Assembly (NCBI GenBank): GCA_026989015.1
Contig: JALSKD010000177.1
Span: forward strand, 401 to 64,400
Origin: Gammaproteobacteria bacterium
GTDB lineage: Bacteria > Pseudomonadota > Gammaproteobacteria > GCA-001735895
Length of the DNA stretch: 64,000 nt
Direction of reading: 5' to 3'
Part shown: one piece after another, positions 1-64,000 of the stretch
How positions within the stretch are numbered: the stretch's first letter is position 1
Layout of the letters: each line of letters begins with the position of its first letter
Notes under the pieces: generated by a model
What the model saw: only the letters and a program-made list of their open reading frames with translations
Database searches by the model: none
Told to the model about the DNA's origin: nothing
Program-made: the position numbers and the translations under genes

Positions 1-440
1 ACACCCTCGGCGAGCAGTTTCTTCAGCTGAGCGTTGTCGATGTTGCTGTATTTGGGTTTCTCGATCGCCATCAGCTCGACTTCGAACTTGAGCGTGGAAT
101 TGGCAGGAATCAGGCCATTGCCGACCGCGCGGCTGCCATAGGCCAGCTGCGGGGGGATGATCAGCTCCCGCTTCTCGCCCACACGCATGCCGGCAACGCC
201 CTGTTCCCAGCCGGGGATCACGCGCCCGGCGCCCAGCTCGAACTGGATCGGCTGGCCTCGCTCGCGGCTGGAATCGAACTGCTTGCCATCCATCAGCCAG
301 CCGGTGTAGTGGACGGATACGGTATCGCCCGGTTGAGCTTCGGGGCCGCTGCCTTCCTTCAGTGTCTTGACCTGCAGACCGGCTGCCTGGGCCAGCCCCA
401 GATACAGCGCCATGATCCAGAACAGAGTGATGCGTCGCAT
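1..440 (-). CDS. FKBP-type peptidyl-prolyl cis-trans isomerase (C-terminal end runs off window start)
   Basis: Minus-strand translation from ATG at 438-440 gives MRRITLFWIMALYLGLAQAAGLQVKTLKEGSGPEAQPGDTVSVHYTGWLMDGKQFDSSRERGQPIQFELGAGRVIPGWEQGVAGMRVGEKRELIIPPQLAYGSRAVGNGLIPANSTLKFEVELMAIEK..., i.e. a signal peptide followed by a canonical FKBP domain. It is missing from the ORF track because the window edge truncates it. Confidence 0.8.
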   Translation of the reverse strand, partial: MRRITLFWIMALYLGLAQAAGLQVKTLKEGSGPEAQPGDTVSVHYTGWLMDGKQFDSSRERGQPIQFELGAGRVIPGWEQGVAGMRVGEKRELIIPPQLAYGSRAVGNGLIPANSTLKFEVELMAIEKPKYSNIDNAQLKKLLAEG

Positions 441-616
441 TGTGTATGCCTCTCGGGTTGCAAAGGTCGATGTGACCGCATGCGGCCATGAAAGTTGCGG
501 AGGATAGCCGATTGCGCCGGGGCTCGCCTTGATCTTTTGCCGTGGATCGAGCAGGCCGGCAAAGCGGCCTCGCCTACCACTGAGCCGTGTTTTCCCTTAG
601 AATACCAGCGCTTCAT

Positions 617-703
617 GCCGGGGTGGCGGAACTGGTAGACGCAGCGGATTCAAAATCCGCCGGTGGCGACACCTTGGGGGTTCGAGTCCCCCCCCCGGTA
701 CCA
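617..703 (+). tRNA. tRNA-Leu (anticodon CAA)
   Basis: GCCGGGG acceptor stem pairing with CCCCGGT, with A as discriminator and CCA at the 3' end. Anticodon stem GCGGA/TCCGC encloses loop TTCAAAA. Long Leu-type variable arm. T-arm GGGGG-TTCGAGT-CCCCC. Length 87 nt. Confidence 0.9.
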
Positions 704-715
704 GTTTTGCGGATG

Positions 716-749
716 GACCGGCCCCGGGGCCGGTTCGCACCGCTTTTTT
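716..749 (+). terminator. Possible intrinsic terminator after tRNA-Leu
   Basis: GACCGGCCCC/GGGGCCGGTT palindrome followed, 8 nt later, by TTTTTT. The T-run is somewhat distant from the stem. Confidence 0.35.
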
Positions 750-774
750 CAAGCCACGCTTGCCCAGGGATCAT

Positions 775-1402
775 CATGAACAGACTCGCTTCTCTCCTTT
801 GCGCCTTCACCCTCGTCCTCGTCAGCGTCCACGCCGCCGCACAGGCCCCGGGCTACCGTTACCAGCCCTATGCCCAGTACCCCAACTACCAGCAACAATC
901 ACCGGTGGAGCTGCTTCAGATGGCCATCAATGTGCTGCAGGATTACATCAAGACCGGCAAGTTCAACAATCCGGACGAGGTGGTGGCCTTCCTCGACGCC
1001 AATTTCTCGCAGTTTTTCGATTTCGAGCAAATGGCACGCTGGGCCGCCGGCTATCACTATGCGCGCATGAACTCGGCGCAGCGCTATATCTTCCAGACCA
1101 ACCTCAAGCGCCTGTTCTTCGCCGCCTTCGCGCGCATCATCAGCGCCTACGGCGACAAGCAGCCCCGGGTCGAATTCCTGCCGCCACGGCGCATCAGCTA
1201 CAACGAGGTGCTGGTCACCGCGCGCATCACCCCGTCCACCGGCGGTTACCCGGTCCGCGTCGATTTCCGCTTCGCCCAGGGTCCGCTGGGCTGGAAGATC
1301 TATGATGTCGGCACCAACGGCAGCTCCGCGGTGGCCTATTACCGCGCCTACTTCAACAATCTGATCCGTACCCGGGGCTACGGCGCGCTGCTGCAGCAGT
1401 AA
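775..1402 (+). CDS. MlaC/Ttg2D-family periplasmic (phospho)lipid-binding protein with signal peptide
   Basis: MNRLASLLCAFTLVLVSVHAAAQA signal peptide. The C-terminal half (…YIFQTNLKRLFFAAFARIISAYGD…VRVDFRFAQGPLGWKIYDVGTNGSSAVAYYRAYFNNLIRTRGYGALLQ) aligns by eye to E. coli MlaC (…REAYFAAFREYL…[48 protein letters not shown]). The track ORF 587..1402 begins upstream inside the tRNA; the true start is the ATG at 775. Confidence 0.7.
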
Positions 1403-1420
1403 GCCAAGGATTCCCCGCTC

Positions 1421-2359
1421 ATGGACACTCATCGTCTGCTCGTCAAGCTGAGCACCCGGATCCTGCTGCAATTCCTGCTGGCGCTGGTGCTGGTGGCCGT
1501 TGCCATCGGCATGAACCTGGATTTCCTGCGCGGCTTCTACTTCGAAAACCAGCAGACCCCGACCGGCGTCATCCTCAACAGCGTGATCGTCGGTATCCTG
1601 CTGATCGGCCTGCTCAACCTGCTGTGGCTGCTGCTGCGCTACCGTCGCGAGGAGGCAGCCATTGCCGGCTTCGTCGAAAACATCGAGGCGATCCGCCCCG
1701 ATCCGACCGAGGGGCTGGACCCGCACAGCCTGATCGCCAAGCGTTATGCGACGATGAAATCCATCAGCGCGGTGCACGGCGAGATCAACCACAACGCGCT
1801 GGCAGCGATGCTCACCGCCGACGAGGGCACGCGCCTCGGCCTGGTGCGCTTTATCAACAACATCCTGATTCTCACCGGTGTGTTCGGCACCATCGTCTCG
1901 CTATCGATCGCCCTGCTCGGCGCTTCCGACCTGATTGAATCCGCCGGCACCGGACTCGACGGCATGGGACTGGTGATCCACGGCATGTCCACCGCCCTGT
2001 CCACCACCATCACCGCCATCGTCAGCTATGCGCTGTTCGGCTATTTCTTCCTGCGCCTCAAGGATGTGCAGACTCACCTGATCAGCGGCATCGAACACCT
2101 GACCTCGGTCTACCTGATTCCGCGTTTCGTCAAGCGCAGCGAAGACCTGCTGACCCAGGTCAGTGGCCTGATCAAGGGTGTCATCCGCGCCACCGAGAAG
2201 ATGAACGAAACCCAGGAGACCTACCGCTCCTCCGCCAGCACGCTGCTGCAGATCCTGTCCGGGCACAAGCAGCAGATGGACCGGCTGGCCGGCGACATCG
2301 GCGAGATCAAAGCCATACTGCGCGACGGCTTCCGCCTGCCCGAGCCGCCCGCCGAGTAA
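1421..2359 (+). CDS. MotA/TolQ/ExbB-family proton channel (stator A-subunit-like), 4 TM
   Basis: TM1-TM2 pair at the N-terminus, a cytoplasmic loop of about 80 aa, then a TM3-TM4 pair containing the family motifs ILTGVFGTIVSLSIAL and GMSTALSTTITAIVSYALFGYFF. A cytoplasmic tail of about 100 aa follows. AAGGA ribosome-binding site 8 nt upstream. Only 18 nt separate it from the MlaC-like gene. Confidence 0.7.
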   Translation: MDTHRLLVKLSTRILLQFLLALVLVAVAIGMNLDFLRGFYFENQQTPTGVILNSVIVGILLIGLLNLLWLLLRYRREEAAIAGFVENIEAIRPDPTEGLDPHSLIAKRYATMKSISAVHGEINHNALAAMLTADEGTRLGLVRFINNILILTGVFGTIVSLSIALLGASDLIESAGTGLDGMGLVIHGMSTALSTTITAIVSYALFGYFFLRLKDVQTHLISGIEHLTSVYLIPRFVKRSEDLLTQVSGLIKGVIRATEKMNETQETYRSSASTLLQILSGHKQQMDRLAGDIGEIKAILRDGFRLPEPPAE

Positions 2360-2365
2360 CGCGCG

Positions 2366-3364
2366 ATGAGCGCCTTTCCCAGCCTCGGCCCGCACAGCCT
2401 CGACTCGGACAATGAGGGCGGTTCCTTCTGGCCTTCCTTCACCGACATCATGATGGTGGTGGTGATGATCTTCCTGTTCGCCACCAGCCTGCTGATCGTG
2501 CGCAACTGGAACCTGGTCGCCGAGCTGCAGGCCAGTCTTGAGGCCGAGCGCCTGGCCGAGCAGATGATCCAGAGCACAACCGAGGAAAACGCCACACTGG
2601 AAGAGCGTCTGACCAATGCCGAGCAGCTCAATTCCATTCTCCGGCTGCGCCTGCTGGAAAAGGAAGAGCAACTGAAGCGGGACCAGCAGGAAATCGCCGC
2701 ACGGCAGCTTCGGATTCAGCAACTGGAGGAAGCGCAACAACAGCTGCAGGCGCAGAAGGCGTCCCTCGATCAGCGCATCCGCAGCATCGAACAGGAACTC
2801 GACAGCACACGCAGCGAACTGGTGAGCAGCAAGGACGAGACCCGCAGCCTTGCCGAGCGTCTGGCGCTTCAGGAGCAGCGCCTCGAGCAACAGCAGTTGC
2901 AGGTGAAAACCGCCCGCGAGCAGCTCGAACAGGCCCGGCAGCGCATCGCCAGCCTGAGCGCCCGCAACCAGGAACAACAACAGAAGATCGGTCTGCTGGA
3001 GCAGGAGAAGATCGACTACAACCGCCAGTTGCTGACCCTCAAGGGCGAGTACGAGGTGGTCAAATCCAAGTACGAGGAGCTGATCAAGCCGGCGCGCACC
3101 GCCAAGGGCAAGTATGTGGCCGAGGTCTACTATGTAAAGGGCAAGAAGGGCAAGGTCATCCGTTTCAAGGAACCGGGCGACGCCACCTTCCGCAACCTCA
3201 GCCTGGAACAGGTGGAAGCCCGCCTGGCCGAACTGAAGCAGGAAAAGGGCAAGGACCTGTATGTCAAGATCATCATCCCCAAGGACAGCGGCCTGACCTA
3301 CAACGAAGCCTGGAATTTCATGAAGAACCTGCTCGAGAAATACGACTACTACTATCAGCAGTGA
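2366..3364 (+). CDS. MotB/TolR/ExbD-like membrane anchor with long periplasmic coiled-coil and novel C-terminal domain (no OmpA domain)
   Basis: N-terminus GGSFWPSFTDIMMVVVMIFLFATSLLIV matches the MotB plug/TM (W..[FY][AT]D[LM]M) and retains the catalytic Asp at position 27. Residues about 53-245 are Gln/Glu/Leu/Arg-rich heptad coiled-coil. The C-terminal region of about 95 aa (KGKYVAEVYYVKGKKGKVIRFKEPGD…YDYYYQQ) is unlike OmpA_C. The start is 6 nt after the motA-like stop. Confidence 0.6.
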   Translation: MSAFPSLGPHSLDSDNEGGSFWPSFTDIMMVVVMIFLFATSLLIVRNWNLVAELQASLEAERLAEQMIQSTTEENATLEERLTNAEQLNSILRLRLLEKEEQLKRDQQEIAARQLRIQQLEEAQQQLQAQKASLDQRIRSIEQELDSTRSELVSSKDETRSLAERLALQEQRLEQQQLQVKTAREQLEQARQRIASLSARNQEQQQKIGLLEQEKIDYNRQLLTLKGEYEVVKSKYEELIKPARTAKGKYVAEVYYVKGKKGKVIRFKEPGDATFRNLSLEQVEARLAELKQEKGKDLYVKIIIPKDSGLTYNEAWNFMKNLLEKYDYYYQQ

Positions 3365-3849
3365 ATCCGTCCATGGAAAAGATACTGGTCAGCGCCTGCC
3401 TGCTCGGCGCTCCACTGCGTTACGACGGTGCGGACAACCGCTGCGATCACCCCCTGCTCGACCGCTGGTCGCGGCAAGGCCGCCTGATCGACATCTGCCC
3501 GGAAACCGCTGGCGGGCTGCCCACGCCACGCCCGCCCGCCGAGCGGAGGGGCGGTCGCGTCGTGACCGCCCGCGGAGACGACCTCACCGAAGCCTTCTCC
3601 CGCGGCGCTGCCGCCGCCGTGGACCTGTGCCGGACCCACGACATTCGCCTTGCCCTGCTGGCCGCACGCAGCCCCTCCTGCGGCAACCGCATGATCTACG
3701 ACGGCCGGTTCAGCGGCCGCCTGATCCCCGGCGCCGGTGTGACCGCCGAACGGCTGCAGGCCATCGGAGTGCGGGTTTTCGAGCCTGCGCAGATCGATGA
3801 ACTGGCCGCCACACTGAACCGCCTCGAAACGGAGAACGCCCATGCGTAA
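3361..3849 (+). CDS. DUF523 (TudS-like, 2-thiouracil desulfidase family) protein
   Basis: The VSACLLGAPLRYDG and SPSCG cysteine motifs are typical of DUF523 (a recollection, not a search). The track start is GTG at 3361; an ATG lies in frame at 3373. It overlaps the preceding stop, consistent with translational coupling. Confidence 0.7.
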   Translation: MNPSMEKILVSACLLGAPLRYDGADNRCDHPLLDRWSRQGRLIDICPETAGGLPTPRPPAERRGGRVVTARGDDLTEAFSRGAAAAVDLCRTHDIRLALLAARSPSCGNRMIYDGRFSGRLIPGAGVTAERLQAIGVRVFEPAQIDELAATLNRLETENAHA

Positions 3850-4453
3850 TGCCTGGCCTGCCCTGCTCGCCCTGCTGTTCGTCGCCCTCTCGATCTGGTC
3901 GGCCATCGAACCCGCCTCGCGGGAAGTCTGGATCGCGGAAGTGATTCCGGTGTTCGCCGCCTTTCTGCTGCTGCTCCTTACCTATCCAAAGTTCCGTTTC
4001 AGCAACACCGCCTACACGCTGATGACCGGCTGGCTGATCCTGCACACCATCGGCGCCCATTACACCTTCGCCAATGTGCCCTTCGACTGGTTCAACCGGC
4101 TGATCGGCTCCGAACGCAACCAGTTCGATCGGGTAGCCCACTACATCATCGGCTTCTATGCCTACCCGATGGCCGAGTTCCTCTACCGCAAGGGCTACAG
4201 CGGCAAATACCTCGCCAGCCTGTTCGGGCTGTTCTTCATCATGAGCGTGGCCGCCGGCTACGAAATCATCGAATGGATCTATGCCGACCTCGAAGGCGGC
4301 GAGGCGGGCATCGAATTCCTCGGCTCCCAGGGCGACATCTGGGACGCCCAAAAGGACATGCTGGCCGACACCCTGGGTGCGGTCACCAGCCTGCTGTTGT
4401 TCCTGTGGATGTACCGGGGGCGTCCGGTACGGCTGTCTACCGGTGAAGCCTGA
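3842..4453 (+). CDS. DUF2238/YjdF-like inner-membrane protein
   Basis: Multi-TM protein …TGWLILHTIGAHYTFANVPFDWFNRLIGSERNQFDRVAHY…; the family assignment is from memory. ATG at 3842 overlaps the DUF523 stop by 8 nt. Confidence 0.55.
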   Translation: MRNAWPALLALLFVALSIWSAIEPASREVWIAEVIPVFAAFLLLLLTYPKFRFSNTAYTLMTGWLILHTIGAHYTFANVPFDWFNRLIGSERNQFDRVAHYIIGFYAYPMAEFLYRKGYSGKYLASLFGLFFIMSVAAGYEIIEWIYADLEGGEAGIEFLGSQGDIWDAQKDMLADTLGAVTSLLLFLWMYRGRPVRLSTGEA

Positions 4454-4949
4454 ACCCCGCGAGCGCCCGCTGATCCGCCCGATGGGCACAGAGGACTTCG
4501 CCACCTTCTGGCCCGTGTTTCGCGCCATCGTGCAGGCGCGCGACAGCTACGCCATCGACCCGGACATCGGTTTCGAGGCGGCCCGCAGCCACTGGCTGGA
4601 ACACCCCCTCGAAACCCGTGCCGCCTTCATCGGCGACCGGCTGGCCGGAAGCTATTACCTGAAAGCGAATTTCGACGGTCCCGCCGATCACATCGGCAAC
4701 TGCGGCTTCATGGTCGATCCGCGGTTTCGCGGGCGCGGTATCGCCCATGCAATGGCCGAGGAGGCGCTGGTCCGGGCCCGCCAAGCCGGTTTCTCGGCCC
4801 TGCAATTCAACCTGGTGCTCGCCAGCAACGCTCCGGCGCTGCACCTGTGGCGCAGCCTCGGTTTTGCCGAAATCGGCCGCATTCCGGATGCCTACCGCCA
4901 CCGTGATCTGGATCAGGTGGATGCCCTCGTCATGTACCGGCGGCTGTGA
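4443..4949 (+). CDS. GNAT family N-acetyltransferase
   Basis: …CGFMVDPRFRGRGIAHAMAEEALVRARQAGFSALQFNLVLASNAPALHLWRSLGFAEIGRI… is a GNAT core fold. A GTG start at 4443 would overlap the upstream stop; the first ATG is at 4482. Confidence 0.75.
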   Translation: MKPEPRERPLIRPMGTEDFATFWPVFRAIVQARDSYAIDPDIGFEAARSHWLEHPLETRAAFIGDRLAGSYYLKANFDGPADHIGNCGFMVDPRFRGRGIAHAMAEEALVRARQAGFSALQFNLVLASNAPALHLWRSLGFAEIGRIPDAYRHRDLDQVDALVMYRRL

Positions 4950-4986
4950 GAAGATCATCCTGATCCGAACCCCGGAGATCCCAACG

Positions 4987-5439
4987 ATGGAACTGGCGCT
5001 GATTCACCCGATGCTGGTGCATTTCCCGCTGGCGCTGATGCCGCTTGTGGTTTTGCTGCAGGTCTGGGGATTGATCCGAGGCGAGGCCCTGTTCGGCCGG
5101 AACTGCCTGGCGCGCAGCCTGCTGTGGCTGACGGCCGTGGCCGGACTGTCGGCAATCGCCGCTGCCCTGTTCGGCGACACGGCGCTGGACATCGCCGTCG
5201 AACGCGGTTTCCCTCCCGACACGCTCGAAGACCACCAGTCCCTGGGCCAGACCAGCGCGCTGCTGATGGCCGCACTGGCCGTCATCCATGCCCTGCTCTA
5301 CCTGCGGCAGACGGATTCGCGGGGCGGCCCTGGCCTGAGCCTGCTCATCATCAGCAGCGCGGTCCTCATCATCCTGCTGACGACGGCTTTCTATGGCGGC
5401 AACTTGGTTTATGTGCTCGGGGTCAATGTCGCCGGCTGA
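4987..5439 (+). CDS. DUF2231-like small membrane protein
   Basis: MELALIHPMLVHFPLALMPLVVLLQVWGLI…; the MLVHFPLAL signature and 4 TM segments are typical of DUF2231 (from memory). ATG at 4987. Confidence 0.55.
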   Translation: MELALIHPMLVHFPLALMPLVVLLQVWGLIRGEALFGRNCLARSLLWLTAVAGLSAIAAALFGDTALDIAVERGFPPDTLEDHQSLGQTSALLMAALAVIHALLYLRQTDSRGGPGLSLLIISSAVLIILLTTAFYGGNLVYVLGVNVAG

Positions 5440-6137
5440 CAGCGTCGACATCCATTACAGCCGGCTCGGCCCTGTTCGACCAAGTCCCGCAAGCGCCGCC
5501 CCGGGCAGTCTTCGAATACCTCTTCGAGCACCGTCATCCGTTCAATGCGGTCGATGCGAAAATTGCGCAGGGCCTGTCGCAGTTCGCACCAGGCTCCCAG
5601 CGTCCATACCTGCCCCCAGAAGAACAGCCCCAGGGGCCACAGCACCCGCTCGCTGATGCGTTCTTCCAAACTGAGGTAACGTATGGAGAGCTTGTGGCGG
5701 CGATCCACGGCCTGACGCACTTCGGCGAGGCGCAACGCCGTTTGCGGATCCAGCCGCTGCATGGGCGAATACAGTTGGGTGGCATCCAGATCTGCGCGTT
5801 GCGCTTCCGGCACGGCACTGTGGATCTTGCTCAGCGCCGACTGGGCCGCCGTCGCCAGGGCCGGATCACTCCAGCTGTCGACGATGCGCGCACCCAGTGC
5901 CAGGGCCGCCAACTCCTCACGGTCGAACATCAGTGGCGGCAAGTCATAGCCTTTGCGGATCACATAACCGACCCCGGCCTCACCTTCTATGGGCACGGCA
6001 CTGGCCATCAGGTCCTGAATGTCACGATAGATGGTGCGTTTGGAGACTTCGAGGCGTTCCGCCAGCCAGGCCGCCGTGGTCACACGCCGACCGCGCAGGA
6101 ACTGAACGATCCTGAACAGCCGGTCGGCGCGCCGCAT
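5409..6137 (-). CDS. YafY-family transcriptional regulator (wHTH + WYL domain)
   Basis: N-terminal HTH (VTTAAWLAERLEVSKRTIYRDIQDL) and a C-terminal WYL-type region (RVLWPLGLFFWGQVWTLGAWCELRQALRNFRIDRI). The 3' end overlaps the convergent DUF2231 gene by about 30 nt. Confidence 0.8.
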   Translation of the reverse strand: MRRADRLFRIVQFLRGRRVTTAAWLAERLEVSKRTIYRDIQDLMASAVPIEGEAGVGYVIRKGYDLPPLMFDREELAALALGARIVDSWSDPALATAAQSALSKIHSAVPEAQRADLDATQLYSPMQRLDPQTALRLAEVRQAVDRRHKLSIRYLSLEERISERVLWPLGLFFWGQVWTLGAWCELRQALRNFRIDRIERMTVLEEVFEDCPGRRLRDLVEQGRAGCNGCRRCQPATLTPST

Positions 6138-6143
6138 CGTCTG

Positions 6144-6530
6144 TCAATCCCCGCCGCTGAGGGTGATCATGGAGATCACCGCGCCCTGGGGATCCCTGAT
6201 CACGCAGAAGCGCCCGATATCGGGAATATCCCTCGGTGCCATCAGAACCTTGCCGCCCAGTTCCTCTGCAAGCTTGGCGCGGGCATCGACATCATCCACC
6301 GCCACATAGGCACCCCAGCAGGGTGGCATGCCAGCGGCTTCGGCCGGCATCCCCATAACGCCTCCCTGTCCCTGTTCTCCACAGCGAATCACCGCGTAGG
6401 GCTCCTTACCGGGCATGTCCTGATAGGACCAGCCGAACATTCGGCCATAGAAAGCCTGGGCAGCGGCAGGGTCGGTGGTCATCAGTTCGTTCCAGCAGAA
6501 ACTGCCGTGTCCGGGGGTGCGTGTGCTCAT
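6144..6530 (-). CDS. VOC/glyoxalase-like family protein
   Basis: MSTRTPGHGSFCWNELMTTDPAAAQAFYGRMFGWSY…GGKVLMAPRDIPDIGRFCVIRDPQGAVISM is glyoxalase/bleomycin-resistance-fold like. It lies immediately upstream of the YafY regulator in the same operon. The start is taken at the internal ATG of track ORF 6144..6569. Confidence 0.7.
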   Translation of the reverse strand: MSTRTPGHGSFCWNELMTTDPAAAQAFYGRMFGWSYQDMPGKEPYAVIRCGEQGQGGVMGMPAEAAGMPPCWGAYVAVDDVDARAKLAEELGGKVLMAPRDIPDIGRFCVIRDPQGAVISMITLSGGD

Positions 6531-6575
6531 CTCTGTTCTCCGTTGTGGTGTGAGTCTCCACTGTAACACCCCCCT

Positions 6576-6640
6576 GCTGACAGCCTGCTGTCAGCAACCT
6601 CGAGCACGAAAGCCGCCTGAATGAAGTTGGCTGTCAGCCA
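6576..6640. promoter_or_regulatory. Candidate operator: GCTGACAGC-ct-GCTGTCAGC perfect inverted repeat plus third TGGCTGTCAGCCA half-palindrome
   Basis: Seen directly at 6576-6595 and 6628-6640, in the promoter region of the VOC-yafY operon. Confidence 0.3.
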
Positions 6641-6652
6641 CAGCTTGGGCAC

Positions 6653-9600
6653 TCATTCATCCCCGCTGCCCAGCAACCGGGCGTTGCCGCCGATGGCGGC
6701 GGTGTTGACGGTTACCGTCCGCTCGGTGGCGAAGCGCGGCAGGTAGTGCGGCCCTCCCGCCTTGGGCCCGGTTCCGGACAGGCCTTCGCCACCGAAAGGT
6801 TGCACGCCGACCATGGCGCCAATCATGCTGCGGTTGATGTACAGGTTGCCCACACGGGCGCGGGCCTGCACCCGCCGCCAGGTGGATTCGATGCGGCTGT
6901 GCACTCCAAGGGTGAGCCCGTAACCGGTGGCATTGAGCGTGTCGATCACCCTGTCCAGATCCTTCCCCCGGTAACGGATCACATGCAGGATCGGCCCGAA
7001 ATGCTCGCGTTCGAGCAGGGCCATGTCCTCCAGTTCGAAGGCATGGGGCGCCACGAACACCCCGCCGTCGGTTGTCGCAGGCAAGGTGCAGGCATGGATC
7101 AGCCGCGCCTCGCGATGCAGACGCTCGATGTGCGCCAGCAGGTCATCGCGCGCCGCATCGTCGATCACCGGTCCGACATCGGTACGCAGCAGTGCCGGAT
7201 CACCGATGACCAGCCGCTGCATGGCACCCGCCAGCATCTCGATGACCCGGTCGGCAATCTCCTGCTGCAGGTACAGCACCCGCAACGCCGAACAGCGTTG
7301 TCCGCTGGAGCCAAACGCCGAGGTGAGGACATCCCTCACCACCTGTTCGGGCAGGGCCGAACTGTCCACCAGCATCGCGTTCTGGCCGCCGGTTTCGGCG
7401 ATCAGCACGGCGATGGGGCCTTGCCGCGCCGCCAGTGTGCGGTTGATGGACGCGGCGGTTTCGGTGGAGCCGGTAAACACCACACCGGCCACCTTCGGGT
7501 GAGCGCAGAGCTGGCTACCCAGGGTTTCGCCGCGCCCCGGCAACAGCTGCAACACGGTCTCCGGGACACCCGCTTCAATGAAGCATTCGGTAGCCAACCG
7601 GGCGATACCTACCGTCTGTTCGGCAGGCTTGGCAATGACGCTGTTGCCGGCCACCAGAGCGGCCGCCACCTGACCGCTGAAAATGGCCAGCGGAAAGTTC
7701 CAGGGGCTGATGCAGACGAAGACCCCCCGGCCGTGGTGGAACAGCCGATTGCGCTCGCCGGTGGGCCCGGGCAGGTCCAGCGGCGACAGGGCACGCCGCG
7801 CCTCGGCCGCGTAGTAGCGACAGAAATCCGCTGCCTCGCGGACCTCGGCCAGGGCATCGGGCAGGGTTTTGCCGGCTTCCTCGACACACAGGCGCATGAA
7901 ATGCTCCCGCTTGAGTTCGATCAGATCGGCGGCGCGCTCCAGGCATTCGGCCCGCTGTTCCAGCCTGCACGCATCCCACCCCGGCTGGGCGGCATGGGAC
8001 TGCTCAACCGCCGCATCGACGCTGGCCGCGTCCGGCTCGATCCAGTGGCCGAGCTGCCTGCGCCGTTGCGGACAGCGTATCGGCCAGCGGGCAGCCGCTT
8101 TCCAGGAAACGGCCATCAGCGGCGTGACTTCCGCAGGCAGGCAGGGGCTGGCCTGCAGTCCCTCCGCCAGCGTTTTCTGCAGGCTGAAGTCGGCCAGAAA
8201 CAGACCCCGCGAATTGCGCCGTTGCGGCAGAAACAGCTCGGGCGGTTTGGGTATCGCCGGATTGGCGACCGTTTTCAGGGCGCGCAGCCGTCGCAGCGGA
8301 TCACCCACCACCGCCTCCGGTGGCTGCTGTTCATCGAGTATGCGGTTGACGAAGGAGGTGTTGGCACCGTTTTCCAGCAACCGCCGCACCAGGTAGGGCA
8401 GCAGATCTTGGTGGCTGCCCACCGGCGCATAGACCCGGCAGCGCAGGTCAGCGCCAGCCTCCTCGCTCACCACCCGGTAGAGCTGGGCACCCATGCCGTG
8501 CAGGCGCTGGAATTCGAAGCCCTGCAAGTCGCCGGCCCAGGCCAATACGGCGGCGATGCCGTGGGCATTGTGGGTGGCCAGTTGCGGATAGAAACACTCG
8601 CGGCGATCGAGCAGAAAACGCGCACCCGCCAGCCAGGAGACATCGCTGTTGATCTTTCGGGTGAACACCGGGTAGTCATCGAGTCCCCGCTCCTGGGCCA
8701 GCTTGATTTCGGTATCCCAGTAAGCGCCCTTGACCAGCCGCACCGGGATACGCCGCCGATGCGTCCGTGCCCGTTCTTCCAGCCATTCGAGCACCGCCAT
8801 CGAGCGTTTCTGATAGGCCTGAACGGCCAGCCCCAGTCCGTCCCATCCGCGCAGCCGCCGGTCCTCCAGCAAGCGGTCGAACAGCAGCAGGCTGATTTCC
8901 AGGCGATCCGCCTCTTCCGCATCCAGGGTCAGGCCGATACCGGCTTCACGGGCTGCCAGAGCCAGTTCGCTCAGCCGTGGCAGCAACTCTTCCAGCAGGA
9001 CTCCGATCTGGGCGGGTTCGTAGCGCGGGTGCAAGGCCGATAGCTTGATCGAGATGCCGTGCCGACGCATCGGGTCGTGTTCGCCGGGGCGGTCAGCCGC
9101 CAACGCATCGATGGCCTGCAGGTAGGCCTGATGATAGCGTTCGGCATCGGCATCGGTCAGCGCGGCCTCGCCGAGCATGTCGAAGGAACAGAGGGCGCTG
9201 TCCTGTTCCGGCTCACGCGCACGCTTCAGCGCATCGTCGATGCCGCGCCCCATGACGAATTGACGCGCCATGATCTTCATCGCCTGGCGCAGGGCGAGCT
9301 GGATGACCGGTTCGCCGCTGCGCCGGACCAGCTGCCCAAACCAGCTCCGCCAGCCCTGCTCGCGTTCGGGATCGATGTCGATGATGCGGCCGGTGAGCAT
9401 CAGCCCCCAGGTGGAAGCATTGACGAACAGCGAATCGCTGTGGCCCAGGTGCCGTTCCCAGCGGGCCTGGGCGATCTTGTCCTCGATCAGTCGTTCCGCG
9501 GTCTCCTCGTCGGGAATGCGCAGCAAGGCCTCGGCGATGCACATCAGCAGCACACCCTCTTCCGAGGACAGGTCGTATTCGTGCATGAAGGCGTCGATGG

Positions 9601-9811
9601 CGCTGCGTTCGCCACTGCGGGCGCGGACGGAGCGCACCCAGTCTGCCGCCCGTTGTTCAATGGAGCCGGCGAGCGCTTCATGGCCCTGCAATACGGTCAG
9701 GCGGTCCGCGACAATCCGTGCCTCGTCGGCCAATGCATCGCGGTGCAGGCTTTCGGGAAGAGCGGCCTCTTCGAGTAACCCGGGCTCAAGAACAAAAGCG
9801 TGCGGCGGCAT
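6653..9811 (-). CDS. putA: Bifunctional proline dehydrogenase / 1-pyrroline-5-carboxylate dehydrogenase PutA (no N-terminal RHH DNA-binding domain)
   Basis: 1052 aa. An N-terminal PRODH barrel region plus a C-terminal ALDH domain (…ETGGQNAMLVDSSALPEQVV…GQRCSALRVLYLQ…). Confidence 0.9.
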   Translation of the reverse strand: MPPHAFVLEPGLLEEAALPESLHRDALADEARIVADRLTVLQGHEALAGSIEQRAADWVRSVRARSGERSAIDAFMHEYDLSSEEGVLLMCIAEALLRIPDEETAERLIEDKIAQARWERHLGHSDSLFVNASTWGLMLTGRIIDIDPEREQGWRSWFGQLVRRSGEPVIQLALRQAMKIMARQFVMGRGIDDALKRAREPEQDSALCSFDMLGEAALTDADAERYHQAYLQAIDALAADRPGEHDPMRRHGISIKLSALHPRYEPAQIGVLLEELLPRLSELALAAREAGIGLTLDAEEADRLEISLLLFDRLLEDRRLRGWDGLGLAVQAYQKRSMAVLEWLEERARTHRRRIPVRLVKGAYWDTEIKLAQERGLDDYPVFTRKINSDVSWLAGARFLLDRRECFYPQLATHNAHGIAAVLAWAGDLQGFEFQRLHGMGAQLYRVVSEEAGADLRCRVYAPVGSHQDLLPYLVRRLLENGANTSFVNRILDEQQPPEAVVGDPLRRLRALKTVANPAIPKPPELFLPQRRNSRGLFLADFSLQKTLAEGLQASPCLPAEVTPLMAVSWKAAARWPIRCPQRRRQLGHWIEPDAASVDAAVEQSHAAQPGWDACRLEQRAECLERAADLIELKREHFMRLCVEEAGKTLPDALAEVREAADFCRYYAAEARRALSPLDLPGPTGERNRLFHHGRGVFVCISPWNFPLAIFSGQVAAALVAGNSVIAKPAEQTVGIARLATECFIEAGVPETVLQLLPGRGETLGSQLCAHPKVAGVVFTGSTETAASINRTLAARQGPIAVLIAETGGQNAMLVDSSALPEQVVRDVLTSAFGSSGQRCSALRVLYLQQEIADRVIEMLAGAMQRLVIGDPALLRTDVGPVIDDAARDDLLAHIERLHREARLIHACTLPATTDGGVFVAPHAFELEDMALLEREHFGPILHVIRYRGKDLDRVIDTLNATGYGLTLGVHSRIESTWRRVQARARVGNLYINRSMIGAMVGVQPFGGEGLSGTGPKAGGPHYLPRFATERTVTVNTAAIGGNARLLGSGDE

Positions 9812-9911
9812 CGGCTTACCTCGGCAATCGGTTTCGATCCGAAACCAATTTCCTCCATCAGCCCGATGAATTCAAGAACCGTCCAGTTATAAGCGTTATC
9901 AGAAAAATGCC

Positions 9912-9939
9912 TTGAATTACTGCCTTTGCAGGGCATAAT
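9912..9939 (+). promoter_or_regulatory. Candidate sigma-70 promoter for liv operon (TTGAAT-N16-CATAAT)
   Basis: -35 TTGAAT at 9912-9917 and -10 CATAAT at 9934-9939. A GC-rich inverted repeat (CGCGCAGATTGCGCCGTTGGCGCGA) lies just downstream. Confidence 0.35.
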
Positions 9940-9987
9940 CGCGCAGATTGCGCCGTTGGCGCGAGCCACCGTATCGCGGAGAAGACT

Positions 9988-10902
9988 TTGGAGTATTTCA
10001 TCCAGCAACTGATCAACGGGGTCACACTGGGTTCGATCTATGGTCTCATCGCCATCGGTTACACCATGGTGTACGGCATCATCGGCATGATCAACTTTGC
10101 CCATGGTGACATCTTCATGGTCGGCGCCTTCGTGTCGCTGATCATCTTCGTGGCCCTGGGCCTGGCCGGTGTCACCTTCGTGCCCCTGGCCTTTGCCATC
10201 GTGCTCATCGTCGCCATCGTTATCACCTCGGTCTATGGCTGGACGGTCGAGCGCCTCGCCTACCGCCCGTTGCGCGGTTCCTTCCGGCTGGCGCCGCTGA
10301 TCTCCGCAATCGGCATGTCCATCTTCCTGCAGAACTTCGTGCAGCTGGCCCAGGGCGCGCGGGTCAAGCCGATGCCACCGATGATCACCGGCGGCTTCAC
10401 CTTCCTCGAGGGCAGTGATTTCAGCATCACCCTGAGCTGGATGCAGATCATCATCGTGTCGCTGACGGTGGTGCTGATGGCGGGCTTCGCCCTGCTCATC
10501 GCCCGCACACCGCTGGGCCGTGCCCAGCGTGCCTGCGAACAGGACCGCACCATGGCCGCACTGCTCGGCGTCAATGTGGACCGCACCATCTCGCTGACCT
10601 TCGTCATGGGCGCGGCGCTGGCCGCGGTGGCGGGCATGATGTTCCTGCTCTACTACGGCGTGATCGATTTCTACATCGGCTTCCTGGCCGGCATCAAGGC
10701 CTTCACTGCCGCGGTGCTGGGCGGCATCGGCTCGCTGCCCGGCGCGATGCTCGGCGGGCTGCTGATCGGCCTCATCGAGACCTTCTGGTCGGCCTATTTC
10801 ACCATCGAGTACAAGGATGTGGCGGCCTTCTCCATCCTCGTGCTGGCCCTGATCTTCCGCCCTTACGGCCTGCTCGGCAAACCCGAAATCGAGAAGGTGT
10901 AG
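9988..10902 (+). CDS. livH: Branched-chain amino acid ABC transporter permease LivH
   Basis: [41 protein letters not shown]… is the canonical LivH N-terminus. The start is probably non-ATG (TTG). Confidence 0.85.
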
Positions 10903-10906
10903 TCCG

Positions 10907-13094
<2,188 letters not shown>

Positions 13095-13095
<1 letters not shown>

Positions 13096-13802
13096 TGCTG
13101 ACCCTGGAAGGCGTACAGACCTATTACGGCAACATCGAGGCACTCAAGGGCATCGATCTTGAAGTGCAGCAGGGCGAAATCGTCACCATCATCGGTGCCA
13201 ACGGTGCCGGCAAGAGCACCACGCTGATGACCATCTGTGGCCTGCCCCGCGCCGCAGAGGGGCGGATCCGCTTCGAGCAGTACGACATCACCCGCATGCC
13301 AACCCACGAGATCGTTCAGCTGGGCATCGCCCAATCGCCGGAAGGCCGGCGCATCTTCCCGCGCATGACGGTGCTGGAGAACCTGCAGATGGGGGCTTCC
13401 AAGTCCAATCCGGACTTCTTCGAACAGGACCTGGCCCATGTGCAGGAACTGTTCCCCATCCTCAAGAAACGCGAGAACCAGCGCGGCGGAACCCTCTCCG
13501 GCGGTGAACAACAAATGCTCGCCATCGCCCGCGCGCTGATGAGCCGACCGCGCCTGCTGCTGCTCGACGAGCCGTCACTGGGCCTGGCACCGCTGGTGGT
13601 GCGGCAGATCTTCGAAGTCATCGAACAGATCAACCGCGAGGACGATGTCACCGTGCTGCTGGTGGAACAGAATGCGTTTCATGCGCTCAAGCTGGCGCAC
13701 CGGGGCTATGTCATGGTCAACGGCCGGATCACCCTGAGCGGTGCCGGCGACGAGCTGCTGGACATGCCCGAAGTACGGGCAGCCTATCTGGAGGGCGGAT
13801 GA
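13095..13802 (+). CDS. livF: Branched-chain amino acid ABC transporter ATP-binding protein LivF
   Basis: MLTLEGVQTYYGNIEALKGIDLEVQQGEIVTIIGANGAGKST…; the TGATG stop/start overlaps livG. Confidence 0.85.
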
Positions 13803-14146
13803 TGATCGACTGGGGACTGTTCACCGGCATCACGATCATACTGGGCGGCGGAGCCGCCTGGATGATGGGTCAGGCACTGGCCGCAGGCTGGAAACCGGCC
13901 TGGCATGCCGTACTCTACAGCCTGTTGCTGGGCGCAGCCGACCGCTTTCTGATCTTCGCGCTGTTCGATGGCGAACTGCTGTCCGTCCGCGGCTATGTCA
14001 TGGACACGCTGACACTGATGCTGATCGGCCTGGCCGGCTGGCGCGCCACCCGCGCCCGCAAGATGGTCGGACAGTATCCCTGGCTCTACGAACGCAGCGG
14101 CTTTTTCACCTGGAAACTGCGGCAGGATGCCGAAGATTCCGCTTGA
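13799..14146 (+). CDS. Small membrane protein embedded in liv operon (hypothetical)
   Basis: 115 aa with 3 predicted TM segments. ATGA overlap with the livF stop. Coding-like GC3. Confidence 0.5.
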   Translation: MMIDWGLFTGITIILGGGAAWMMGQALAAGWKPAWHAVLYSLLLGAADRFLIFALFDGELLSVRGYVMDTLTLMLIGLAGWRATRARKMVGQYPWLYERSGFFTWKLRQDAEDSA

Positions 14147-14235
14147 GCCGGCAATCCGTTAAGATGCCATTCAGCGGGGCCATCGCATGATGACGGCCCC
14201 GATTTCACAGAAGAAAAACCGGAGGGTATACCACA

Positions 14236-15342
14236 ATGATGAACTTCAAGACACTTGCCTCGGCTGCCATGCTGCTGGGCGCTTTGGGTATCGGCAGCGC
14301 GCAGGCCGAAATCCGCATTGCCACCGCCGGCCCGATGACCGGGCAATACGCCAGCTTCGGCCAGCAGATGAAGGCCGGTGCCGAACAGGCCGTGGCCGAC
14401 ATCAACGCCAAGGGCGGCGTGTTGGGCCAGAAACTGGTGCTGGAAATCGGCGATGACGCCTGCGACCCGAAACAGGCGGTCGCCGTTGCCAACCAGATGG
14501 TCAACAAGGGCGTGGTCTTCATGGCCGGGCATTTCTGCTCCGGCTCTTCGATCCCGGCTTCCAAGGTCTACGAGGAAGAAGGCGTGGTGATGATCTCCCC
14601 CGCGTCCACCAACCCCAAGCTGACCGACGAGGGCGGCGACCTGGTATTCCGTGTCTGCGGTCGTGACGACCAGCAGGGCATGGTCGCCGGCAAGTTCCTG
14701 GCCGAGAAATTCAAGGGCAAGAACATCGCCATCATTCATGACAAGACCGCCTACGGCAAGGGCCTGGCCGACGAAACCCGCAAGTACCTGCGCAAGTTCG
14801 GCAGCAAGGAGAAGATGTACGAAGCCATCACCGCCGGCGAGAAGGACTACTCCGCGCTGGTCTCCAAGCTCAAGCGCAACAAGATCGATGTGCTCTACCT
14901 GGGCGGCTACCACACCGAGGCCGGCCTGATCATCCGCCAGATGCGTCAGCAGGGCATGGACACCGTTCTGGTCTCCGGCGACGCACTGGTAACCGACGAG
15001 TTCTGGTCGATCACCGGCAAGGACGGCGAAGGCACCCTGATGACCTTCAGCCCGGACCCGCGCAAAAACCCTGACGCCGCACCGGTGGTCAAGGAATTCC
15101 GCGCCAAGGGCATCGAGCCGGAAGGCTATGTTCTCTACACCTACGGCGCCATCCAGGCCTGGGCCCAGGCCGCCGAGCAGGCCGGCAGCACCGATGTCAA
15201 CAAGGTCACCAAGGCCCTGCACAGCGGCAAGTTCGACACCGTGCTCGGCAAGATCGGCTTCGACAACAAGGGTGACGTCACCGCTCCGGGCTATGTGTTC
15301 TATGTCTGGAAGGACGGAAAGTACGACTACTACAAGGACTGA
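14236..15342 (+). CDS. livK: Branched-chain amino acid ABC transporter substrate-binding protein (LivJ/LivK-like)
   Basis: Signal peptide MMNFKTLASAAMLLGALGIGSAQA followed by a type-I periplasmic binding protein fold (EIRIATAGPMTGQYASFG…). Confidence 0.85.
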   Translation: MMNFKTLASAAMLLGALGIGSAQAEIRIATAGPMTGQYASFGQQMKAGAEQAVADINAKGGVLGQKLVLEIGDDACDPKQAVAVANQMVNKGVVFMAGHFCSGSSIPASKVYEEEGVVMISPASTNPKLTDEGGDLVFRVCGRDDQQGMVAGKFLAEKFKGKNIAIIHDKTAYGKGLADETRKYLRKFGSKEKMYEAITAGEKDYSALVSKLKRNKIDVLYLGGYHTEAGLIIRQMRQQGMDTVLVSGDALVTDEFWSITGKDGEGTLMTFSPDPRKNPDAAPVVKEFRAKGIEPEGYVLYTYGAIQAWAQAAEQAGSTDVNKVTKALHSGKFDTVLGKIGFDNKGDVTAPGYVFYVWKDGKYDYYKD

Positions 15343-15366
15343 TTCCGCAGCGTCCTGAAACCGTCA

Positions 15367-15395
15367 GGCCCGGGCCGCAAGGCCCGGGCTTTTTC
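15367..15395 (+). terminator. Intrinsic terminator after livK
   Basis: GGCCCGGGC-cgcaa-GGCCCGGGC hairpin followed by TTTTT. Confidence 0.7.
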
Positions 15396-15405
15396 GTGCC
15401 CGACA

Positions 15406-16425
15406 TCAAGCGGAAAACAGCGAAAGCGGGTTCCAGCGCCGGCGGGCGGCTAGCGCGGTCAGAACGCAGGTCGTGCCACGGCGTTCCCTGCAGCCGTTCA
15501 TCCAGTCCTTCTTGTAGCCCTCGTTGCCGGTCAGGAAATCCACTTCCACTACACGGTCCTCGTCGATGACCCGCCGCATCATGAAGGCCGTGAGCAGCGT
15601 ACCGGGCGAATACTGCCGCCAGCGCTCGTCATGGGCCAGACGGAAGATGCTCGCCCGCTTCCCGGCCACGAGCCAGATCTGCGCCGCCGCCGGTTCGCCG
15701 CCGGCATGCAACACCCCCAGACGCAGCCAACCCCGCGCCGACGCGCGCTCGACCAGCCCGGCCAGCAGGGCATCGTATTGTTCCCGCGCTTTCCAGCTGG
15801 CGTTGTACACCCGCCGATAATCCTCCAACGCCTGCCCGTCACCGATTTCGGTATGTAGCCGGACAGCCAGCCCCTGCTCCCGTTCCAGCTTGCGCCGCTT
15901 GCGCGACAGCGTATTTCGCAAACGGGTCGGCCGGCCGGCCAGATACGCCTCCCAGGTTTCACCGTCCAGTTCCAAGTAATGGTTGAGGAAACGAAACCCC
16001 TGATGGCACGCATACCCCTGGGCCGACAACTGCTGCTGTACAGCGTGCATTCCGGGATCGTCAGCCTCATGGGGACCCAGCGTCAGCCGGTGTACGCCGC
16101 TGGCCCGCAGGCCGGCGGCCAGGCACTCGATGACATCCGTTCGTCGCGCGTCGGCCAGCAGCGGCGCGTAGAGACTGCTGTAGCGGTGCGTGAAGGCGCT
16201 GTACCCGTCCTCCTCCCGATAGATCAGCGGCAGCAGCGCCAGCATCCGCTCCCCGTCCATCACCGAGGCGAGGTAGAGCGATTGACCGGCCTCCAGCCCC
16301 CGTTCAACCAGCAGTTCGAACCAGCTACGGGACAGAAAGACGCTCCGTTCCTCGGCCTGACCGAACAGTGTCTGGCTGGACGGCGGCAGTGCGTCCAGTG
16401 CGTCGAAGCTGCAGTACCGCATCAC
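15406..16425 (-). CDS. GNAT-fold acyltransferase of the FemAB/CelD (BioF2-like) type
   Basis: 339 aa. …DFLTGNEGYKKDW… at the C-terminus and the overall length fit FemAB/CelD-like peptidyl/acyl transferases. It is the last gene of the lysine dehydrogenase-amaB operon. Confidence 0.55.
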   Translation of the reverse strand: MMRYCSFDALDALPPSSQTLFGQAEERSVFLSRSWFELLVERGLEAGQSLYLASVMDGERMLALLPLIYREEDGYSAFTHRYSSLYAPLLADARRTDVIECLAAGLRASGVHRLTLGPHEADDPGMHAVQQQLSAQGYACHQGFRFLNHYLELDGETWEAYLAGRPTRLRNTLSRKRRKLEREQGLAVRLHTEIGDGQALEDYRRVYNASWKAREQYDALLAGLVERASARGWLRLGVLHAGGEPAAAQIWLVAGKRASIFRLAHDERWRQYSPGTLLTAFMMRRVIDEDRVVEVDFLTGNEGYKKDWMNGCRERRGTTCVLTALAARRRWNPLSLFSA

Positions 16426-16437
16426 CGCTCCGGCGGT

Positions 16438-17940
16438 TCAGACATCGAAGCGCACGCCCTGTGCCAGCGGCAGGTCGCGCGAAAAGTTCACGGTGCTGGT
16501 CTGGCGGCGCATGTAGCCCTTCCAGGCGTCGGAGCCGGACTCGCGGCCACCACCGGTGGCCTTCTCGCCACCGAAGGCACCGCCGATCTCCGCGCCGGAC
16601 GGACCGATATTGACATTGGCGATGCCGCAATCCGAACCCCAGGCCGAAAGAAAGGTTTCGGCTTCTCGCAGGTCGTTGGTGAAGATACTGGACGACAGGC
16701 CCTGGGGCACGTCGTTCTGCATCGCAATGGCGTCGTCCAGAACCCTCCAGGTCATCACATAGAGGATCGGGGCAAAGGTCTCCTCGCGCACGATGGCCGT
16801 CTGAGCGGGCATGCGGGCAATGGCCGGACGTACATAGACACCGCCCGCGGGCACGCCTTCCTCGATCCGTTCGCCACCGACGATCTGCGCACCCTCTTCC
16901 TTTGCGCGGGCCAGTGCCTGTTGCATGCGTTGCCAGGCTGCTTCGTCGATCAACGGCCCCAGCAAAATGCCCTCTTCCAGGGGATTGCCGGCCGGCACGC
17001 TGGCATAGGCCGCCTTCAGCCGTTCGATCAGGTCGTCGGCGATGGCTTCATGGACGATCAGCCGTCGCAGCGAGGTACAGCGCTGCCCGCAGGTGCCAAT
17101 CGCCGAGAACAGGATCGCGCGTAGCGCCATGTCAAGATCGGCGCTGGGGGCGACGATCATTGCGTTGTTTCCGCCCAGTTCCAGCAGCGAACGACCAAAA
17201 CGCGCGGCCACCTTCGGCCCCACTTCGCGGCCCATGCGGGTAGAGCCGGTGGCCGACACCAGCGCAACCCGCTTCGAGGAGACCAGAACATCACCCTGCT
17301 CCCGTCCGCCGATGACGATCTGCAGCAGGTGCCGGGGGGCCTCCTCTCCGAAGCGGTGCAGCGCCCTGTCGAACAGGTGCTGACAGGCCAGAGCGGTCAG
17401 CGGCGTCTTCTCGGAGGGTTTCCAGATCAGGCTGTTGCCGCAGACCAGGGACAGGGCCGCATTCCAGGCCCACACCGCCACCGGAAAATTGAAGGCAGTG
17501 ATGATGGCGTTGACACCGAGCGGGTGCCAGGCTTCGGCCATGCGGTGCTCGGGCCGCTCGCTGGCAATGGTCAGACCGAACAGCTGACGGGACTGACCCA
17601 CGGCAAGATCGCAGATATCGATCATTTCCTGCACTTCCCCCAGCCCTTCGGAGAGAATCTTTCCGCACTCCAGGGTGACCAGTTCACCCAGTTGCTGCTT
17701 GTGGGCGCGCAATTCCTCGCCGAGCAGGCGGACCAGTTCACCACGCCGCGGGGGTGGCACGCGACGCCACTTCCGGAAGGCCTCCTCGGCGCGGTCGATC
17801 TGAAGGGGTACTTCTTCACTATCGGTTTCCGCAACATGGCCGAGCAGTGCGCCATCGATGGGGCTGTGCACGGGCCATCCCGACGGACGCTGGGCCCAGT
17901 GTTCCAGGCCCAGCCGGTTCAGCAGTTCCGTTCGATTCAT
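16438..17940 (-). CDS. amaB: Aldehyde dehydrogenase, ALDH7/antiquitin-like (L-piperidine-6-carboxylate / alpha-aminoadipic semialdehyde dehydrogenase)
   Basis: …AITAFNFPVAVWAWNAALSLVCGNSLIWKPSEKTPLTA…ELGGNNAMIV…GTCGQRCTSLRRLIVHE… shows catalytic Cys and Glu motifs with an ALDH7-like pattern. 4-nt overlap with the upstream gene. Confidence 0.75.
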   Translation of the reverse strand: MNRTELLNRLGLEHWAQRPSGWPVHSPIDGALLGHVAETDSEEVPLQIDRAEEAFRKWRRVPPPRRGELVRLLGEELRAHKQQLGELVTLECGKILSEGLGEVQEMIDICDLAVGQSRQLFGLTIASERPEHRMAEAWHPLGVNAIITAFNFPVAVWAWNAALSLVCGNSLIWKPSEKTPLTALACQHLFDRALHRFGEEAPRHLLQIVIGGREQGDVLVSSKRVALVSATGSTRMGREVGPKVAARFGRSLLELGGNNAMIVAPSADLDMALRAILFSAIGTCGQRCTSLRRLIVHEAIADDLIERLKAAYASVPAGNPLEEGILLGPLIDEAAWQRMQQALARAKEEGAQIVGGERIEEGVPAGGVYVRPAIARMPAQTAIVREETFAPILYVMTWRVLDDAIAMQNDVPQGLSSSIFTNDLREAETFLSAWGSDCGIANVNIGPSGAEIGGAFGGEKATGGGRESGSDAWKGYMRRQTSTVNFSRDLPLAQGVRFDV

Positions 17941-19019
17941 CGTTTCGCCTCCTCACCGCTTTGGGTATAGATGCTACCACAGCGGGTACGCAGCAGATCG
18001 TCCAGCCGCAGCTGTTCCTGGCGAATGAACCCCTGGTCTGGAAGATGCCCTTCCCGCAGCAATTCGATGACCGCGCAGGCCGAGGCCGAAGTGGTCCAGG
18101 CAATGGCCGTGCGCATGCGGCCACAGAGCAACCTGGGGTAGTAGGCACGCACAAACTCGTGGCGTTGCAGGCGTCCGTCGGTCCAGCCTTCGGCAGCGGC
18201 ATGGACATAGACCACATCGTCGTCCACGGGCGGTTTGGCGTGGGTCAGGATCAGACCTGCCTGCTCCCGCTGCTCGCGCATCAGCAGCTCATGAAAAAAG
18301 AAATTCATCAGCTGCACATGGCCCGGATAGCGCATCGTCTTGTAATCGAGGTTGTCGATACGGCCATGATAGGTTTCGCACAGGGTGCCCAGACCTCCTG
18401 AAGTCGTGAACGCCTCGAGCTGCACACCGTGGATGTGCACGGTTTCCAGCCATTCCATGGCAGACACCCATTTGCGCTCCCCTTCCTCGATGACCTCGCA
18501 GTCATTGAGGTACTCGTTGACCACGCCCTCGGGTGACCAGTTGAAGGCATAGCCGAGCAGGCCGGTGGGATTCTGCGGCAGTGCGCCGACACGCAATTTC
18601 AGCGAGCGGACCTTGTCGAAGCCTTCCGCCAGATCGGCCCCCACGATGCCAATGAATCCCGGCGCCAGGCCGCACTGCGGCGCCATCACCCCCTTTGCCG
18701 TGGCCGACAGTTCCCGGATCAGCCGGGTGGTGGAGACATCCTCGGTCAGGTCGAAATAGTGCAAGCCCAAACGGTGCGCACAACGCGCAACCCGGGCATT
18801 GAGGTGCCAGGGCAGGCAGGACAGCACCACCTGCTGGTCGGACAGGGCCCGCTCCAGTGCCTCATCGTCTTCGACCCGCAGCCGTTCACAGCGAAAGCCC
18901 GCTTCCTCCGGCAGGGAACCGGCATCCAGTCCGGTGACGACAAAACCGCTGTCATGCAACAGGCAGGCGGCCAGCTCACCGACCTTGCCCAGACCCAGAA
19001 CCGCTACACGCTCAATCAT
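17937..19019 (-). CDS. Saccharopine dehydrogenase-family NAD(P)-dependent enzyme, probable L-lysine 6-dehydrogenase
   Basis: MIERVAVLGLGKVGELAACLL is a Rossmann N-terminus. The protein is 360 aa. Pairing with the ALDH7-like gene and a divergent Lrp regulator fits a lysine-to-aminoadipate pathway. Confidence 0.6.
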   Translation of the reverse strand: MIERVAVLGLGKVGELAACLLHDSGFVVTGLDAGSLPEEAGFRCERLRVEDDEALERALSDQQVVLSCLPWHLNARVARCAHRLGLHYFDLTEDVSTTRLIRELSATAKGVMAPQCGLAPGFIGIVGADLAEGFDKVRSLKLRVGALPQNPTGLLGYAFNWSPEGVVNEYLNDCEVIEEGERKWVSAMEWLETVHIHGVQLEAFTTSGGLGTLCETYHGRIDNLDYKTMRYPGHVQLMNFFFHELLMREQREQAGLILTHAKPPVDDDVVYVHAAAEGWTDGRLQRHEFVRAYYPRLLCGRMRTAIAWTTSASACAVIELLREGHLPDQGFIRQEQLRLDDLLRTRCGSIYTQSGEEAKR

Positions 19020-19134
19020 TGCCTGATGCCTCGTGCTGAAAGTTTCATTCCATCAGCACGGGCGGTCAGATTAAAGAGTCAGATTGATCATAGTGATGTA
19101 TATTTAAAGCATATCGATCAATCGATTCTTAAAT

Positions 19135-19566
19135 ATGCCCAGAGACGACAAGGATGACCGCCTGCTCGCCCTGCTCCGCGAGCACGGGCGGATGCCGCTG
19201 ACCGAAATCGCCCGCCGGCTGGGCGTGTCGCGCGGTGCGGCCCAGGCGCGGCTGCAGAAACTCGAGCGCAACGGCACCATCGCCGGCTATACCGTACGGC
19301 TGTCCGCGGAATACGAACGGGCCTGCATCCGTGCGATCGTCATGATCAAGGCGGCCCCTGCCAACCGTCGCGCAGTGGAACGACGGCTGTGTCAGTTGCC
19401 CGAGTTGCGGGCGCTTCACTCGATCAGCGGCCTGTTCGACCTCAGCGCGCTGGTCTGCGCGCGCTCGGTTGCCGAACTGGATCGGGTGATCGATGCCATT
19501 GGCGTGATGGACGGTGTCGGGGAAACCCAGTCCTCGGTGATTCTCTCCACCAAACTGGAGCGATGA
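19135..19566 (+). CDS. lrp: Lrp/AsnC-family transcriptional regulator
   Basis: HTH (…LTEIARRLGVSRGAAQARLQKLERNGTIAGYTV) plus a RAM domain. Divergent from the lysine dehydrogenase operon. Confidence 0.85.
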   Translation: MPRDDKDDRLLALLREHGRMPLTEIARRLGVSRGAAQARLQKLERNGTIAGYTVRLSAEYERACIRAIVMIKAAPANRRAVERRLCQLPELRALHSISGLFDLSALVCARSVAELDRVIDAIGVMDGVGETQSSVILSTKLER

Positions 19567-19612
19567 AACCACGGGCCGGTGGTATCATCGTCTTTTCCCT
19601 GTACCCAGCCCG

Positions 19613-20524
19613 ATGAGTCCGAATCACCTCGCTTACCTGTTGACCCTGCTGACCCTGATGCTGTGGGGTGGCTCGGCCAGCGCATTCAAGCTGGCGCTGA
19701 ACACGCTGACGCCATCGGCGCTGCTGTGGATCAGTTGCGTGATCTCGCTGGCGGTGATGACCCTGCTGCTGCTCCTTCAGGGCCGCCTGGGGCAGCTGCG
19801 CCGAATCGCCGCGCGCGACTGGCCCCGCCTGCTGCTGCTCGGAGCCTTCAACCCGTTTCTTTATTATGTCCTCCTGTTCGAGGCCTATGACCGCCTGCCC
19901 GCGCAGGTCGCCATGTCGCTGAACTACCTGTGGCCGGTGATGCTGGCTCTCTTGTCGGTGCCGATACTCGGCCAGCGACTGGGCTGGTCCGGTCTGCTGC
20001 CGATTCTGCTGAGCTTCGCCGGCGCGGTGGTCATCGCCACGCGTGGTCGGCTCGATGGCTGGCAATCGGTGGACGGTCTGGGCCTGGTGGTGGCACTGGC
20101 CAGCACCCTGGTCTGGGCCGGCTACTGGCTCTACAGCACCCGGCTGAGACACATCGATCCGGCACTGAAATTGTTCATGGCCTTTCTCATTGGAACGCCA
20201 CTGACCCTGATCTACAGCCTGCTCCAGGGCAACCTGCAGTGGCCGGGCAGCGATTACCCCTGGTGGCCGGTGCTGTATGTGGGGCTGTTCGAGATGGGCG
20301 TCACCTTCTTCATCTGGCAATTGGCCCTGTCGCTGGCCGACAGCGCGGCGCGCATCGGCAACCTCATCTACCTGACCCCGTTCCTGTCGTTACTGATTTT
20401 GTCGCGGGTGACCGGTGAAACCATACATCCGGCTACCCTCTGGGGCCTGCTGCTGATCGTTGCCGGGATACTCCTGCAGCAGTATGCTGGGCGGCGTGCT
20501 CCCGGGGGGAATACCGCACCATGA
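19613..20524 (+). CDS. DMT-superfamily (EamA-like) transporter
   Basis: 303 aa with 10 TM segments and a duplicated EamA-like architecture. Confidence 0.7.
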   Translation: MSPNHLAYLLTLLTLMLWGGSASAFKLALNTLTPSALLWISCVISLAVMTLLLLLQGRLGQLRRIAARDWPRLLLLGAFNPFLYYVLLFEAYDRLPAQVAMSLNYLWPVMLALLSVPILGQRLGWSGLLPILLSFAGAVVIATRGRLDGWQSVDGLGLVVALASTLVWAGYWLYSTRLRHIDPALKLFMAFLIGTPLTLIYSLLQGNLQWPGSDYPWWPVLYVGLFEMGVTFFIWQLALSLADSAARIGNLIYLTPFLSLLILSRVTGETIHPATLWGLLLIVAGILLQQYAGRRAPGGNTAP

Positions 20525-21297
20525 ACAAGCTTCTTGCCGTTCTTTCCATCCTGGTTGTCGCCGTCATCGGCTGGCGCTTCATGTCCGGCCCGGATCAGGC
20601 CGGTATCGATGCGCAGCGCCTGGAACGGGACCGCAAGAACCGCGCCTACATCGAGCAGGCACGGGCCGGCAAGGATATCGCGGCGCTGGAGCGATTCATC
20701 CGTGACAACCCCCGTTCCGGCTGGCGTGATGTGGCGATTTTCTACCGCGACGAGTTCGCCTACCGCCAGGCAGCGGCCCGCGGCGATGCCAACAGCCTGA
20801 AACGCTATATCCGCCTGTACCCGGACAGCCAGTGGGTGACCTTCGCCCGGCAACGCCTGGAACAACTCCGCCTCGAACAGAAGGCACAGCGAGACCGCGT
20901 CGAGAGACAGCGCAAACTGGCGGGGAAACAACCGGCATTGCCACCTTCTGATGAGGAACCCTCGCAAACCCTGCAGCAAGCACCGGCCCGGGCCATCGTC
21001 GAAGCGCCAGCAGAGCCGCGCCTGGACGCCCGCGAGCGGGTCCAGCGCGCCCTGTCCATCTACGAACAGCAAAGAAAACAGAAGGCATTCGATGCCGCCC
21101 AGCAAAAACAGCAGCGCCAGGCCGAGAAAGACCGCCAGCGGCAATGCCAGCGCCTCCGGGATCAGCTGCGCCAGTTCGACAGCGGCATCCGCTGGTACCG
21201 CCTCGACGACCAGGGGCAGCGCCAGTTTCTCGATGCTACCGCGGTGGCCGCGGAACGCCGCAAGACCGAAGACTACCTGCGCAAGCACTGCCGATGA
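20521..21297 (+). CDS. Hypothetical secreted/periplasmic protein, Arg/Gln-rich (DUF4124-like?)
   Basis: Signal/anchor MNKLLAVLSILVVAVIGW, then low-complexity QRQ/RQR-rich helix-forming segments. ATGA overlap with the DMT transporter stop. Confidence 0.5.
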   Translation: MNKLLAVLSILVVAVIGWRFMSGPDQAGIDAQRLERDRKNRAYIEQARAGKDIAALERFIRDNPRSGWRDVAIFYRDEFAYRQAAARGDANSLKRYIRLYPDSQWVTFARQRLEQLRLEQKAQRDRVERQRKLAGKQPALPPSDEEPSQTLQQAPARAIVEAPAEPRLDARERVQRALSIYEQQRKQKAFDAAQQKQQRQAEKDRQRQCQRLRDQLRQFDSGIRWYRLDDQGQRQFLDATAVAAERRKTEDYLRKHCR

Positions 21298-21320
21298 ACC
21301 CTCCGCAGCGCGGGTGACGA

Positions 21321-21349
21321 TGACAACGGCCGGCTCTGTGTCTATAATC
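21321..21349 (+). promoter_or_regulatory. Candidate sigma-70 promoter for tRNA-Arg (TGACAA-N17-TATAAT)
   Basis: -35 at 21321-21326 and -10 TATAAT at 21344-21349, which is 10 nt upstream of the tRNA 5' end. Confidence 0.5.
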
Positions 21350-21359
21350 CGCCGGCCCC

Positions 21360-21436
21360 GTCCCCGTGGCACAACTGGATAGCGCGACGCCCTCCTAAGG
21401 CGTAGGTTGCAGGTTCGAACCCTGCCGGGGACGCCA
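21360..21436 (+). tRNA. tRNA-Arg (anticodon CCU)
   Basis: Acceptor GTCCCCG/CGGGGAC. Anticodon arm ACGCC-CTCCTAA-GGCGT. T-arm GCAGG-TTCGAAC-CCTGC. Discriminator G and CCA encoded. Closely matches E. coli argW-type tRNA. Confidence 0.9.
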
Positions 21437-21441
21437 GAACG

Positions 21442-21471
21442 AAAAAGCCGGTACACGGGTACCGGCTTTTT
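21442..21471. terminator. Bidirectional intrinsic terminator (tRNA-Arg on + strand, amtB on - strand)
   Basis: AAAAAGCCGGTAC-acgg-GTACCGGCTTTTT is a perfect hairpin flanked by an A-run and a T-run. Confidence 0.75.
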
Positions 21472-21497
21472 CATGGGTAGCGTCTTGCGGCTCGGAA

Positions 21498-22784
21498 TCA
21501 GAAGTTGTAGCCGCGTTCCTCGTGCTGGGAGATGTCCAGCCCTTCGGTTTCCTCCTCGTCGCTGGCACGCAACGGAGTCACCAGGCCCACCAGCTTGAGC
21601 AGCACAAAACTCAGCACCGCCGTCCACAGGAACACCGACAACACACCAATGGCCTGGGCCGACAGCTGACTGCCCATGGTCATGCCTTCGGCCAGGCCGG
21701 CTCCCCCCCATTCGGTGGCGATGAACAGACCGGCGAACAGGCTGCCGATGATGCCGCCCACCCCGTGCACCGGGAAGACATCCAGCGAGTCGTCCACCCT
21801 GAGCACATTCTTCAGGGTATTGGTGGCAAAGAAGCAGACGACCCCTGCCGCGAAGCCGATGAACAGGGCCGCCATCGGGCCGACGAAACCGGACGCCGGG
21901 GTGATGGTACCCAGTCCGGCGACCATGCCGGTGGCAATGCCCAGTGCCGAGGCCTTGCCGTACTTGAACCATTCGATCAGCATCCAGGTAAAGGCACCGG
22001 TGGCCGCGCTGATATGCGTCGCCATCAGCGCCATGCCGGCATCGCCATTGGCGGCCAGGGCACTGCCGGCATTGAATCCGAACCAGCCCACCCACAGCAT
22101 CCCCGCTCCGGTGATGGTCATGGTCATGTTGTGCGGCATCATCTGCCGGGTCAGGAACCCCTTGCGCGGTCCCAGCACCAGGGCCGCGACCAGCGCGCCC
22201 ACGCCGGCGGTGATGTGCACCACGATGCCGCCGGCAAAATCCAGGGTACCCTGCTGCGCCAGCCAGCCGCCGCCCCAGACCCAGTGCGCCACCGGCACAT
22301 AGACGGCCAGGAACCAGATCACGCTGAACAGCAGCATCGACGGGAAGCGCATGCGCTCGGCGAAGCCACCGATGACCAGCGCGGGAGTGATGATGGCGAA
22401 GGTCATCTGGAAGGCGCTGAACACGGTTTCCGGGATGCTGCCGGAGAGGCTGTCACGGGTCACGCCCTGCATGAACGCCTTGTCCAGGCCGCCGATCCAG
22501 GCATTCATCGAACCGCCATCGGCGAACACCAGGCTGTAGCCCACCAACACCCAGAGGATGCTGACCGCACAGGTAATGGCAAAGCACTGCATCAACACCG
22601 ACAGCACATTGCGCGGCTGCACCAGACCGCCGTAGAACAGCGCCAGGCCCGGCAGGGTCATGAACAAAACCAGCGCGGTGGAGGCGAGGATCCAGGCGGT
22701 ATCGCCGCTGTCCAGGCCTTCGGCGCGGGCGGCGCCGGAGAACAGTGAAACGACCAACAACAAAAGCAGGGTGTTCAACTTCAT
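21498..22784 (-). CDS. amtB: Ammonium transporter AmtB
   Basis: MKLNTLLLLLVVSLFSGAARA signal, then canonical Amt motifs (…DFAGGIVVHITAG…). GGAGG ribosome-binding site upstream of the ATG at 22784. The track ORF extends to 22901 in frame. Confidence 0.9.
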   Translation of the reverse strand: MKLNTLLLLLVVSLFSGAARAEGLDSGDTAWILASTALVLFMTLPGLALFYGGLVQPRNVLSVLMQCFAITCAVSILWVLVGYSLVFADGGSMNAWIGGLDKAFMQGVTRDSLSGSIPETVFSAFQMTFAIITPALVIGGFAERMRFPSMLLFSVIWFLAVYVPVAHWVWGGGWLAQQGTLDFAGGIVVHITAGVGALVAALVLGPRKGFLTRQMMPHNMTMTITGAGMLWVGWFGFNAGSALAANGDAGMALMATHISAATGAFTWMLIEWFKYGKASALGIATGMVAGLGTITPASGFVGPMAALFIGFAAGVVCFFATNTLKNVLRVDDSLDVFPVHGVGGIIGSLFAGLFIATEWGGAGLAEGMTMGSQLSAQAIGVLSVFLWTAVLSFVLLKLVGLVTPLRASDEEETEGLDISQHEERGYNF

Positions 22785-22797
22785 GGGTTCCCTCCGG

Positions 22798-23148
<351 letters not shown>

Positions 23149-23222
23149 TTACAGCTGAACCCGTTCAGGCCGAGCACCGTAACGGTGCAGCCATTGGGCG
23201 GGAGGCGCATTATTCCATTTTT

Positions 23223-23239
23223 TGGTGCGCAGCGCACCA
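23223..23239. promoter_or_regulatory. Perfect 17-bp palindrome TGGTGCGC-A-GCGCACCA upstream of glnK (candidate NtrC-type/enhancer site)
   Basis: Read directly from the sequence. Flanked by a T6 tract. About 90 bp upstream of the glnK start. Confidence 0.35.
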
Positions 23240-23249
23240 CAGAGGTGCG

Positions 23250-24572
23250 TCAGCGTACGAACACCGCCATCGACTCGACATGGGCGGTCTGCGGGAACAT
23301 GTCCATCACGCCCAGCTCCTCGAGACGGTAGCCTGCCTCAATGAGCAATTGCGCATCACGCACCAGGCTGGACGGCTGACAGGAGACATAGACGATGCGT
23401 TCGGCGCCGAGACGGTGCAGATGAGGGATGACTTCGCGGGCGCCACTGCGTGGCGGATCGAGCAGGATCCGGTCGTAACGGCCACGCAGCCAGGGCTCGC
23501 TGCCATCGACCCGGGTCAGGTCCACGGCCCGATATTCGGTATTGTCGATGCCCTGGCGGCGGGCATTGGCACGGGCCCGCTCCACCATGGGTTGATCGCC
23601 CTCGATACCGGTCACCGACGCGCAGCGCCGAGCCATCGGCAGCGTGAAATTGCCCAGCCCGCAGAACAGATCCAATACCCGATGTTCCGGCTCCAGCTGC
23701 AGACGATCCAGTGCCTGCGCCACCATCTTCTGGTTGATGCCGGCATTGACCTGGGTGAAATCACTGACCCCGAAATCGATCTCCAGGTCGTCATCGGCCA
23801 GCGGGCGGAAGCTCAGTGTCTGCTCCTCTGGATACAGCGGACGGATGCTGTCCGGTCCCGCCGACTGGGTCTGCACCCACAGACCGCTGTGGCCGGCAAA
23901 GTCGATCAAGCGTTGGCGATCGGCTTCGCTCAGGGGGTCGAGGTGGCGAAACGCCAGCGCACAGTGGGTATCATCACAGGCCACTTCGATCTGGGCTATC
24001 CGGTCCTTCGCGTCCATCGCTCCGATCAGCGCGCTCAGTTCATCGAGTCGCTCGCCGACGCGGGGGTCGAGCACCGGGCAGCCGTGCATGTCCGCCAGAA
24101 ACGGGCTGCTGCGCTCGCGGAAACCGACCAGCACACGCCCCTTGCCCGGCACATGCTTGACGCCGAGGCGCGCCTTGCGGCGATAGCCCCAGGATTCGGC
24201 ACGCAAGGGTTCCATCCAGCGGCCCGCCTCGATGCCCGCGTGCGCCATCATTTCGGCCAGCGCACGCTGCTTGAAATCGATCTGCGCGTCACTCTCCAGG
24301 TGCTGGAGGCTGCAGCCGCCGCAGACACCGAAATGGGCACAGCGCGGTTCGATGCGCAGCGGCGAGGCCTCGATCACTTCCGCCGCGTGACCTTCGGCCA
24401 GCTGCTTGCGGTTGCGGTCGATCCGTACCGACACCTTCTCGCCCGGCAGGGCACCGAACACGAACACGATCTTGCCATTGTGGTGGCAGATGCCGCGCCC
24501 TTCGTGGGACAGCTTTTCGATCCGTGCCTCGAAGGGCGGCGGCGGTGTGCGTCGTCGGTTTCTGCGTGCCAT
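23250..24572 (-). CDS. rlmD: 23S rRNA (uracil1939-C5)-methyltransferase RlmD (RumA)
   Basis: N-terminal TRAM region, a CX5CGGC Fe-S motif (CAHFGVCGGCSLQH), and a C-terminal SAM-MTase (…LDLFCGLGNFTLPMA…). Confidence 0.85.
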   Translation of the reverse strand: MARRNRRRTPPPPFEARIEKLSHEGRGICHHNGKIVFVFGALPGEKVSVRIDRNRKQLAEGHAAEVIEASPLRIEPRCAHFGVCGGCSLQHLESDAQIDFKQRALAEMMAHAGIEAGRWMEPLRAESWGYRRKARLGVKHVPGKGRVLVGFRERSSPFLADMHGCPVLDPRVGERLDELSALIGAMDAKDRIAQIEVACDDTHCALAFRHLDPLSEADRQRLIDFAGHSGLWVQTQSAGPDSIRPLYPEEQTLSFRPLADDDLEIDFGVSDFTQVNAGINQKMVAQALDRLQLEPEHRVLDLFCGLGNFTLPMARRCASVTGIEGDQPMVERARANARRQGIDNTEYRAVDLTRVDGSEPWLRGRYDRILLDPPRSGAREVIPHLHRLGAERIVYVSCQPSSLVRDAQLLIEAGYRLEELGVMDMFPQTAHVESMAVFVR

Positions 24573-24590
24573 GATGTTCCTTGAGCTGGG

Positions 24591-25367
24591 TCAGAGCGCC
24601 TGCCAGCGTTGCTCAAACTCGATCAGATGAGGCTGGCCGGAGGCCTTGAGGTGATCACGCACCCGCTGGCACTGCGCCGCATACTGGCTGTCATCCAGGT
24701 TGCCACGGTTACGCTCCCAGTTGAGGTACACCAGGTAGGTGTTGAGCACATCGGTCTCGCAATAGTCGCGGATGGCCTTGAGGTCGCCCTTGAGCCAGGT
24801 CTCCCAGACCTTCGAACCGTCCATGCCCATCTTGCCGGGGAAACCACAGAGGGTGGCGATCTCGTCGAGGCGCACCGCGGCGCGCGGCTGGTAGGCGGCG
24901 AGCACATCCATCAGATCGGTGTGCCGCTCATGGTAACGCGACAGGTAGTTGTTGTAGCGAAAATCGCGGTCGTGCTGCCCGCTGTCCCAGTAGCGTTCGG
25001 CGGCGATCGGATACAGCAGGCTGCGGTAATGGATGACGGGCAGGTCGAAACCGGACCCGTTCCAGGACACCAGCCGCGGAGTGTAGCGGTCGATGCCGGC
25101 ATAGAAGCGTTCCAGCAATTCCCGCTCGTCGGCGTTTTCATCGCCCAGCGACCAGACGCGGAACTGATCGCCGTGCACCAGCACGGCCGATATGGCGACA
25201 ATGCGGTGCAAATGATGGCGCAGGAATTCGGTGCCGGCCTGCTGCCGGCGCAGATGGTACACCGCCTTGGCGACATCCTCGTCGGAAAGGCCGTGCAGGT
25301 CATACAGCCGGCGTGCGCCGTCGATGTCGGGGATGGTTTCGATGTCGAAAACGAGGATATTGTTCAT
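24591..25367 (-). CDS. Predicted 3'-5' exonuclease related to PolB exonuclease domain (COG3298-like)
   Basis: MNNILVFDIETIPD carries the Exo I FDIE motif. About 258 aa. ATG at 25367 lies 4 nt after the cysM stop. Confidence 0.6.
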   Translation of the reverse strand: MNNILVFDIETIPDIDGARRLYDLHGLSDEDVAKAVYHLRRQQAGTEFLRHHLHRIVAISAVLVHGDQFRVWSLGDENADERELLERFYAGIDRYTPRLVSWNGSGFDLPVIHYRSLLYPIAAERYWDSGQHDRDFRYNNYLSRYHERHTDLMDVLAAYQPRAAVRLDEIATLCGFPGKMGMDGSKVWETWLKGDLKAIRDYCETDVLNTYLVYLNWERNRGNLDDSQYAAQCQRVRDHLKASGQPHLIEFEQRWQAL

Positions 25368-25371
25368 GCCG

Positions 25372-26259
25372 TCACTCCGCGGGAAAGACGCCGGTGGACA
25401 GGTAGCGGTCGCCACGATCGGCGATGATCGCCACCAGGGTCGCTTGCTCCAGTTCCCGCGCCAGACGCAGGGCCACCGCCACCGCGCCACCGGAAGAAAT
25501 GCCGCAGAAGATGCCCTCGCGCGCCGCCAGCTCGCGGGTGGTCTGCTCGGCCTCCTGCTGGGTCACGTCCAGCAACCGGTCGACATGGGTCGGGTCGTAG
25601 ATCTTTGGCAGGTATTCCTCGGGCCAGCGGCGGATGCCGGGAATGGTCGCCCCCTCGGCCGGATGCACACCGATCACCTCGATCGAGGGATCAACCTCCT
25701 TGAAATACCGGGAACAGCCTACAATCGTTCCGGTGGTGCCCATGGCGCTGATGAAATGGGTCAGCCCCTGCTCGCTCTGGCGCCATATCTCCGGCGCGGT
25801 GCCCCGGTAATGCGCATCCGGATTGTCCGGGTTGGAGAACTGGTCCACCAGCCAGCCGCGCCCTTCGCGTGCCAGGCGCTCGGCCAGATCGCGGGCGCCC
25901 ATCATGCTCTCCTCCTTGCTCACCAGCAGCAGTTCGGCACCATAGGCCTTCATCACCGCCCGCCGTTCCAGGCTCATGTTTTCCGGCATCACCAGCAGCA
26001 TGCGGTAGCCCTTGACCGCCGCCGCCATTGCCAGCGCAATGCCGGTATTCCCGCTGGTGGCCTCGATCAGCGTGTCGCCAGGGCGGATGTCGCCCCGCGC
26101 CTCGGCGCGGTCGATCATGTGCAGCGCGGGCCGGTCCTTGACCGAACCGGCCGGGTTGTTGCCCTCCAGCTTCACCATCACCCGGTTGCCGCGTTCGGGA
26201 CTGCCCAGATGCTGCAATGTCACCAGTGGCGTGTTTCCGATATAATCCTGAAGATACAT
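25372..26259 (-). CDS. cysM: Cysteine synthase (CysM/CysK family, PLP-dependent)
   Basis: …GNNPAGSVKDRPAL…TSGNTGIALA…GISSGGAV… are canonical OASS motifs. Confidence 0.9.
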   Translation of the reverse strand: MYLQDYIGNTPLVTLQHLGSPERGNRVMVKLEGNNPAGSVKDRPALHMIDRAEARGDIRPGDTLIEATSGNTGIALAMAAAVKGYRMLLVMPENMSLERRAVMKAYGAELLLVSKEESMMGARDLAERLAREGRGWLVDQFSNPDNPDAHYRGTAPEIWRQSEQGLTHFISAMGTTGTIVGCSRYFKEVDPSIEVIGVHPAEGATIPGIRRWPEEYLPKIYDPTHVDRLLDVTQQEAEQTTRELAAREGIFCGISSGGAVAVALRLARELEQATLVAIIADRGDRYLSTGVFPAE

Positions 26260-26346
26260 TGAAGACCCAGATCAAGAATACGGGCGCCTAGTGTACTGGA
26301 AAGCCATGTCCGGCACTACGCGCAGCCCCAGCCGCCGGAGTGAACC

Positions 26347-28350
26347 ATGTCAGTCCGACCCGTTATCCGCTTCAGCCTGTTGCTGACATGTCTGCTGGCC
26401 CTGCCAGCCGCAGCGGACTACCGCGCCGAGGATGATTTCTATGGCGAAGCGCCGATCGTGCTGACCGTGTCACGGCTCGACAAGCCGCTGGCCGAATCGC
26501 CCGCCTCGGTCAGCGTCATCGATCGCCAGATGATCCGTGATTCCGGCGCCACCAGCCTCTCCGAGTTGCTGCGCCTGGCCCCCGGATTCATCGTCGGCTA
26601 CTACTACGACAATTCGCCGGTGGTCACCTATCAGGGGCTGGGCGCACGCTGGATGCGACGCCTGCAGGTATTGATCGACGGTCGTTCGGTGTTCGTGCCC
26701 TCCTACGGCGGCGTCCCCTGGAACAACCTGCCGCTGCTGATCGAGGACATCGAGCGCATCGAGATCACCCGCGGACCCAATGCCGTGACCTATGGCGCCA
26801 ACGCCTTTCTCGCCACCATCAACATCATCACCCGCCATTCGGCCGAGGATCTGGGCCACGCCGCCTCGGGCGCCGGTTCCCTCGACCGCGACAGTGGCAT
26901 CGGGCATGTCTATTACCGCTACGGCGGCAACAACGAGGATCTCGACTGGCGGCTCAGCCTCGGCCACGAGGAAGATGCCGGCTACAGCGTTCCTCGTGAC
27001 GGCAAGCGGGTAAACAAGATCAATCTGCGCCTCGATTACCTGAGCGCCTACAACCGTTTCTGGAGCCTGCAGGTCGGGTTCAGTTCGTCCAGCGTGAACC
27101 TCGGTGACGGCGAAGCCACCGATCCCGTTCGCGTGGAGGAAACCGATCACGGCTATTTCAATGGCTCCTGGGAAGCCATCGACGATGATGTGACCAGCCG
27201 CATACGCCTGACGCTGAGCCGTCAGGACGCCGATGACCATTATGTGACCGGCACGCTGAACGATTTCATCGCCGAGCTGACCGGCGACCCCACATTCCAG
27301 CTGCTTCCTCCGTTCGTCACCGATGTCGATCTGGGCCGGGATTCGACGCGCAGCGAACTCGAGCTCTATCAAAACCGCCAACTCAACGAGGCCGTCCAGA
27401 TCAATTACGGCATCGGCCTGCGCAATGACCGGGTCGAATCCTTCTATCTGTTCAACGACCGCAGCGTCCACAGCCTGGACCAGAGCCGTCTGTTCGGGAG
27501 CCTCGAATGGCGCACCGGAAACGGATGGTTGCTCGACACGGGCATCATGCTGGAGGACAGCAGCCGAACCGACACCGAAACCAGCGGCCGGCTGTCACTG
27601 ATCCGCCTGTTCGACCGGCACAGCCTGCGCATGGTGGTCTCCAGGGCGTACCGCAACCCCATTCTGTGGGAACTCGAAGGCAGCACCACCTTTGATGCCT
27701 ACATACCGCCACCCATCGACCGGAACTATTACCTGGTCATTTTCCGCGCCCGTCCCGGCATCGATGCCGAATCCATCCTCTCCCGCGAAATCGGTCTCTA
27801 CAGCCGCTGGATGGATGATCAGCTGACGACCGATATCAAGCTGTTCAACTACCGTGTCGAAGACCAGATCACCGTTGAGGAAATCAGCCTCAACCCTGAC
27901 CCGGTCACCGGTTATCCGCAGCAGTTCGGTCAGGCCGTCAATGGCGGCAACACACGGGTCCGTGGTCTCGAGCTGTCCTTCAACTACAGCGCCGCAGGCG
28001 GACGCACGCGCCTGTTTGGCGGCTACAGCCTTGTCGAAGCCGACAGCTTCGATCAGGACAGTGAAGACAGTTTCCCGATGCACACGGGCTTTCTGGGCGG
28101 GCATGTCAATGTCGGCGAGAACCAGCAGTTCTCCGGTGTCTGGTATCATGTGGGCCGCTTCTCCTGGGGCGATCGGCACCGTTTCACCGACAGCTACGAC
28201 AAGCTCGATCTGCGCTGGGCCTATCTGCTCGATGCCGAGCACGCCCTGCGAGTGGAACTGATCGGCAAAAATCTGCTCGGTGATTACGGGGATTATGTCA
28301 AGTACGACCATCAAACCGCCTGGCTAGTGCGTCTTTCCGGAGAGTTCTGA
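26347..28350 (+). CDS. TonB-dependent outer-membrane receptor
   Basis: Signal peptide, plug domain (…ESPASVSVIDRQMIRDSGATSLSELLRLAPGF…IERIEITRGPNAVTYGANAF), a 22-strand barrel region and a terminal Phe. Confidence 0.85.
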   Translation: MSVRPVIRFSLLLTCLLALPAAADYRAEDDFYGEAPIVLTVSRLDKPLAESPASVSVIDRQMIRDSGATSLSELLRLAPGFIVGYYYDNSPVVTYQGLGARWMRRLQVLIDGRSVFVPSYGGVPWNNLPLLIEDIERIEITRGPNAVTYGANAFLATINIITRHSAEDLGHAASGAGSLDRDSGIGHVYYRYGGNNEDLDWRLSLGHEEDAGYSVPRDGKRVNKINLRLDYLSAYNRFWSLQVGFSSSSVNLGDGEATDPVRVEETDHGYFNGSWEAIDDDVTSRIRLTLSRQDADDHYVTGTLNDFIAELTGDPTFQLLPPFVTDVDLGRDSTRSELELYQNRQLNEAVQINYGIGLRNDRVESFYLFNDRSVHSLDQSRLFGSLEWRTGNGWLLDTGIMLEDSSRTDTETSGRLSLIRLFDRHSLRMVVSRAYRNPILWELEGSTTFDAYIPPPIDRNYYLVIFRARPGIDAESILSREIGLYSRWMDDQLTTDIKLFNYRVEDQITVEEISLNPDPVTGYPQQFGQAVNGGNTRVRGLELSFNYSAAGGRTRLFGGYSLVEADSFDQDSEDSFPMHTGFLGGHVNVGENQQFSGVWYHVGRFSWGDRHRFTDSYDKLDLRWAYLLDAEHALRVELIGKNLLGDYGDYVKYDHQTAWLVRLSGEF

Positions 28351-28378
28351 CACAGCAGGCAACCGAAGGACCGCAGGA

Positions 28379-29329
28379 ATGAAGTACCTATGGAGATACT
28401 GCCGAGTCCACCTTCTTCTGATCGTCCTGATCGGTATGACGGGCGCTGTGGGCGCCGCCGATACGCCGCAGGAACCCGTGCCGTCAATGCGCAGCCTGTG
28501 GATCATCTCCAGCAGCAACAACCGCTTCTTCCGGCGCAGCATCCGGCGCATCGAAGAACGGATGGCCGCTCATGTCGACCGCATCGTCAAAATCCACAGT
28601 GACGAAATCGAACAGCGGCGCGACGACCTGGCCCAGGCCTCGCTGATCGTCACCCTCGGTGCACGCGCCATGCGCCAGATCAGCGCCATGGACCTGGATC
28701 GTCCCCTGCTCCACGCCTATCTGACCCGCTACCAGTACCTCTCCGACCCGCCGCTTCCGGGCAGCCACAGCCTGCTGCTCGACCAGCCACTGGAACGGCA
28801 CCTGCGCTTCAACCGGGAACTCACCGGCGCCCGCAACATCGGGCTGCTCAATGTGAAAATGACCGCCTGGGACACGGAACAGCTGCAGCAGCTCGCCCGG
28901 AGTGAGGGCGTCGAGGTGGAACAGAAACTGATCGACCCCGAACAAGGCAATCCGGTGGCCGAGGTGCGCAAGATCCTGCAGAACAACGACAACCTGCTGG
29001 CGCTTCCGGTGCCGGTTCTCTACAATCGGAAGACGCTCAAGGGTATCCTTCTGGCTGCCTACCGCCTGCGCAAGCCGGTACTGAGCTATTCTCCGGCCCA
29101 TGTGCGCGCAGGCGCACTCGGTGCCCTGTACGCCACCCCGGAACAGATCGGGGACCAGATCGCCGATGTCGCCCTGCCCTGGCTGCTGGGCCAGGCGCCA
29201 ACGACAGCCCATGAGCTGGCCCGCTATTTTGCCATCGACATCAACCGTCAGGTGGCAACGGCCCTCGGCATCCACCCCCCCTCGGCCGAACAACTGCAAC
29301 AGGCCATCGAGGACGCCATTCAGCCATGA
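28379..29329 (+). CDS. Periplasmic ABC-type substrate-binding-like protein (PF04392-like, sensor-associated)
   Basis: Signal peptide plus a periplasmic-binding-protein-like fold of about 290 aa. Its stop overlaps the start of the downstream hybrid histidine kinase (ATGA). Confidence 0.5.
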   Translation: MKYLWRYCRVHLLLIVLIGMTGAVGAADTPQEPVPSMRSLWIISSSNNRFFRRSIRRIEERMAAHVDRIVKIHSDEIEQRRDDLAQASLIVTLGARAMRQISAMDLDRPLLHAYLTRYQYLSDPPLPGSHSLLLDQPLERHLRFNRELTGARNIGLLNVKMTAWDTEQLQQLARSEGVEVEQKLIDPEQGNPVAEVRKILQNNDNLLALPVPVLYNRKTLKGILLAAYRLRKPVLSYSPAHVRAGALGALYATPEQIGDQIADVALPWLLGQAPTTAHELARYFAIDINRQVATALGIHPPSAEQLQQAIEDAIQP

Positions 29330-32052
29330 AGAAATCGCGCATCCGTTTTCAGATCCTGATCGCCGCCCTGATCCCGGTGCTGCTGGTCGATGCGCTGCTG
29401 ACCTCGGTGCTCGTCGAACGCAGCATCAATCAGGCCGAAGAGTTGTTGCGCAGCAAGGGCGAGTTGATGGCCCAGCAGATCGCAGGGGCCGCCGAATTCT
29501 ACCTCTACTCCGGCAACGCCGAGGCAATACGCCGCCTGCTCGAACAGAGCCTGAACAACGATGCGGTCACCTACCTATCGGTATACGACGGCCGTGGCCG
29601 GATCATCGCCGAAGCCCGTGGCGACGGCTACCGGCCCGATCGCATCGACGACTATTATTACTACCGCCACGACATCCGCAGCCAGAGTCTGGAACTGAAC
29701 GACATCTTCGAACCGGACGACAGCGGCGAACAGACTGCTACGACCATCGGCCGCGTGCACCTCTACCTTTCGAAACAGGGTCTCCGGACGCAGATCCGCC
29801 AAAGCATCCTGCAGGGGGCTCTGCTGTTCGTCCTGATGCTGCTGCTGGCCACGGTGATCGCCTGGCTGATCAGCCGCCACATCACCCGCCCGGTATTCAC
29901 CCTGCTGCAGCACATCCGTGAAGTGGAAGCCGGCAACCTCGGTCAGACCATCGAAGACATCGAGGACAACGAAATCGGCGATGTGCAGGAAGGCTTCAAC
30001 AGCATGTCCCAGGCCCTGCTGGCCAACCGCATGCAGCTCGACCAGAAGATCAAGAGCGCAACCCTGGAATTGATGAACGCGATCACCGACCTGGAATACA
30101 AGAACCGGGAACTGTCCAACGCCCGGGATCACGCCGAATACGCCAGCCAGGTAAAATCCCGCTTCCTGGCCAACATGAGTCACGAGATCCGCACCCCGAT
30201 CAACGGCATCCAGGGCTTCGTCGGCCTGCTCGAAAAAACCGCTCTGGACAACGACCAGAACCGCTACATCGGCATCATCAAGCAATCCACGCGCGACCTG
30301 CGCGCCATCGTCGACGAGATCCTCGATTTCTCCAAGATCGAATCGGGCAAGGTCGAGATCGCCGAAAACCCCTTCGACCTCTACGAACTGGTGGAATCGA
30401 CCCGCGACAGCCTGTTCTCCAACGCCCTCGAGAAAGGCATCGACCTGCACCTGATCGTCTACAGCGACACCCCGCGCCAGCTGGTTGGCGACAAGCTGAG
30501 GCTCAAGCAGATCCTGATCAACCTGCTCGGTAACGCAATCAAGTTCACCGACAAGGGCTTCGTCTCGCTGACCGTCTATATCGAAGACGAAAGCAGCAGC
30601 CAGATCATGCTTCGCTTCGTGGTCGAGGACAGCGGTATCGGCATCTCCAGCGAGGACCAGAGCCAGCTGTTCCAGGCCTTCACCCAGATCGAGTCCGACA
30701 GCAACCGCCGCTATTCGGGGACCGGCCTCGGACTGGTCATCTCCAAGAACCTGGCAGCGCTTATGGGCGGTGACATTCTGCTCGAGAGCCGCGAAGGCGA
30801 AGGCTCCACCTTCACCCTGATCCTGCCCTTCAAGCCCTTCTATTCGGTGGAGCAGGACAGCGGGCTGAAGGCCGAGCGCAACGCCATGATCTACGCCTTC
30901 AGCGAGCGCGCCCTGCACGAACTTCAGACCCTCTACAACCGAATCGGATTCCTCACCGAAACCGAGCAGCTGGGTCCGGACGAAGACGCCGACACCCTGC
31001 GCCAGCAGCTGATGCAGAACCTGCCCTATCTCGATCTGGTGGTCTTCGACCTGCGCCACCACAGCCTGGAACCCGACGCGCTGATGGATGCCGCCGTGTG
31101 CCAGCAGTGCCGCTGTATCATCATGCACTACGACATCAGCCTGGTGGACAACGCCCTGCTCAACCGCTTCGAATTCATCGCGGTGATCAACACCAGCAGC
31201 CGCTTGGAGCAGATGCTTCTGAACACGGACGCCTCGGCAGCCACGGCCGGCGAGGCGCTCCCGTCCGCGAATCCGGTCAGTGGTGCGCGGCGCATCCTGC
31301 TGGTCGACGACAACGCCATCAACCTGGCTCTGGGCAGTGAACTGGTGCGTCTGTGGGGGCATCAGTGCGTGGAGGCCGAAAATGCGGAACAGGCATTGCA
31401 GGCCTTCGAACAGCAGGAATTCGACATCATCCTGCTCGACATCCAGATGCCCGGCATCGACGGCATCGAGCTGATGAAGATGCTGCGCGAACGCGCGCCG
31501 GAGCTGAAGGCGCCGATCGTCGCCCTCACCGCCAATGTGCTCCCGGAACAGAAACAGAAACTGCTGGATCTGGGCTTCGACGGCTATCTGGGCAAGCCGC
31601 TGGACGAACACAAGCTGCGCCGCCTGCTGGAGCAGGAGGAGATGCCCGCCGATATCGGTCACAGGCCTTCAGGAGAGGTGGTGGGCGCTGGAGACGACCG
31701 GGTCATCGATCACCCTGGCACGCTGCGCCTGTCGGCCAACAATGAAAACCTGGCCCAGGATCTTTACCGACTGATGCGCAAGGAGATTCCCGAGCATGCC
31801 CACCTGCTCAGGCAACTGATTGCCGAAGATGCAGTGCATGAATGGGAGGACCGCAACCGCGAGATCGCCGCGATCATGCACAAGCTGCAGGGCGTCACCT
31901 GCTACGCGGCGCTGCCCCGGCTGCGCCGGCTGTTGCAGCAATGGACCTGGCAGCGGCAGCAAGGCGATGCCGCGGTCATCGACTTCACCGAGCAGGTCAT
32001 CGTCGAGCTGGAAGCCATCCGCGATGAACTGGACTCGGTGGGCGCGGCCTGA
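29326..32052 (+). CDS. Hybrid sensor histidine kinase / response regulator with C-terminal Hpt domain
   Basis: TM plus periplasmic region, HAMP, HisKA (…FLANMSHEIRTPINGIQGF…), HATPase_c (…GTGLGLVISKNLAALMGGDI…), REC (…RILLVDDNAINLALG…DIILLDIQMPGIDG…) and an Hpt-like C-terminus. Confidence 0.85.
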   Translation: MKKSRIRFQILIAALIPVLLVDALLTSVLVERSINQAEELLRSKGELMAQQIAGAAEFYLYSGNAEAIRRLLEQSLNNDAVTYLSVYDGRGRIIAEARGDGYRPDRIDDYYYYRHDIRSQSLELNDIFEPDDSGEQTATTIGRVHLYLSKQGLRTQIRQSILQGALLFVLMLLLATVIAWLISRHITRPVFTLLQHIREVEAGNLGQTIEDIEDNEIGDVQEGFNSMSQALLANRMQLDQKIKSATLELMNAITDLEYKNRELSNARDHAEYASQVKSRFLANMSHEIRTPINGIQGFVGLLEKTALDNDQNRYIGIIKQSTRDLRAIVDEILDFSKIESGKVEIAENPFDLYELVESTRDSLFSNALEKGIDLHLIVYSDTPRQLVGDKLRLKQILINLLGNAIKFTDKGFVSLTVYIEDESSSQIMLRFVVEDSGIGISSEDQSQLFQAFTQIESDSNRRYSGTGLGLVISKNLAALMGGDILLESREGEGSTFTLILPFKPFYSVEQDSGLKAERNAMIYAFSERALHELQTLYNRIGFLTETEQLGPDEDADTLRQQLMQNLPYLDLVVFDLRHHSLEPDALMDAAVCQQCRCIIMHYDISLVDNALLNRFEFIAVINTSSRLEQMLLNTDASAATAGEALPSANPVSGARRILLVDDNAINLALGSELVRLWGHQCVEAENAEQALQAFEQQEFDIILLDIQMPGIDGIELMKMLRERAPELKAPIVALTANVLPEQKQKLLDLGFDGYLGKPLDEHKLRRLLEQEEMPADIGHRPSGEVVGAGDDRVIDHPGTLRLSANNENLAQDLYRLMRKEIPEHAHLLRQLIAEDAVHEWEDRNREIAAIMHKLQGVTCYAALPRLRRLLQQWTWQRQQGDAAVIDFTEQVIVELEAIRDELDSVGAA

Positions 32053-32064
32053 ACGGTCAGGCGC

Positions 32065-32445
32065 CTAGCCTGTCTCCAGCACCACCATCGCCACCGCATA
32101 GTGTTTCTCATCGGACAGCGACAACAGGCTGTTGACGACACCCCGCTGCCGGAGCAAATCCGCCGCTCCCCGGTGGAAACGCAATTCCGGCTTGCCGTCG
32201 GCCGTATTGCTGACCTCGATATCGTGAAAGCCAATGCCTCGGGCGATGCCGGTGCCCAGCGCCTTGCTGGCCGCTTCCTTGGCCGCGAAGCGTGATGTCA
32301 GATAGCTCGCGCTGCGGTGACGCTGCAGATAGACGGCAAATTCCCGCTCGGTGAGGATACGCCGCGCGATGCGGTCTCCGAAGCGCTGCTGCAGGCGTTC
32401 GAAACGCGCGGTTTCGGCGATGTCCACCCCGATGCCGGCCAACAT
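32065..32445 (-). CDS. acpS: Holo-[acyl-carrier-protein] synthase
   Basis: [18 protein letters not shown]…FAAKEAASKALG… is canonical AcpS. Confidence 0.9.
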   Translation of the reverse strand: MLAGIGVDIAETARFERLQQRFGDRIARRILTEREFAVYLQRHRSASYLTSRFAAKEAASKALGTGIARGIGFHDIEVSNTADGKPELRFHRGAADLLRQRGVVNSLLSLSDEKHYAVAMVVLETG

Positions 32446-33191
32446 CAGACTGCCGTCAGGCCGCGCGCCTCGAGCATCAAGCGCTTCATTTCGCGCACCG
32501 ATGCCGCCAGTCCGCGAAACACCGCATCGGCGATGATCGCGTGGCCGATGTTCAGTTCCACCAGCAACGGATTGGCGGCGATGGCCTGCACATTGTGGTA
32601 GTTGAGTCCATGCCCCGCATTGACCTGCAGGCCGCGTTCATGGGCATAGGCAATGGCGTGTTCGATGCCTCGCAGCAAGGCCGGCTGATCGGCAGGCAGT
32701 GCATCGGCAAAGTGGCCGGTATGGATCTCCACCACCGGCGCGCCGCAGTCCACCGCGGCATCGATCTGCGCTTCATCGGCATCGATGAACAGCGACACCC
32801 GGCTGCCCACCGCGGCCAGTCGCTGACAGGCCTGCTGCACGCGCTCGAACTGTTCGACCACATCCAGCCCGCCTTCGGTGGTCAGTTCCTCGCGCTTTTC
32901 CGGTACCAGACAACAGTCCTCCGGCTGCAGCGCCTCGGCGAAGGCGATCATCGCGTCGGTGACCGCCATCTCCAGGTTGAGCTTGGTCTGCGTCATCTCC
33001 TTGAGCAGGCGTGCGTCGCGTTCCTGGATGTGACGTCGGTCCTCGCGCAGGTGGAAGGTGATCGAGTCGGCCCCGTGCTGTTCGGCGATCAGCGCGGCGG
33101 TCACCGGGTCCGGGTAGCGGGTGCCGCGCGCCTGGCGCAGGGTGGCCACATGGTCGATATTGACGCCCAGCAAGAGCGGGGGAACGGTCAT
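32445..33191 (-). CDS. pdxJ: Pyridoxine 5'-phosphate synthase
   Basis: [23 protein letters not shown]… is canonical PdxJ. Confidence 0.9.
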
Positions 33192-33886
33192 CGGTCTCTT
33201 CTCGTCAGCTGCAGAAACAGTGAGCGTGATTGTAGCTCCCGCCCCGCCAGGTTGGAATCGATGATTTGCCGCAACGCGCGCCGCGCCAGGTCGCGGACTT
33301 CAGGTACCTCGAAATGACGCGCGGCCAGCGAACACCACAGACGGCCCGGCGCCGAGTCCGGTCGGGGTTCTGCGCAACGGCTCAGTCCACCCGCAGGATC
33401 CAGAACATAGTCGGCCTGAGGCGCCAGCTCGGCACCCGCGCGGTCACGGTCCAGTACGGGCATGAGACCAAGCACTTCGAGCAACTCGATCTCGAAACCG
33501 CGCAACGCGGTCTGCAGGTCATCCCTGCCGAACGAGAGCAACAGGTGCTGGTAGTGCGCGAACAGACCGGGCAAGGGGTCGAAACGGACCGTCAGCGCGA
33601 TCAGCAGTTCGTTGACATAGAACAACGGCAGGTAGCAGTCCGGCGGCAACGGAATGTGACGGCTTTCGATGGCGGACAGGGTTTTCAGCTCTCCCTGCCC
33701 GCGCCAGCCCACCGACAGGCGGCAGCCGGGCTGGAAGCTGCCGACATCCTTGCGCCTGCGCGCGCCCTTGGCGAGAACGCCGACCCGCCCGTGATCGGCG
33801 GTGAGCAGTTCGAGAATCAGGCTGCTGTTGCTGTAATCGCGGCGGTGCAGGATGAACGCCGGCTGGTCGTCCACCCGCGCGGTCAT
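33188..33886 (-). CDS. recO: DNA repair protein RecO
   Basis: [20 protein letters not shown]… RecO N-terminal OB fold, in the conserved position between era and pdxJ. Confidence 0.85.
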
Positions 33887-34773
33887 TGGTCCGTATAGCC
33901 GAAGGCCGTCAGTGACTGCTCGTCGTCGGACCAGCCTTCCCGCACCTTGACCCAGAGCTGGAGGAACACCTTTTGCCCGGCCAGCCGTTCGATGTCGGCC
34001 CGAGCTTCGCTGCCGATCTGCTTCAGCTGCTGCCCGCCCTTGCCGATGATGATGCCCTTTTGCGACTTGCGTTCGACCCAGATGGTGGCGGAGATGCGCA
34101 GCAGATCCTTGTCCTGCTGGTAGTGATCGACACTGACCGTGAGGGCATAGGGCAGTTCCTGGGTCAGGCGGCGAAACAGCTTCTCGCGCACGATCTCGGC
34201 GACGATGAAGCGCATCGGGCGGTCGGTGAGCTGGTCATCGGGAAACTGGGGCACGCCAATGGGCAGACGTTTCTCGATTTCTTCGACCAGATGATCGAGA
34301 TTGTCACGCTTCAATGCCGATACCGGAATGATCTCGCGGTCCGGCGCCAGTTCAGCCAGTTTCTGGATTACCGGCAAAAGCGCCTGCTTTGGCAGCGTAT
34401 CGATCTTGTTGAGGATCAGCAGCACCCGGTCATGGGCCGGCAGCCGCTCCAGAACCGCCCGGTCCTCATTGTCGATGCGACGCGGATCGAGCAGCACGCA
34501 GACCACATCCACATCGTCGATGACGCTGCTGGCGGCACGGTTCATGTAGCGGTTGATGGCTTTCTTCTGATCGCGGTGCAGCCCCGGCGTATCGACGAAA
34601 ATGCACTGGCAGTGCTCGGTCGTGCGGATCCCGAGGATCTGGTGCCGCGTGGTCTGCGGACGGGGCGCGGTGATCGACAGTTTTTCGCCGATCAGGGCAT
34701 TCATCAGGGTGGATTTGCCGGTGTTGGGCTTGCCGATCAGCGCAACAAACCCGCAGCGAAAGGCGTCAGTCAT
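33883..34773 (-). CDS. era: GTPase Era
   Basis: GFVALIGKPNTGKSTLMN (G1), DTPG, and a C-terminal KH domain. The start is at the internal ATG of the track ORF; 8-nt overlap with the rnc stop. Confidence 0.9.
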   Translation of the reverse strand: MTDAFRCGFVALIGKPNTGKSTLMNALIGEKLSITAPRPQTTRHQILGIRTTEHCQCIFVDTPGLHRDQKKAINRYMNRAASSVIDDVDVVCVLLDPRRIDNEDRAVLERLPAHDRVLLILNKIDTLPKQALLPVIQKLAELAPDREIIPVSALKRDNLDHLVEEIEKRLPIGVPQFPDDQLTDRPMRFIVAEIVREKLFRRLTQELPYALTVSVDHYQQDKDLLRISATIWVERKSQKGIIIGKGGQQLKQIGSEARADIERLAGQKVFLQLWVKVREGWSDDEQSLTAFGYTDQ

Positions 34774-35449
34774 GGGCTCCGGCGGTCTGCTTGAGGGCGA
34801 TCGAAGCCGCCATCTGCTCGGCACGCTTGCGGCTGTTGCCGGTGCCGGTGGTGACCAGGTTCAGGCCGGGGATGCGGCATTCCACGGTGAAGGTCTGGTC
34901 GTGGGATTTGCCTTCGGTCTTGACCACCTGGTAGACCGGCAGTGGCTGTTTCACGCTCTGCAGGTATTCCTGGAGACTGGTCTTGGGGTCTTTCAGGCTT
35001 TTCGGCTCCGGCAGGGTGACCAGGTAATCCTCGTAGAGGTAGTGGATGGTCTTGCGCACCTGGTCGAAGCCGCCATCGAGGTAGATGGCGCCGAAGATAG
35101 CTTCCATGGCATCGGAGAGGATGGAGGCACGGCGAAATCCGCCGCTCTTCAGCTCGCCACTGCCCAGTTGCAGGTATTCACCGAGGTTGATGTCGCGGGC
35201 CACGGTAGCCAGCGCCTCCTCCTTGACCAGACTGGCCCGGATCCGGCTCAGCTCGCCCTCGGTGGCCTGCTTCAGGCGCTTGAACAGATGTTCGGAGATG
35301 ACCAGCCCCAGCACGCTGTCGCCGAGAAACTCGAGGCGTTCGTTGTTGAGCGACTTGGAATAGCTGCGGTGGGTGATCGCCTTTTGCAGCAGACCCTCGT
35401 CCCGGAACTGATAGTTGAGAACGACCTGCAGTTTCTTCAGTGATGTCAC
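34766..35449 (-). CDS. rnc: Ribonuclease III
   Basis: …NERLEFLGDSVLGLVISEHLF… RNase III signature plus a dsRBD. Confidence 0.95.
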   Translation of the reverse strand: MTSLKKLQVVLNYQFRDEGLLQKAITHRSYSKSLNNERLEFLGDSVLGLVISEHLFKRLKQATEGELSRIRASLVKEEALATVARDINLGEYLQLGSGELKSGGFRRASILSDAMEAIFGAIYLDGGFDQVRKTIHYLYEDYLVTLPEPKSLKDPKTSLQEYLQSVKQPLPVYQVVKTEGKSHDQTFTVECRIPGLNLVTTGTGNSRKRAEQMAASIALKQTAGAHD

Positions 35450-35826
35450 TTGTTGATATCCACCGAATGGACGAAGTGAGCGCCGATGAACATGCGGTCA
35501 AAATACGGCTTGCGGGCTTCGTAATCCACGGTCATGGTGGTGACCCCGTCCTTGCGCACGAACTTGAAGTTTTCGCGCTTGAGGCCGTAGACGGAGTTGA
35601 TCCTGAGCTGGTTGGCCAGGGCAATCCAGAGATCCCGCTTGGAACGCGGGTCGATGGCGTTGCCTTCCTCGGCCCTGCGCTCGACCGCTGCCATCGCGTT
35701 CTTCACGTTCATGAAATCGAGGTAGAGCGGCAGGATCTTGAAACCGGTGACGACGATGAAGGCGAAGATGGAGATGACGATGATCCAGCCGAGGGTGGTC
35801 ATACCGTTTTGATGCTGATGGTTCAT
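35446..35826 (-). CDS. DUF4845-like small membrane protein (conserved lepB-rnc linker gene)
   Basis: 126 aa with one N-terminal TM. Its position between lepB and rnc is conserved in gammaproteobacteria (from memory). Confidence 0.6.
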   Translation of the reverse strand: MNHQHQNGMTTLGWIIVISIFAFIVVTGFKILPLYLDFMNVKNAMAAVERRAEEGNAIDPRSKRDLWIALANQLRINSVYGLKRENFKFVRKDGVTTMTVDYEARKPYFDRMFIGAHFVHSVDINK

Positions 35827-35868
35827 TGCGGGCAGCCCTGTCGTTGTCTGAGATGATTCACGCGGCCA

Positions 35869-36690
35869 TCATTCGCCGGGTGTGTAATCCGTCGGAAGTC
35901 CTCCGATACGGGACAAGTCTAGCCCACTGCCGCCATTGCGCCAATCCCAGTGCATCCAGATACCCACGGCCTTGCCGACCAGGTTCTTTTCCGGAACGAA
36001 TCCCCAATAGCGGCCATCGTTGCTGTGATCCCGGTTGTCGCCCATGACGAAATACTGCCCCTCGGGGACCACCAGCTCGCCATCGGCGCTGTAGGGCACC
36101 TTGGGATCGGTCATCATCAGATGGGTCACTTCATCGAGGGTTTCCCGGTAGACATCGGCGCCCTTCATGCTCTCCGGTCCACTGCCCTGCCCGGCGTACT
36201 TGCCGACATATTCCACCGGCAGCGGCTTGCCGTTGATGGTGAGCCGACGGTTGTAATACTGGATGCGGTCGCCCGGCAGACCGATCACACGCTTGATGAA
36301 GTCCAGCGACTCGTTCTCCGGGAAGCGGAACACCATCACATCGCCCCGCTTCGGCTTCTCGCCCTCGGTCAGTTTGGTATGCAGTACCGGCAAACGCAGG
36401 CCGTAGTCGTACTTGTTGACGAGAATGAAATCACCCACCAGCAGTGTCGGCATCATCGATCCGGAGGGGATGCGAAAGGGCTCGTAGAGGAAGGAGCGCA
36501 GCAACAGTACCACCAGCAGCACGGGGAAAAAGGATTTCGCGTATTCGACGATCACCGGTTCGCGGGACGCGACGCCGGTAGCGGCCTGTTGCTGCCGTTT
36601 GCGTGCGAAGAACAGACTGTCGATGGCCCACAACAGACCGCTGAACAGCACCGCCATCACCAGGAAAAATTCGAAGTCAAAATCGATCAT
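35869..36690 (-). CDS. lepB: Signal peptidase I
   Basis: …PSGSMMPTLLVGDFILVNK… (catalytic Ser), …GDNRDHSNDGRYWGFVP… (catalytic Lys box region). The start is the internal ATG at 36690. Confidence 0.9.
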   Translation of the reverse strand: MIDFDFEFFLVMAVLFSGLLWAIDSLFFARKRQQQAATGVASREPVIVEYAKSFFPVLLVVLLLRSFLYEPFRIPSGSMMPTLLVGDFILVNKYDYGLRLPVLHTKLTEGEKPKRGDVMVFRFPENESLDFIKRVIGLPGDRIQYYNRRLTINGKPLPVEYVGKYAGQGSGPESMKGADVYRETLDEVTHLMMTDPKVPYSADGELVVPEGQYFVMGDNRDHSNDGRYWGFVPEKNLVGKAVGIWMHWDWRNGGSGLDLSRIGGLPTDYTPGE

Positions 36691-36715
36691 TGAAAGGTCC
36701 TTGCCTGAAAAAGAA

Positions 36716-38515
36716 TCACTTGTTGTCCACTTGCAACACGGCGAGGAAGGCATCCTGAGGAATCTCCACCTTGCCCACCTGTTTCATGCGCTTCTTGCCC
36801 GCCTTTTGCTTTTCCAGCAGCTTCTTCTTGCGGGTGACATCGCCACCGTAGCACTTGGCGGTCACATTCTTGCGCAGCGCCTTCACATTGGTGCGCGCAA
36901 TGATGTTGGAGCCGATGGCGGCCTGTATCGCCACATCGAACATCTGTCGCGGAATCAGCTCCTTCATCTTGCTGGCCAGCTCGCGGCCACGGTATTCGGC
37001 ATTGTCGCGGTGCACGATGATGGACAACGCATCCACCCGCTCGCCATTGATGAGGATGTCCAGCTTGACCAGATTGGACGGCTCGAAGCGCAGAAACTCA
37101 TAATCGAAGGACGCATAGCCCCGGCTGACGCTTTTCAGCCGGTCGAAGAAGTCCAGCACCACCTCGGACAGCGGCAGCTCGTACTCCAGCTGCACCTGAC
37201 TGCCCATGTACTGCACCTGTTTCTGCACCCCGCGCTTCTCGATGCACAAGGTCATGATATTACCGATATAGGCTTCCGGGGTGAGGATGTTGGCACGGAT
37301 GATCGGCTCACGGATCTCCTGGATCTTGTTCACCGGAGGCAGTTCGGCCGGGTTGTGGATCTCGATCACCTCGCCGGCGGTGGTCTCCACCTGGTAGATG
37401 ACCGTCGGCGCGGTGGTGATCAGGTCCAGGTCGTATTCCCGCTCCAGCCGTTCCTGCACGATTTCCATATGCAGCATGCCCAGAAAACCGCAACGAAAAC
37501 CGAAGCCCAGCGCCTGGGAGGTCTCCGGTTCGAAGTGCAGCGCGGCGTCGTTGAGCTTGAGTTTCTTCAGTGCCTCGCGGAAATTCTCGTAGTCGTCGGA
37601 GCTGACCGGGAACAGCCCGGCGAATACCCGCGGCTGCACTTCCTTGAAGCCGGGCAACGGCTCGCTGGCCGGGTTCCGGCTCAGGGTGATGGTATCGCCC
37701 ACGCGGGCCGACTCGATATCCTTGATGCCCGAGATGATGTAGCCCACCTCTCCGCAGCCGAGCCGCTCGGTGTCATGGCGCTTGGGGGTGAACACGCCGA
37801 CCTTCTCCACCAGGTATTCCTGCCCCGACGACATCATCATGATCTTCTGCTTGGGCGCGATGCTGCCCTGCATCACCCGCACCAGGGTGATCACCCCGAC
37901 ATAACTGTCAAACCAGGAATCGATGATCAACGCCTGGGTCGGCGCTTCCGGGTCGCCTTCGGGCGGCGGAATCTTTTGCACCAGCTGTTCGAGCAGGTCG
38001 TCGATCCCCTGCCCGGTCTTGGCACTGACCTCGATGGCCTCGGAGGCATCGAGCCCGATGATGTCTTCGATCTCCTGCTTGACCCGTTCCGGGTCAGCCG
38101 CCGGCAGATCGATCTTGTTGAGCACCGGGATCACTTCCAGATCCATGTCGATGGCGGTATAGCAGTTGGCCACGCTCTGCGCCTCCACGCCCTGGGACGC
38201 ATCCACCACCAGCAGCGCGCCCTCGCAGGCGGCCAGCGAACGCGACACCTCGTAGGAGAAATCCACATGGCCCGGGGTGTCGATGAAATTGAGCTGGTAG
38301 GTCTCGCCATCGCGAGCGGTGTAGTGCAGCGATACCGATTGCGCCTTGATGGTGATGCCGCGTTCGCGTTCCAGATCCATCGAGTCCAGCACCTGCTCGT
38401 CCATCTCGCGCTCACTGAGCCCCCCGCAGACCTGGATGAAACGGTCGGCGATGGTGGACTTGCCATGATCGATGTGGGCGATGATGGAGAAGTTTCGGAT
38501 ATTCTGCATCCGCAT
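36716..38515 (-). CDS. lepA: Elongation factor 4 (LepA)
   Basis: [21 protein letters not shown]…DTPGHVDF… GTPase plus a LepA C-terminal domain. Confidence 0.95.
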
Positions 38516-38589
38516 GTCAGCGAGGCACCGGTAGGAAAAAGACAGCGAATTTTACGGGAAAGTGCGGCAAAGCGACAGCGGGGAAAGCC

Positions 38590-38835
38590 TCAATCTGCAG
38601 AGACGGCGGCCAGCGCAGCGCGCAGCGCCGTTTCGTCGAGGAAATAGTGGCAGATCTCCTGTTCACCCAGGCTCAGCACCGGCACCCGGCTGTCGAAACG
38701 GCGGACGAGGCCGACATCGCGATCGATGTCGACCTCGTCGGTCTCGAAACCCAGTTCGGGTTGCAGCCTCATCAACGCGCGACGGAAGTCATCGCACAGA
38801 TGACAGTTCTCGCGGTAGTACAGCGTCAGCCTCAC
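38590..38835 (-). CDS. Glutaredoxin-like small protein (CxxC)
   Basis: MRLTLYYRENCHLCDDFRR…; 81 aa with a thioredoxin-fold CHLC motif. Overlaps the mucD stop (ATGA). Confidence 0.65.
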   Translation of the reverse strand: MRLTLYYRENCHLCDDFRRALMRLQPELGFETDEVDIDRDVGLVRRFDSRVPVLSLGEQEICHYFLDETALRAALAAVSAD

Positions 38836-40247
38836 CGTTTCGGTTTGATGGCGAGGAAGATCGGGCTGCCACGGCGGTGGATCAGGATCGCCACCGACTT
38901 GCCGGGCTTGAGGGACTTGACCAGTCGGTTGAAGTCCTCGGCCGATTTGACCGGGCGGTTGTCGATCATGCTGACCACATCACCCGGCTTGATTCCGGCT
39001 TCGGCGGCCGGGCCATCGGCATCGACCGCCAAGACCTGTACGCCGGAATCCACCTTCAGTTTCTTCTTCGCGGCATCATCCAGCGGCTTGACCGACAGGC
39101 CCAGTGCCGATTCTTCCATCGGTTTTTCTTCCGGCGCCTGTTCCGGCTCGCCGGTATCGGTTTCGCTCGGCAACTGTTCGATGCGCACCTTGAGGGTCTT
39201 GCGCTTCTTGTTGCGGATCACCACCACCTCGGCCGTCTTGCCGACCGGGAAGCGACCCACCAGCGGCGGCAGCGCGCTGGAACGGGCGACCTTCTTGCCG
39301 TTGAATTCGACGATCACATCGCCAACCCGCAGTCCCGCCTTCTGCGCCGGGCTGTCGGGCATCACCTTGGCCACCAGGGCGCCGTGCGGGGTTTCCATGC
39401 CGAAGGATTCGGCCAGATCACGGGTGACTTCCTGGATCAGCACGCCCAGCCAGCCACGGGAGACACTGCCCTTGGTCTTGATCTGCTCGGCCACATCCAT
39501 CGCCAGCTCGATGGGAATGGCGAAGGACAACCCCATGAAACCTCCGGTACGGCTGTAGATCTGCGAATTGATGCCGATCACCTTGCCATCGAGGTTGAGC
39601 AGCGGCCCACCGGAGTTGCCCGGATTGATCGCCACATCGGTCTGGATGAAGGGCACATAGTTGTCGCTCGGCAGGCTGCGTCCCAGCGCGCTGACGATGC
39701 CGGCGGTCACCGAATGGTCGAAACCGAAGGGCGAACCGATGGCCAGCACCCACTGGCCGACCTTGAGCTTCTCCGAATCGCCGATGGTCACCGTCGGCAG
39801 ATCCTCGTCGGCGTCGATCTTCAGCACCGCGATGTCCGCCGCCTTGTCGGAGCCGATCACCTTGGCCTCGTACTCCTTGCGGTTGGACATGCGCACGATC
39901 ACCTCATCGGCGCCATCGACCACATGATGGTTGGTCAGGATGTAGCCGTCCTTTGAAATGATGAAACCGGACCCGAGCGAATTGGACTCCCGGTCCGGAA
40001 TGCGGAGATTGCCGTCAGGGTCGAGAAATTTCTTGAACAGCTCGCCGAAAGGCGAATCCTCGGGCAGATCCGGGATCTGCAGGTGTTTCTTCAGCGTCGA
40101 TGCCCCGATTTTCTTGGTGGTCGAGATATTGACCACGGCATCCTTGGTTCTCTCGACGATGCCGGTGAAATCCGGAAGCTGGGCGAACAGGCTCGCGCTG
40201 AACAGCAGCAGGCTGATCGAAAACAGTTGGAGTAGAGGTCTTTTCAT
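38832..40247 (-). CDS. mucD: Periplasmic serine endoprotease DegP/DegQ/MucD (trypsin + 2 PDZ)
   Basis: …ILTNHHVV… (His), …DIAVLKI… (Asp), …GNSGGPL… (Ser), followed by two PDZ domains. Signal peptide. Confidence 0.9.
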   Translation of the reverse strand: MKRPLLQLFSISLLLFSASLFAQLPDFTGIVERTKDAVVNISTTKKIGASTLKKHLQIPDLPEDSPFGELFKKFLDPDGNLRIPDRESNSLGSGFIISKDGYILTNHHVVDGADEVIVRMSNRKEYEAKVIGSDKAADIAVLKIDADEDLPTVTIGDSEKLKVGQWVLAIGSPFGFDHSVTAGIVSALGRSLPSDNYVPFIQTDVAINPGNSGGPLLNLDGKVIGINSQIYSRTGGFMGLSFAIPIELAMDVAEQIKTKGSVSRGWLGVLIQEVTRDLAESFGMETPHGALVAKVMPDSPAQKAGLRVGDVIVEFNGKKVARSSALPPLVGRFPVGKTAEVVVIRNKKRKTLKVRIEQLPSETDTGEPEQAPEEKPMEESALGLSVKPLDDAAKKKLKVDSGVQVLAVDADGPAAEAGIKPGDVVSMIDNRPVKSAEDFNRLVKSLKPGKSVAILIHRRGSPIFLAIKPKR

Positions 40248-40324
40248 TGCAATTCTCGGTTCAATACTTTGGAAATGGACTCAATGCGTGTGATTACAGG
40301 TGCCCTGCACGGGGATGTGCCGTG

Positions 40325-40741
40325 TCAGGTCCGGCGCAGCACCCGCGGCCGGGTTTCGCGGCGACGCGCCATCCAGCGCGCCAGACCAAGACCGGCGAAC
40401 AATCCCGTCAGGCCCGCCAGAGCGGTCCAGCCATCCGAGCCGCCGGTCAGTGCATCGCCCACCAGGGCAAACACGATCAGGCCGAACAGCGGTGTCAGGT
40501 AAAGGATGAGACCGGCGCTGACCAGCTGACGCTCGGCCAGTCCCAGCACCACCCGATCAGCCGGTTGCAGGTCATGGGCCGGGATCGTCAAGCGGCGCTT
40601 GCGCTCGCCGAACAGGCGCCCCAGGCTGCCCATGCCGCATCCGCCGCGCAGCGAACAGGAAGAACAGCCTTCTTCATGCTGTACCTCGAGTTCGGCCTGC
40701 CCGTCGAAGATGCGGGTGACACGGGCCGGTTGCTCAATCAT
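40325..40741 (-). CDS. rseC: Sigma-E regulatory protein RseC
   Basis: …EEGCSSCSLRGGCG… Cys cluster plus C-terminal TM segments. Sits at the rseB 3' end. Confidence 0.8.
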   Translation of the reverse strand: MIEQPARVTRIFDGQAELEVQHEEGCSSCSLRGGCGMGSLGRLFGERKRRLTIPAHDLQPADRVVLGLAERQLVSAGLILYLTPLFGLIVFALVGDALTGGSDGWTALAGLTGLFAGLGLARWMARRRETRPRVLRRT

Positions 40742-41730
40742 GACGCACCCTCGTCGCGGAATACCGCTTCGGCAATGCGCTGCACCGTGTGCAACGGTGC
40801 CTCGCCAATGGCGGTGATGTTGACCTTGCCACGGCGCAGGCCAAAGGCATTGACGGCGCCCATGGCGGTCGCGCCCTCCAGCGCCCCTTCGGTGGCCGGC
40901 TCGATGAACACGGAAACCGAGGACATGCCGTCGGAAAGCACCATCTGCTGGACGAAGCCGTCACGATCGACACGCTGCTTGCGGTAGGCGGCCTCGAGAC
41001 GGAACCCCTCGGGCAGGTCTTCCAGTTTCCAGCGCGGGTCCGCCGCCACCCGGGCGGTGTTGTCGCCGGTATGGGACTGCACCCGCGCATAACTGTTGTC
41101 GACAGGCGGCAATAGCTTCAGCAACGCGGCGTCACCGGACTCGATCGGCTCGATCTGTACGAACATCACCTGTTCCCGCTTTTGACCCAGCTCGTCGAGC
41201 AGCACGGACTGCAGCATCAGCTTGCTGTCTTCGGCAATCCACAGCTTGAGGCCATAGCGCAGGTCGTCATTGGGCAGGATCGAAACGATCACGGCGGCCA
41301 GGTCGGCGATCCGGTCACGCCCCTCCACCGCAAAGCGGTAATGCTGCTGCAGCCGTTGCAACTCGCGGGGCACCCAGATCGGCGACAGCCGCCGCGCAGA
41401 GCTTGCGGTAAAGCGGTCGATGATGACCTGCCGGCTGTCGGGCCAGACACAGGTCAGGTTCTCGTTTTCGCGCAGCACCTCCCGGGCCTCGCCGTTGAGC
41501 GAGCGCAGCCGCTCACGGACGCCGCTGCCGTCATTGATGTGCAGCAGCGACAGGCTGTCGATGCGCCCGTCGTGGGCGAACACGAAGCGGCCACGATAAC
41601 TGAGTTGCTGCATCGCCTGCGCCATGTCACGCAGCCAGCCCAGCGCCTCGGCATCGCTGGCGGCGCGGGCGGCCTGAGTCAACGGCAGCGCGGTGATGAA
41701 CAGCAGGATGCAGAGGGTACGGCGCTTCAT
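40738..41730 (-). CDS. rseB: Sigma-E regulatory protein RseB/MucB
   Basis: Signal peptide and MucB/RseB fold. Operon position after rseA. Confidence 0.85.
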   Translation of the reverse strand: MKRRTLCILLFITALPLTQAARAASDAEALGWLRDMAQAMQQLSYRGRFVFAHDGRIDSLSLLHINDGSGVRERLRSLNGEAREVLRENENLTCVWPDSRQVIIDRFTASSARRLSPIWVPRELQRLQQHYRFAVEGRDRIADLAAVIVSILPNDDLRYGLKLWIAEDSKLMLQSVLLDELGQKREQVMFVQIEPIESGDAALLKLLPPVDNSYARVQSHTGDNTARVAADPRWKLEDLPEGFRLEAAYRKQRVDRDGFVQQMVLSDGMSSVSVFIEPATEGALEGATAMGAVNAFGLRRGKVNITAIGEAPLHTVQRIAEAVFRDEGAS

Positions 41731-41733
41731 CGC

Positions 41734-42390
41734 TCAGTTCTGCGCTCCGGCGGCCACCACCCGCACCTGCGGGATAATGCCCTGCAGCGATCCGGCGTAC
41801 TGGTTGTGATCGACCAGATAGCCATTGAGCTTGCGCTTGATCGCGGCGTTGTCGCGACGCACCGGAAGACTGCCGGTCGCCTCGCGTCCGGCGGGCGTGC
41901 CGCTGCCGGCAGCCGAGACCTTCACCGACGGAGCCAGCACCGGCAGCTGGGCCAGTTGCTCGATGCGCGGATCACTGGGCACCGCACTGCTGCTGGCGGT
42001 AACCACCGGCGCGGAGACGCCCGACGGCCCCGGGCTGCGGGTCAGCGAGGTCACCGCGACAAAGGCGACAGCCACCGCCACCGACAGGCCGGCGGCCGGA
42101 CGCAGCAGCGAGGACCACCAGGAGGCAGCGGCCTTGCGGGGCCGGTCCTGAGCGACCGCTGTTGCAGGCGGCATGTCCAGCTGCTCGATGTGCGCCATCA
42201 CGCTGGCGGAGAAATCGGCCTGGATGCGCTCCGGCAGTTCATGGCGCATGACTTCGCCGATCATCTGGTAGCGCTGCCAGCGCGCGCGTTCATTGACATC
42301 GGCCAGTACCCGATCGAGGGCTGCGCGGTCGTCGTGGTCGCCTTTCCAGTCGTCCAGCAGGCCGGACAGCATTTCCTGTGGTTCGTTCAT
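41734..42390 (-). CDS. rseA: Anti-sigma-E factor RseA/MucA
   Basis: N-terminal anti-sigma domain (…WQRYQMIGEVMRHELPE…SASVMAHIEQ…) and a central TM. Confidence 0.85.
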   Translation of the reverse strand: MNEPQEMLSGLLDDWKGDHDDRAALDRVLADVNERARWQRYQMIGEVMRHELPERIQADFSASVMAHIEQLDMPPATAVAQDRPRKAAASWWSSLLRPAAGLSVAVAVAFVAVTSLTRSPGPSGVSAPVVTASSSAVPSDPRIEQLAQLPVLAPSVKVSAAGSGTPAGREATGSLPVRRDNAAIKRKLNGYLVDHNQYAGSLQGIIPQVRVVAAGAQN

Positions 42391-42452
42391 GAGGCTCTAC
42401 CTGAGTTCATGTTGATATGGGGTGTTTCCCGTCTGTAGCTCGTGACCCTTAG

Positions 42453-43028
42453 TCATTGCAACAGCGGTCTTAGTTCCTTGTCGATGGCATCGCGGGCGCG
42501 GAATATGCGCGAGCGCACGGTGCCGATCGGGCAGCCCATGACCTGGGCGATGTCTTCGTAGCTCAAACCTTCGAGCTCGCGCAGCGTGATCGCGGTCTTC
42601 AGGTCTTCGGGCAGGTTCTCGATGGCCTTGAATACGGTCCGCTTGATCTCCTCGGTCAGCAGCAGGTTTTCCGGGTTGTCGTATTCCTTGAGTCCGCTCT
42701 CGCCAGCGAAATGTTCGGCATCCTCGACATCCACCGACCAGGTCGGGCTCTTGCGACTGCGCGACGCCAGATGGTTCTTGGCGGTGTTGGCCGCGATGCG
42801 GTAGATCCATGTATAGAACTGGCTGTCGCCGCGGAAGTTGTTCAGTGCGCGGTAGGCCTTGATGAAGGTCTCCTGCGCCACATCCTGGGCTTCGGACGGA
42901 TCCTGCACGAAACGCGATACCAGATTGATCACCTTCTGCTGGTACTTGCGCACCAGCAGGTCGAAGGCGGCCTTGTCGCCTGCCTGTGCGCGCCGTACCA
43001 GTTCGCTGTCCAGTTCTTCCGACCCCAT
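42453..43028 (-). CDS. rpoE: RNA polymerase sigma-E (RpoE/AlgU, sigma-24)
   Basis: …QKVINLVSRFVQDPSEAQDVAQETFIKAYRAL… (region 2) and …LEGLSYEDIAQVMGCPIGTVRSRIFRAR… (region 4). The start is the internal ATG; the track ORF extends spuriously to 43175. Confidence 0.9.
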   Translation of the reverse strand: MGSEELDSELVRRAQAGDKAAFDLLVRKYQQKVINLVSRFVQDPSEAQDVAQETFIKAYRALNNFRGDSQFYTWIYRIAANTAKNHLASRSRKSPTWSVDVEDAEHFAGESGLKEYDNPENLLLTEEIKRTVFKAIENLPEDLKTAITLRELEGLSYEDIAQVMGCPIGTVRSRIFRARDAIDKELRPLLQ

Positions 43029-43195
43029 GCAAAAACCCGTGTGTGTGACGATTGTTATACGATGACGCCGCCCCTCCCTGCGGCGCATCATCTGACCGGC
43101 AATATACCAAAAGATTCTCGGCGCCCCGCAAAAAAATCCTTTTTGCCGGCGCCCTGTCGTAAAATGCCTGCACATACCGCCATTTCAAGACGGCC

Positions 43196-44821
43196 ATGAG
43201 CAAACGCTATCAATACGATGTCATCATCGTCGGCGGCGGTGCCGCCGGCATGACCCTCGCCCTGCAACTGCCTGATCGGCTGTCGATCGCACTGCTGGCA
43301 AAGAGCCCTCACGACCAGAGCTCCACCTACTATGCCCAGGGCGGCGTATCGGCCGTGCTCGAGGGCAACGACAGCATCGCGCTGCATGTGGAAGACACCC
43401 TGAATGCCGGCGCAGGTCTGTGCGACCCCGAGATTGTGCGCCAGGTGGCCGAGACCGGACCGGAGATGATCGACTGGCTGGCCGGCCTCGGCATGCCCTT
43501 CACCCGCGATCCGGACGAACAGTCCAGCAGCGGCTATCACCTGACCCGGGAGGGCGGACACAGCCGACGCCGCGTGGTGCATGCCGCCGATGCCACGGGC
43601 AAGGCCCTGCAGAACACCCTGCTCGCCCATGTGGCGGAGCGGACCAACATCGACCGCTTCGAGCACGAAGTCGCCATCGACCTGATCACCGAGCAGGGCC
43701 GTTGCATCGGCCTCTATGCCTACAACCGCGAAAATCACCGGGTCAGCGTGTTCAAGGGCCGCAAGATCGCACTGGCCACCGGCGGCGCCAGCAAGGTCTA
43801 TCTGTATACCTCCAATCCCGACGGTTCCACCGGCGACGGCATCGCCATGGCCTGGCGCGCCGGCTGCCGCGTCGCCAACATGGAATTCATGCAATTCCAC
43901 CCGACCTGCCTCTACCACCCGGAGGCCAAGTCCTTCCTGATCTCCGAGGCCCTGCGCGGAGAAGGTGCGCGCCTCAAGCTGCCCGACGGAAAACGCTTCA
44001 TGCCGCGCTTCGACGAGCGCGCCGAGCTGGCGCCCCGCGACATCGTCGCCCGCGCCATCGACCATGAGATGAAGCGCCTCGGCATCGACTGTGTCTACCT
44101 CGACATCAGCCACAAGAGCCGCGCCTTCATCAAGTCGCACTTCCCGACCATCTACGAGCGTTGCCTGCATTACGACATCGACATCACCCGCGAGCCGATT
44201 CCGGTGGTGCCCGCCGCCCACTACACCTGCGGCGGAGTCATGATCGACGCCCACGGCTGCACCGACATCGATCACCTCTATGCCATCGGCGAAGTGTCCT
44301 ATTCCGGGTTGCATGGCGCCAACCGCATGGCCAGCAACTCCCTGCTGGAATGCCTGGCCTTCGGCCATGCCGCGGCGCGCCACATCGAACAGAGCATCGA
44401 TGCCGTCCCCATGCCGGGGAGGATCGCGCCCTGGGACGAATCGCAGGTCACCGATTCCGACGAAGAAGTCGTGGTCGCCCACAACTGGGACGAACTGCGC
44501 CGGTTCATGTGGGACTATGTCGGCATCGTGCGCACCAACAAGCGGCTGGAACGCGCCCTGCACCGCTGCGAACTGCTGAAATCGGAAATCAACGATTACT
44601 ACGGCAATTTCCGCGTAACCGGCGACCTGCTGGAACTGCGCAACCTGGTGGTGGTTGCCGAACTGATCATCCGTTCGGCAATGGCACGCCATGAAAGCCG
44701 TGGCCTGCACTACACCCTGGACTATCCCGACCTGCTGCCCGAGCCGAAGATCACCGTGCTCGAACCGGAACCCCGCGGCAAGCAAACCGAAGAGGACCCG
44801 GTGCGCCTGATCGGCCGCTGA
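43196..44821 (+). CDS. nadB: L-aspartate oxidase
   Basis: YDVIIVGGGAAGMTLAL… FAD fold with a succinate-dehydrogenase-like architecture. Divergent from rpoE as in E. coli. Confidence 0.9.
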   Translation: MSKRYQYDVIIVGGGAAGMTLALQLPDRLSIALLAKSPHDQSSTYYAQGGVSAVLEGNDSIALHVEDTLNAGAGLCDPEIVRQVAETGPEMIDWLAGLGMPFTRDPDEQSSSGYHLTREGGHSRRRVVHAADATGKALQNTLLAHVAERTNIDRFEHEVAIDLITEQGRCIGLYAYNRENHRVSVFKGRKIALATGGASKVYLYTSNPDGSTGDGIAMAWRAGCRVANMEFMQFHPTCLYHPEAKSFLISEALRGEGARLKLPDGKRFMPRFDERAELAPRDIVARAIDHEMKRLGIDCVYLDISHKSRAFIKSHFPTIYERCLHYDIDITREPIPVVPAAHYTCGGVMIDAHGCTDIDHLYAIGEVSYSGLHGANRMASNSLLECLAFGHAAARHIEQSIDAVPMPGRIAPWDESQVTDSDEEVVVAHNWDELRRFMWDYVGIVRTNKRLERALHRCELLKSEINDYYGNFRVTGDLLELRNLVVVAELIIRSAMARHESRGLHYTLDYPDLLPEPKITVLEPEPRGKQTEEDPVRLIGR

Positions 44822-44896
44822 TCCTCCTTCCCCGATGGGATATGGCCGGAATGGGCGCTTCGCGGCATAGTTCCGCTGTTTCGCCCGGAGATCGCC

Positions 44897-45313
44897 ATGC
44901 TGCTGCAGCACCAGCTACGCATCGACACGCGCCCGCGTTCCTCCCTCGATATCAGTAGCGAGGTGGACGGCGTGGTGCGCGAATCGGGCATCGGCACCGG
45001 CCTGTGTCATGTGTTCATCCATCACACCAGCGCCTCGTTGATGATCACCGAGAACGCCGACCCGTCGGTGCGCCGCGACCTCGAATACTTCATGCAGAAG
45101 ACGGTGCGCGATGGCGACCCCGGCTATGAGCACGACCTGGAAGGGCCCGACGACATGTCGGCGCACATCCGCAGCGTGCTCAGCGGCAGCGATCTGACCG
45201 TCCCGGTGAGCGGTGGCCGCCTCGCGCTCGGCACCTGGCAGGGGATTTTTCTCTGGGAACACAGGGCACGGGGCCACAGTCGCCGGATTACCGTAACGGT
45301 ACACGGGGAATAA
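44897..45313 (+). CDS. yjbQ: YjbQ/UPF0047-family protein (secondary thiamine-phosphate synthase-like)
   Basis: 138 aa with …GLCHVFIHHTSASLMITENADPSVRRDLE… as the family core. Confidence 0.7.
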   Translation: MLLQHQLRIDTRPRSSLDISSEVDGVVRESGIGTGLCHVFIHHTSASLMITENADPSVRRDLEYFMQKTVRDGDPGYEHDLEGPDDMSAHIRSVLSGSDLTVPVSGGRLALGTWQGIFLWEHRARGHSRRITVTVHGE

Positions 45314-45427
45314 GCACTGCTGATGAGGGTATTCTGCCGCTGCATTGTCCCGCGGCGGGCGTTTGATTTAGACTAGGCGGCCGTTTGAGCCAAAACAGAA
45401 CGAACACTTAGAGATAGAGGGTTTTCC

Positions 45428-47359
45428 ATGGCAGAGTCCGGACTTACTTATCGTCGCTACAAAGACGGAGAGCACAACTACCGTTCCTACGGAGAGAAAA
45501 TCTTCGAGCAGGACACCACCTACAAGTGCCCGACCTATGTCCACCGCACCCCGCCCTGCCAGGGCAGCTGCCCCTCCGGTGAAGACATCCGTGGCTGGCT
45601 GCAGATCGTTCGTGGCATCGAGAAACCCACCGGTGGCATGGAAAAGGTCGAATACGCCTTCTATCGCTCCACCGACGCCAACCCCTTCCCGGCGATCATG
45701 GGCCGCGTCTGCCCGGCGCCCTGTCAGGAAGGCTGCAACCGCAACGAGGTCGAGGACTTCGTCGGCATCAACTCCATCGAGCAGTACATCGGTGACTACG
45801 CCCGCGAACACGGACTCAAATTCCACGGTCCAGGCAAGGAAACAGGCAAGACCGTGGCCATCATCGGCGGCGGTGTCGGCGGCCTCGCCTGCGCCTACCA
45901 GCTGCGGCGCATGGGCCATGCGGTCAAGGTCTACGACAACCACAAGGAGCTGGGTGGCATGATGCGCTACGGCATTCCCGGCTACCGTACCCCCCGCGAT
46001 GTCATGGACCACGAGATCCAGCGCATCCTCGACCTCGGCGTCGAGGTGCACCTCAATACCTTCGTCGGCAAGGACATCACCCTCGAGCAGCTGCGCGAGG
46101 AGAACGACGCCGTGGTCATCGCCATCGGCGCCCAGGCCGGCCGCAACATTCCGATTCCCGGTAGCGATGCACCCAACTGCATTACCGGTGTCTCCTTCCT
46201 CGAGGCCTACAACGACGGCCGCCTGAAGTTCGTTTCCAAGCGCGTCGTGGTCATCGGCGGCGGCGACACCGCGATGGATGTCGTCTCCGTGGCTCGCCGT
46301 CTCGGCCATGTGCAGGCCAAGCATCCGGACGAGCGGCCCGAAGCCGTGGTCCTCAACCAGACCGCCCAGGATTGCGCCGTTGCCTGCAAGAAGGAAGGCG
46401 CCGAAGTCCTGCTGGTCTACCGCCGTCCGGTGGACCAGATGCCCGCCGCCGAGCATGAAGTCGAAGCCGCCCGCAAGGAAGGCGTCGAACTGCGAGGCAG
46501 CCTTGTGCCGATCGAAGTCATCAAGGACGAGGAAGGCCGCGCCAAGGCCCTGCGCGTGGCCAAGGCCGACTGGTCCAGCGGCAAGATGGAACTCATCCCC
46601 GACTCCGAATTCGAGATCGAGTGTGACCTGATCGTCTCTGCCATCGGCCAGGGCGGCGACCTCACCGGCATGGAAGACCTCGACAACGGCCGCGGTCTGA
46701 TCGACTCCGACAAGTACTACCAGGTGCCCGGACAGCAGGGCCTGTTCGTCATCGGCGACATCGTGCGCCCTCACCTGCTGACCACCGCCATCGGCCAGGC
46801 CTGGGTCGCTGCCGAGAGCATCGACCACTACCTGAAGAAAGAGGATCTCGGCAAGCGTCCCAAGGTGGATGTGCACCATTTCGACCTGCTCGAAAAACTC
46901 AAGGAAACCGGCCTCGCCCCCCAGCCCTACAGCCATGAGGAGACCTGGGGCACCAGCGAAGCCGATTTCGCCATCCACAATTATGAGGACCGTTCCGAGC
47001 AGGAGATCATTCCCGCCGACAAGCTGTTCCTCGGCCATTTCGAATACACTCCACGCATCAAACGCAAGGAAGTCGAAATCACGGCGGAAAATGTCATCGA
47101 CTCATACGAAGAGCGTTTCATCGGTCTGGAGGATGACCAGGCCACCCAGGAAGCCGACCGCTGCATGAGCTGCGGCATGTGTTTCGAGTGCGACAACTGC
47201 GTCATCTACTGTCCGCAGGACGCCGTCCACCGTACGCCGAAGGACAAGTCCACACTGGGCCGCTATGTGTTCACCGACTACACCCGCTGTATCGGCTGCC
47301 ACATCTGCGCCGATGTCTGCCCCACCGGCTACATCCAGATGGCGATGGGCGACCACTAG
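45428..47359 (+). CDS. GltD-family NAD(P)H-dependent FAD oxidoreductase with N-terminal Fe-S and C-terminal 2x[4Fe-4S] ferredoxin domain (DsrL-like architecture)
   Basis: N-terminal Cys clusters (CPTYVHRTPPCQGSCPSGEDI…RVCPAPCQEGCNRNEV), two Rossmann folds (TVAIIGGGVGGLACA; RVVVIGGGDTAMD), and a C-terminal CMSCGMCFECDNCVIYCP…CIGCHICADVCP. Confidence 0.75.
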   Translation: MAESGLTYRRYKDGEHNYRSYGEKIFEQDTTYKCPTYVHRTPPCQGSCPSGEDIRGWLQIVRGIEKPTGGMEKVEYAFYRSTDANPFPAIMGRVCPAPCQEGCNRNEVEDFVGINSIEQYIGDYAREHGLKFHGPGKETGKTVAIIGGGVGGLACAYQLRRMGHAVKVYDNHKELGGMMRYGIPGYRTPRDVMDHEIQRILDLGVEVHLNTFVGKDITLEQLREENDAVVIAIGAQAGRNIPIPGSDAPNCITGVSFLEAYNDGRLKFVSKRVVVIGGGDTAMDVVSVARRLGHVQAKHPDERPEAVVLNQTAQDCAVACKKEGAEVLLVYRRPVDQMPAAEHEVEAARKEGVELRGSLVPIEVIKDEEGRAKALRVAKADWSSGKMELIPDSEFEIECDLIVSAIGQGGDLTGMEDLDNGRGLIDSDKYYQVPGQQGLFVIGDIVRPHLLTTAIGQAWVAAESIDHYLKKEDLGKRPKVDVHHFDLLEKLKETGLAPQPYSHEETWGTSEADFAIHNYEDRSEQEIIPADKLFLGHFEYTPRIKRKEVEITAENVIDSYEERFIGLEDDQATQEADRCMSCGMCFECDNCVIYCPQDAVHRTPKDKSTLGRYVFTDYTRCIGCHICADVCPTGYIQMAMGDH

Positions 47360-47383
47360 GCTTCATACCGCTCGCTACAGGCT

Positions 47384-47418
47384 CGACCGGCAAGTGCCGG
47401 TCGGGCCTTTTGCTTTTC
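47384..47418 (+). terminator. Intrinsic terminator after DsrL-like gene
   Basis: CGACCGGC-aagt-GCCGGTCG hairpin followed by GGCCTTTTGCTTTT. Confidence 0.55.
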
Positions 47419-47450
47419 AACCTTTCTGTAAACACGAACGAGGAAACATC

Positions 47451-48092
47451 ATGAAACTGATTCTGTTGGGCGCTCCCGGCGCCGGCAAGGGCACCGTGGC
47501 CAAGCTGCTGACCCAGATCGACGGCTCGGTACAAATCTCCACCGGCGACATCCTGCGCGCCGCCGTGGCCGCCGGCACCGAACTGGGCAAGAAGGCCGAA
47601 GCCGCCATGAAAGCCGGTGACCTGGTCTCCGACGACCTGATCATGGGCATCATGGAAGAACGCCTGAAGGAAGACGACTGCAAGAACGGCTACCTGCTCG
47701 ACGGCTTCCCGCGCACCATTCCCCAGGCCGAGGCACTGAAGGAACTGCTGGCCAAAATGGGCGAACAACTCGACTGTGTGGTCAACATCGATGTGCCGCG
47801 CGAGGTCATCCTCGACCGCCTGACCACCCGCCGTACCTGCACCGATTGCGGCGCCATCTACAATGTCAAGTCCAACCCGCCGAAGGAAGAAGGCAAATGC
47901 GACAAGTGCGGCGGTCCGGTGGTCCAGCGCGATGACGAAACCGAGGAAGCCATCGGCAATCGCCTCGATGTGTACGAGGAGAAGACCGCCCCGCTGGTCG
48001 GTTTCTACGAGAAGGAAGGCCTGCTGCTGACCGTTGAGGCCACCTCCAGCGATGCCGTCATCGACGCCATCAAGGAGAAGCTGGGCCTCTGA
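47451..48092 (+). CDS. adk: Adenylate kinase (zinc-binding LID)
   Basis: MKLILLGAPGAGKGT… with CTDCG…CDKCGG in the LID. GAGGAAA ribosome-binding site. The track ORF starts upstream at 47265. Confidence 0.95.
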   Translation: MKLILLGAPGAGKGTVAKLLTQIDGSVQISTGDILRAAVAAGTELGKKAEAAMKAGDLVSDDLIMGIMEERLKEDDCKNGYLLDGFPRTIPQAEALKELLAKMGEQLDCVVNIDVPREVILDRLTTRRTCTDCGAIYNVKSNPPKEEGKCDKCGGPVVQRDDETEEAIGNRLDVYEEKTAPLVGFYEKEGLLLTVEATSSDAVIDAIKEKLGL

Positions 48093-48117
48093 TCCAGCCC
48101 CCGCTCTTCGACCCACG

Positions 48118-48144
48118 AAAAAGCCGGCCCAGCGCCGGCTTTTT
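48118..48144. terminator. Bidirectional intrinsic terminator (adk / EAL gene)
   Basis: AAAAA-GCCGGC-ccagc-GCCGGC-TTTTT. Confidence 0.7.
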
Positions 48145-49418
48145 CATTGCCGTCCGCTTGCGTCCTCCAGCCAGCCGTCCAGCTCCGCCAGCGGCATCGG
48201 CCGCGCCAGCAGATACCCCTGGATCAGCTCACACCCCATGTCCCTGAGCAGTGCACGGGTCTCTTCGTCCTCCACGCCCTCGGCCACTACCCGCATCTGC
48301 AGCCCGCGGGCCATCAGGATCAGCGACTTGACGATATGGGCGTCCATGGTCTGGCCGGTCATGTTGGCGATGAAGGAACGGTCGATCTTGAGCTCACAGG
48401 CCGGGATGCGTCGCAGATAGGTCATGGTCGAATAGCCCGTGCCAAAATCGTCGATCGACAGACCGATACCCAGCTCCCTCAGGGCCTGCAGGGTATCGAC
48501 CGCCTGATCCAGGCGCGAGATGACCGCGGACTCGGTCACTTCGAGCACCAGACGCGCGGGATCGAAGCCCCAGATCGCCAGCGCCGCACGCACATCATCG
48601 ACGATGTCCTGGCGCTGCAGCAACTGGGCTGAAAGGTTGATCGACACATGGCCGATGCCGTTCCGCGACGCCATTTCGCGCATGACCGCGTTCAGCGTCC
48701 AGGTGGTGATTTCCTCGATCAGTGTGCTGCGTTCGGCAATGGGTATGAACAGGTCCGGGCGCACGAAGCCCTGTGCCCCGTTGCGCCAGCGGATCAACGC
48801 CTCCACTCCATGCAGGCGGCCGTCATCCAGCCGCTGCTGGGGCTGGTAGTACATGGCCAGCTGACCCCGGTCGGCGGCCTGTCTCAGGTCGTGTTCCAGA
48901 TCCCAGTCGATGATGCCTTCTTCGACGGTCTGCCGGTCCCCATCGAAGGCATAGCCTTCCGGGGTTTGGCGCGCGTTCAGCAGTGCCCGCTCCAGCCTGC
49001 GTAGACAGGACTCCAGATCTGCAGGTGCCTGCGCCGGGTCGAACAGGGCCGCCCCGATTGCCAGACTCAGGTGATGGGTTTCACCATCGATCGCATAGAC
49101 CGCGCTGAGTAGGGCGTGCAGGCGCGCAAGGGCCAGCCGTGCATGCCCCGGATTGCGAATGCCTTGCAACACAATCAGGTAGTCGGCATTGCCGATGCGT
49201 TCGGCGATGCCCTTCCCGCTGACGAAACCCTCGACGCGCTGTGCAAGCGCCTCCAGCAGGCGGTCCACCCGCCGATAGCCATGACTCAGATTGAGTTGTC
49301 GCAGGCGATTGACGCCAACCAGCAATACGGCCCGAATCCCTTCCTCTTCCCATGACGCCTCAGTCAGCTGCGCCTCGATGCGCTGCAGGGCGGCGGATCG
49401 GCAACGGTCCAGGCTCAC
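48144..49418 (-). CDS. c-di-GMP phosphodiesterase: degenerate GGDEF + EAL domain protein
   Basis: EAL signature (…EALIRW…, …LVLEVTES…, DDFGTGYS, …KIDRSFI…). The N-terminal GGDEF-like region lacks an intact GG(D/E)EF motif. Confidence 0.8.
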   Translation of the reverse strand: MSLDRCRSAALQRIEAQLTEASWEEEGIRAVLLVGVNRLRQLNLSHGYRRVDRLLEALAQRVEGFVSGKGIAERIGNADYLIVLQGIRNPGHARLALARLHALLSAVYAIDGETHHLSLAIGAALFDPAQAPADLESCLRRLERALLNARQTPEGYAFDGDRQTVEEGIIDWDLEHDLRQAADRGQLAMYYQPQQRLDDGRLHGVEALIRWRNGAQGFVRPDLFIPIAERSTLIEEITTWTLNAVMREMASRNGIGHVSINLSAQLLQRQDIVDDVRAALAIWGFDPARLVLEVTESAVISRLDQAVDTLQALRELGIGLSIDDFGTGYSTMTYLRRIPACELKIDRSFIANMTGQTMDAHIVKSLILMARGLQMRVVAEGVEDEETRALLRDMGCELIQGYLLARPMPLAELDGWLEDASGRQ

Positions 49419-50698
49419 AGGTACAACTCGTCCGGGTCGAGCCCGTAGCTTCCCGGCTCAAGGGTCTTGACGATGGCCAGCGGCTCACCCTCGCTGTCCC
49501 GCTCTACGTGGAGCAGATCGACGATATCGAAATTCGCATACATGCGTTTTTTCCGGTCCAGCAGCAGCATCACCTTGGGCCGCAAGCGCCGGGTACGGTG
49601 CTGGGCGATGACCACGCCGACCTGCCCGCTGCTCAGTTCGACCAACGTCCCCACCGGATAGACACCGATCACCTGGATGAACTGCTCGATCAGCTCCTCC
49701 TGGAATTCACGGCCGCGCCAGGCATACAGCCGGTTCACCGCCTCGTGGGGGGATACGGCGCTGGCATAGGGGCGCTGCGAGGTGATGGCCTCGTAACAAT
49801 CCACCAGCCCGCCGATGCGGCCGAACAAGGGAATCTGCGTGCCTTTCAGCCCCTGTGAATAACCGGAACCGTCATGCCGCTCATGGTGGGTCTGCACCAT
49901 GGACAGCACCTCAGGGGGTATGCCGGCAATGCCGGACACGATGTCGACACTGTGATCGACATGGCGCTGAATGATGCGAAACTCCTCCGCATCGAAGCGG
50001 CCCGGCTTGTCGAGCAGATGGCCGGGGCAACGCAGCTTCCCGACATCCAGCAACAGCCCGCCCAGGCCGAGCACATCCAAATCCTCCCGCGGCAATCCGA
50101 GGTGCCTGCCAAAGGCGATCGCCCAGATCGCGGTATTGACCGCGTGATAATAGCTGTAGTCCTGCTTGGCCCTGAGGCGGGTCAGCCAGGTAAAGGCGTC
50201 CGGGTTGCGGACGATACTGTCCACCATCGGCGTCACCACAACTTCCAGATCCTCGTAGCACACCTCATGCTGCTGCCCCAGTTCCCGTACCAGGTACTTG
50301 AGCTGCACCGACAAGCGGGCATGGGCGGCCCGTGCCACGCGGTATTCGCGGGTGAATTCACTGCGTTCGGGATAGGGTTCCGGTTCCCGCCCGGTCAACG
50401 CGCGCAGGCGCTGAGCCGGATCGACCACCGGTATCCCTGTCGTGGTCTGGCCACCGCTGAAGTCGCCCGAGTGAGGGGCCGTTGCCTGGACTTCGGGGGT
50501 GCTGCGGTAGCGATCGACATAGACATGCCGGCAGCAGGCGGCCAGGCGGGCAATATCCTGTTCCGTGCGAATCAGCTTGCCCTGCAACGGAAACTTCGTC
50601 TCTTCCCAGGGCCGATCCAGACGGCTCACATACATGCCAACTCGAAGATCCTCGACCGCAACCTGAGTCTCTACGATACCCACATTCGCTCTCCGCAA
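49415..50698 (-). CDS. HD-GYP domain c-di-GMP phosphodiesterase
   Basis: …HAVNTAIWAIAFGRHLGL…LLLDVGKL…HHERHDGSGYSQGL… gives HD and GYP motifs. ATGA overlap with the downstream EAL gene. Confidence 0.8.
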   Translation of the reverse strand: MRRANVGIVETQVAVEDLRVGMYVSRLDRPWEETKFPLQGKLIRTEQDIARLAACCRHVYVDRYRSTPEVQATAPHSGDFSGGQTTTGIPVVDPAQRLRALTGREPEPYPERSEFTREYRVARAAHARLSVQLKYLVRELGQQHEVCYEDLEVVVTPMVDSIVRNPDAFTWLTRLRAKQDYSYYHAVNTAIWAIAFGRHLGLPREDLDVLGLGGLLLDVGKLRCPGHLLDKPGRFDAEEFRIIQRHVDHSVDIVSGIAGIPPEVLSMVQTHHERHDGSGYSQGLKGTQIPLFGRIGGLVDCYEAITSQRPYASAVSPHEAVNRLYAWRGREFQEELIEQFIQVIGVYPVGTLVELSSGQVGVVIAQHRTRRLRPKVMLLLDRKKRMYANFDIVDLLHVERDSEGEPLAIVKTLEPGSYGLDPDELYL

Positions 50699-50760
50699 GA
50701 CATCAAATCCGGAGTATAGGCCAATGCCACAAGGCTGCAGGCTGCATTCCGCGCCAGCGA

Positions 50761-51816
50761 TCAGGCGGAGCGCGGAAACACCACCAGATGATCGAATTCG
50801 AGGCGGATGCCTATGGACTCGCCGATGGCATGATCATGGTGACTCGGCACCAGCGCCAGCAACTCGGCTCCGCTGGGCATGCGCAGGCTGTAGAGGAATT
50901 CCGATCCGCGAAACGCCCGGTCGATGACGATGGCCTGATCCGGCGCGGCATCGTCGTGGATCAGGTCATCGGGGCGAACCAGCACATCCACAAGGCAGCC
51001 CGGGCGGCATTCGGGGGGCGTCACGCCACTCAGCAGGCCGAGTTCGGTTTCCACGCCCTCGTCGGTGACGCGCCCCGGCAACAACACGCCTTCGCCAATG
51101 AAGCCGGCGACGAACCGGTTGACCGGCCGGTGGTAGAGGTTGTAGGCCGAATCACACTGCTGCAGACGGCCCGACTCCAGCACGCAGATGCGGTCGGCCA
51201 TGGCGAAGGCTTCATGCTGGTCGTGGGTGACCAGGATCGCCGAAATGCCTTCCTGACGCAGGATGTTGCGCACTTCGCGGGCCAGGCTTTCGCGCAGGGT
51301 CACATCGAGACTGGAGAACGGCTCGTCCAGCAACAACAGTGATGGACGGGGCGCCAGGGCACGGGCCAGTGCCACCCGCTGTTGCTGCCCGCCCGACAAC
51401 TGATGCGGCCAGGCTTTGGCCATTCCGGGCAGACCGACCAGAGCCAGCAGTTCGGCGACCCGCGCATGCCGTTTGCCCGCCGGCCAGCCACGCAGTCCAA
51501 ACGCAATGTTGTCCCCGATACTGAGGTGCGGAAACAGCGCGAAATCCTGGAACACCATGCCGATACCGCGCTGTTCCGGCGGCCGGCACAGTCCGCGCCC
51601 GGTCACCAGCACCCCATCGAGCCGGATGTCTCCCTGATCCGGCATCTGGAAGCCGGCGATGCAGCGCAGCACCGTGGTTTTGCCGCAGCCGCTGGGCCCG
51701 AGCAGGCAGCCGAGTTCACCCCTCTGAAGTTCGAGATCGATCCCGTCGACCGCCGTATCGCGCCCGAAACGGACCCGCACCCCCTTCACCTCCAGTATCG
51801 TCAGCGCGTCATTCAT
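50761..51816 (-). CDS. fbpC: Fe(3+)/polyamine-type ABC transporter ATP-binding protein (FbpC-like)
   Basis: GPSGCGKTT Walker A and LSGGQQQRVALARAL signature, plus a C-terminal TOBE-like region. Confidence 0.8.
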   Translation of the reverse strand: MNDALTILEVKGVRVRFGRDTAVDGIDLELQRGELGCLLGPSGCGKTTVLRCIAGFQMPDQGDIRLDGVLVTGRGLCRPPEQRGIGMVFQDFALFPHLSIGDNIAFGLRGWPAGKRHARVAELLALVGLPGMAKAWPHQLSGGQQQRVALARALAPRPSLLLLDEPFSSLDVTLRESLAREVRNILRQEGISAILVTHDQHEAFAMADRICVLESGRLQQCDSAYNLYHRPVNRFVAGFIGEGVLLPGRVTDEGVETELGLLSGVTPPECRPGCLVDVLVRPDDLIHDDAAPDQAIVIDRAFRGSEFLYSLRMPSGAELLALVPSHHDHAIGESIGIRLEFDHLVVFPRSA

Positions 51817-53470
51817 GCCCGGCCCTCGCCTGGGAGATGCTGCGGCTCAGATAGACCACCGGCAGCAGGCCAACGGCGACGATCGCCAGCGCCGCGCTGC
51901 TCGAATCCGCCAGTCGCTCGTCGGAAGCCAGTTCGAAGGCACGCACCGCCAGTGTATTGAAATCGAAGGGGCGCAGGATCAGCGTGGCCGGCAATTCCTT
52001 CATCACATCGACGAACACGATCAGCAGCGCCGTCAGCAGGGACCCCTTCATCAGCGGCATGTGCACGCGCTGCAGACTGGCACGCGGACGGTACCCCAGT
52101 GAGCGGGCGGCATCGTCCATCGAGGGCCGGATCTTGTCCAGTCCGGCCTCCACCGTCTGCAGGCTGACCGCCAGGAAGCGCACCATATAGGCGAAGATCA
52201 GCGCAAACAGGCTGCCGCTGAGCAACAGACCGCTGGACAGGCCCAGATGTGCGCGCAACCAGGCGTCCAGTGCGTTGTCGAAGGCCGCCAGCGGGATCAT
52301 CACCCCGACGGCGATGACCGCCCCCGGCACCGCATAGCCCAGGGTGGCCACCCGTGAGGCTATGCGCAGGCCGCGGGTCGGCATCAACCGCTTGCCGTAA
52401 CCCAGCAGCAGCGCAAGCACCAGGGCCAGCAGCGCGGCCACGGCGCCCAGCATCAGCGTGTTCAGAACCAGCCGGCGAAACTCCGCGTCGAGGGGCTCCA
52501 GTCCCCCAAGCCAGGCCCAGTACCCCAGCTGCAGTGCCGGCAGCAGAAACCCCAGCACGACCGGCAGCAGGCACAGCGCAAAGGCCAGCCAACGCAACCC
52601 GCCCCTGAGCCGGTATTCCGGAAGCCGGGAATAACGCCCGGTGGTGTGGTGATAGCGGGACTGCCGCCGCGAGGCCCGTTCCAGCAGCATCAGCAGGAAC
52701 ACCAACAACAGCAACAAGGCCGACAGCCGCGCCGCGGCGACACTGTCGCCCATGCCAAACCAGGTCCGGAAGATGCCGGTGGTGAACACCGGCAGACCGA
52801 AATAGGCCACGGTGCCGTAATCCGCCAGCGTCTCCATCAGCGCCAGTGACAACCCGGCGACGATTGCCGGGCGCGCCAGCGGCAGTGCCACACGGAAGAA
52901 ACTGCAGAACGGGCCACAGCCCAGGGTGCGGCTCACTTCGAGGACGCACACCGACTGTTCGAGAAAGGCGGCCCGACCGAGCAGATAGACATAGGGATAG
53001 AGCACCAGCGTCAGCATCGCAATGGCACCCCCAAGCGACCGGATCTCCGGAAACCGGTAGTCGCCATATCCCCAGCCCGTCTGCTCCCGCAGCAGGGTCT
53101 GGACCGGACCGGCAAAATCGAGCATGCCGGTCCAGGTATAGGCGATGATGTAGGCCGGCATTGCCAGCGGCAGCAGAAGTGCCCAGCTGAAAAAGGCCTT
53201 GCCCGGGAAACGGCACATGGCCGTTAGCCAAGCCGTGGACACCCCCACCAGCAGAACGCCGATGCCCACCCCCAGTACCAGCCAGGCCGAATTGGCCAGG
53301 TACTCCGGCAGCACCGTCTGCTTCAGATGCAGCCAGTTCTCCCCCGCCGGCTGCAGCAGAAACCCGGTGACGGTCAGCACCGGCAGGCTCAGCACCAAAG
53401 CCAACAGGATCAGGCCTGGGCGCCAGAGCCGGGTCAATCCGGACATCTGGCTGCTGCACTGCGGGTTCAT
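51809..53470 (-). CDS. fbpB: Fe(3+) ABC transporter permease (two fused permease domains, FbpB-like)
   Basis: 553 aa with a duplicated 6-TM permease. Overlaps the fbpC start. Confidence 0.8.
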   Translation of the reverse strand: MNPQCSSQMSGLTRLWRPGLILLALVLSLPVLTVTGFLLQPAGENWLHLKQTVLPEYLANSAWLVLGVGIGVLLVGVSTAWLTAMCRFPGKAFFSWALLLPLAMPAYIIAYTWTGMLDFAGPVQTLLREQTGWGYGDYRFPEIRSLGGAIAMLTLVLYPYVYLLGRAAFLEQSVCVLEVSRTLGCGPFCSFFRVALPLARPAIVAGLSLALMETLADYGTVAYFGLPVFTTGIFRTWFGMGDSVAAARLSALLLLLVFLLMLLERASRRQSRYHHTTGRYSRLPEYRLRGGLRWLAFALCLLPVVLGFLLPALQLGYWAWLGGLEPLDAEFRRLVLNTLMLGAVAALLALVLALLLGYGKRLMPTRGLRIASRVATLGYAVPGAVIAVGVMIPLAAFDNALDAWLRAHLGLSSGLLLSGSLFALIFAYMVRFLAVSLQTVEAGLDKIRPSMDDAARSLGYRPRASLQRVHMPLMKGSLLTALLIVFVDVMKELPATLILRPFDFNTLAVRAFELASDERLADSSSAALAIVAVGLLPVVYLSRSISQARAGHE

Positions 53471-53494
53471 CGCCTCCGACCGCCTGGCAGCGCG

Positions 53495-54508
53495 TCAGCG
53501 CCAACCGGCCCGATCCATGATGCGCACCGCCTCGGGATTGAGCTCACCCAGACGGTCGAGGTTGACCCGATCCGCCTTGAATTCACCCCAGCTTCTCACC
53601 CGCTCGCTGACCGGCACGCCCTCGACCACCGGGTATTCGTAGTTGACTTCGGCATACCACTGCTGAGCCTCCGGGCTGACCAGAAATTCCAGCAGGCGGA
53701 TCGCGGCATCACGGTTTTTCGCATGGCGCGTGACCCCGGCTCCACTGACATTCACATGCGTGCCCCGATCCTGCTGATTGGGCCACAGCAAGCCCATCTT
53801 GCGCGCTGCTTCCCGCTGCGCCGGATTCTTGCGGCTGGTCAGCATCTTGCCGTAGTAATAGGTATTGGCCACCGCCAGATCACAGACACCGGCCGCCGCG
53901 GCCATGATCTGGTCACGATCACCGCCGCGCGGCGGGCGAGCCATGTTGCGCACCAGACCCCGGACCCATTCCTCGGTGGCCTGCTCGCCATTGGCCAGGA
54001 TCATCGAAGCCACCAGCGACTGGTTGTAGATGTTGCCGGAACCGCGGATGCAGATACGCCCCTTCCATTTCGGGTCGGCCAGGTCCTCGTAGCGGGCCAG
54101 TTCGGACGGCTGTACCCGCTCCCGGTTGTAGAAAATGACGCGCGCCCGCTGCGACAGTCCGTACCACTGGCCGCCGGGATCGCGCAGCTGGGCCGGGACC
54201 GCGGCCTTGAGCGTCTCGCTCTCCACTGGCTGCAAAACTCCCGCCTTCTTGGCCCGGTGCAGGCGCCCCGCATCGACCGTGATGAACAGGTCCGCGGGGG
54301 TATTGCGCCCCTCGTTCTGCAGGCGCACCAGCAACTTGTCGGCCTTGGCGGTGACCAGCCGTGTCTTGATGCCCGTCTGTTCGCTGAACCGCTCCAGCAA
54401 GGGCTTGATCAATGCTTCCTTGCGGCCGGAATAGACATTGACCTCCGCCGACTGGACGGGCGTGGCCAGATTGATCAGCGGCAATAACAGCAACAGCTTC
54501 TTGAACAT
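53495..54508 (-). CDS. fbpA: Fe(3+) ABC transporter periplasmic substrate-binding protein (FbpA/AfuA-like)
   Basis: Signal peptide; …VNVYSGRKEALIKPLLERFSEQTGIKTRLV…TPADLFITVDAGRL… resembles FbpA. Confidence 0.8.
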   Translation of the reverse strand: MFKKLLLLLPLINLATPVQSAEVNVYSGRKEALIKPLLERFSEQTGIKTRLVTAKADKLLVRLQNEGRNTPADLFITVDAGRLHRAKKAGVLQPVESETLKAAVPAQLRDPGGQWYGLSQRARVIFYNRERVQPSELARYEDLADPKWKGRICIRGSGNIYNQSLVASMILANGEQATEEWVRGLVRNMARPPRGGDRDQIMAAAAGVCDLAVANTYYYGKMLTSRKNPAQREAARKMGLLWPNQQDRGTHVNVSGAGVTRHAKNRDAAIRLLEFLVSPEAQQWYAEVNYEYPVVEGVPVSERVRSWGEFKADRVNLDRLGELNPEAVRIMDRAGWR

Positions 54509-54579
54509 GATTTGACCTCCGGTATAGCTCGGGTTAAACAGGGATGGCGCGTATCCTAATCAAGCTCGATTTCAATGTA

Positions 54580-54598
54580 AACAATAATTATTCTCATT
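54580..54598. promoter_or_regulatory. Candidate Fur box (AACAATAATTATTCTCATT) upstream of fbpABC
   Basis: AT-rich, with GATAAT-like hexamer repeats; an island in a 65% GC genome, located 70-90 bp upstream of the fbpA start. Confidence 0.35.
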
Positions 54599-54601
54599 TG
54601 C

Positions 54602-57436
54602 ATGACAAATCCACTCCCCCTGCCTCAATTCAACCGGCTGATCGCCCCGGACGCCTTTCTGTGGGAACGCCTGAATGATCTGCTCGAAGCACACTCCATC
54701 GTGCTCGACGACACGGCTTCCCAACGGCTGAGAAGGCTGGCCACCGCCAGCGGTTATGCACTTCAGCAACTGACGCGGTATCCACAGTGGGTGAGCGCAC
54801 TCATCCCCGGCACGGCCTTTACACTGGACCCGGAACAGCTGGCTGCCCGGTTTGCCGTCATCGAGGATACGGATACGCTGAAACAGGCCCTGCGCGAGGC
54901 ACGACACAGGCATCTTCTTGAAATCATCTGCCTCGATGTGTGCGACGGTCAGGATGTGGATACCAGCCTGCGGCAACTGAGCGCGCTGGCCGACTGCCTG
55001 ATCCGTCTGGCTTTGGAGCGCATCGAGGCGCTGCTGGCGAAACGCCACGGCCAGCCGAGGGATCAGAAGGGCGAGCCACTGACCCTGAATGTCATCGGCA
55101 TGGGCAAACTGGGCGGTAGGGAGCTCAATTTCAGCTCCGACATCGATCTCATCTGTCTGTACCGCGAGGATGGCGAACTGTCCGGTTTCGGCAAGCTCAG
55201 TCACCAGCAGTTCTTCACCCAGGTCACCCGCCAGCTCGTGCAATGCCTCAACGACAGCACTGAAGACGGCTTCGTCTACCGGGTGGACCTGCGTCTTCGA
55301 CCCTGGGGAGATGCGGGGCCAGTGGCGATGAGCCATGCCGCCTTCGAGCATTATTATCAACTGCATGGGCGTGACTGGGAACAATACGCCATGGTCAAGG
55401 CGCGGGTCATCACCGGCAGCGATGCGGACCGCGAAGCCATAGAAGGCATCATCCGGCCATTCGTTTACCGCCGTTACCATGACTACCGCGTGTTCGACGG
55501 CCTGGCGCGCCTGAAGAACCGCATCGACAGCGAAGCCCGACGCAAGGGCGCCCTCGACAACATCAAGATCGGCAAGGGCGGCATACGCGAAATCGAGTTT
55601 TTCGTGCAGGCCTTCCAGATCCTCAGGGGCGGACGCAACCACCGGCTGCAGACCCGCAGCCTGCTGCGTGCACTTGAGGTCCTGGAAGACGAATCCGTCA
55701 TCCCCGCACAGACCGCCCGCGAGCTGCGCGACGCCTACCGCTTTCTGCGCCTGCTGGAAAACCGCATCCAGATGCAACAGGACCAGCAGACCCATGTCCT
55801 GCCCGCCGACGCCATCACGCGCGCACGCATCGCCGCCCTGCTCGATGACGGAGAATGGGAACGGCTGATGAGCGAGCTCGATCACCACCGGAAACGGGTC
55901 AGCCATCACTTCGACCGCCTGTTCCGCGAGGCCGGATCGCCGGATGAACAGCCGGTGCAGGCGCTGGACGAGCTGGATGACAACGCGCTGCAGGCATGCC
56001 TGGAAACAATCGGCTACCCCGAACCGGCGGCAGTCAGCGAACAGCTGCGGGCCTTCTTCCGATCCCGCCCCCTGCTCTATCTCTCGCAACAGGCCAAACA
56101 ACGCCTGCAAGCCATCCTGCCGCTGCTGCTGGAACAGGCCGCGCGGCATGACGACAGCACGCAACTGGTGGAGCGGTTGCTGCAACTTCTCAATGCCATC
56201 GCCGGACGCAGCGCCTATTACGAACTGCTCTACCAAAACCGGCCGCTGCTGGAAAAACTGGTCGATACCTTCGCCTCCAGTGCCTGGATTGCCGATCAGG
56301 TCACCCGCTACCCGATGCTGCTGGAGACCCTGCTCTGGCCCGGCGACCCGCAAGAGCGTTTCAACCGCCAGATGCTAGCGGACAGCCTCGACCGCCAACT
56401 GACCAATGTCGCCGGTGATATCGAACTGGAGCTGGATGTGCTGCGCCAGTTCAAGCGGGCCCAGACCCTGGTGATCGCCGTCGCCGAACTGGCCGGGGAA
56501 CTGGATGCCCTGCAGGCCGCGGAACATCTCAGCACCCTCGCCGAGCTGCTGCTTCAGACCGTCCACGATCGCGCGCTGGAAGAATTGCGCCAGCAGCATG
56601 GCCGGCCCCTGTACCGCAGCGACGGGAAAACCCGTGAAGCCCGCCTCGGTATCATCGGCTATGGCAAGCTGGGCGGGCGCGAACTGCATTACCGCTCCGA
56701 CCTCGACATCATCTTCCTGCACGACTCCGGCACAGAAGCGGCCATGACCGATGGCCAGCGGCCCATCGACAACGGCCAGTTCTTCGCCCGCCTGGCACAG
56801 AAAATCATCTCCCGCATCACCCTGCTCACCGCCGCCGGCAAGCTCTACGAGATCGACACCCGACTGCGCCCCGACGGCGCCTCGGGCATGCTGGTCTCAT
56901 CGCTGTCGGCCTTCCGCGACTACCAGTGCCACAAGGCCTGGACCTGGGAACACCAGGCGCTGGTGCGCGCCCGTCATGTTGCCGGAGATCCGGCCATTGC
57001 CGAACCCTTCGAGGCCATTCGCCGGGAGGTGCTCACCCTGCCCCGCGATGCCGGAACACTGAAGCACGACATCCTCGAGATGCGCGAGCGGATGTACCGC
57101 GCCAAGCGCCCCCCCGAAGGCGAAACCGTCAACCTCAAGCACTCGCGCGGCGGGCTGGTGGACATCGAATTCCTGGTGCAGTACCGGGTGCTGGCCGGGG
57201 CAAATAAATTTGCCAGCCTGATCCAAAGAACCGATAATGCGGGGCTGTTGAGCGCGCTGCACGAAGTCGGTTTGATCGACGACGATTGCGTGCATTTGCG
57301 CGATATCTATCGCATTTTCCATCAGTGGTTACACGCCCGGGTGCTGCAGAACCGCAGCGCCGACATCGAGGCGGCCCCGCTACGCAAGGAGCTGGAACGG
57401 GTCCGCGCCTGCTGGCATCGATGGCTGGAGTCGTAG
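54602..57436 (+). CDS. glnE: Bifunctional glutamine synthetase adenylyltransferase / adenylyl-removing enzyme
   Basis: 944 aa with two nucleotidyltransferase domains (…IGMGKLGGRELNFSSDIDLI… and …IGYGKLGGRELHYRSDLDIIFLHD…). Confidence 0.9.
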   Translation: MTNPLPLPQFNRLIAPDAFLWERLNDLLEAHSIVLDDTASQRLRRLATASGYALQQLTRYPQWVSALIPGTAFTLDPEQLAARFAVIEDTDTLKQALREARHRHLLEIICLDVCDGQDVDTSLRQLSALADCLIRLALERIEALLAKRHGQPRDQKGEPLTLNVIGMGKLGGRELNFSSDIDLICLYREDGELSGFGKLSHQQFFTQVTRQLVQCLNDSTEDGFVYRVDLRLRPWGDAGPVAMSHAAFEHYYQLHGRDWEQYAMVKARVITGSDADREAIEGIIRPFVYRRYHDYRVFDGLARLKNRIDSEARRKGALDNIKIGKGGIREIEFFVQAFQILRGGRNHRLQTRSLLRALEVLEDESVIPAQTARELRDAYRFLRLLENRIQMQQDQQTHVLPADAITRARIAALLDDGEWERLMSELDHHRKRVSHHFDRLFREAGSPDEQPVQALDELDDNALQACLETIGYPEPAAVSEQLRAFFRSRPLLYLSQQAKQRLQAILPLLLEQAARHDDSTQLVERLLQLLNAIAGRSAYYELLYQNRPLLEKLVDTFASSAWIADQVTRYPMLLETLLWPGDPQERFNRQMLADSLDRQLTNVAGDIELELDVLRQFKRAQTLVIAVAELAGELDALQAAEHLSTLAELLLQTVHDRALEELRQQHGRPLYRSDGKTREARLGIIGYGKLGGRELHYRSDLDIIFLHDSGTEAAMTDGQRPIDNGQFFARLAQKIISRITLLTAAGKLYEIDTRLRPDGASGMLVSSLSAFRDYQCHKAWTWEHQALVRARHVAGDPAIAEPFEAIRREVLTLPRDAGTLKHDILEMRERMYRAKRPPEGETVNLKHSRGGLVDIEFLVQYRVLAGANKFASLIQRTDNAGLLSALHEVGLIDDDCVHLRDIYRIFHQWLHARVLQNRSADIEAAPLRKELERVRACWHRWLES

Positions 57437-57464
57437 CCCGTACAGAAGAAGTCGAGTAGCAATC

Positions 57465-58388
57465 ATGTCGATGTCGGATCGAGACGGTGTCATCTGGTTT
57501 GATGGCGAACTGGTGCCCTGGCGCGAAGCCAAGGTCCATGTACTGACCCATACCCTGCACTACGGCATGGGCGCCTTCGAGGGCGTGCGCGCCTACCACG
57601 CCGATCAGGGCACCGCGATCTTCGCCCTCGATGCCCACACCCGCCGCCTGATCGATTCCTGCAAGATCCTCGGCATGAAACTGCCGTTCAGCCATGCCGA
57701 ACTCAACCAGGCTCAGATAGACTCGGTGCGTGAAAACCGGCTCGACAGCGCCTACATCCGCCCAATGGTGTTCTACGGCTCCGAGGGCATGGGCCTGCGC
57801 GCCGACAACCTCAGCGTGCATGTCATCGTCGCCGCCTGGGAATGGGGCGCCTACCTCGGCGCCGAGGGCATGGAGAAAGGCATCCGCATCAAGACCTCAT
57901 CCTACACCCGCCATCACGTCAACATCGCGATGACCAAGGCCAAGGCCAACGGCCAGTACATCAACTCGATGCTGGCACTGCAATCGGCCATCGAGGACGG
58001 CTATGACGAGGCCCTGCTGCTGGATCCTGAAGGCTATGTGGCCGAGGGCAGCGGCGAGAACATCTTCGTCATCCGCGACGGCGTCATCTACACCCCCGAG
58101 GTGACCTCGGCGCTCAACGGCATCACCCGCAAAACACTGTTCATGCTGGCGCGCGAGGAGCTGGGTCTGGAAATCGTCGAAAAACGCATCACCCGCGACG
58201 AGATCTACATCGCCGACGAAGCCTTTTTCACCGGCACCGCGGCCGAGGTCACGCCGATCCGCGAACTGGACAACCGTCCGATCGGCAGCGGCAGCCGCGG
58301 CCCGATCACCGAGCGGCTGCAGACGGCCTATTTCGACCTGGTACACGGCCGCAACGCGAAGCACCTCGACATGCTGACCTTCGTCTGA
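57465..58388 (+). CDS. ilvE: Branched-chain amino acid aminotransferase
   Basis: …WFDGELVPWREAKVHVLTHTLHYGMGAFEGVRAY… and …EVTSALNGITR… (PLP fold type IV). Confidence 0.9.
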   Translation: MSMSDRDGVIWFDGELVPWREAKVHVLTHTLHYGMGAFEGVRAYHADQGTAIFALDAHTRRLIDSCKILGMKLPFSHAELNQAQIDSVRENRLDSAYIRPMVFYGSEGMGLRADNLSVHVIVAAWEWGAYLGAEGMEKGIRIKTSSYTRHHVNIAMTKAKANGQYINSMLALQSAIEDGYDEALLLDPEGYVAEGSGENIFVIRDGVIYTPEVTSALNGITRKTLFMLAREELGLEIVEKRITRDEIYIADEAFFTGTAAEVTPIRELDNRPIGSGSRGPITERLQTAYFDLVHGRNAKHLDMLTFV

Positions 58389-58401
58389 CCGGAGAACCCC
58401 G

Positions 58402-58635
58402 ATGACCAACCCCAACACCGCGCTGCACCCCGACCAGTACGCCACGCCCAATGCCAAGGCGGCCATCGAGGTGCGTCCAGAGGACCTGCCGGTGCATTGC
58501 CCAACCGAAGGCAGCGCCTTGTGGAATTCCCACCCCCAGGTCTATATCCCGGTGGTCGAAAACGGCGGCGAGGCGCGCTGCCCCTACTGCAGCGCCCTGT
58601 TCAAGCTAATCGGCGACCTGCCGCCCTCCTGCTGA
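58402..58635 (+). CDS. Small zinc-finger (CHCC-type) domain protein
   Basis: 77 aa with …LPVHCPTEG…ARCPYCSALF… four metal ligands. Confidence 0.6.
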   Translation: MTNPNTALHPDQYATPNAKAAIEVRPEDLPVHCPTEGSALWNSHPQVYIPVVENGGEARCPYCSALFKLIGDLPPSC

Positions 58636-58650
58636 AGCCGCCGCGGAGCG

Positions 58651-60012
58651 TCAGGCGTAGAACATGTCGCGGTAGAGTCCCTCGGCCCAGGCCAGCCCGG
58701 CCTGACCGGCGGTGGCGTTCCATTTCTCCATCAGGTGGACTCGGTCGAACTCGAAGGTTTTCTCGTTTTCATCGTAGCTGTAGAAGGCAATGATGCTCAT
58801 CGATTCCAGCGGGTCGATGCGCACGCCGGAGAAGCACATGGTCTGCGGGCTGCGCCAGGGAATTTCCTTGCCCTGGGCATGGGCAGCGATGACCTCGGCC
58901 ACATACCGCGCCTCGGAATGGGCGGTGTTTCCGCTCTTGGAGAAGGGCTGGGAGCGTGAGTCTCCAGTCACATAGACCCGCTCATCGTCGAGGAGATTGT
59001 ATTTGAACGGATCGATGGCGGCCTCGAACTGGGCGCTGGCCGGGTCGGCAAGGCCGAATTCCTCGATGATGCGGGCGGCGCGCACCGGCGGGTAGATCAC
59101 CGCATCGTCGAAGGCATAGCTGTCGAAATCGGTCTCCACGGCCTTGTTCTCGATGTCCACCGCGCTGATCTCGGCGCTGGGTTCATACTGGATGATGTCC
59201 CCGTAATACTGCTCGAACGCCTTCTTGAAGCCATCGGTCTTGATGCGGATGTCGGGGTTCATGTCGAGCAGCAACACCTTGCCCTGGATGCCGCGTTTCT
59301 TCATGATCGCCGCCGCCATGCAGGCCCGTTCATAGGGCGCGGCCATGCAGCGGTAGTTGCCGGCCGGTACCGTCAGCAGCAGAGTGCCGCCCCCGAAATC
59401 CTGCAACTTGTGCTTGATCGCCATGATCTCCGAAGCGCTGTTGAATCCGGCCGGATAGTGCATCCGTAGCCGGTACGCGTCGTCCGGGTCCTCGACGCCG
59501 ATGCGGCTGTAGTCGTAGTCGATGCCGGGAGCCAGTACCAGATAGTCGTAGGCGATCAGCCCGAGGGTGGTCGCCAGCATCCGACGGTCGCGGTCGAGAC
59601 CGATGGCGGTGGCGTTGAGGAACAGGTAGTCGTTGTTGCGCGCGGCATCGACATAGCTGTGGGTCAGAAACTCCAGATCGACCTGATCCGCCATCCAGAC
59701 ATTGCTGATCGGGCAGGACACGAACTGGTCCTTGCGGTCCAGCAGCAGTACATCGAAAGCCGGATTGAAGCGCTTGAGGTACTTGGCCAGGGTGAGGCCG
59801 GACCAGCCACCACCCACCACCACCACCCGCGGCCCCTTGGCCTTCGGCAGATCCGCCGGGCGGGACAGGTGACCGAGTATCGTGGGCTTAGCGGGTTGCT
59901 GTCGGGCTTCGGGAGCGGCAGCAGCCGGTGTCGCCGCGCCGCCGGCGGCCAGCGCGGCCGACGCCTGCAGAAAACGGCGGCGATCGAATCGGGGTGTATC
60001 CTTCTTGCTCAT
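58651..60012 (-). CDS. fccB: Flavocytochrome c sulfide dehydrogenase, FAD-binding subunit (FccB/SoxF-like) with Tat signal
   Basis: MSKKDTPRFDRRRFLQASAALAAGGAA (twin-arginine), then RVVVVGGGWSGLTLAKYL (FAD Rossmann). Paired with a dihaem cytochrome gene upstream. The track ORF extends upstream to 60096. Confidence 0.8.
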   Translation of the reverse strand: MSKKDTPRFDRRRFLQASAALAAGGAATPAAAAPEARQQPAKPTILGHLSRPADLPKAKGPRVVVVGGGWSGLTLAKYLKRFNPAFDVLLLDRKDQFVSCPISNVWMADQVDLEFLTHSYVDAARNNDYLFLNATAIGLDRDRRMLATTLGLIAYDYLVLAPGIDYDYSRIGVEDPDDAYRLRMHYPAGFNSASEIMAIKHKLQDFGGGTLLLTVPAGNYRCMAAPYERACMAAAIMKKRGIQGKVLLLDMNPDIRIKTDGFKKAFEQYYGDIIQYEPSAEISAVDIENKAVETDFDSYAFDDAVIYPPVRAARIIEEFGLADPASAQFEAAIDPFKYNLLDDERVYVTGDSRSQPFSKSGNTAHSEARYVAEVIAAHAQGKEIPWRSPQTMCFSGVRIDPLESMSIIAFYSYDENEKTFEFDRVHLMEKWNATAGQAGLAWAEGLYRDMFYA

Positions 60013-60022
60013 GCGCCTGTCC

Positions 60023-60712
60023 TCAGTTGAAATCGGTGTTGCGCCAGTCCAGCGACGGAGCCAGCTTGTCTTTCGGCACCGGCAGCCAGGACACATAGTT
60101 GATGACCTTCTTCAACTGCTCCTCGTCAAGGCGCCCAAGAATCGCGGTCATCACCGGATTGACCTTGCGCAGGCCACTGCGGATCAGCCCGACCTGGCGG
60201 ATCAGGTAGGGGTAATGCTGGCCCCGAAGCATCGGAATCGCCGCCTCGTTGTTGCCCTCGCCGAGCTTGCCATGGCACTGCGCGCAATTGGCCTGGTAGA
60301 GTGTTTCGCCCTCGCGGTATTCCTCGCGGTGATCGCGCCACGGGCCCTTCTGGTGACGCGGATGCATCGGCAGGCGGGAGATGTAGGAGACCAGATCGAC
60401 CAGCGGTTGGTAGCCCTTGCCCAGCGTGCGCTCCTGGACGAAGGGGTACATCGCCGGGTTGTCGCGTTCACCGCTGCGGATGCGCATCAGCTGGTCGAAC
60501 AAGACCTGGCGGTGCTGACCGGCAATCTGCGGGTAGGCGCCGTCGGTGCTGCCCCAGCCTTCCGGCAGGTGGCAGGAGGCACAGATGGCGTACAGACGCT
60601 GTCCGTTGCGCAGATCCGGCTCCAGGGTCAGCTTGATGGTCATCGGGTCCGCCGCCGAGGCCAGCAACGGCAACACCGCCAGCGCCAGAGGCAGGAATCG
60701 GAAAGGCTTCAT
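60023..60712 (-). CDS. fccA: Dihaem cytochrome c subunit of flavocytochrome c (FccA-like)
   Basis: Signal peptide plus two CxxCH motifs (CASCH, CAQCH). Confidence 0.8.
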   Translation of the reverse strand: MKPFRFLPLALAVLPLLASAADPMTIKLTLEPDLRNGQRLYAICASCHLPEGWGSTDGAYPQIAGQHRQVLFDQLMRIRSGERDNPAMYPFVQERTLGKGYQPLVDLVSYISRLPMHPRHQKGPWRDHREEYREGETLYQANCAQCHGKLGEGNNEAAIPMLRGQHYPYLIRQVGLIRSGLRKVNPVMTAILGRLDEEQLKKVINYVSWLPVPKDKLAPSLDWRNTDFN

Positions 60713-61205
60713 GTGTTCATCCTTCAAAAGTTGGGGCATCGTCAACCGATACTAGAACATCCGGGCGGTCTTGCGCATAACATGGATCAATTCACCCTGT
60801 CCGGTGACTGACGCGCCCGGGCCGCGGTTTCTTCCCTGTTTCACCTCCATGTAGCGGTCACATGGACAAAAGGGGGGCATGAAATACACTCCACAGGTCA
60901 TGAAATGGCCCCGCGGCCGGACCTCCGGCAATACTTTTTCGACAGGCTTCCGTGTTTGCGGGCTCACCATCAGGAAAAAACCTCCAAACCCTGCCACAGA
61001 CCGGATTCTGCGGGCGGTTCAACACAGCCCTTGCGGGACCAGCGCCGATGCGGCCGCCGGTTCATGCAGCGAGAAGCCGGTGCCTGTGGTCATTGTTCCA
61101 CCAGGTTCCCGCTACCCGGCCAGAAAAGGCATAAAGCCCCCCCTCCCTGCCGGTGTGCCGATCATGGATGGTGCCACAGGAGCAGCTGCCCGTTGCATCC
61201 GGGCA

Positions 61206-61238
61206 CAAAAAAGCCCCGCATTCTTGCGAATGCGGGGC
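61206..61238 (-). terminator. Intrinsic terminator after groEL
   Basis: On the minus strand, the GCCCCGCATTC-gcaa-GAATGCGGGGC hairpin is followed by TTTTTT. Confidence 0.8.
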
Positions 61239-61259
61239 CGGAGCCTGGGCTGAGGCGGT

Positions 61260-62921
<1,662 letters not shown>

Positions 62922-62925
62922 TCAG

Positions 62926-63213
62926 TTACTCAACAACAGCCAGGATGTCGTCTTCACGCATGATCAGCAGGTCTTCCCCGTCCACCTTGACCTCGGTGCC
63001 GGAGTATTTGCCGAACAACACCTTGTCGCCGACCTTGACATCCAGCGGCAGGACATCGCCGGACTCGGTGATCTTGCCGTTGCCTGCGGCAACCACTTCA
63101 CCGGTGCTCGGCTTTTCGGCGGCCGAATCGGGAATGACGATACCACCCGGGGTGGTGCGCTCTTCTTCCATGCGCCTGACGACTACGCGGTCATGCAAGG
63201 GACGAATACTCAT
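62926..63213 (-). CDS. groES: Co-chaperonin GroES
   Basis: [35 protein letters not shown]…. Confidence 0.98.
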
Positions 63214-63287
63214 GTTGATTAACTCTCCTGATTAGGGTTGATGATTGCCGGACCGGCCGCCACGACACGCGGCAACCGGCCTGATGT

Positions 63288-63314
63288 TTAGCACTCTGTG
63301 TTAGCGAGTGCCAA
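63288..63314. promoter_or_regulatory. CIRCE (HrcA operator) element TTAGCACTC-N9-GAGTGCCAA
   Basis: 9-N9-9 inverted repeat with one mismatch to the consensus, located in the groES 5' UTR. Confidence 0.7.
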
Positions 63315-63373
63315 TCATAGTCAGCAGTGACACTTCGTCAAGCCATATTGGGCGGCTCGACGGGATTTCAAGG
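63314..63373 (-). promoter_or_regulatory. Tandem groESL promoters: sigma-70 (TTGACG-N16-TATGAT) and sigma-32 (CTTGAAA-N14-CCCAATAT)
   Basis: On the minus strand: CCCCTTGAAAtcccgtcgagccgCCCAATATggcTTGACGaagtgtcactgctgacTATGATtggcactc…. Confidence 0.6.
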
Positions 63374-63388
63374 GGTCGGGGCAAAAAA

Positions 63389-63847
63389 TCAGCGATCGTC
63401 CTTTTCGACCCGGTACTTCACATCCTCGATCAGGTCACCATCGTGGCCCTGTTGCTCGCGGTGGTACTGCCCCTGGACGGTGAAGCGGCCCGAAGCCATC
63501 AGTCGCTCGCGAAACAGACCGATGAGCCAGCGGCGAAAGGCAGGCACCAGCAGCAGAAAGCCCAGGGCATCGGTCACGAAGCCCGGCGTCAGAAGAAAGG
63601 CGCCGGCTACCACCAGGCCGATGCCCTCGGCCATTTCCTCGGCCGGCAACTGGCCGCCCTGCATCCGCTGCTGGGCCCGCATCAGCGTGGACAGCCCTTG
63701 CAGGCGCAGCAGTTGCACGCCGATGACCGCGGTCAGCACAACGAACAGAACCGTCCACAGCGCACCGATCACCTGGCCGACCTGAATCAGCACATAGATC
63801 TCGACGACGGGAACGATCAGGAAAATCAGGGCCAGTACTGGAAACAT
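63389..63847 (-). CDS. fxsA: FxsA-family cytoplasmic membrane protein
   Basis: MFPVLALIFLIVPVVEIYVLIQVGQVIGALWTVLFVVLTAVIGVQLLRLQG… is the FxsA N-terminus. Its position upstream of groES matches E. coli. Confidence 0.8.
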   Translation of the reverse strand: MFPVLALIFLIVPVVEIYVLIQVGQVIGALWTVLFVVLTAVIGVQLLRLQGLSTLMRAQQRMQGGQLPAEEMAEGIGLVVAGAFLLTPGFVTDALGFLLLVPAFRRWLIGLFRERLMASGRFTVQGQYHREQQGHDGDLIEDVKYRVEKDDR

Positions 63848-64000
63848 GGGTACCTCGGGTCTAGAATGCGCGGCTCTGGCAGAGTCTCTATGGAACGACT
63901 ATCCTGACAGTTCGTTCACTTTGCAAGCCGATAACGATAATAAAATGCCCCAGATCGACAGCCACGACGCCCCCGCCCGCCCCCTACTGATGCTCACCAC

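Follow-up and report, generated by a model that had tools for sequence, protein, structure and literature searches.

A candidate ion-driven inner-membrane motor with a coiled-coil shaft on its small subunit, encoded next to an MlaC-like gene in a gammaproteobacterium

The window, a stretch of 64,000 nucleotides from a Gammaproteobacteria bacterium (contig JALSKD010000177.1), carries six tightly packed plus-strand genes behind a tRNA-Leu(CAA) gene (Table 1), as the sequence-only reading of this DNA had described. The first of them begins 72 nt after the tRNA, as stated there, but at position 776 and not at 775. Gene 1 is separated from gene 2 by 18 nt and gene 2 from gene 3 by 6 nt, DUF523 and DUF2238 overlap by 8 nt, and DUF2238 and GNAT overlap by 11 nt with a GTG start that the gene caller chose as well; all these junctions agree with the earlier description. 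The 4-nt overlap proposed between gene 3 and DUF523 holds when translation starts at the GTG at 3361. The metagenome gene caller prefers the ATG at 3373, which leaves an 8-nt gap instead, so that this junction is ambiguous. The WYL regulator does lie near the block but does not simply follow it, being encoded on the minus strand and convergent with the operon.

Table 1. Features of the locus, in window coordinates
Feature	Position	Strand	Basis or remark
tRNA-Leu(CAA)	617..703	+	ARAGORN; kept directly upstream of the MlaC-A-B trio
GC-rich hairpin with U6 run	709..749	+	RNA fold; between tRNA-Leu and gene 1
MlaC-family gene (gene 1), 208 aa	776..1402	+	Pfam MlaC
Subunit A (gene 2), 312 aa	1421..2359	+	TolQ/ExbB/MotA-fold channel subunit (model)
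Subunit B (gene 3), 332 aa	2366..3364	+	TolR/ExbD/MotB-type subunit
DUF523 / 2-thiouracil desulfurase gene	3361..3849	+	Pfam 6e-40, 137 bits
DUF2238 membrane protein	3842..4453	+	Pfam 1.2e-50, 171 bits
GNAT acetyltransferase	4443..4949	+	Pfam Acetyltransf_1 1.2e-12, 48.6 bits
DUF2231 gene	about 4987-5439		downstream of GNAT
WYL/HTH regulator	5409-6137	-	convergent with the operon
tRNA-Arg(CCT)	21360..21436	+	ARAGORN; bounds the variable stretch 3365-21359 on the side away from B

The conserved core of the six-gene block consists of genes 2 and 3 only, hereafter subunits A and B. In 79 of 80 related loci, at identities as low as 43%, the two genes stand side by side in the same orientation; the median gap between them is about 1-1.5 nt, and ATGA overlaps are frequent. 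Neighbourhood conservation had been proposed as a check for the whole trio of MlaC-like gene, A and B; it was found for A-B, but an adjacent MlaC-like gene was present in 14 loci only. A profile search with A among 1.84 billion representatives returned 510 clusters at 50% identity and did not extend to the MotA_ExbB family, and neither plasmids nor phages gave a match to A-B. By these searches the A-B family appears small, isolated in sequence and chromosomal. Its neighbours across clades are housekeeping genes (queA-tgt-yajC-secDF, CBS/CGL, ppiB-lpxH), the genes downstream of A-B differ between clades, and the surroundings of A-B showed no conserved gene for a partner at the outer membrane or peptidoglycan. 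The context is that of stable housekeeping regions and not of defence islands, and the inheritance looks vertical.

The MotA-like channel first seen in gene 2 is upheld by structure comparison. Subunit A has four hydrophobic helices, and its pore helices are Thr/Ser-rich with the invariant stretches GVFGT157 and STALSTT190-196. Residues T157, T191, T195 and T196 are invariant in the conservation alignment and lie in register with GLFGT and ALIAT of TolQ/ExbB, in an hhalign match to the E. coli proteins that is not significant. No Pfam or NCBIfam family was matched by A at E<=0.1, including MotA_ExbB (PF01618) and the TolQ, ExbB and MotA models. When the AF2 model of A, of moderate confidence (pLDDT 68), was compared with solved structures by Foldseek, the top 44 PDB matches were all ExbB, TolQ, ZorA, PomA or MotA (probability 0.93-1.0). 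The best of them was ExbB 6ye4 (E=5.9e-4) and the highest TM-score (target) was that of TolQ 8vlw, 0.69. As modelled, A has the fold of solved ExbB/TolQ/MotA subunits. A helical tail of about 90 aa forms the C-terminus of A and closes with a conserved EGFRLP motif. Among homologues the length of the tail varies from 112 to 161 aa, a 43-aa duplication being present, and it reaches about 380 aa in one relative whose tail consists of repeats.

For gene 3, the pore Asp, long helix and small C-terminal domain noted in the sequence-only reading are all present. Subunit B, encoded beside A, has a single N-terminal TM helix of the TolR/ExbD/MotB type. Its Asp27, within the motif FWPSFTD, is invariant across 19 B sequences, and the motif is also present in 14 sequences from distant loci. 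A juxtamembrane segment (residues 46-95) is conserved, a continuous coiled-coil rod reaches about residue 240 and residues 252-328 form the head. The model of B shows a single helix over residues 25-240, whose middle part has pLDDT above 90, and a beta-beta-beta-alpha-beta-alpha head; the predicted periplasmic domain has the TolR/ExbD fold, and the fold matches of the head include ExbD periplasmic domains, PDB 8vgc and 8p9r being among these matches. B did not match Pfam MotB_plug or ExbD, nor the NCBIfam models, and its hhalign comparison with E. coli TolR/ExbD was not significant (12% probability). An OmpA domain (PF00691), whose absence had been anticipated, gave no match in the Pfam or PDB profile search of B.

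Between the membrane and the head, the rod is a two-stranded coiled coil of about 195 residues, or about 29 nm. Across homologues its length takes 16 distinct values from 178 to 322 residues, all of them 3 or 0 mod 7 (chance bound about 4e-8), so that rods differ from one another by whole heptads or by a stutter of 3-4 residues and in no other way. The rod therefore behaves like a rigid shaft that keeps its register, unlike a flexible linker. Since the longest rods, up to about 300 residues (about 45 nm), exceed a typical periplasm, strict spanning of the periplasm is uncertain.

Taken with the conserved pairing, these features make it fairly likely, in our view, that A and B with its shaft form a two-component, ion-driven inner-membrane motor of the 5:2 type (TolQR/ExbBD/MotAB), with a shaft that would reach across the periplasm; its function is probably that of a trans-periplasmic force transducer. 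The folds, conserved residues, gene pairing, pattern of rod lengths and synteny were observed; the 5:2 stoichiometry, the topology, rotation, a crossing of the periplasm and any role in the envelope are inferences from them. By homology, A would form a pentameric ring whose two kinds of Thr/Ser-rich helix surround the TM helices of two B subunits, with the proton carried by the invariant Asp27. Proton flow would turn A around B, whose shaft would span the periplasm and bring the TolR-like head to the level of the peptidoglycan or outer membrane, where the head could either anchor the motor or transmit force to an envelope partner. B would in effect be TolR plus TolA, or ExbD plus TonB, in one polypeptide. 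The cytoplasmic tail of A, variable in length and EGFRLP-ended, may provide a second output, as in ZorA. The family is small and undescribed in the literature that we found, and its long shaft sits on the small subunit; full-text literature searches returned no paper describing a TolR-like head on a coiled-coil rod. Among the "generic ion transporter" relatives of MotAB covered by surveys, non-flagellar A/B pairs are reported to be diverse in structure and mostly encoded side by side (PMC12505986).

The locus does not match the canonical Mot, Tol-Pal, Ton or Zorya layouts, in agreement with the sequence-only reading: the PADLOC scores are at noise level, the partner genes are absent and OmpA is absent. 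Similar to TolQ-TolR(-TolA), the A subunit has a TolQ-like fold and B a TolR-type, Asp-bearing TM helix, and the long helical, periplasm-crossing element of TolA domain II has a counterpart in B. However, this helical reach is built into the TolR-like B itself, with no separate TolA, A has an extra N-terminal TM helix compared with TolQ (four versus three) as well as the 90-aa C-terminal tail, and the Pfam MotA_ExbB and ExbD HMMs do not match A-B. The genes tolA, tolB, pal, ybgC and cpoB are not among the conserved neighbours in the 80 loci, and E. coli TolA, TolB and Pal gave no significant tblastn match anywhere in the window. We rejected the Tol-Pal system, as its partner genes are not encoded with the motor. 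The likeness to ExbB-ExbD-TonB lies in the best Foldseek matches of A, in the ExbD domains matched by the B head and, as a concept, in the coupling of inner-membrane PMF to a distant periplasmic or outer-membrane target. Unlike the Pro-rich spacer on a third protein in the Ton system, the spacer here is a coiled coil within the ExbD-like B itself, and the A-B sequences stand apart from ExbB-ExbD as an isolated family. No TonB-like gene or TonB-dependent receptor was found among the conserved neighbours of A-B, and the Ton system was set aside for this lack of transducer and receptors.

The sole HMM-level sequence matches of A-B are to ZorA-ZorB. PADLOC returned ZorA2 for A (E=0.023, 11.7 bits) and ZorB1 for B (E=8e-4, 16.8 bits), both noise-level, and the best sequence match of the B profile against the PDB was ZorB 8vvn_B (E=6e-5, residues 12-65). 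A also shares with ZorA a variable-length cytoplasmic helical tail (PMC11946911), although this is usually about 90 aa in A versus about 500 aa in ZorA. B differs from ZorB in the lack of an OmpA-type peptidoglycan-binding domain, and A-B differs from Zorya in its housekeeping context. No ZorC/D/E/F/G effector genes were detected by PADLOC among the flanking genes, and with effectors absent and the matches this low we rejected membership in Zorya. Architecturally, A-B resembles GldL-GldM/PorL-PorM, where a 5:2 motor drives a single-TM B-type subunit that forms a long dimeric, periplasm-spanning shaft (PMC8986121, PMC9389320). The shaft of GldM is made of globular domains, whereas that of B is a coiled coil; no sequence or fold match to GldLM was obtained for A-B, T9SS/gliding genes are absent, and GldLM belongs to Bacteroidota while the A-B organisms are Gammaproteobacteria. 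TolQ-like motors with transpore-helix vWA proteins were noted recently and are uncharacterised; in these, a dimeric partner extends toward the outer membrane and contributes a helix with an Asp to the centre of the pentamer (PMC12204202). B differs from this partner in that its coiled coil carries a TolR-like head in place of a vWA domain, and a term search found no occurrence of "coiled-coil" in PMC12204202.

The lipid- or envelope-trafficking device first suggested for the block can be narrowed to the MlaC-A-B trio, which would then be a machine that uses the PMF to traffic phospholipids or other envelope lipids, its shaft or head loading, unloading or pulling the MlaC-like carrier between membranes. 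Gene 1 is indeed of the MlaC family, as first read (PF05494, 1.6e-25, 90 bits), and its product carries a Sec signal peptide and an N-terminal stretch rich in Tyr and Pro. It resembles the Mla and HpnM proteins in fold family, with HpnM as best NCBIfam match, but remains far below the equivalog cut-offs (HpnM 64 bits, cut-off 160; MlaC 26.8, cut-off 195) and is paired with a 5:2-type motor and not with an ABC or RND transporter. No MlaFEDB, MlaA, HpnN-type, ABC or MCE genes lie near gene 1, which speaks against trafficking, and on these scores and this lack of an adjacent MlaFEDB we rejected the Mla pathway itself. In favour of trafficking, the trio has gaps of 9-52 nt across its 14 loci and is kept even in one with a different upstream context (L085), where MlaC is 56-58% identical. 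A second clade of A retains a co-directional MlaC-like gene 1-3.5 kb downstream of A-B in a different gene order (A-B-x-MlaC in L055), and about 20 loci of clade II have a cyclopropane-fatty-acid-synthase-like gene at a distance of 1.5-5 kb. ExbD heads are known to capture a disordered partner segment; the matches of the B head to 8vgc and 8p9r and the Tyr/Pro-rich N-terminus of the MlaC-like proteins would also fit this reading.

The proposed link between MlaC and motor nevertheless stands only in part. Direct adjacency is confined to a single monophyletic clade, in which each of the 14 trio loci has tRNA-Leu directly upstream, even where MlaC identity falls to 56%; inherited synteny could therefore explain it. 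About 60 other loci lack an MlaC-like gene within 8 kb of A-B, an MlaC-like gene of 45% identity is found next to an MMPL transporter and away from any A-B, and in the alignment the Tyr/Pro-rich stretch is shared with MlaC-like relatives unlinked to A-B. We consider the trafficking machine doubtful in this form. The MlaC-like protein is a lineage-specific companion of the motor and may tie it to envelope lipid handling, and a lipid-trafficking link of A-B is plausible but unproven.

The output could also be cytoplasmic, with the rod and head of B serving only to anchor the stator to peptidoglycan and the A ring acting through its tail, in ZorA-like signalling to, or recruiting of, a cytoplasmic or inner-membrane partner; a defence role could be included. 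TolR heads bind peptidoglycan. The ZorA2 and ZorB matches, the variable tail of A and the conservation of EGFRLP at its extreme C-terminus point in this direction, and ZorA passes its signal to effectors through a pentameric cytoplasmic tail (PMC11946911). We find this improbable, since no ZorC/D/E-type or other conserved effector gene adjoins A-B, the PADLOC scores are at noise level, the housekeeping contexts are stable across clades, plasmids and phages do not carry A-B, and a rigid 29-nm rod far exceeds the length needed for peptidoglycan contact.

That the six genes form one co-functional accessory island acquired horizontally at tRNA-Leu, as their tight packing or overlap, the tRNA immediately upstream and the nearby WYL regulator could suggest, is highly improbable and already largely refuted by synteny, by a flat GC content (0.61-0.67 throughout, with no composition shift), by the lack of an integrase near the block and of a second copy of the tRNA-Leu 3' end (up to 3 mismatches allowed), by the lack of plasmid and phage matches and by the retention of tRNA-Leu with the trio. 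Both the single functional unit and the accessory origin at a tRNA hotspot were thus abandoned. DUF523 lies behind B only in the window and in a 92%-identical relative (L047), where DUF523, DUF2238 and GNAT follow after a gap of about 165-200 nt; elsewhere DUF2238 is co-located with A-B in L047 only and GNAT in L047 and L009 only. B is followed by a tRNA-Arg(CCT) gene at a distance of 40-140 nt in L083 and in most loci of clade II, and of 3.7-6.4 kb in other loci of clade I; the stretch between B and this tRNA ranges from 0.14 to 18 kb across loci. We interpret tRNA-Arg(CCT) as the ancestral downstream neighbour of B and the genes between as variable filler; DUF523, DUF2238 and GNAT are unrelated passengers packed behind B in this lineage.

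A feature absent from the earlier description is the hairpin between tRNA-Leu and gene 1. Its 14-bp stem is followed by UUUUUU and has a folding energy of -28.4 kcal/mol, with a z-score of just -1.26, and it looks like an intrinsic terminator.

Subunits A and B, encoded by genes 2 and 3 of the packed block that follows tRNA-Leu(CAA), matched no Pfam or NCBIfam family in HMM scans of all genes, and the coiled-coil matches that appeared in the Pfam, NCBIfam and PADLOC scans (SMC, JetC, ATG16, and others) were discarded as compositional. An AlphaFold2 model of A was built from 19 homologues (pLDDT 68). Its best 44 PDB matches were all A subunits of 5:2 motors, the ion-driven A5B2 type (ExbB, TolQ, ZorA, PomA, and MotA), with ExbB 6ye4 as the top match (E=5.9e-4) and TolQ 8vlw giving the top TM-score (0.69). 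The model thus gives gene 2, described from the sequence as MotA-like, the fold of the ExbB/TolQ/MotA A subunits. The two most conserved helices of A carry invariant Thr/Ser residues within GVFGT157IVSLS and MSTALSTT196, which hhalign placed, non-significantly, opposite GLFGT and ALIAT of TolQ/ExbB in the expected register. No significant hhalign match was obtained against E. coli TolQ/ExbB or TolR/ExbD, the alignments being in the expected register, and the A profile searched against the PDB returned coiled-coil noise only. Hydrophobicity and the positive-inside rule suggest that A crosses the membrane with four helices and has, on the cytoplasmic side, a short loop and a helical tail of ~90 residues.

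In subunit B, Asp27 is invariant and lies within FWPSFTDIMM. The best PDB match of the B family profile was ZorB 8vvn_B over residues 12-65 (E=6e-5), and in the B model one helix spans residues 25 to 240 (pLDDT >90 at its centre), after which a small alpha/beta head covers 252-328. The pore Asp, long helix, and small C-terminal domain that had been read in gene 3 are therefore all present. B is therefore a subunit of the TolR/ExbD type in which ~195 residues of coiled coil are inserted between membrane helix and head. The TolR-like head had no sequence match in Pfam or the PDB when its profile was searched alone, and Foldseek gave weak matches only.

B ranges from 294 to ~440 residues in 76 genomic homologues, and all of this variation lies in the rod. 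Measured between the PSFTD and KPAR motifs in B homologues that include those of loci L001-L080 and sequences P0121-P0240, the rigid rod takes 16 distinct lengths of 178-322 residues, each of which is 3 or 0 modulo 7 (chance bound ~4e-8, with lengths that are not fully independent). The rod thus lengthens or shortens by whole heptads or by a stutter of 3-4 residues, and the pattern reads as the signature of a continuous coiled coil in which the register to both ends is preserved. That evolution kept this register suggests a rod that passes on torque, or a set orientation, by itself. At ~0.15 nm per residue the rod of the window would measure ~29 nm, long enough to cross a typical periplasm, with the caveat that the longest rods (~45 nm) exceed one.

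The pairing of A and B is obligate. A one-genome-per-species scan gave 80 loci, in 79 of which the two genes are direct neighbours on one strand, at identities as low as 43%, with a median gap of 1.5 nt and common ATGA overlaps. The sole exception is locus L072, a Sedimenticolaceae chromosome, where 3.3 kb (8943-12202) parts two intact motor genes and carries, inserted on the opposite strand, genes for a HAD-like phosphatase and an arylsulfatase-like protein. Fold, key residues, and the pairing of the genes support placing A and B in the MotA/TolQ/ExbB and TolR/ExbD superfamilies; no curated HMM does.

The sequence-only reading had treated all six packed genes as one unit. We confirmed every junction from the ORF list and the sequence (gaps of 18 and 6 nt, then overlaps of 4, 8, and 11 nt). 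The first gene does begin 72 nt past the tRNA, but its ATG is at 776 and not 775. The DUF523 start is ambiguous, since the public gene call on an identical metagenome contig (ENA ERZ27262642 k141_71974) is the ATG at 3373, which leaves an 8-nt gap instead of the 4-nt overlap. The larger unit itself does not hold: DUF523, DUF2238, and GNAT follow B only in L047, the 92%-identical relative, where the gap is ~165-200 nt. The motor genes sit between tRNA genes that form a conserved frame. Downstream of B, tRNA-Arg(CCT) follows at a distance of 40-140 nt in L083 and in most loci of clade II; this interval has expanded to 3.7-6.4 kb in other clade I genomes and to 18 kb in the window, so that 3365-21359 is variable filler that separates B from the gene ancestrally next to it. 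The variable region is upstream of tRNA-Arg, not at tRNA-Leu, and because the genes of one genome are tightly packed, the functional unit had seemed larger than it is.

Features at the start of the window and at the tRNA-Arg gene, with the source of each assignment
Feature	Coordinates	Strand	Source	Remarks
Secreted FKBP-type peptidyl-prolyl isomerase with rhodanese domain	1-560	minus	Pfam on identical contig	
tRNA-Leu(CAA)	617-703		ARAGORN	
Hairpin plus U6, terminator-like	709-749			between tRNA-Leu and gene 1
Gene 1, MlaC	776-1402	plus	ORF list and sequence; Pfam, 90 bits	
Gene 2, subunit A	1421-2359	plus	ORF list and sequence	
Gene 3, subunit B	2366-3364	plus	ORF list and sequence	
DUF523 / 2-thiouracil desulfurase	3361-3849	plus	Pfam	
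DUF2238	3842-4453	plus	Pfam	
GNAT	4443-4949	plus	Pfam	
DUF2231			Pfam	after GNAT
WYL/HTH regulator	5409-6137		Pfam	convergent with the six genes
tRNA-Arg(CCT)	21360-21436		ARAGORN	

The hairpin right after tRNA-Leu has a 14-bp GC-rich stem followed by UUUUUU, ends 26 nt before the ATG of gene 1, and looks like a terminator, with a fold z-score of only -1.26. Expression of the MlaC-A-B trio would rely either on read-through past it or on a promoter overlapping the tRNA and hairpin region. A promoter and terminator consensus scan gave nothing useful close to gene 1. A sigma-E-like promoter upstream of the operon was rejected, as the best matches were the tRNA-Leu gene itself and no enrichment over controls was seen. 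In other clade I genomes, queA-tgt-yajC stands beside tRNA-Leu in place of the FKBP/rhodanese gene of the window.

By homology to the solved TolQR, ExbBD, MotAB, and ZorAB complexes (PMC9389320, PMC11946911, PMC12215075), A and B would assemble as A5B2, and proton flow through the Asp-Thr site would turn A relative to B. B would join a TolR-type axle and a TolA-like reach in a single protein, its shaft merging TolR with TolA, or ExbD with TonB, in one chain. Most likely, the output of the pair is force or anchoring at the far periplasmic side through this shaft.

Two rival outputs remain. In one, the motor would act on the cytoplasmic side in a ZorA-like manner, by way of the tail of A, and B would be no more than an anchor. 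The tail (2050-2356 in the window) ends in a conserved EGFRLP motif and differs in length among homologues. Many carry a 43-residue tandem duplication (P0071-P0119, 357 aa), and in the 669-aa homologue P0360 it reaches ~380 residues in repeats of ~50 residues, recalling the long tail of ZorA. Long A tails coincide with long B rods in one clade (L013, L027, L031, and L050), with L058 and L074 as counter-examples; a general correlation of the two lengths (Pearson 0.71) was rejected, as it rests on that four-locus clade and one other.

The other rival is lipid trafficking by A-B with the MlaC-like carrier. Pfam confirms the MlaC family of gene 1. The MlaC-like gene is the immediate upstream neighbour of A in a single clade, monophyletic in the A tree (the window, L001-L010, L047, L065, L083, and L085), and tRNA-Leu(CAA) directly precedes the trio in 14 of the 14 loci fetched from that clade, the window being the 15th; L085 keeps the trio despite a different upstream context. 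In a second, distant clade (L055, L077, and L079) an MlaC-like gene is co-directional with the pair and 1-3.5 kb downstream. In ~60 loci there is no MlaC-like gene within 8 kb. In L081 (8001-13150), which lacks A-B nearby, a 45%-identical member of the same MlaC subfamily adjoins genes for an MMPL/RND-type transporter, a TP_0789/LolA-like protein, and a TetR regulator, so the inner-membrane machine that the subfamily works with seems to differ from genome to genome. The link between MlaC and the motor is real at the level of the clade, with inherited synteny as an alternative. The Tyr/Pro-rich N-terminus of the MlaC-like protein had been considered as a motor-specific docking segment (ExbD-style capture), an idea weakened by its presence in unlinked relatives.

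Gene order in L055, a Thiotrichaceae MAG, is A-B-secreted protein-MlaC on one strand; the third gene (9987-10529) encodes a 180-aa secreted, Cys-containing protein of unknown family, possibly an additional periplasmic component in that clade. Separately, a cyclopropane-fatty-acyl-phospholipid synthase-like gene was seen 1.5-5 kb from A-B in ~20 clade II loci (among them L012, L013, L017, L020, L024, L028, L030, L031, L033, L034, L037, L040, L043, and L048-L050), divergent upstream in some and elsewhere downstream next to a FAD-binding oxidoreductase-like gene, both identities coming from reading the sequences without an HMM scan. It may be a second lipid-related neighbour or plain synteny.

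To our knowledge, 5:2 ion-driven motors (MotAB, ExbBD, TolQR, GldLM, and ZorAB) are the sole known means of delivering energy past the inner membrane in Gram-negative bacteria, and every newly characterised family that we know of revealed a new output. The mismatch with canonical layouts claimed for the packed genes was upheld, as membership in Tol-Pal, Ton, Zorya, or Mla fails on the partner genes, and no OmpA domain, expected to be absent, was found by Pfam in the window genes. The PADLOC check for Zorya gave only noise-level matches (ZorA2, E=0.023; ZorB1, E=8e-4). Surveys describe non-flagellar A/B pairs that are diverse and uncharacterised (PMC12505986), and TolQ-like motors whose vWA partners bear an Asp (PMC12204202); a search of the latter for the term "coiled-coil" gave no match, and the literature searches yielded no account of a shaft of coiled coil that carries a TolR-like head. 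That A-B forms a new class of rotary trans-envelope machine, whose energy beside MlaC-like genes drives lipid extraction or delivery by a soluble carrier, we consider improbable. In such a machine, a proton-driven A5 ring would turn, or be held by, a rigid two-stranded coiled-coil shaft of conserved angular register, and torque or tension would start at the inner membrane and reach the TolR-like head on the outer-membrane side. If true, the proton-motive force would be tied directly to intermembrane lipid transport without an ABC transporter. An output in envelope or lipid homeostasis would bear on the long-standing question of how phospholipid movement between membranes is energised.

The proposal of an accessory or horizontal island at tRNA-Leu falls, since GC is flat (0.61-0.67), the tRNA 3' end has no second copy that could mark a boundary (the pattern matches the tRNA itself only), no integrase is present, and tblastn with A matched none of 72,556 plasmids and none of 50,697 phages. 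Housekeeping genes (queA-tgt-yajC-secDF; cystathionine synthase and lyase; ppiB-lpxH) neighbour the pair in the three clades. Searched against 1.84 billion representatives, the A profile recovered 510 clusters at 50% identity; the family is small and isolated. Judged by locus titles, its carriers are mostly uncultured marine and marine-sediment Gammaproteobacteria and sulfur-oxidising symbionts, such as relatives of Sedimenticola and Thiodiazotropha and symbionts of gills and gutless worms. Four loci (L018, L023, L038, and L054) come from MAGs labelled Urechidicola, Acidimicrobiia, Polaribacter, and Haliangium. Their versions of the pair are typical gammaproteobacterial ones, and the labels probably reflect binning contamination rather than occurrence outside Gammaproteobacteria.

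Follow-up and report, generated by a model that had tools for sequence, protein, structure and literature searches.

A gene at positions 1421 to 2359 of the window (the whole stretch of 64,000 nucleotides that was analysed) encodes a 312-amino-acid protein with features of an ion channel, which raises the question of whether it belongs to one of the known ion-driven membrane motors. The 5:2 ion motors are a small group through which energy from the inner membrane reaches flagella, the outer membrane, phage defence and the apparatus of gliding and secretion, and each new architecture of this type has shown another way to use the same rotary core. The protein (A) and the product of the gene following it (B) are an undescribed relative of the flagellar, Ton/Tol and Zorya motors, and no description of the A-B family was found in the literature. 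The A gene and its parts are as follows.

1421-2359, forward strand: gene for the A subunit, a channel protein of the MotA/ExbB/TolQ/ZorA superfamily, 312 amino acids (open reading frame list, ATG start)
1460-1636, forward strand: TM1 (residues 14-31), a conserved outer loop of 18 amino acids (FYxENQQTxTG) and TM2 (residues 50-72), the extra N-terminal hairpin from which the predicted 2+2 arrangement derives (hydropathy, K+R counts, AF2 helices)
1637-1852, forward strand: small loop, predicted cytoplasmic, residues 73-144 (72 amino acids), with one free helix at 104-117 (AF2 DSSP; mean of 9.45 K+R)
1853-2053, forward strand: channel core of TM3 (residues 145-168, with GVFGT157) and TM4 (residues 184-211, with STALSTT196) (hhalign, MAFFT, conservation; codons checked)
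2054-2356, forward strand: helical tail, predicted cytoplasmic, residues 212-312 (101 amino acids), heptad-periodic and with a conserved GFRLP motif at its end (periodicity, AF2)

The two hallmark segments quoted in a preliminary description of this DNA were recovered in the open reading frame, ILTGVFGTIVSLSIAL as residues 150-165 and GMSTALSTTITAIVSYALFGYFF as residues 188-210. Four hydrophobic segments (residues 14-31, 50-72, 145-168 and 184-211) show mean Kyte-Doolittle hydropathies of 2.40, 2.13, 1.89 and 1.26 over 47 family members. In the same members, the mean K+R count is 2.2 for the N-terminus, 11.6 for the tail, and 1.0, 9.45 and 0.21 for loops 1, 2 and 3. This charge distribution supports an N-in/C-in four-helix topology of the 2+2 type as in MotA and PomA; the MotA/PomA-like 2+2 arrangement had already been proposed in the preliminary description. 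Its four-segment layout also stands, while the loop that it put at about 80 amino acids measures 72; the tail, given there as about 100, comprises 101 residues. The AF2 model of A (pLDDT 73) contains helices at residues 3-31, 33-42, 47-89, 104-117 (free), 124-174, 180-237, 240-260 and 265-303.

The four-helix appearance would be an artefact if TM1 were removed as a signal peptide, as happens in Serratia ExbB, and the pair were a Ton/Tol-type motor with a TonB/TolA-like or other partner encoded elsewhere. The N-terminus of A does have a positively charged n-region followed by a hydrophobic stretch, and a simple -3/-1 rule, which is very permissive, yields candidate cleavage sites in 36 of the 47 members. 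However, these candidates are located inside the hydrophobic core, and with 18-19 amino acids the stretch is long for a signal peptide. In most of the 47 members TM1 ends with W/F/Y followed by Q/N/K, resembling a membrane-interface belt, and no conserved AXA site is present; relatives with at least 60% identity share an unvarying N-terminal motif, MDTxRLLxxLS.

A belongs to the MotA/ExbB/TolQ channel superfamily. Taken alone, the window protein reaches 12.2 bits (E 0.15) with the Pfam model MotA_ExbB (PF01618), the cut-off of which is 22.9, while 38 of 47 A relatives match the model at E≤0.01 (best E 3.5e-7). Membership of the window protein thus holds by transitivity, since its relatives, and not the window sequence alone, match PF01618. 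Searches of the curated Pfam, NCBIfam and PADLOC libraries with A and B of the window gave only sub-threshold or coiled-coil matches, and nothing in NCBIfam for A. The window protein falls outside all curated models, which agrees with the earlier suggestion of a distinct branch of the stator family. When the AF2 model was compared with the PDB by Foldseek, ranks 1 to 44 were exclusively ExbB, TolQ or PomA, with MotA at rank 50; the probabilities were mostly 0.96-1.00, but E-values were weak (6.5e-3 or worse) and TM-scores ranged from 0.3 to 0.6 (target-normalised up to 0.59).

The channel motifs and the fold ranking both point to ExbB and TolQ. Serratia ExbB (7ajq) is the top Foldseek match, ahead of ExbB and TolQ from E. 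coli, and the ExbB/TolQ structures matched are 7ajq, 5sv0, 6tyi, 9ddo, 9kpz and 8vlw. T157 and T196 align with T148 and T181 of ExbB and with the TolQ equivalents in both hhalign and MAFFT (GVFGT157 in A, GLFGT148 in ExbB); within the family, G153 and G156 are invariant and both threonines are conserved in more than 90% of the sequences. A also shares the small cytoplasmic domain with ExbB and TolQ. These proteins have three transmembrane helices with the N-terminus outside, whereas A has four segments, a positively charged N-terminus and a 100-amino-acid coiled-coil tail. In hhalign comparisons of the A family with single E. coli sequences of MotA, ExbB and TolQ, the correct regions were aligned, with low probabilities of 1-15%, MotA giving the weakest of the three. 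A is therefore MotA-like in topology only, and this part of the preliminary name holds; in its channel motifs (GxFGT) and fold ranking it is ExbB/TolQ-like, with a partner helix resembling that of ZorB (see below).

It is very unlikely that the locus encodes no motor, i.e. that the resemblance to stators is due to chance or composition in a coiled-coil protein and a helical membrane protein of unrelated origin. The window proteins do stay under all curated thresholds, and when profiles of the A family (two alignments) were searched against PDB sequences, only coiled-coil matches came back, originating from the tail. Against this stand the transitive Pfam matches, a fold list consisting almost entirely of 5:2 A subunits and the alignment of both functional threonines, together with an obligate adjacent partner, whose helix is significantly similar to that of solved ZorB and bears an invariant Asp.

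It seems highly improbable that the pair is a divergent stator (MotAB/PomAB- or AglRQS-like) of a flagellar or gliding apparatus encoded elsewhere. The four-helix N-in topology is that of MotA and PomA, both of which are among the fold matches, and the pair shares with MotA-MotB and PomA-PomB the A-B operon and the Asp in B. In an MAFFT alignment with E. coli MotA, however, A has no proline at the positions of P173 and P222, which we take to be important stator residues, nor anywhere in TM3 and TM4. The AF2 helix is unbroken through TM3 (124-174), a trait of flagellar stators (PMC12505986). MotA and PomA possess a torque-generating cytoplasmic domain, and the torque-generating interface of flagellar stators (the "FIT" clade) comprises four or more helices (PMC12505986), whereas the 72-residue loop of A has only one free helix. 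Flagellar stators stand in a flagellar neighbourhood; no flagellar gene was found within 8 kb of A, as the preliminary description had noted, and flagellar and gliding genes are absent both from the flanks and among the recurrent neighbours in 80 loci.

The tail of A shows a 3.5-residue hydrophobic periodicity (z=8.6). Some relatives contain a 43-amino-acid tandem duplication in this part, and the longest tail among the relatives has 149 amino acids. A C-terminal heptad-repeat tail is also found in ZorA, which has three transmembrane helices and a tail extending from Gly223 to Thr729 (PMC11946911). With 101 residues against these hundreds, the tail of A is short, as had been noted before. PADLOC models for ZorA produced hits in up to 15 of the 47 A relatives (best 2.8e-7), and a ZorA2 hit with E 0.023 in the window protein.

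The A family is large, comprising at least 2,996 clusters of 90% identity at E≤1e-3 and 523 cluster representatives at 50% identity, and it is unannotated. Conservation on this scale goes well beyond chance. The gene was found in 181 species-level genomes and is conserved over its full length from 92% down to 43% identity; the locus comparisons reported here cover 80 of these genomes. For B, at least 1,840 relatives were counted. The preliminary description had overlooked this adjacent gene, which bears most of the unusual features of the locus.

2366-3364, forward strand: gene for the B subunit, 332 amino acids, 6 nt downstream of A (present in 80/80 loci)
2423-2500, forward strand: predicted trans-pore helix of B, SFWPSFTD27IMMVVVMIFLF, with the invariant Asp27 (codon 2444-2446, checked; invariant columns, profile matches)
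2501-3085, forward strand: coiled-coil stalk of B, residues 46-240, 195 amino acids with 0 Pro and 2 Gly in one unbroken heptad register (periodicity, matches to SMC arms)
3086-3361, forward strand: conserved C-terminal domain of B of about 90 amino acids (PAR..LYVKIIIPxDSGLTYNEAW..YDYYYQ), predicted as strand-strand-strand-helix-strand-helix (conservation; AF2 pLDDT 68)

B is a B subunit like those of the 5:2 motors and obligately paired with A. It was present on the same contig stretch in all 80 loci and directly downstream of A in 79 of them, its start codon often overlapping the A stop codon. The motif FWPxFTD is invariant in the family, and Asp27 aligns with D32 of MotB, D25 of ExbD and D23 of TolR. 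No K or R precedes the helix in the window protein, so that its orientation is not readable from flanking charges.

Among characterised proteins, the closest relatives of this helix region are the ZorB chains of solved ZorA-ZorB structures (8VVN, 8VVI, 8QYD); the N-terminal profile of B matches 8vvn_B (6.3e-6), 8vvi_A (9.9e-5) and 8qyd_F (6.4e-3). The PADLOC model ZorB1 matched 21 of 21 B members (best 1.4e-9), and B of the window at 8e-4 over its full length and at 2e-6 with its N-terminus, matches which partly reflect the content of the library because PADLOC holds no MotB or ExbD models. The PADLOC matches of A and B to ZorA and ZorB cover the shared motor core only. Together with the heptad tail of A, these similarities might suggest a degenerate or novel Zorya-like sensor for phage defence in which the A tail signals to effectors encoded elsewhere; the ZorA tail is required for defence (PMC11946911, PMC11890865). 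Such a role appears distinctly unlikely. In ZorB an OmpA-like peptidoglycan-binding domain, which Zorya needs (PMC11890865), is fused to the helix, whereas a coiled coil follows the helix in B and an OmpA-type domain is lacking. The tail of A has about 100 residues compared to at least 500 in type I systems, and A has four segments in place of the three of ZorA.

The stalk following the helix keeps the same heptad register in 23 of 24 windows (periodicity z=5.1) and matched the SMC coiled-coil arm in the curated library search. Its approximately 195 residues correspond to a length of about 29 nm. In 68 loci the length of the B linker takes 16 distinct values between 161 and 305, all of which are 0 or 4 mod 7. 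A change in stalk length in whole heptads only would keep the angular phase of the terminal domains. The whole-heptad rule gives direct evidence, from sequence, of selection on a rigid shaft that preserves phase, and it is relevant to the question whether rotation or tension alone is transmitted by B subunits.

For the C-terminal domain, no match was obtained in Pfam, among PDB sequences or with Foldseek. OmpA was found in none of 36 C-terminal domains, full-length B matched neither OmpA nor MotB_plug, and among 21 N-terminal regions just 3 gave a MotB_plug hit (E 0.044 or worse); B thus differs from MotB and PomB, which carry both a plug and an OmpA-like domain. No known accessory domain is present in the pair.

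The same domain bears on the Ton/Tol alternative. [quoted passage not shown] The predicted order of secondary structure elements in the C-terminal domain presumably matches that of the periplasmic domain of ExbD/TolR, and when the B C-terminus was compared with ExbD and TolR by hhalign, the best alignments, though non-significant, covered the equivalent strand-helix element. The two domains are not connected by any significant sequence or Foldseek match, however, and with the ExbD Pfam model (PF02472) a hit was obtained for a single C-terminal domain among 36 (E 0.18) and for 3 of the 21 N-terminal regions. ExbD and TolR are B subunits of approximately 140 amino acids with PF02472, whereas B has 332, with 195 residues of coiled coil separating its helix from its C-terminal domain. 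This coil would already be the spanning element that TonB or TolA supplies. The Ton/Tol systems have such a transducer, for which the gene usually lies nearby in the case of Tol, while neither TonB nor TolA is encoded by the recurrent neighbours of the 80 loci. Despite the ExbB/TolQ-like fold ranking, GxFGT and AL..T motifs of A, we consider a Ton/Tol-type motor with a cleaved TM1 rather unlikely.

The genomic surroundings of the pair are of a housekeeping type. In the window it is flanked by genes for MltF-like, TadA-like, FKBP/rhodanese, MlaC-like, TudS-like, DUF2238, GNAT and PutA proteins, of which the nearest is the following.

776-1402, forward strand: gene for an MlaC-family periplasmic lipid-binding protein, 18 nt upstream of A, a clade-specific neighbour (PF05494, E 1.6e-25)

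The MlaC-like gene adjoins A in 11 close loci and is located 1.7-3.7 kb away in 3 distant ones. All-against-all clustering of open reading frames from the 80 loci revealed no conserved third gene; the neighbours are clade-specific and have housekeeping functions. In three clades one lipid or envelope gene each is found beside the pair, encoding the MlaC-like carrier, a cyclopropane-fatty-acid synthase or an LpxH-like phosphoesterase. No homologue of MotA, MotB, TolQ, TolR, ExbB or ExbD was detectable in the 64-kb window, and no canonical stator or Ton/Tol genes turned up in the window or the loci. A scan for promoters and terminators around the pair gave nothing informative, and Rfam returned two tRNAs only.

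Zorya systems have their effectors (ZorC/D, ZorE or ZorF/G) adjoining, whereas no gene for ZorC, ZorD, ZorE, ZorF/G, a nuclease or a helicase was found in the window flanks or among the recurrent neighbours of any clade. The A-B pair is chromosomal, syntenic and non-mobile: housekeeping synteny around it is conserved within clades, and no relatives were found among the viral contigs and plasmids of IMG/VR and PLSDB. In a neighbour-joining tree of the A core the loci fall into deep clades, one of them largely consisting of Sedimenticola-type MAGs. This pattern would fit vertical inheritance better than a defence island. The pair is widespread among uncultured marine Gammaproteobacteria of sulfur-oxidising and symbiotic types.

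Our preferred reading, to which we assign a probability of roughly 0.6, is that A and B form a self-contained ion-driven A5B2 membrane motor in which the B dimer is its own periplasm-spanning stalk. The motor would be of the 5:2 class, like MotAB, ExbBD, TolQR and ZorAB. In the inner membrane, five A subunits would be arranged as a ring, its pore lined by TM3 and TM4 with Thr157 and Thr196 presented there, and with the TM1-TM2 hairpin at the periphery of the ring as in MotA. Two B subunits would insert their N-terminal helices into this ring, Asp27 being the putative ion-binding site, and the flow of H+ or Na+ would turn the A ring relative to the B dimer. Beyond the membrane, the dimer may continue as one rigid parallel coiled coil of approximately 195 residues and 29 nm, capped by the small conserved alpha/beta domain near the peptidoglycan or outer membrane; a target there is a guess, since the domain has no detectable relative. 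B would be axle and force transducer at once, because the dimer continues as a stalk, with neither the plug and OmpA-type anchor of MotB and ZorB nor the short linker of ExbD and TolR, which work with a separate TonB or TolA. The five tails of A, each of 100 amino acids, might assemble into a short helical bundle in the cytoplasm, resembling the ZorA tail in miniature. The pair is best envisaged as a putative, vertically inherited housekeeping machine of the envelope in marine, largely sulfur-oxidising Gammaproteobacteria.

Two further systems resemble this proposed motor. Proteins with a trans-pore helix and a vWA domain (TPH-vWA), which are paired with TolQ-like genes, include B-like subunits that have been proposed as direct force transducers (Mol Biol Evol 2025, PMC12204202). 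As with B, the subunit that has the Asp-bearing trans-pore helix also carries the effector or transducer module in the periplasm, which makes a separate TolR/ExbD or TonB/TolA unnecessary. The module of these proteins, which are known from computation only, is a vWA domain, in contrast to the coiled coil and alpha/beta domain of about 90 amino acids in B, and the A protein described here has four segments and a tail. GldL-GldM and PorL-PorM, from type IX secretion and gliding, are 5:2 motors in which a dimeric B-type subunit is a long periplasm-spanning shaft (PMC9389320). Here the resemblance is by analogy only, and neither sequence nor fold gave a match. GldL spans the membrane with two helices, GldM is built of globular domains and not of a coiled coil, and phylum and context are different.

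With two genes only, the A-B pair unites features otherwise known from different systems: its topology is of the MotA type, its pore resembles that of ExbB/TolQ and its axle helix that of ZorB, the tail is like a short version of that of ZorA, and the B subunit provides its own long stalk. If a phenotype exists, the family would allow force transduction across the periplasm to be studied in a minimal system. An extended reading, which we regard as unlikely, takes the pair as a new class of trans-envelope rotary machine: a rigid drive shaft would span the periplasm, whole-heptad steps in its length would keep the terminal domains in angular phase, this length would be matched to the bundle of A tails, and the machine would serve lipid homeostasis of the outer envelope, a role suggested by the lipid or envelope genes beside the pair in three clades.

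Left unexplained by the two-gene motor model is the observation that the lengths of the A tail and the B stalk appear to co-vary across the membrane.

The channel-subunit gene (A) lies in the window between an MlaC-family gene and the gene of its partner subunit (B), which was absent from the preliminary description.

776-1402, forward strand: MlaC-family (HpnM-like) gene, orphan, 18 nt upstream of A
1421-2359, forward strand: A, 312 aa
2366-3364, forward strand: B, 332 aa, starting six bases past the A stop

The reading frame proposed for A starts with ATG, and both segments quoted from it were found in the translation. The protein is named 'hypothetical' in source databases. Matches to A comprise at least 2,996 clusters at 90% identity, its family profile matches 523 representatives at 50% identity, and a scan with one genome per species gave 181 carriers; the gene is therefore real and under selection. 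In 80 fetched loci with relatives of the pair (L001-L080), A is full-length at identities from 92% down to 43%. The carriers are nearly all uncultured marine Gammaproteobacteria and include Sedimenticola, Thiodiazotropha, Solemya and Olavius symbionts, as well as Chromatiaceae, Thiohalomonadaceae and Cellvibrionaceae MAGs; the window is part of a 145.8-kb metagenome contig. Four contigs (L017, L023, L038 and L054) are labelled as Urechidicola, Acidimicrobiia, Polaribacter or Haliangium MAGs. A and B on these contigs are 57-58% identical to the gammaproteobacterial genes of the window, pointing to contaminated bins rather than to horizontal transfer.

The window's A stays below every curated threshold: Pfam MotA_ExbB (PF01618) gave E 0.15 (12.2 bits versus a cut-off of 22.9), PADLOC ZorA2 gave E 0.023, and an NCBIfam search gave no match. 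Among 47 diverse relatives, 38 matched PF01618 at E<=0.01 (best 3.5e-7) and up to 15 matched ZorA models (best 2.8e-7). The AlphaFold2 model of A is all-helical (pLDDT 73). In a Foldseek search of the PDB its ranks 1-44 were ExbB, TolQ and PomA, with MotA at rank 50; the E values were weak (6.5e-3 or worse), most probabilities were 0.96-1.0 and about 210-230 columns were aligned. By hhalign and MAFFT, GVFGT157 of A aligns on GLFGT148 of ExbB and GLFGT of TolQ, and STALSTT196 on AEALLAT181 of ExbB. G153 and G156 are invariant, T157 and T196 conserved to >90%. Transitive homology, the predicted fold and these putative functional residues place A in the MotA/ExbB/TolQ superfamily. Because of the aligned GVFGT157 and T196 motifs, its pore is ExbB/TolQ-like as judged from sequence; MotA, in contrast, has AFGIVAA at the first pore site as well as P173 and P222, two residues without a counterpart in A.

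Averaged over 47 members, A has four hydrophobic segments (residues 14-31, 50-72, 145-168 and 184-211). Loops of 18, 72 and 14 aa lie between them, and the tail after the last segment comprises about 100 aa. The tail thus has the size first reported, while the loop, given as about 80 aa, is shorter.

Mean number of K+R in the non-membrane parts of A (47 members)
N-terminus, 11 aa: 2.2
Loop 1, 18 aa: 1.0
Loop 2, 72 aa: 9.45
Loop 3, 14 aa: 0.21
Tail, about 105 aa: 11.6

This is the pattern expected for four helices with both termini inside, the MotA/PomA arrangement, so that the predicted 2+2 topology is supported. ExbB and TolQ have three helices each. Three are also described for ZorA (PMC11946911). 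Cleavage of TM1 as a signal peptide, known from Serratia ExbB, is less likely for A: the hydrophobic stretch comprises 18-19 aa and ends in most members with W/F/Y followed by Q/N/K, candidate -3/-1 sites fall within the hydrophobic core, and the N-terminal MDTxRLLxxLS is invariant in relatives at >=60% identity.

In the AlphaFold2 model the cytoplasmic loop contains a single free helix (residues 104-117). The loop is thus predicted to be of the 'condensed' type, typical of non-flagellar homologues, rather than a torque-generating interface (PMC12505986). The tail shows strong heptad periodicity (residues 212-303, z=8.6), gave only coiled-coil matches in PDB sequence searches and ends in a conserved GFRLP motif. 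In some relatives its last helix is tandemly duplicated (43 aa), which would extend an elongated bundle and would break a hairpin. By analogy to the ZorA tail (PMC11946911), the tails of five A subunits could assemble into a short bundle in the cytoplasm.

B was detected by tblastn in all 80 loci, in 79 of them directly downstream of A, and its start frequently overlaps the A stop. The only locus with separated genes is L072 (7943-11202; from the complete Sedimenticolaceae chromosome OZ245019.1), where two unrelated genes on the opposite strand lie between intact A and B. Their products are 342 aa, with an N-terminus that looks like a signal sequence, and 530 aa, an arylsulfatase candidate by its appearance. 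The N-terminal helix of B (SFWPSFTD27IMMVVVMIFLF) has F21, W22, P23, F25, T26 and D27 invariant, and D27 aligns with D32 of MotB, D25 of ExbD and D23 of TolR. A profile of the first 75 residues was searched against solved structures. It matched 8qyd_F, deposited as 'Membrane protein' and presumably E. coli ZorB, at E 6.4e-3, ExbD chains only at E 0.07-0.29 and no MotB or TolR chain. The best matches were ZorB of the Shewanella type I (8vvn_B, E 6.3e-6) and the Sulfuricurvum type II Zorya systems (8vvi_A, E 9.9e-5), both identified as in PMC11890865. PADLOC ZorB1 was matched by all 21 B members tested (best 1.4e-9), Pfam MotB_plug and ExbD by just three of them each, at E >0.04. The designation of A as 'MotA-like' hence applies to its topology only, while its pore resembles ExbB/TolQ and the partner helix ZorB. 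Chance as the source of the pair's stator resemblance is extremely improbable, as independent lines of evidence agree.

Residues 46-240 of B (window 2501-3085) contain no proline and two glycines, and L, Q, E and R are abundant in them. Their heptad register is the same throughout 23 of 24 sliding windows, their hydrophobicity has a period of 3.5 residues (z=5.1), and they match SMC coiled-coil arms. If fully helical, these 195 residues span approximately 29 nm, which is of the order of the periplasm width. Measured in 68 loci, the linker that connects the helix end with the conserved PAR motif has 16 distinct lengths between 161 and 305 residues, all of them 0 or 4 modulo 7; one clade shows linker growth by 14-residue tandem repeats (e.g. 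EIASLTQDRQRQDE in L031). Evidently, these sequences tolerate no indels besides whole heptads and the classical four-residue stutter, which speaks for an uninterrupted, rigid coiled coil whose helix-to-tip phase would matter. Conservation in B is highest over the last approximately 90 residues (PAR..LYVKIIIPxDSGLTYNEAW..YDYYYQ). AlphaFold2 predicts a strand-strand-strand-helix-strand-helix order (pLDDT 68), which we take to be that of the ExbD/TolR periplasmic domain; the best hhalign matches to ExbD/TolR were non-significant and fell on the equivalent strand-helix element. It is less likely that the pair works as a Ton/Tol-like motor, with TM1 cleaved and a TonB or TolA encoded elsewhere, as the stalk of B renders such a partner unnecessary.

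The pair most likely forms an ion-driven motor of the A5B2 class, although its ion, subunit ratio, stalk position and target are inferences. It has a pore, a threonine ring and an Asp-bearing axle helix, and is devoid of a plug or OmpA anchor (of the MotB or ZorB type), TonB/TolA, Zorya effectors and rotor genes. Since there is no known accessory and B brings its own stalk and tip domain, B might be axle and transducer at once, its rigid stalk reaching the outer periplasm with the conserved domain at the tip. Torque or tension from the motor would act directly on a target close to the peptidoglycan or outer membrane; in the cytoplasm, the A ring and tail bundle would either turn or be kept in place. 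Among published ideas the TPH-vWA family (PMC12204202), likewise described by computation alone, comes nearest. Many uncharacterised non-flagellar homologues have already been recognised (PMC12505986), so that the type of machine is known. New is the particular architecture, a four-segment A with tail and a B with heptad-quantised stalk and orphan tip domain, of which no description was found in the literature searched. A distinct stator-family branch, as initially suggested, is supported.

Clustering of all ORFs from the 80 loci revealed no conserved third gene, and the neighbours are clade-specific. The MlaC-family gene directly precedes A in the window's clade (11 loci); three distant loci have it as well, 1.7-3.7 kb away from the pair.

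L055, 9574-10350: MlaC-family gene
L079, 11380-12159: MlaC-family gene
L077, about 11649-12137: MlaC-family gene

A second clade has a divergently transcribed cyclopropane-fatty-acid (CFA) synthase gene, cystathionine beta-synthase and cystathionine gamma-lyase genes and an enolase-superfamily gene as neighbours, a third a DUF4147/MOFRL gene, DUF455 and an LpxH-like phosphoesterase. The MlaC-like, CFA synthase and LpxH-like neighbours weakly hint at a link to lipids or the envelope. The MlaC-like gene as called on the source contig truly starts at 776; a mechanical 271-aa ORF (587-1402) traverses the tRNA-Leu(CAA) gene located just upstream (617-703, forward strand). Directly downstream of B, separated by tiny gaps, a 2-thiouracil desulfurase-family gene, DUF2238, a GNAT acetyltransferase and DUF2231 follow (3373-5439, forward strand). 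They are probably not part of the system, because this arrangement is common only to the window and its closest relative (L047). The pair is flanked by housekeeping genes in the window, in line with the earlier statement that no flagellar genes flank A, and no MotA/B, TolQ/R or ExbB/D homologues were found across the 64 kb. A flagellar or gliding stator is very improbable, since torque interface, plug, anchor and a fitting context are all missing.

A neighbour-joining tree of the A core shows deep clades, one consisting largely of Sedimenticola-type MAGs, and no relatives of the pair were found on IMG/VR viral contigs or PLSDB plasmids. The clade pattern, taken with the synteny, is more in keeping with a housekeeping module passed on vertically than with a defence island. 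A Zorya-like defence sensor with remote effectors, to which the ZorB-like helix of B and the A tail would correspond, is unlikely given the conserved synteny without mobility, the four segments of A, and the lack of effectors and of a peptidoglycan-binding domain in B.

Expansion of the A tail occurred on at least three independent occasions, through a different insertion each time, and always together with a B stalk that exceeds the stalk of the nearest relatives in length.

Tail and linker lengths in loci with expanded A tail
L012, L027, L031, L050 (43-aa duplication): A tail 149 aa; B linker 263-305 aa; nearest relatives' linker 203-210 aa
L046, L053: A tail 131 aa; B linker 238 aa; nearest relatives' linker 196 aa
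L035: A tail 132 aa; B linker 217 aa; nearest relatives' linker 196 aa

By canonical topology, the cytoplasmic tail and the periplasmic stalk would lie on opposite sides of the membrane, which leaves the length match unexplained. The co-lengthening may reflect a neutral slippage tendency in those lineages or a real geometric coupling; a counter-example is L058, with a long stalk (294) and a normal tail (104).

Follow-up and report, generated by a model that had tools for sequence, protein, structure and literature searches.

Near the beginning of the window, the whole stretch of 64,000 nucleotides of a Gammaproteobacteria bacterium that was analysed, three genes follow one another on the same strand (Table 1). 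The first encodes a periplasmic protein of the MlaC family and stops 18 nt before the start of the second, here called A, whose own stop codon lies 6 nt before the start of the gene under study, here called B. The earlier note had described the two upstream genes as MlaC-like and MotA-like, and this was borne out by the PF05494 match of the first and by a weak PF01618 match of the second. When genes were called independently on the source contig, the same B gene was obtained. A total of 1840 homologues of B were found, and the best-scoring ones were full length with an identity of 56–100%; because of this, B is considered a real gene and a chance ORF is ruled out. The closest named relative comes from a Sedimenticola MAG (80% identity), and sequence identity within the B family tracks taxonomy. 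The protein consists of an N-terminal pore helix, then a coiled-coil stalk, and then a TolR-like C-terminal domain. Most likely, this protein is the axle subunit in a proton-driven membrane motor that has so far escaped annotation.

Table 1. Features of the locus, with positions counted from the first letter of the window and residues from the start of each protein.
Feature	Position	Strand	Basis
MlaC-family periplasmic protein, accessory neighbour	776..1402	+	PF05494 E=1.6e-25; signal peptide, then Tyr/Pro/Gln-rich tail
A subunit of the divergent MotA/ExbB/TolQ type (312 aa, 4 TM helices)	1421..2359	+	adjacency, PF01618, fold, topology
GVFGT, A residues 153–157 (TM3)	1877..1891	+	invariant in alignments A5 and A6; Thr157 = TolQ Thr145 = ExbB Thr148
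HGMSTALSTT, A residues 187–196 (TM4)	1979..2008	+	invariant H187 to T196; Thr196 = TolQ Thr178 = ExbB Thr181
B (axle) subunit, 332 aa	2366..3364	+	ATG-start ORF; homologues; family alignment A1
B transmembrane helix, residues 20–45, invariant FWPSFTD27	2423..2500	+	alignment, PDB profile matches, Pfam
B coiled-coil stalk, residues 46–238	2501..3079	+	composition, heptad frame, periodicity, indels
B stalk zones: juxtamembrane 46–100 conserved, middle 100–215 variable, distal 216–238 conserved			
B C-terminal alpha/beta domain, residues 239–332	3080..3361	+	TolR/ExbD-like fold; motifs PAR, LYVKIIIP, EAW, YDYYYQ

Members of the A-B family are common among the sulfur-oxidising Gammaproteobacteria of sediments and are also present in Desulfuromonadales and, judged by source names, in further lineages. 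Neither A nor B has a Pfam assignment, many homologues carry the label 'chromosome segregation ATPase', and current annotation and family models are blind to the A-B pair. The JGI name, an SMC/SbcC-type ATPase, was rejected for B, as the protein is without an ATPase domain and the likeness is one of coiled coil only. No description of the family was found in the literature searched, including the evolutionary surveys PMC12505986 and PMC12204202.

A homologue of A lies directly upstream of B in 80 of 80 related loci, which shows that the two genes are always adjacent there. All ORFs of these 80 loci were clustered for conserved neighbours, and only A and B were conserved across them; the 80 loci contained no third conserved gene, whether of TonB/TolA-like, Zorya-effector, flagellar or any other kind. 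The flanking genes depend on the clade and resemble, by eye from their translations, what we take to be ThiC, QueA, MnmE, GlnE and TolC. As the flanks are housekeeping genes differing by clade, a vertically inherited core function was argued for the pair. The process served is probably envelope housekeeping, and neither defence nor motility.

The A protein of the window scored 12.2 bits against PF01618, whose cut-off is 22.9, and the same family was matched below threshold in 43 of 43 A members (best E=2.1e-5), among which no other family was matched consistently. A profile search of the PDB with the A sequence gave only helical-bundle noise at residues 230–300. When the AlphaFold2 model of A (pLDDT 76.8) was compared by Foldseek, ExbB, TolQ, PomA, ZorA and MotA chains took nearly all of the top 45 places, and the leading matches had a probability of ~1.0 and a target-normalised TM-score of 0.35–0.60. 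The hhalign alignment to the single E. coli TolQ showed the expected topology at a non-significant E=0.041; in this alignment, GVFGT157 of A falls on GLFGT145 of TolQ, and HGMSTALSTT196 falls on VAPGIAEALIAT, ending at Thr178. It is reported that the two Thr residues of ExbB and TolQ contact the pore Asp (PMC12905483). The predicted structure and this alignment together show that A has the MotA/ExbB/TolQ fold with both channel threonines (T157 and T196). The region after TM4 spans ~100 residues and includes a conserved cytoplasmic C-terminal helix, and the C-terminal end carries the invariant G303-F304-R305 of the GFRL motif. By fold and motifs, A-B belongs to the MotAB/ExbBD/TolQR/ZorAB superfamily.

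In the N-terminal part of B, the sequence GGSFWPSFTD27IMMVVVMIFLF had been read as a helix of the MotB/TolR/ExbD kind with a protonatable Asp, and our results agreed with this reading and extend it to ZorB. Columns F21, W22, P23, F25, T26 and D27 are invariant in an alignment of 34 homologues, and in a gap-free alignment of the helix, D27 (codon gac, 2444–2446) corresponds to D23 of E. coli TolR, D25 of ExbD and the Asp of Shewanella ZorB. The best sequence match to the helix was ZorB. The full-length family profile found the ZorB chain 8vvn_B over the pore helix (E=5.7e-5), and the N-terminal profile found 8vvn_B (E=1.9e-6), 8vvi_A (0.008) and 8qyd_F (0.04) in the PDB. Pfam ExbD (PF02472) appeared below threshold in 5 of 20 N-terminal segments of family members, and in the Pfam search, it was matched neither by the whole of B nor by its C-terminal domain. 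Going by this alignment and these profile matches, the pore helix of B is of the MotB/ExbD/TolR/ZorB superfamily type.

The match to ZorB also speaks for an anti-phage sensor, Zorya-like or other, whose motor is of the ZorAB type. Weak PADLOC matches (ZorB1, 8e-4; ZorA2, 0.023) point the same way, and of the listed fold matches of A, ZorA 8vvn_D is the most identical in sequence (20%). Zorya type I (8vvn, 8qyd) resembles A-B in the pore-helix sequence and in joining a single, very long coiled coil to a motor of the 5:2 type. However, the coil of Zorya is on the A subunit and cytoplasmic, whereas here it is on B and, as we infer below, periplasmic. The cytoplasmic tail of ZorA is long, and the ~100-residue C-terminal region of A is far shorter. 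ZorB has a peptidoglycan-binding domain, which B lacks, ending instead in the TolR-like domain. Zorya also comes with effector genes and in defence islands, neither of which was seen at the A-B loci: no ZorC-, D- or E-type gene or other conserved third gene was present in the 80 loci, the flanks are of the housekeeping type, and identity tracks taxonomy. An anti-phage sensor of this kind is therefore very improbable, and assignment to the Zorya defence system itself was rejected on the lack of effector genes in the 80 loci and on PADLOC matches that are weak only.

The earlier note had placed the stalk in the periplasm, and this is most probably right, as A obeys the positive-inside rule in the canonical orientation and the C-terminal domain of B has a fold of the periplasmic type. 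For A, an N-in, C-in topology is predicted from K+R counts of 2.6 at the N-terminus (13 residues), 10.5 between TM2 and TM3 and 0 between TM3 and TM4. The charges flanking the helix of B (K+R of 0.79 before it vs 1.68 after it) give by themselves no support for N-in. This slight excess after the helix would fit an inverted arrangement, with the coiled coil in the cytoplasm as a ZorA-like tail carried by the B subunit, and coils of 100–170 nm would also fit more easily into the cytoplasm. Such an arrangement is nevertheless hard to believe: the 0 K+R in the TM3-TM4 loop of A speaks for the canonical orientation, all characterised homologues share with B an Asp at the N-terminal end of the helix, and the fold of the C-terminal domain is a periplasmic one. 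The N-terminus of ExbD is established to be cytoplasmic, and in E. coli, it is acidic and without Lys or Arg, which also counts against inversion.

The stalk was expected to be a long, uninterrupted heptad coiled coil directly after the helix, and the sequence agrees with this. Residues 46–236 include 2 Gly and no Pro, one and the same heptad frame scores best all the way from about residue 71 to 238, and the hydrophobic periodicity of 3.5 residues reaches z=11.6, a value attained in 0 of 2000 shuffles. With ~193 residues at ~0.148 nm per residue, the length is estimated at ~28 nm, in line with the 25–28 nm that had been proposed. In the family alignment, the indels of the stalk are exactly 7 residues. 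We measured the spacing between the Asp and the Pro of PAR, the motif with which the C-terminal domain begins. The loci and first matches gave 21 distinct spacings from 180 to 1139, of which 14 belong to the class 5 mod 7 and 6 to the class 2 mod 7. Among 112 full-length cluster representatives, the spacing is 5 mod 7 in 81 and 2 mod 7 in 12; counted as distinct values (50, from 124 to 422), 24 and 11 fall into the respective classes. An offset of 3 or 4 residues in a coiled coil is known as a stutter, and the two classes differ by just 3 or 4 residues, like such stutters. The length of the stalk is quantised in heptads, sometimes offset by 3 or 4.

The charges along the stalk bear on how its chains are arranged. 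Over 231 members, the g-to-e' pairs (i to i+5) were attractive in 735 cases vs 332 repulsive ones, the sequences being related and the counts hence non-independent, while control position pairs gave 413:416 and 425:457. According to the established rules for coiled coils, an excess of attractive g-e' pairs marks a parallel, in-register, two-stranded coil. This charge pairing supports a parallel in-register dimer as the predicted form of the stalk.

A stalk that folds back on itself, as an antiparallel hairpin or with back-folded chains, would instead leave the TolR-like domain beside the membrane as in TolR and ExbD, and the hairpin would project as an antenna of ~14 nm towards the cell wall. 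Both ends of the coil are conserved and its middle is variable, which fits ends that pack together; the heptad score dips at residues 148–160, LDSTRSELVSSKDETRS, and heptad quantisation is compatible with a hairpin too. However, the heptad frame runs unshifted through this putative hinge, no conserved Gly/Pro break is found there, and here, too, every indel measures exactly 7 residues. Complementary g-e' charges at i to i+5 mark chains that run parallel and in register, and such a hairpin would have the least conserved part as its functional tip. Tandem-repeat expansion by a 77-aa unit, described below, is typical of simple extended fibres. Taken together, these points make a folded-back stalk improbable.

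The periplasm is reported to be 15–40 nm wide (PMC12905483), and the commonest spacings, of 180–229 residues or ~27–34 nm, fall inside this range. The agreement of stalk and periplasm, which had been pointed out on the length in the window, thus stands for the commonest lengths, but not for the family as a whole, in which the spacing runs from 124 to 1139 residues (~18 to 170 nm). Arenicellales-type B proteins of 754–1261 aa are free of Pro for up to 1140 residues and show long stretches in which the heptad frame is constant; the stalk of one of them (L078) has expanded by tandem repeats, with 6.6 copies of a 231-nt unit, that is, 77 aa or 11 heptads. Because its length varies from 124 to 1139 residues in heptad steps, the stalk is no fixed periplasmic ruler, and the tail of lengths up to ~170 nm indicates that the length is bounded below and not fixed. 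The Arenicellales-type stalks of 632–1139 residues (~94–170 nm) cannot stand perpendicular in any periplasm, so that reach to the outer membrane cannot explain everything.

The 95 residues at the C-terminus form a conserved, compact domain, which the earlier note had regarded as novel and free of OmpA-C motifs. The second point is confirmed: neither OmpA nor any other Pfam family matched the domain even at E<=10, and it has no peptidoglycan-binding domain of the OmpA type. The first has to be revised. Profile searches of the PDB with the domain returned chance or coiled-coil matches only, and as the sequence searches gave nothing else, the TolR-like fold was seen only after structure prediction. 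An AlphaFold2 model made from a 44-sequence alignment had a mean pLDDT of 83.9, with 89–97 per 10-residue block in the globular part, and showed the topology strand-strand-(strand)-helix-strand-helix. The Foldseek comparison that had been recommended as a check gave non-significant E-values; two TolR entries led the list by probability (0.82 and 0.54) and by TM-score. The closest fold is that of TolR, its entry 5by4 being titled as a Tol-Pal stator protein. An hhalign comparison to the single E. coli TolR aligned an equivalent helix-strand-helix at a non-significant E=0.22. When 1.84 billion cluster representatives were searched exhaustively with a profile of the domain, 372 proteins were found; in the best 150 of them the domain is always C-terminal, and among these representatives no bridge to the large ExbD family was seen. 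The TolR/ExbD fold of the modelled domain is well supported, and a common ancestry with TolR/ExbD is probable. A second, word-indexed protein search with the C-terminal profile yielded mostly short fragments.

Peptidoglycan binding has been proposed for TolR and shown for MotB. If the TolR-like domain of B also bound peptidoglycan, the coil would be a long leash of a tethered stator, and the output would be the rotation of the A pentamer, read in the cytoplasm through the C-terminal helix of A and its invariant GFRL motif. The closeness of the fold to TolR, including the stator protein in the title of 5by4, is consistent with this, a leash would tolerate the range of 124–1139 residues, and the cytoplasmic C-terminal helix of A is conserved with its invariant G303-F304-R305. 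On the other hand, a leash needs neither an unbroken heptad frame nor length changes by heptads only. The distance between inner membrane and cell wall is ~12–16 nm as a rough estimate, and the commonest stalk lengths (180–229 residues, 27–34 nm) exceed it. A Pfam search at E<=10 found no recognisable peptidoglycan-binding motif in the domain. We consider a tethered stator unlikely, while giving it some weight.

Compared with TolQ-TolR-TolA and ExbB-ExbD-TonB, the pair has in common the Asp pore helix of B and the TolR periplasmic fold at its C-terminus, the ExbB/TolQ fold of A with both channel threonines, and apparently the nature of a housekeeping envelope system of diderms that acts at a distance across the periplasm. 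In TolR and ExbD, helix and domain are joined by no more than a short linker, whereas B has a coiled coil of ~190 residues (up to 1139 in the family), and A-B has no separate transducer gene of the TolA/TonB type. ExbB and TolQ have 3 TM helices, while A has 4 as in MotA; invariant Thr191 of A takes the position of ExbB Glu176 and TolQ Glu173, and B and A do not reach the Pfam thresholds of PF02472 and PF01618.

MotA-MotB and PomA-PomB share with A-B the 4 TM helices of A, the Asp helix of B and the position of the A gene directly before B, but B is without the OmpA-like peptidoglycan-binding domain (PF00691) at the C-terminus of MotB and PomB. A flagellar stator was rejected for A-B, as the OmpA domain is lacking and no flagellar genes are conserved in the 80 neighbourhoods. 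The NCBIfam models of PRK09039 (NF006542/NF006543), named 'peptidoglycan-binding protein', match B at residues 19–157 and 20–185 (E=1.7e-5 and 0.0087), that is, over the pore helix and the coiled coil. The score of B is 24 bits against a cut-off of 388, and the name implies a peptidoglycan-binding end that is absent in B. This comparison, made by model match and name, suggests that another annotated family combines a MotB-type helix with a coiled coil.

GldL-GldM and PorL-PorM, the motor of type IX secretion and gliding, serve as a working analogy only, in which a single-helix subunit forms a long dimeric periplasmic shaft and passes the motor output on to components close to the outer membrane; they have no detectable homology to A-B. 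The shaft of GldM is built of globular domains and not of coiled coil, the TM helices of GldL number 2, and there are differences in the charged residues. Closest to A-B is ZorB by the sequence of the pore helix and TolR by the end domain; by analogy, TolQRA or GldLM may be closest in the way of working.

Our preferred reading, to which we give a probability of about 0.62, is that A and B form a self-contained two-gene ion-driven 5:2 motor of the Tol/Ton-like kind, whose B axle carries its own periplasmic reach. A role of the Asp and Thr residues and a 5:2 stoichiometry have been described for related motors (PMC12905483). By homology to them, an A5B2 complex would form, in which B has an N-in, C-out orientation. 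On leaving the pore, both B chains would pair, parallel and in register, into a two-stranded coiled coil, and in this organism the stalk would hold the TolR-like dimer at a distance of ~28 nm from the inner membrane, close to the outer membrane and level with the cell wall or past it. Protons passing through A to Asp27 would make A5 turn relative to B2. TolR and ExbD capture TolA and TonB by beta-strand addition; the distal TolR-like domains may likewise grip a fixed or movable partner, either peptidoglycan or a protein taken by beta-strand addition. B would in this way merge the role of TolR/ExbD with that of TolA/TonB, for which the pair has no TonB/TolA-like gene. Two variants are kept: B may be fixed, with the output passing through the cytoplasmic helix and GFRL end of A, or B may be a turning shaft, on the analogy of GldM. 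Against the two-gene motor stand the points that A has no match at Pfam threshold or significant PDB sequence match and that the C-terminal domain could not be linked by sequence to ExbD/TolR.

The characterised relatives (Mot, Ton, Tol, Gld and Zorya) have in common a small motor core and differ in how the output is delivered. Here, the axle itself carries a long, rigid, heptad-exact coil tipped by a TolR-like domain, without a transducer gene. If the proposed motor holds, no simpler way of bringing proton-motive energy across the periplasm would be known, and the family offers a natural series of stalk lengths from ~18 to ~170 nm. A-B may become a two-protein test bed for whether such motors pull, rotate a shaft or merely anchor, and it should appeal to motor specialists, as the arrangement is compact, lacks annotation, is widespread among bacteria of sediments and lends itself to experiment.

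The MlaC-family neighbour had been regarded as a possible partner of the motor, but as a core component it does not stand, as the gene lies within the flanks in only ~12 of the 58 loci having enough flank. Its scores are below the equivalog cut-offs, with 26.8 bits vs 195 for NF011697 (MlaC) and 64 vs 160 for TIGR03481 (HpnM), and it is for this reason a paralogue of the MlaC family, neither an MlaC nor an HpnM orthologue. Only in the clade of the window does it lie immediately upstream of A; in three distant loci, a homologous gene is found 0.8–2.6 kb downstream of B, and most A-B pairs have no such gene within 6 kb. When the search was started from the MlaC side, all close relatives on long enough contigs were then followed by A-B, and so were 2 of ~62 distant relatives (L129 and L158). 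That such a gene turns up beside A-B in several clades, and in two gene orders, exceeds what would be expected by chance of a gene family present in a few copies in each genome, according to our own rough estimate of the background. As the neighbour recurs in several clades and different orders, a link to lipids stays a live minority hypothesis: the A-B motor, with its coiled-coil shaft across the periplasm, would work with an MlaC-family lipid carrier and power the movement of lipids between the membranes. The carrier would dock onto the distal TolR-like domain, perhaps via its Tyr/Pro-rich N-terminal tail, and the lipid moved may be a phospholipid or a hopanoid. We hold this role to be doubtful; if true, it would form a direct and genetically compact link from the proton motive force to intermembrane lipid transport, and the neighbour is in any case a testable lead to envelope lipid homeostasis. 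Downstream of B, two further ORFs, 2-thiouracil desulfurase-like and DUF2238-like, are syntenic only in the closest relative and were rejected as parts of the system.

The MlaC-family proteins adjoining A-B pairs, in the window and at the related loci L003, L004, L008, L019 and L028, carry a segment rich in Tyr, Pro, Gly and Gln directly C-terminal to the signal peptide, for example APGYRYQPYAQYPNYQQQSP in the window protein and AYGIPYGNPYGGNTYANPYG in that of L019. This segment is probably disordered, and MlaC of E. coli is not known to have such a segment. The axle subunit B itself ends in an invariant YDYYYQ. A docking role for the Tyr-rich segment of the MlaC-family neighbours is speculation. 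In two Thiotrichaceae-type loci (L028 and L050), a secreted protein of ~180 aa is encoded between B and the MlaC-family gene, and its two copies are conserved, sharing 61% identity. Coordinates are collected in the table.

Features of the window and of related A-B loci
Feature	Locus	Position	Strand	Remark
tRNA-Leu(CAA)	window	617-703	+	72 nt upstream of MlaC-family gene
MlaC-family gene with Tyr-rich segment	window	776-1402	+	
A residues 243-312	window	2147-2356	+	C-terminal helix and GFR end
2-thiouracil desulfurase family ORF (PF04463)	window	3361-3849	+	directly after B
WYL-domain/HTH regulator	window	5409-6137	-	
1052-aa ORF, PutA-like	window	6653-9811	-	judged from sequence
~180-aa secreted protein gene	L028	7057-7599		between B and MlaC-family gene
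~180-aa secreted protein gene	L050	7055-7588		between B and MlaC-family gene
Tandem-repeat region in B gene	L078	3782-5307		B gene at 2542-6327

Near the C-terminus of A, the MotA/ExbB/TolQ-type subunit, a 60-residue helix is predicted, followed by the invariant G303-F304-R305 (usually GFRLP), and this part may be a short tail in the cytoplasm whose tip is conserved.

A possible GTG start of the PF04463 ORF overlaps the B stop codon by 4 nt, and synteny of this ORF downstream of B was found in the closest relative only. The 1052-aa ORF is, judged from its sequence, a candidate for PutA, a bifunctional proline dehydrogenase; it and the WYL-domain/HTH regulator seem to have no relation to the A-B pair.

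In the MAG MFD03551.bin.2.30, an A-B pair lies on each of two contigs (L050 and L051), and the matches of the two pairs to the window proteins are near-identical; either the pair is duplicated or the bin mixes strains.

Many B homologues are labelled by JGI as 'chromosome segregation ATPase', 'SbcCD ATPase subunit' or 'nuclease with TOPRIM domain'. An SMC/SbcC-type ATPase identity was rejected, since these names reflect coiled-coil similarity only and the ATPase domain is absent. The B homologue of L078, an Arenicellales locus, reaches 1261 aa. In its gene a 231-nt unit, equal to 77 aa or 11 heptads, occurs in 6.6 tandem copies (84% matches), which is a recent lengthening of the coiled coil by whole heptads.

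In one B-family cluster representative, P0464 (377 aa), the pore Asp is replaced by Asn (FWPSFTN). It could be a natural variant, inactive or differently coupled, or else a sequencing error.
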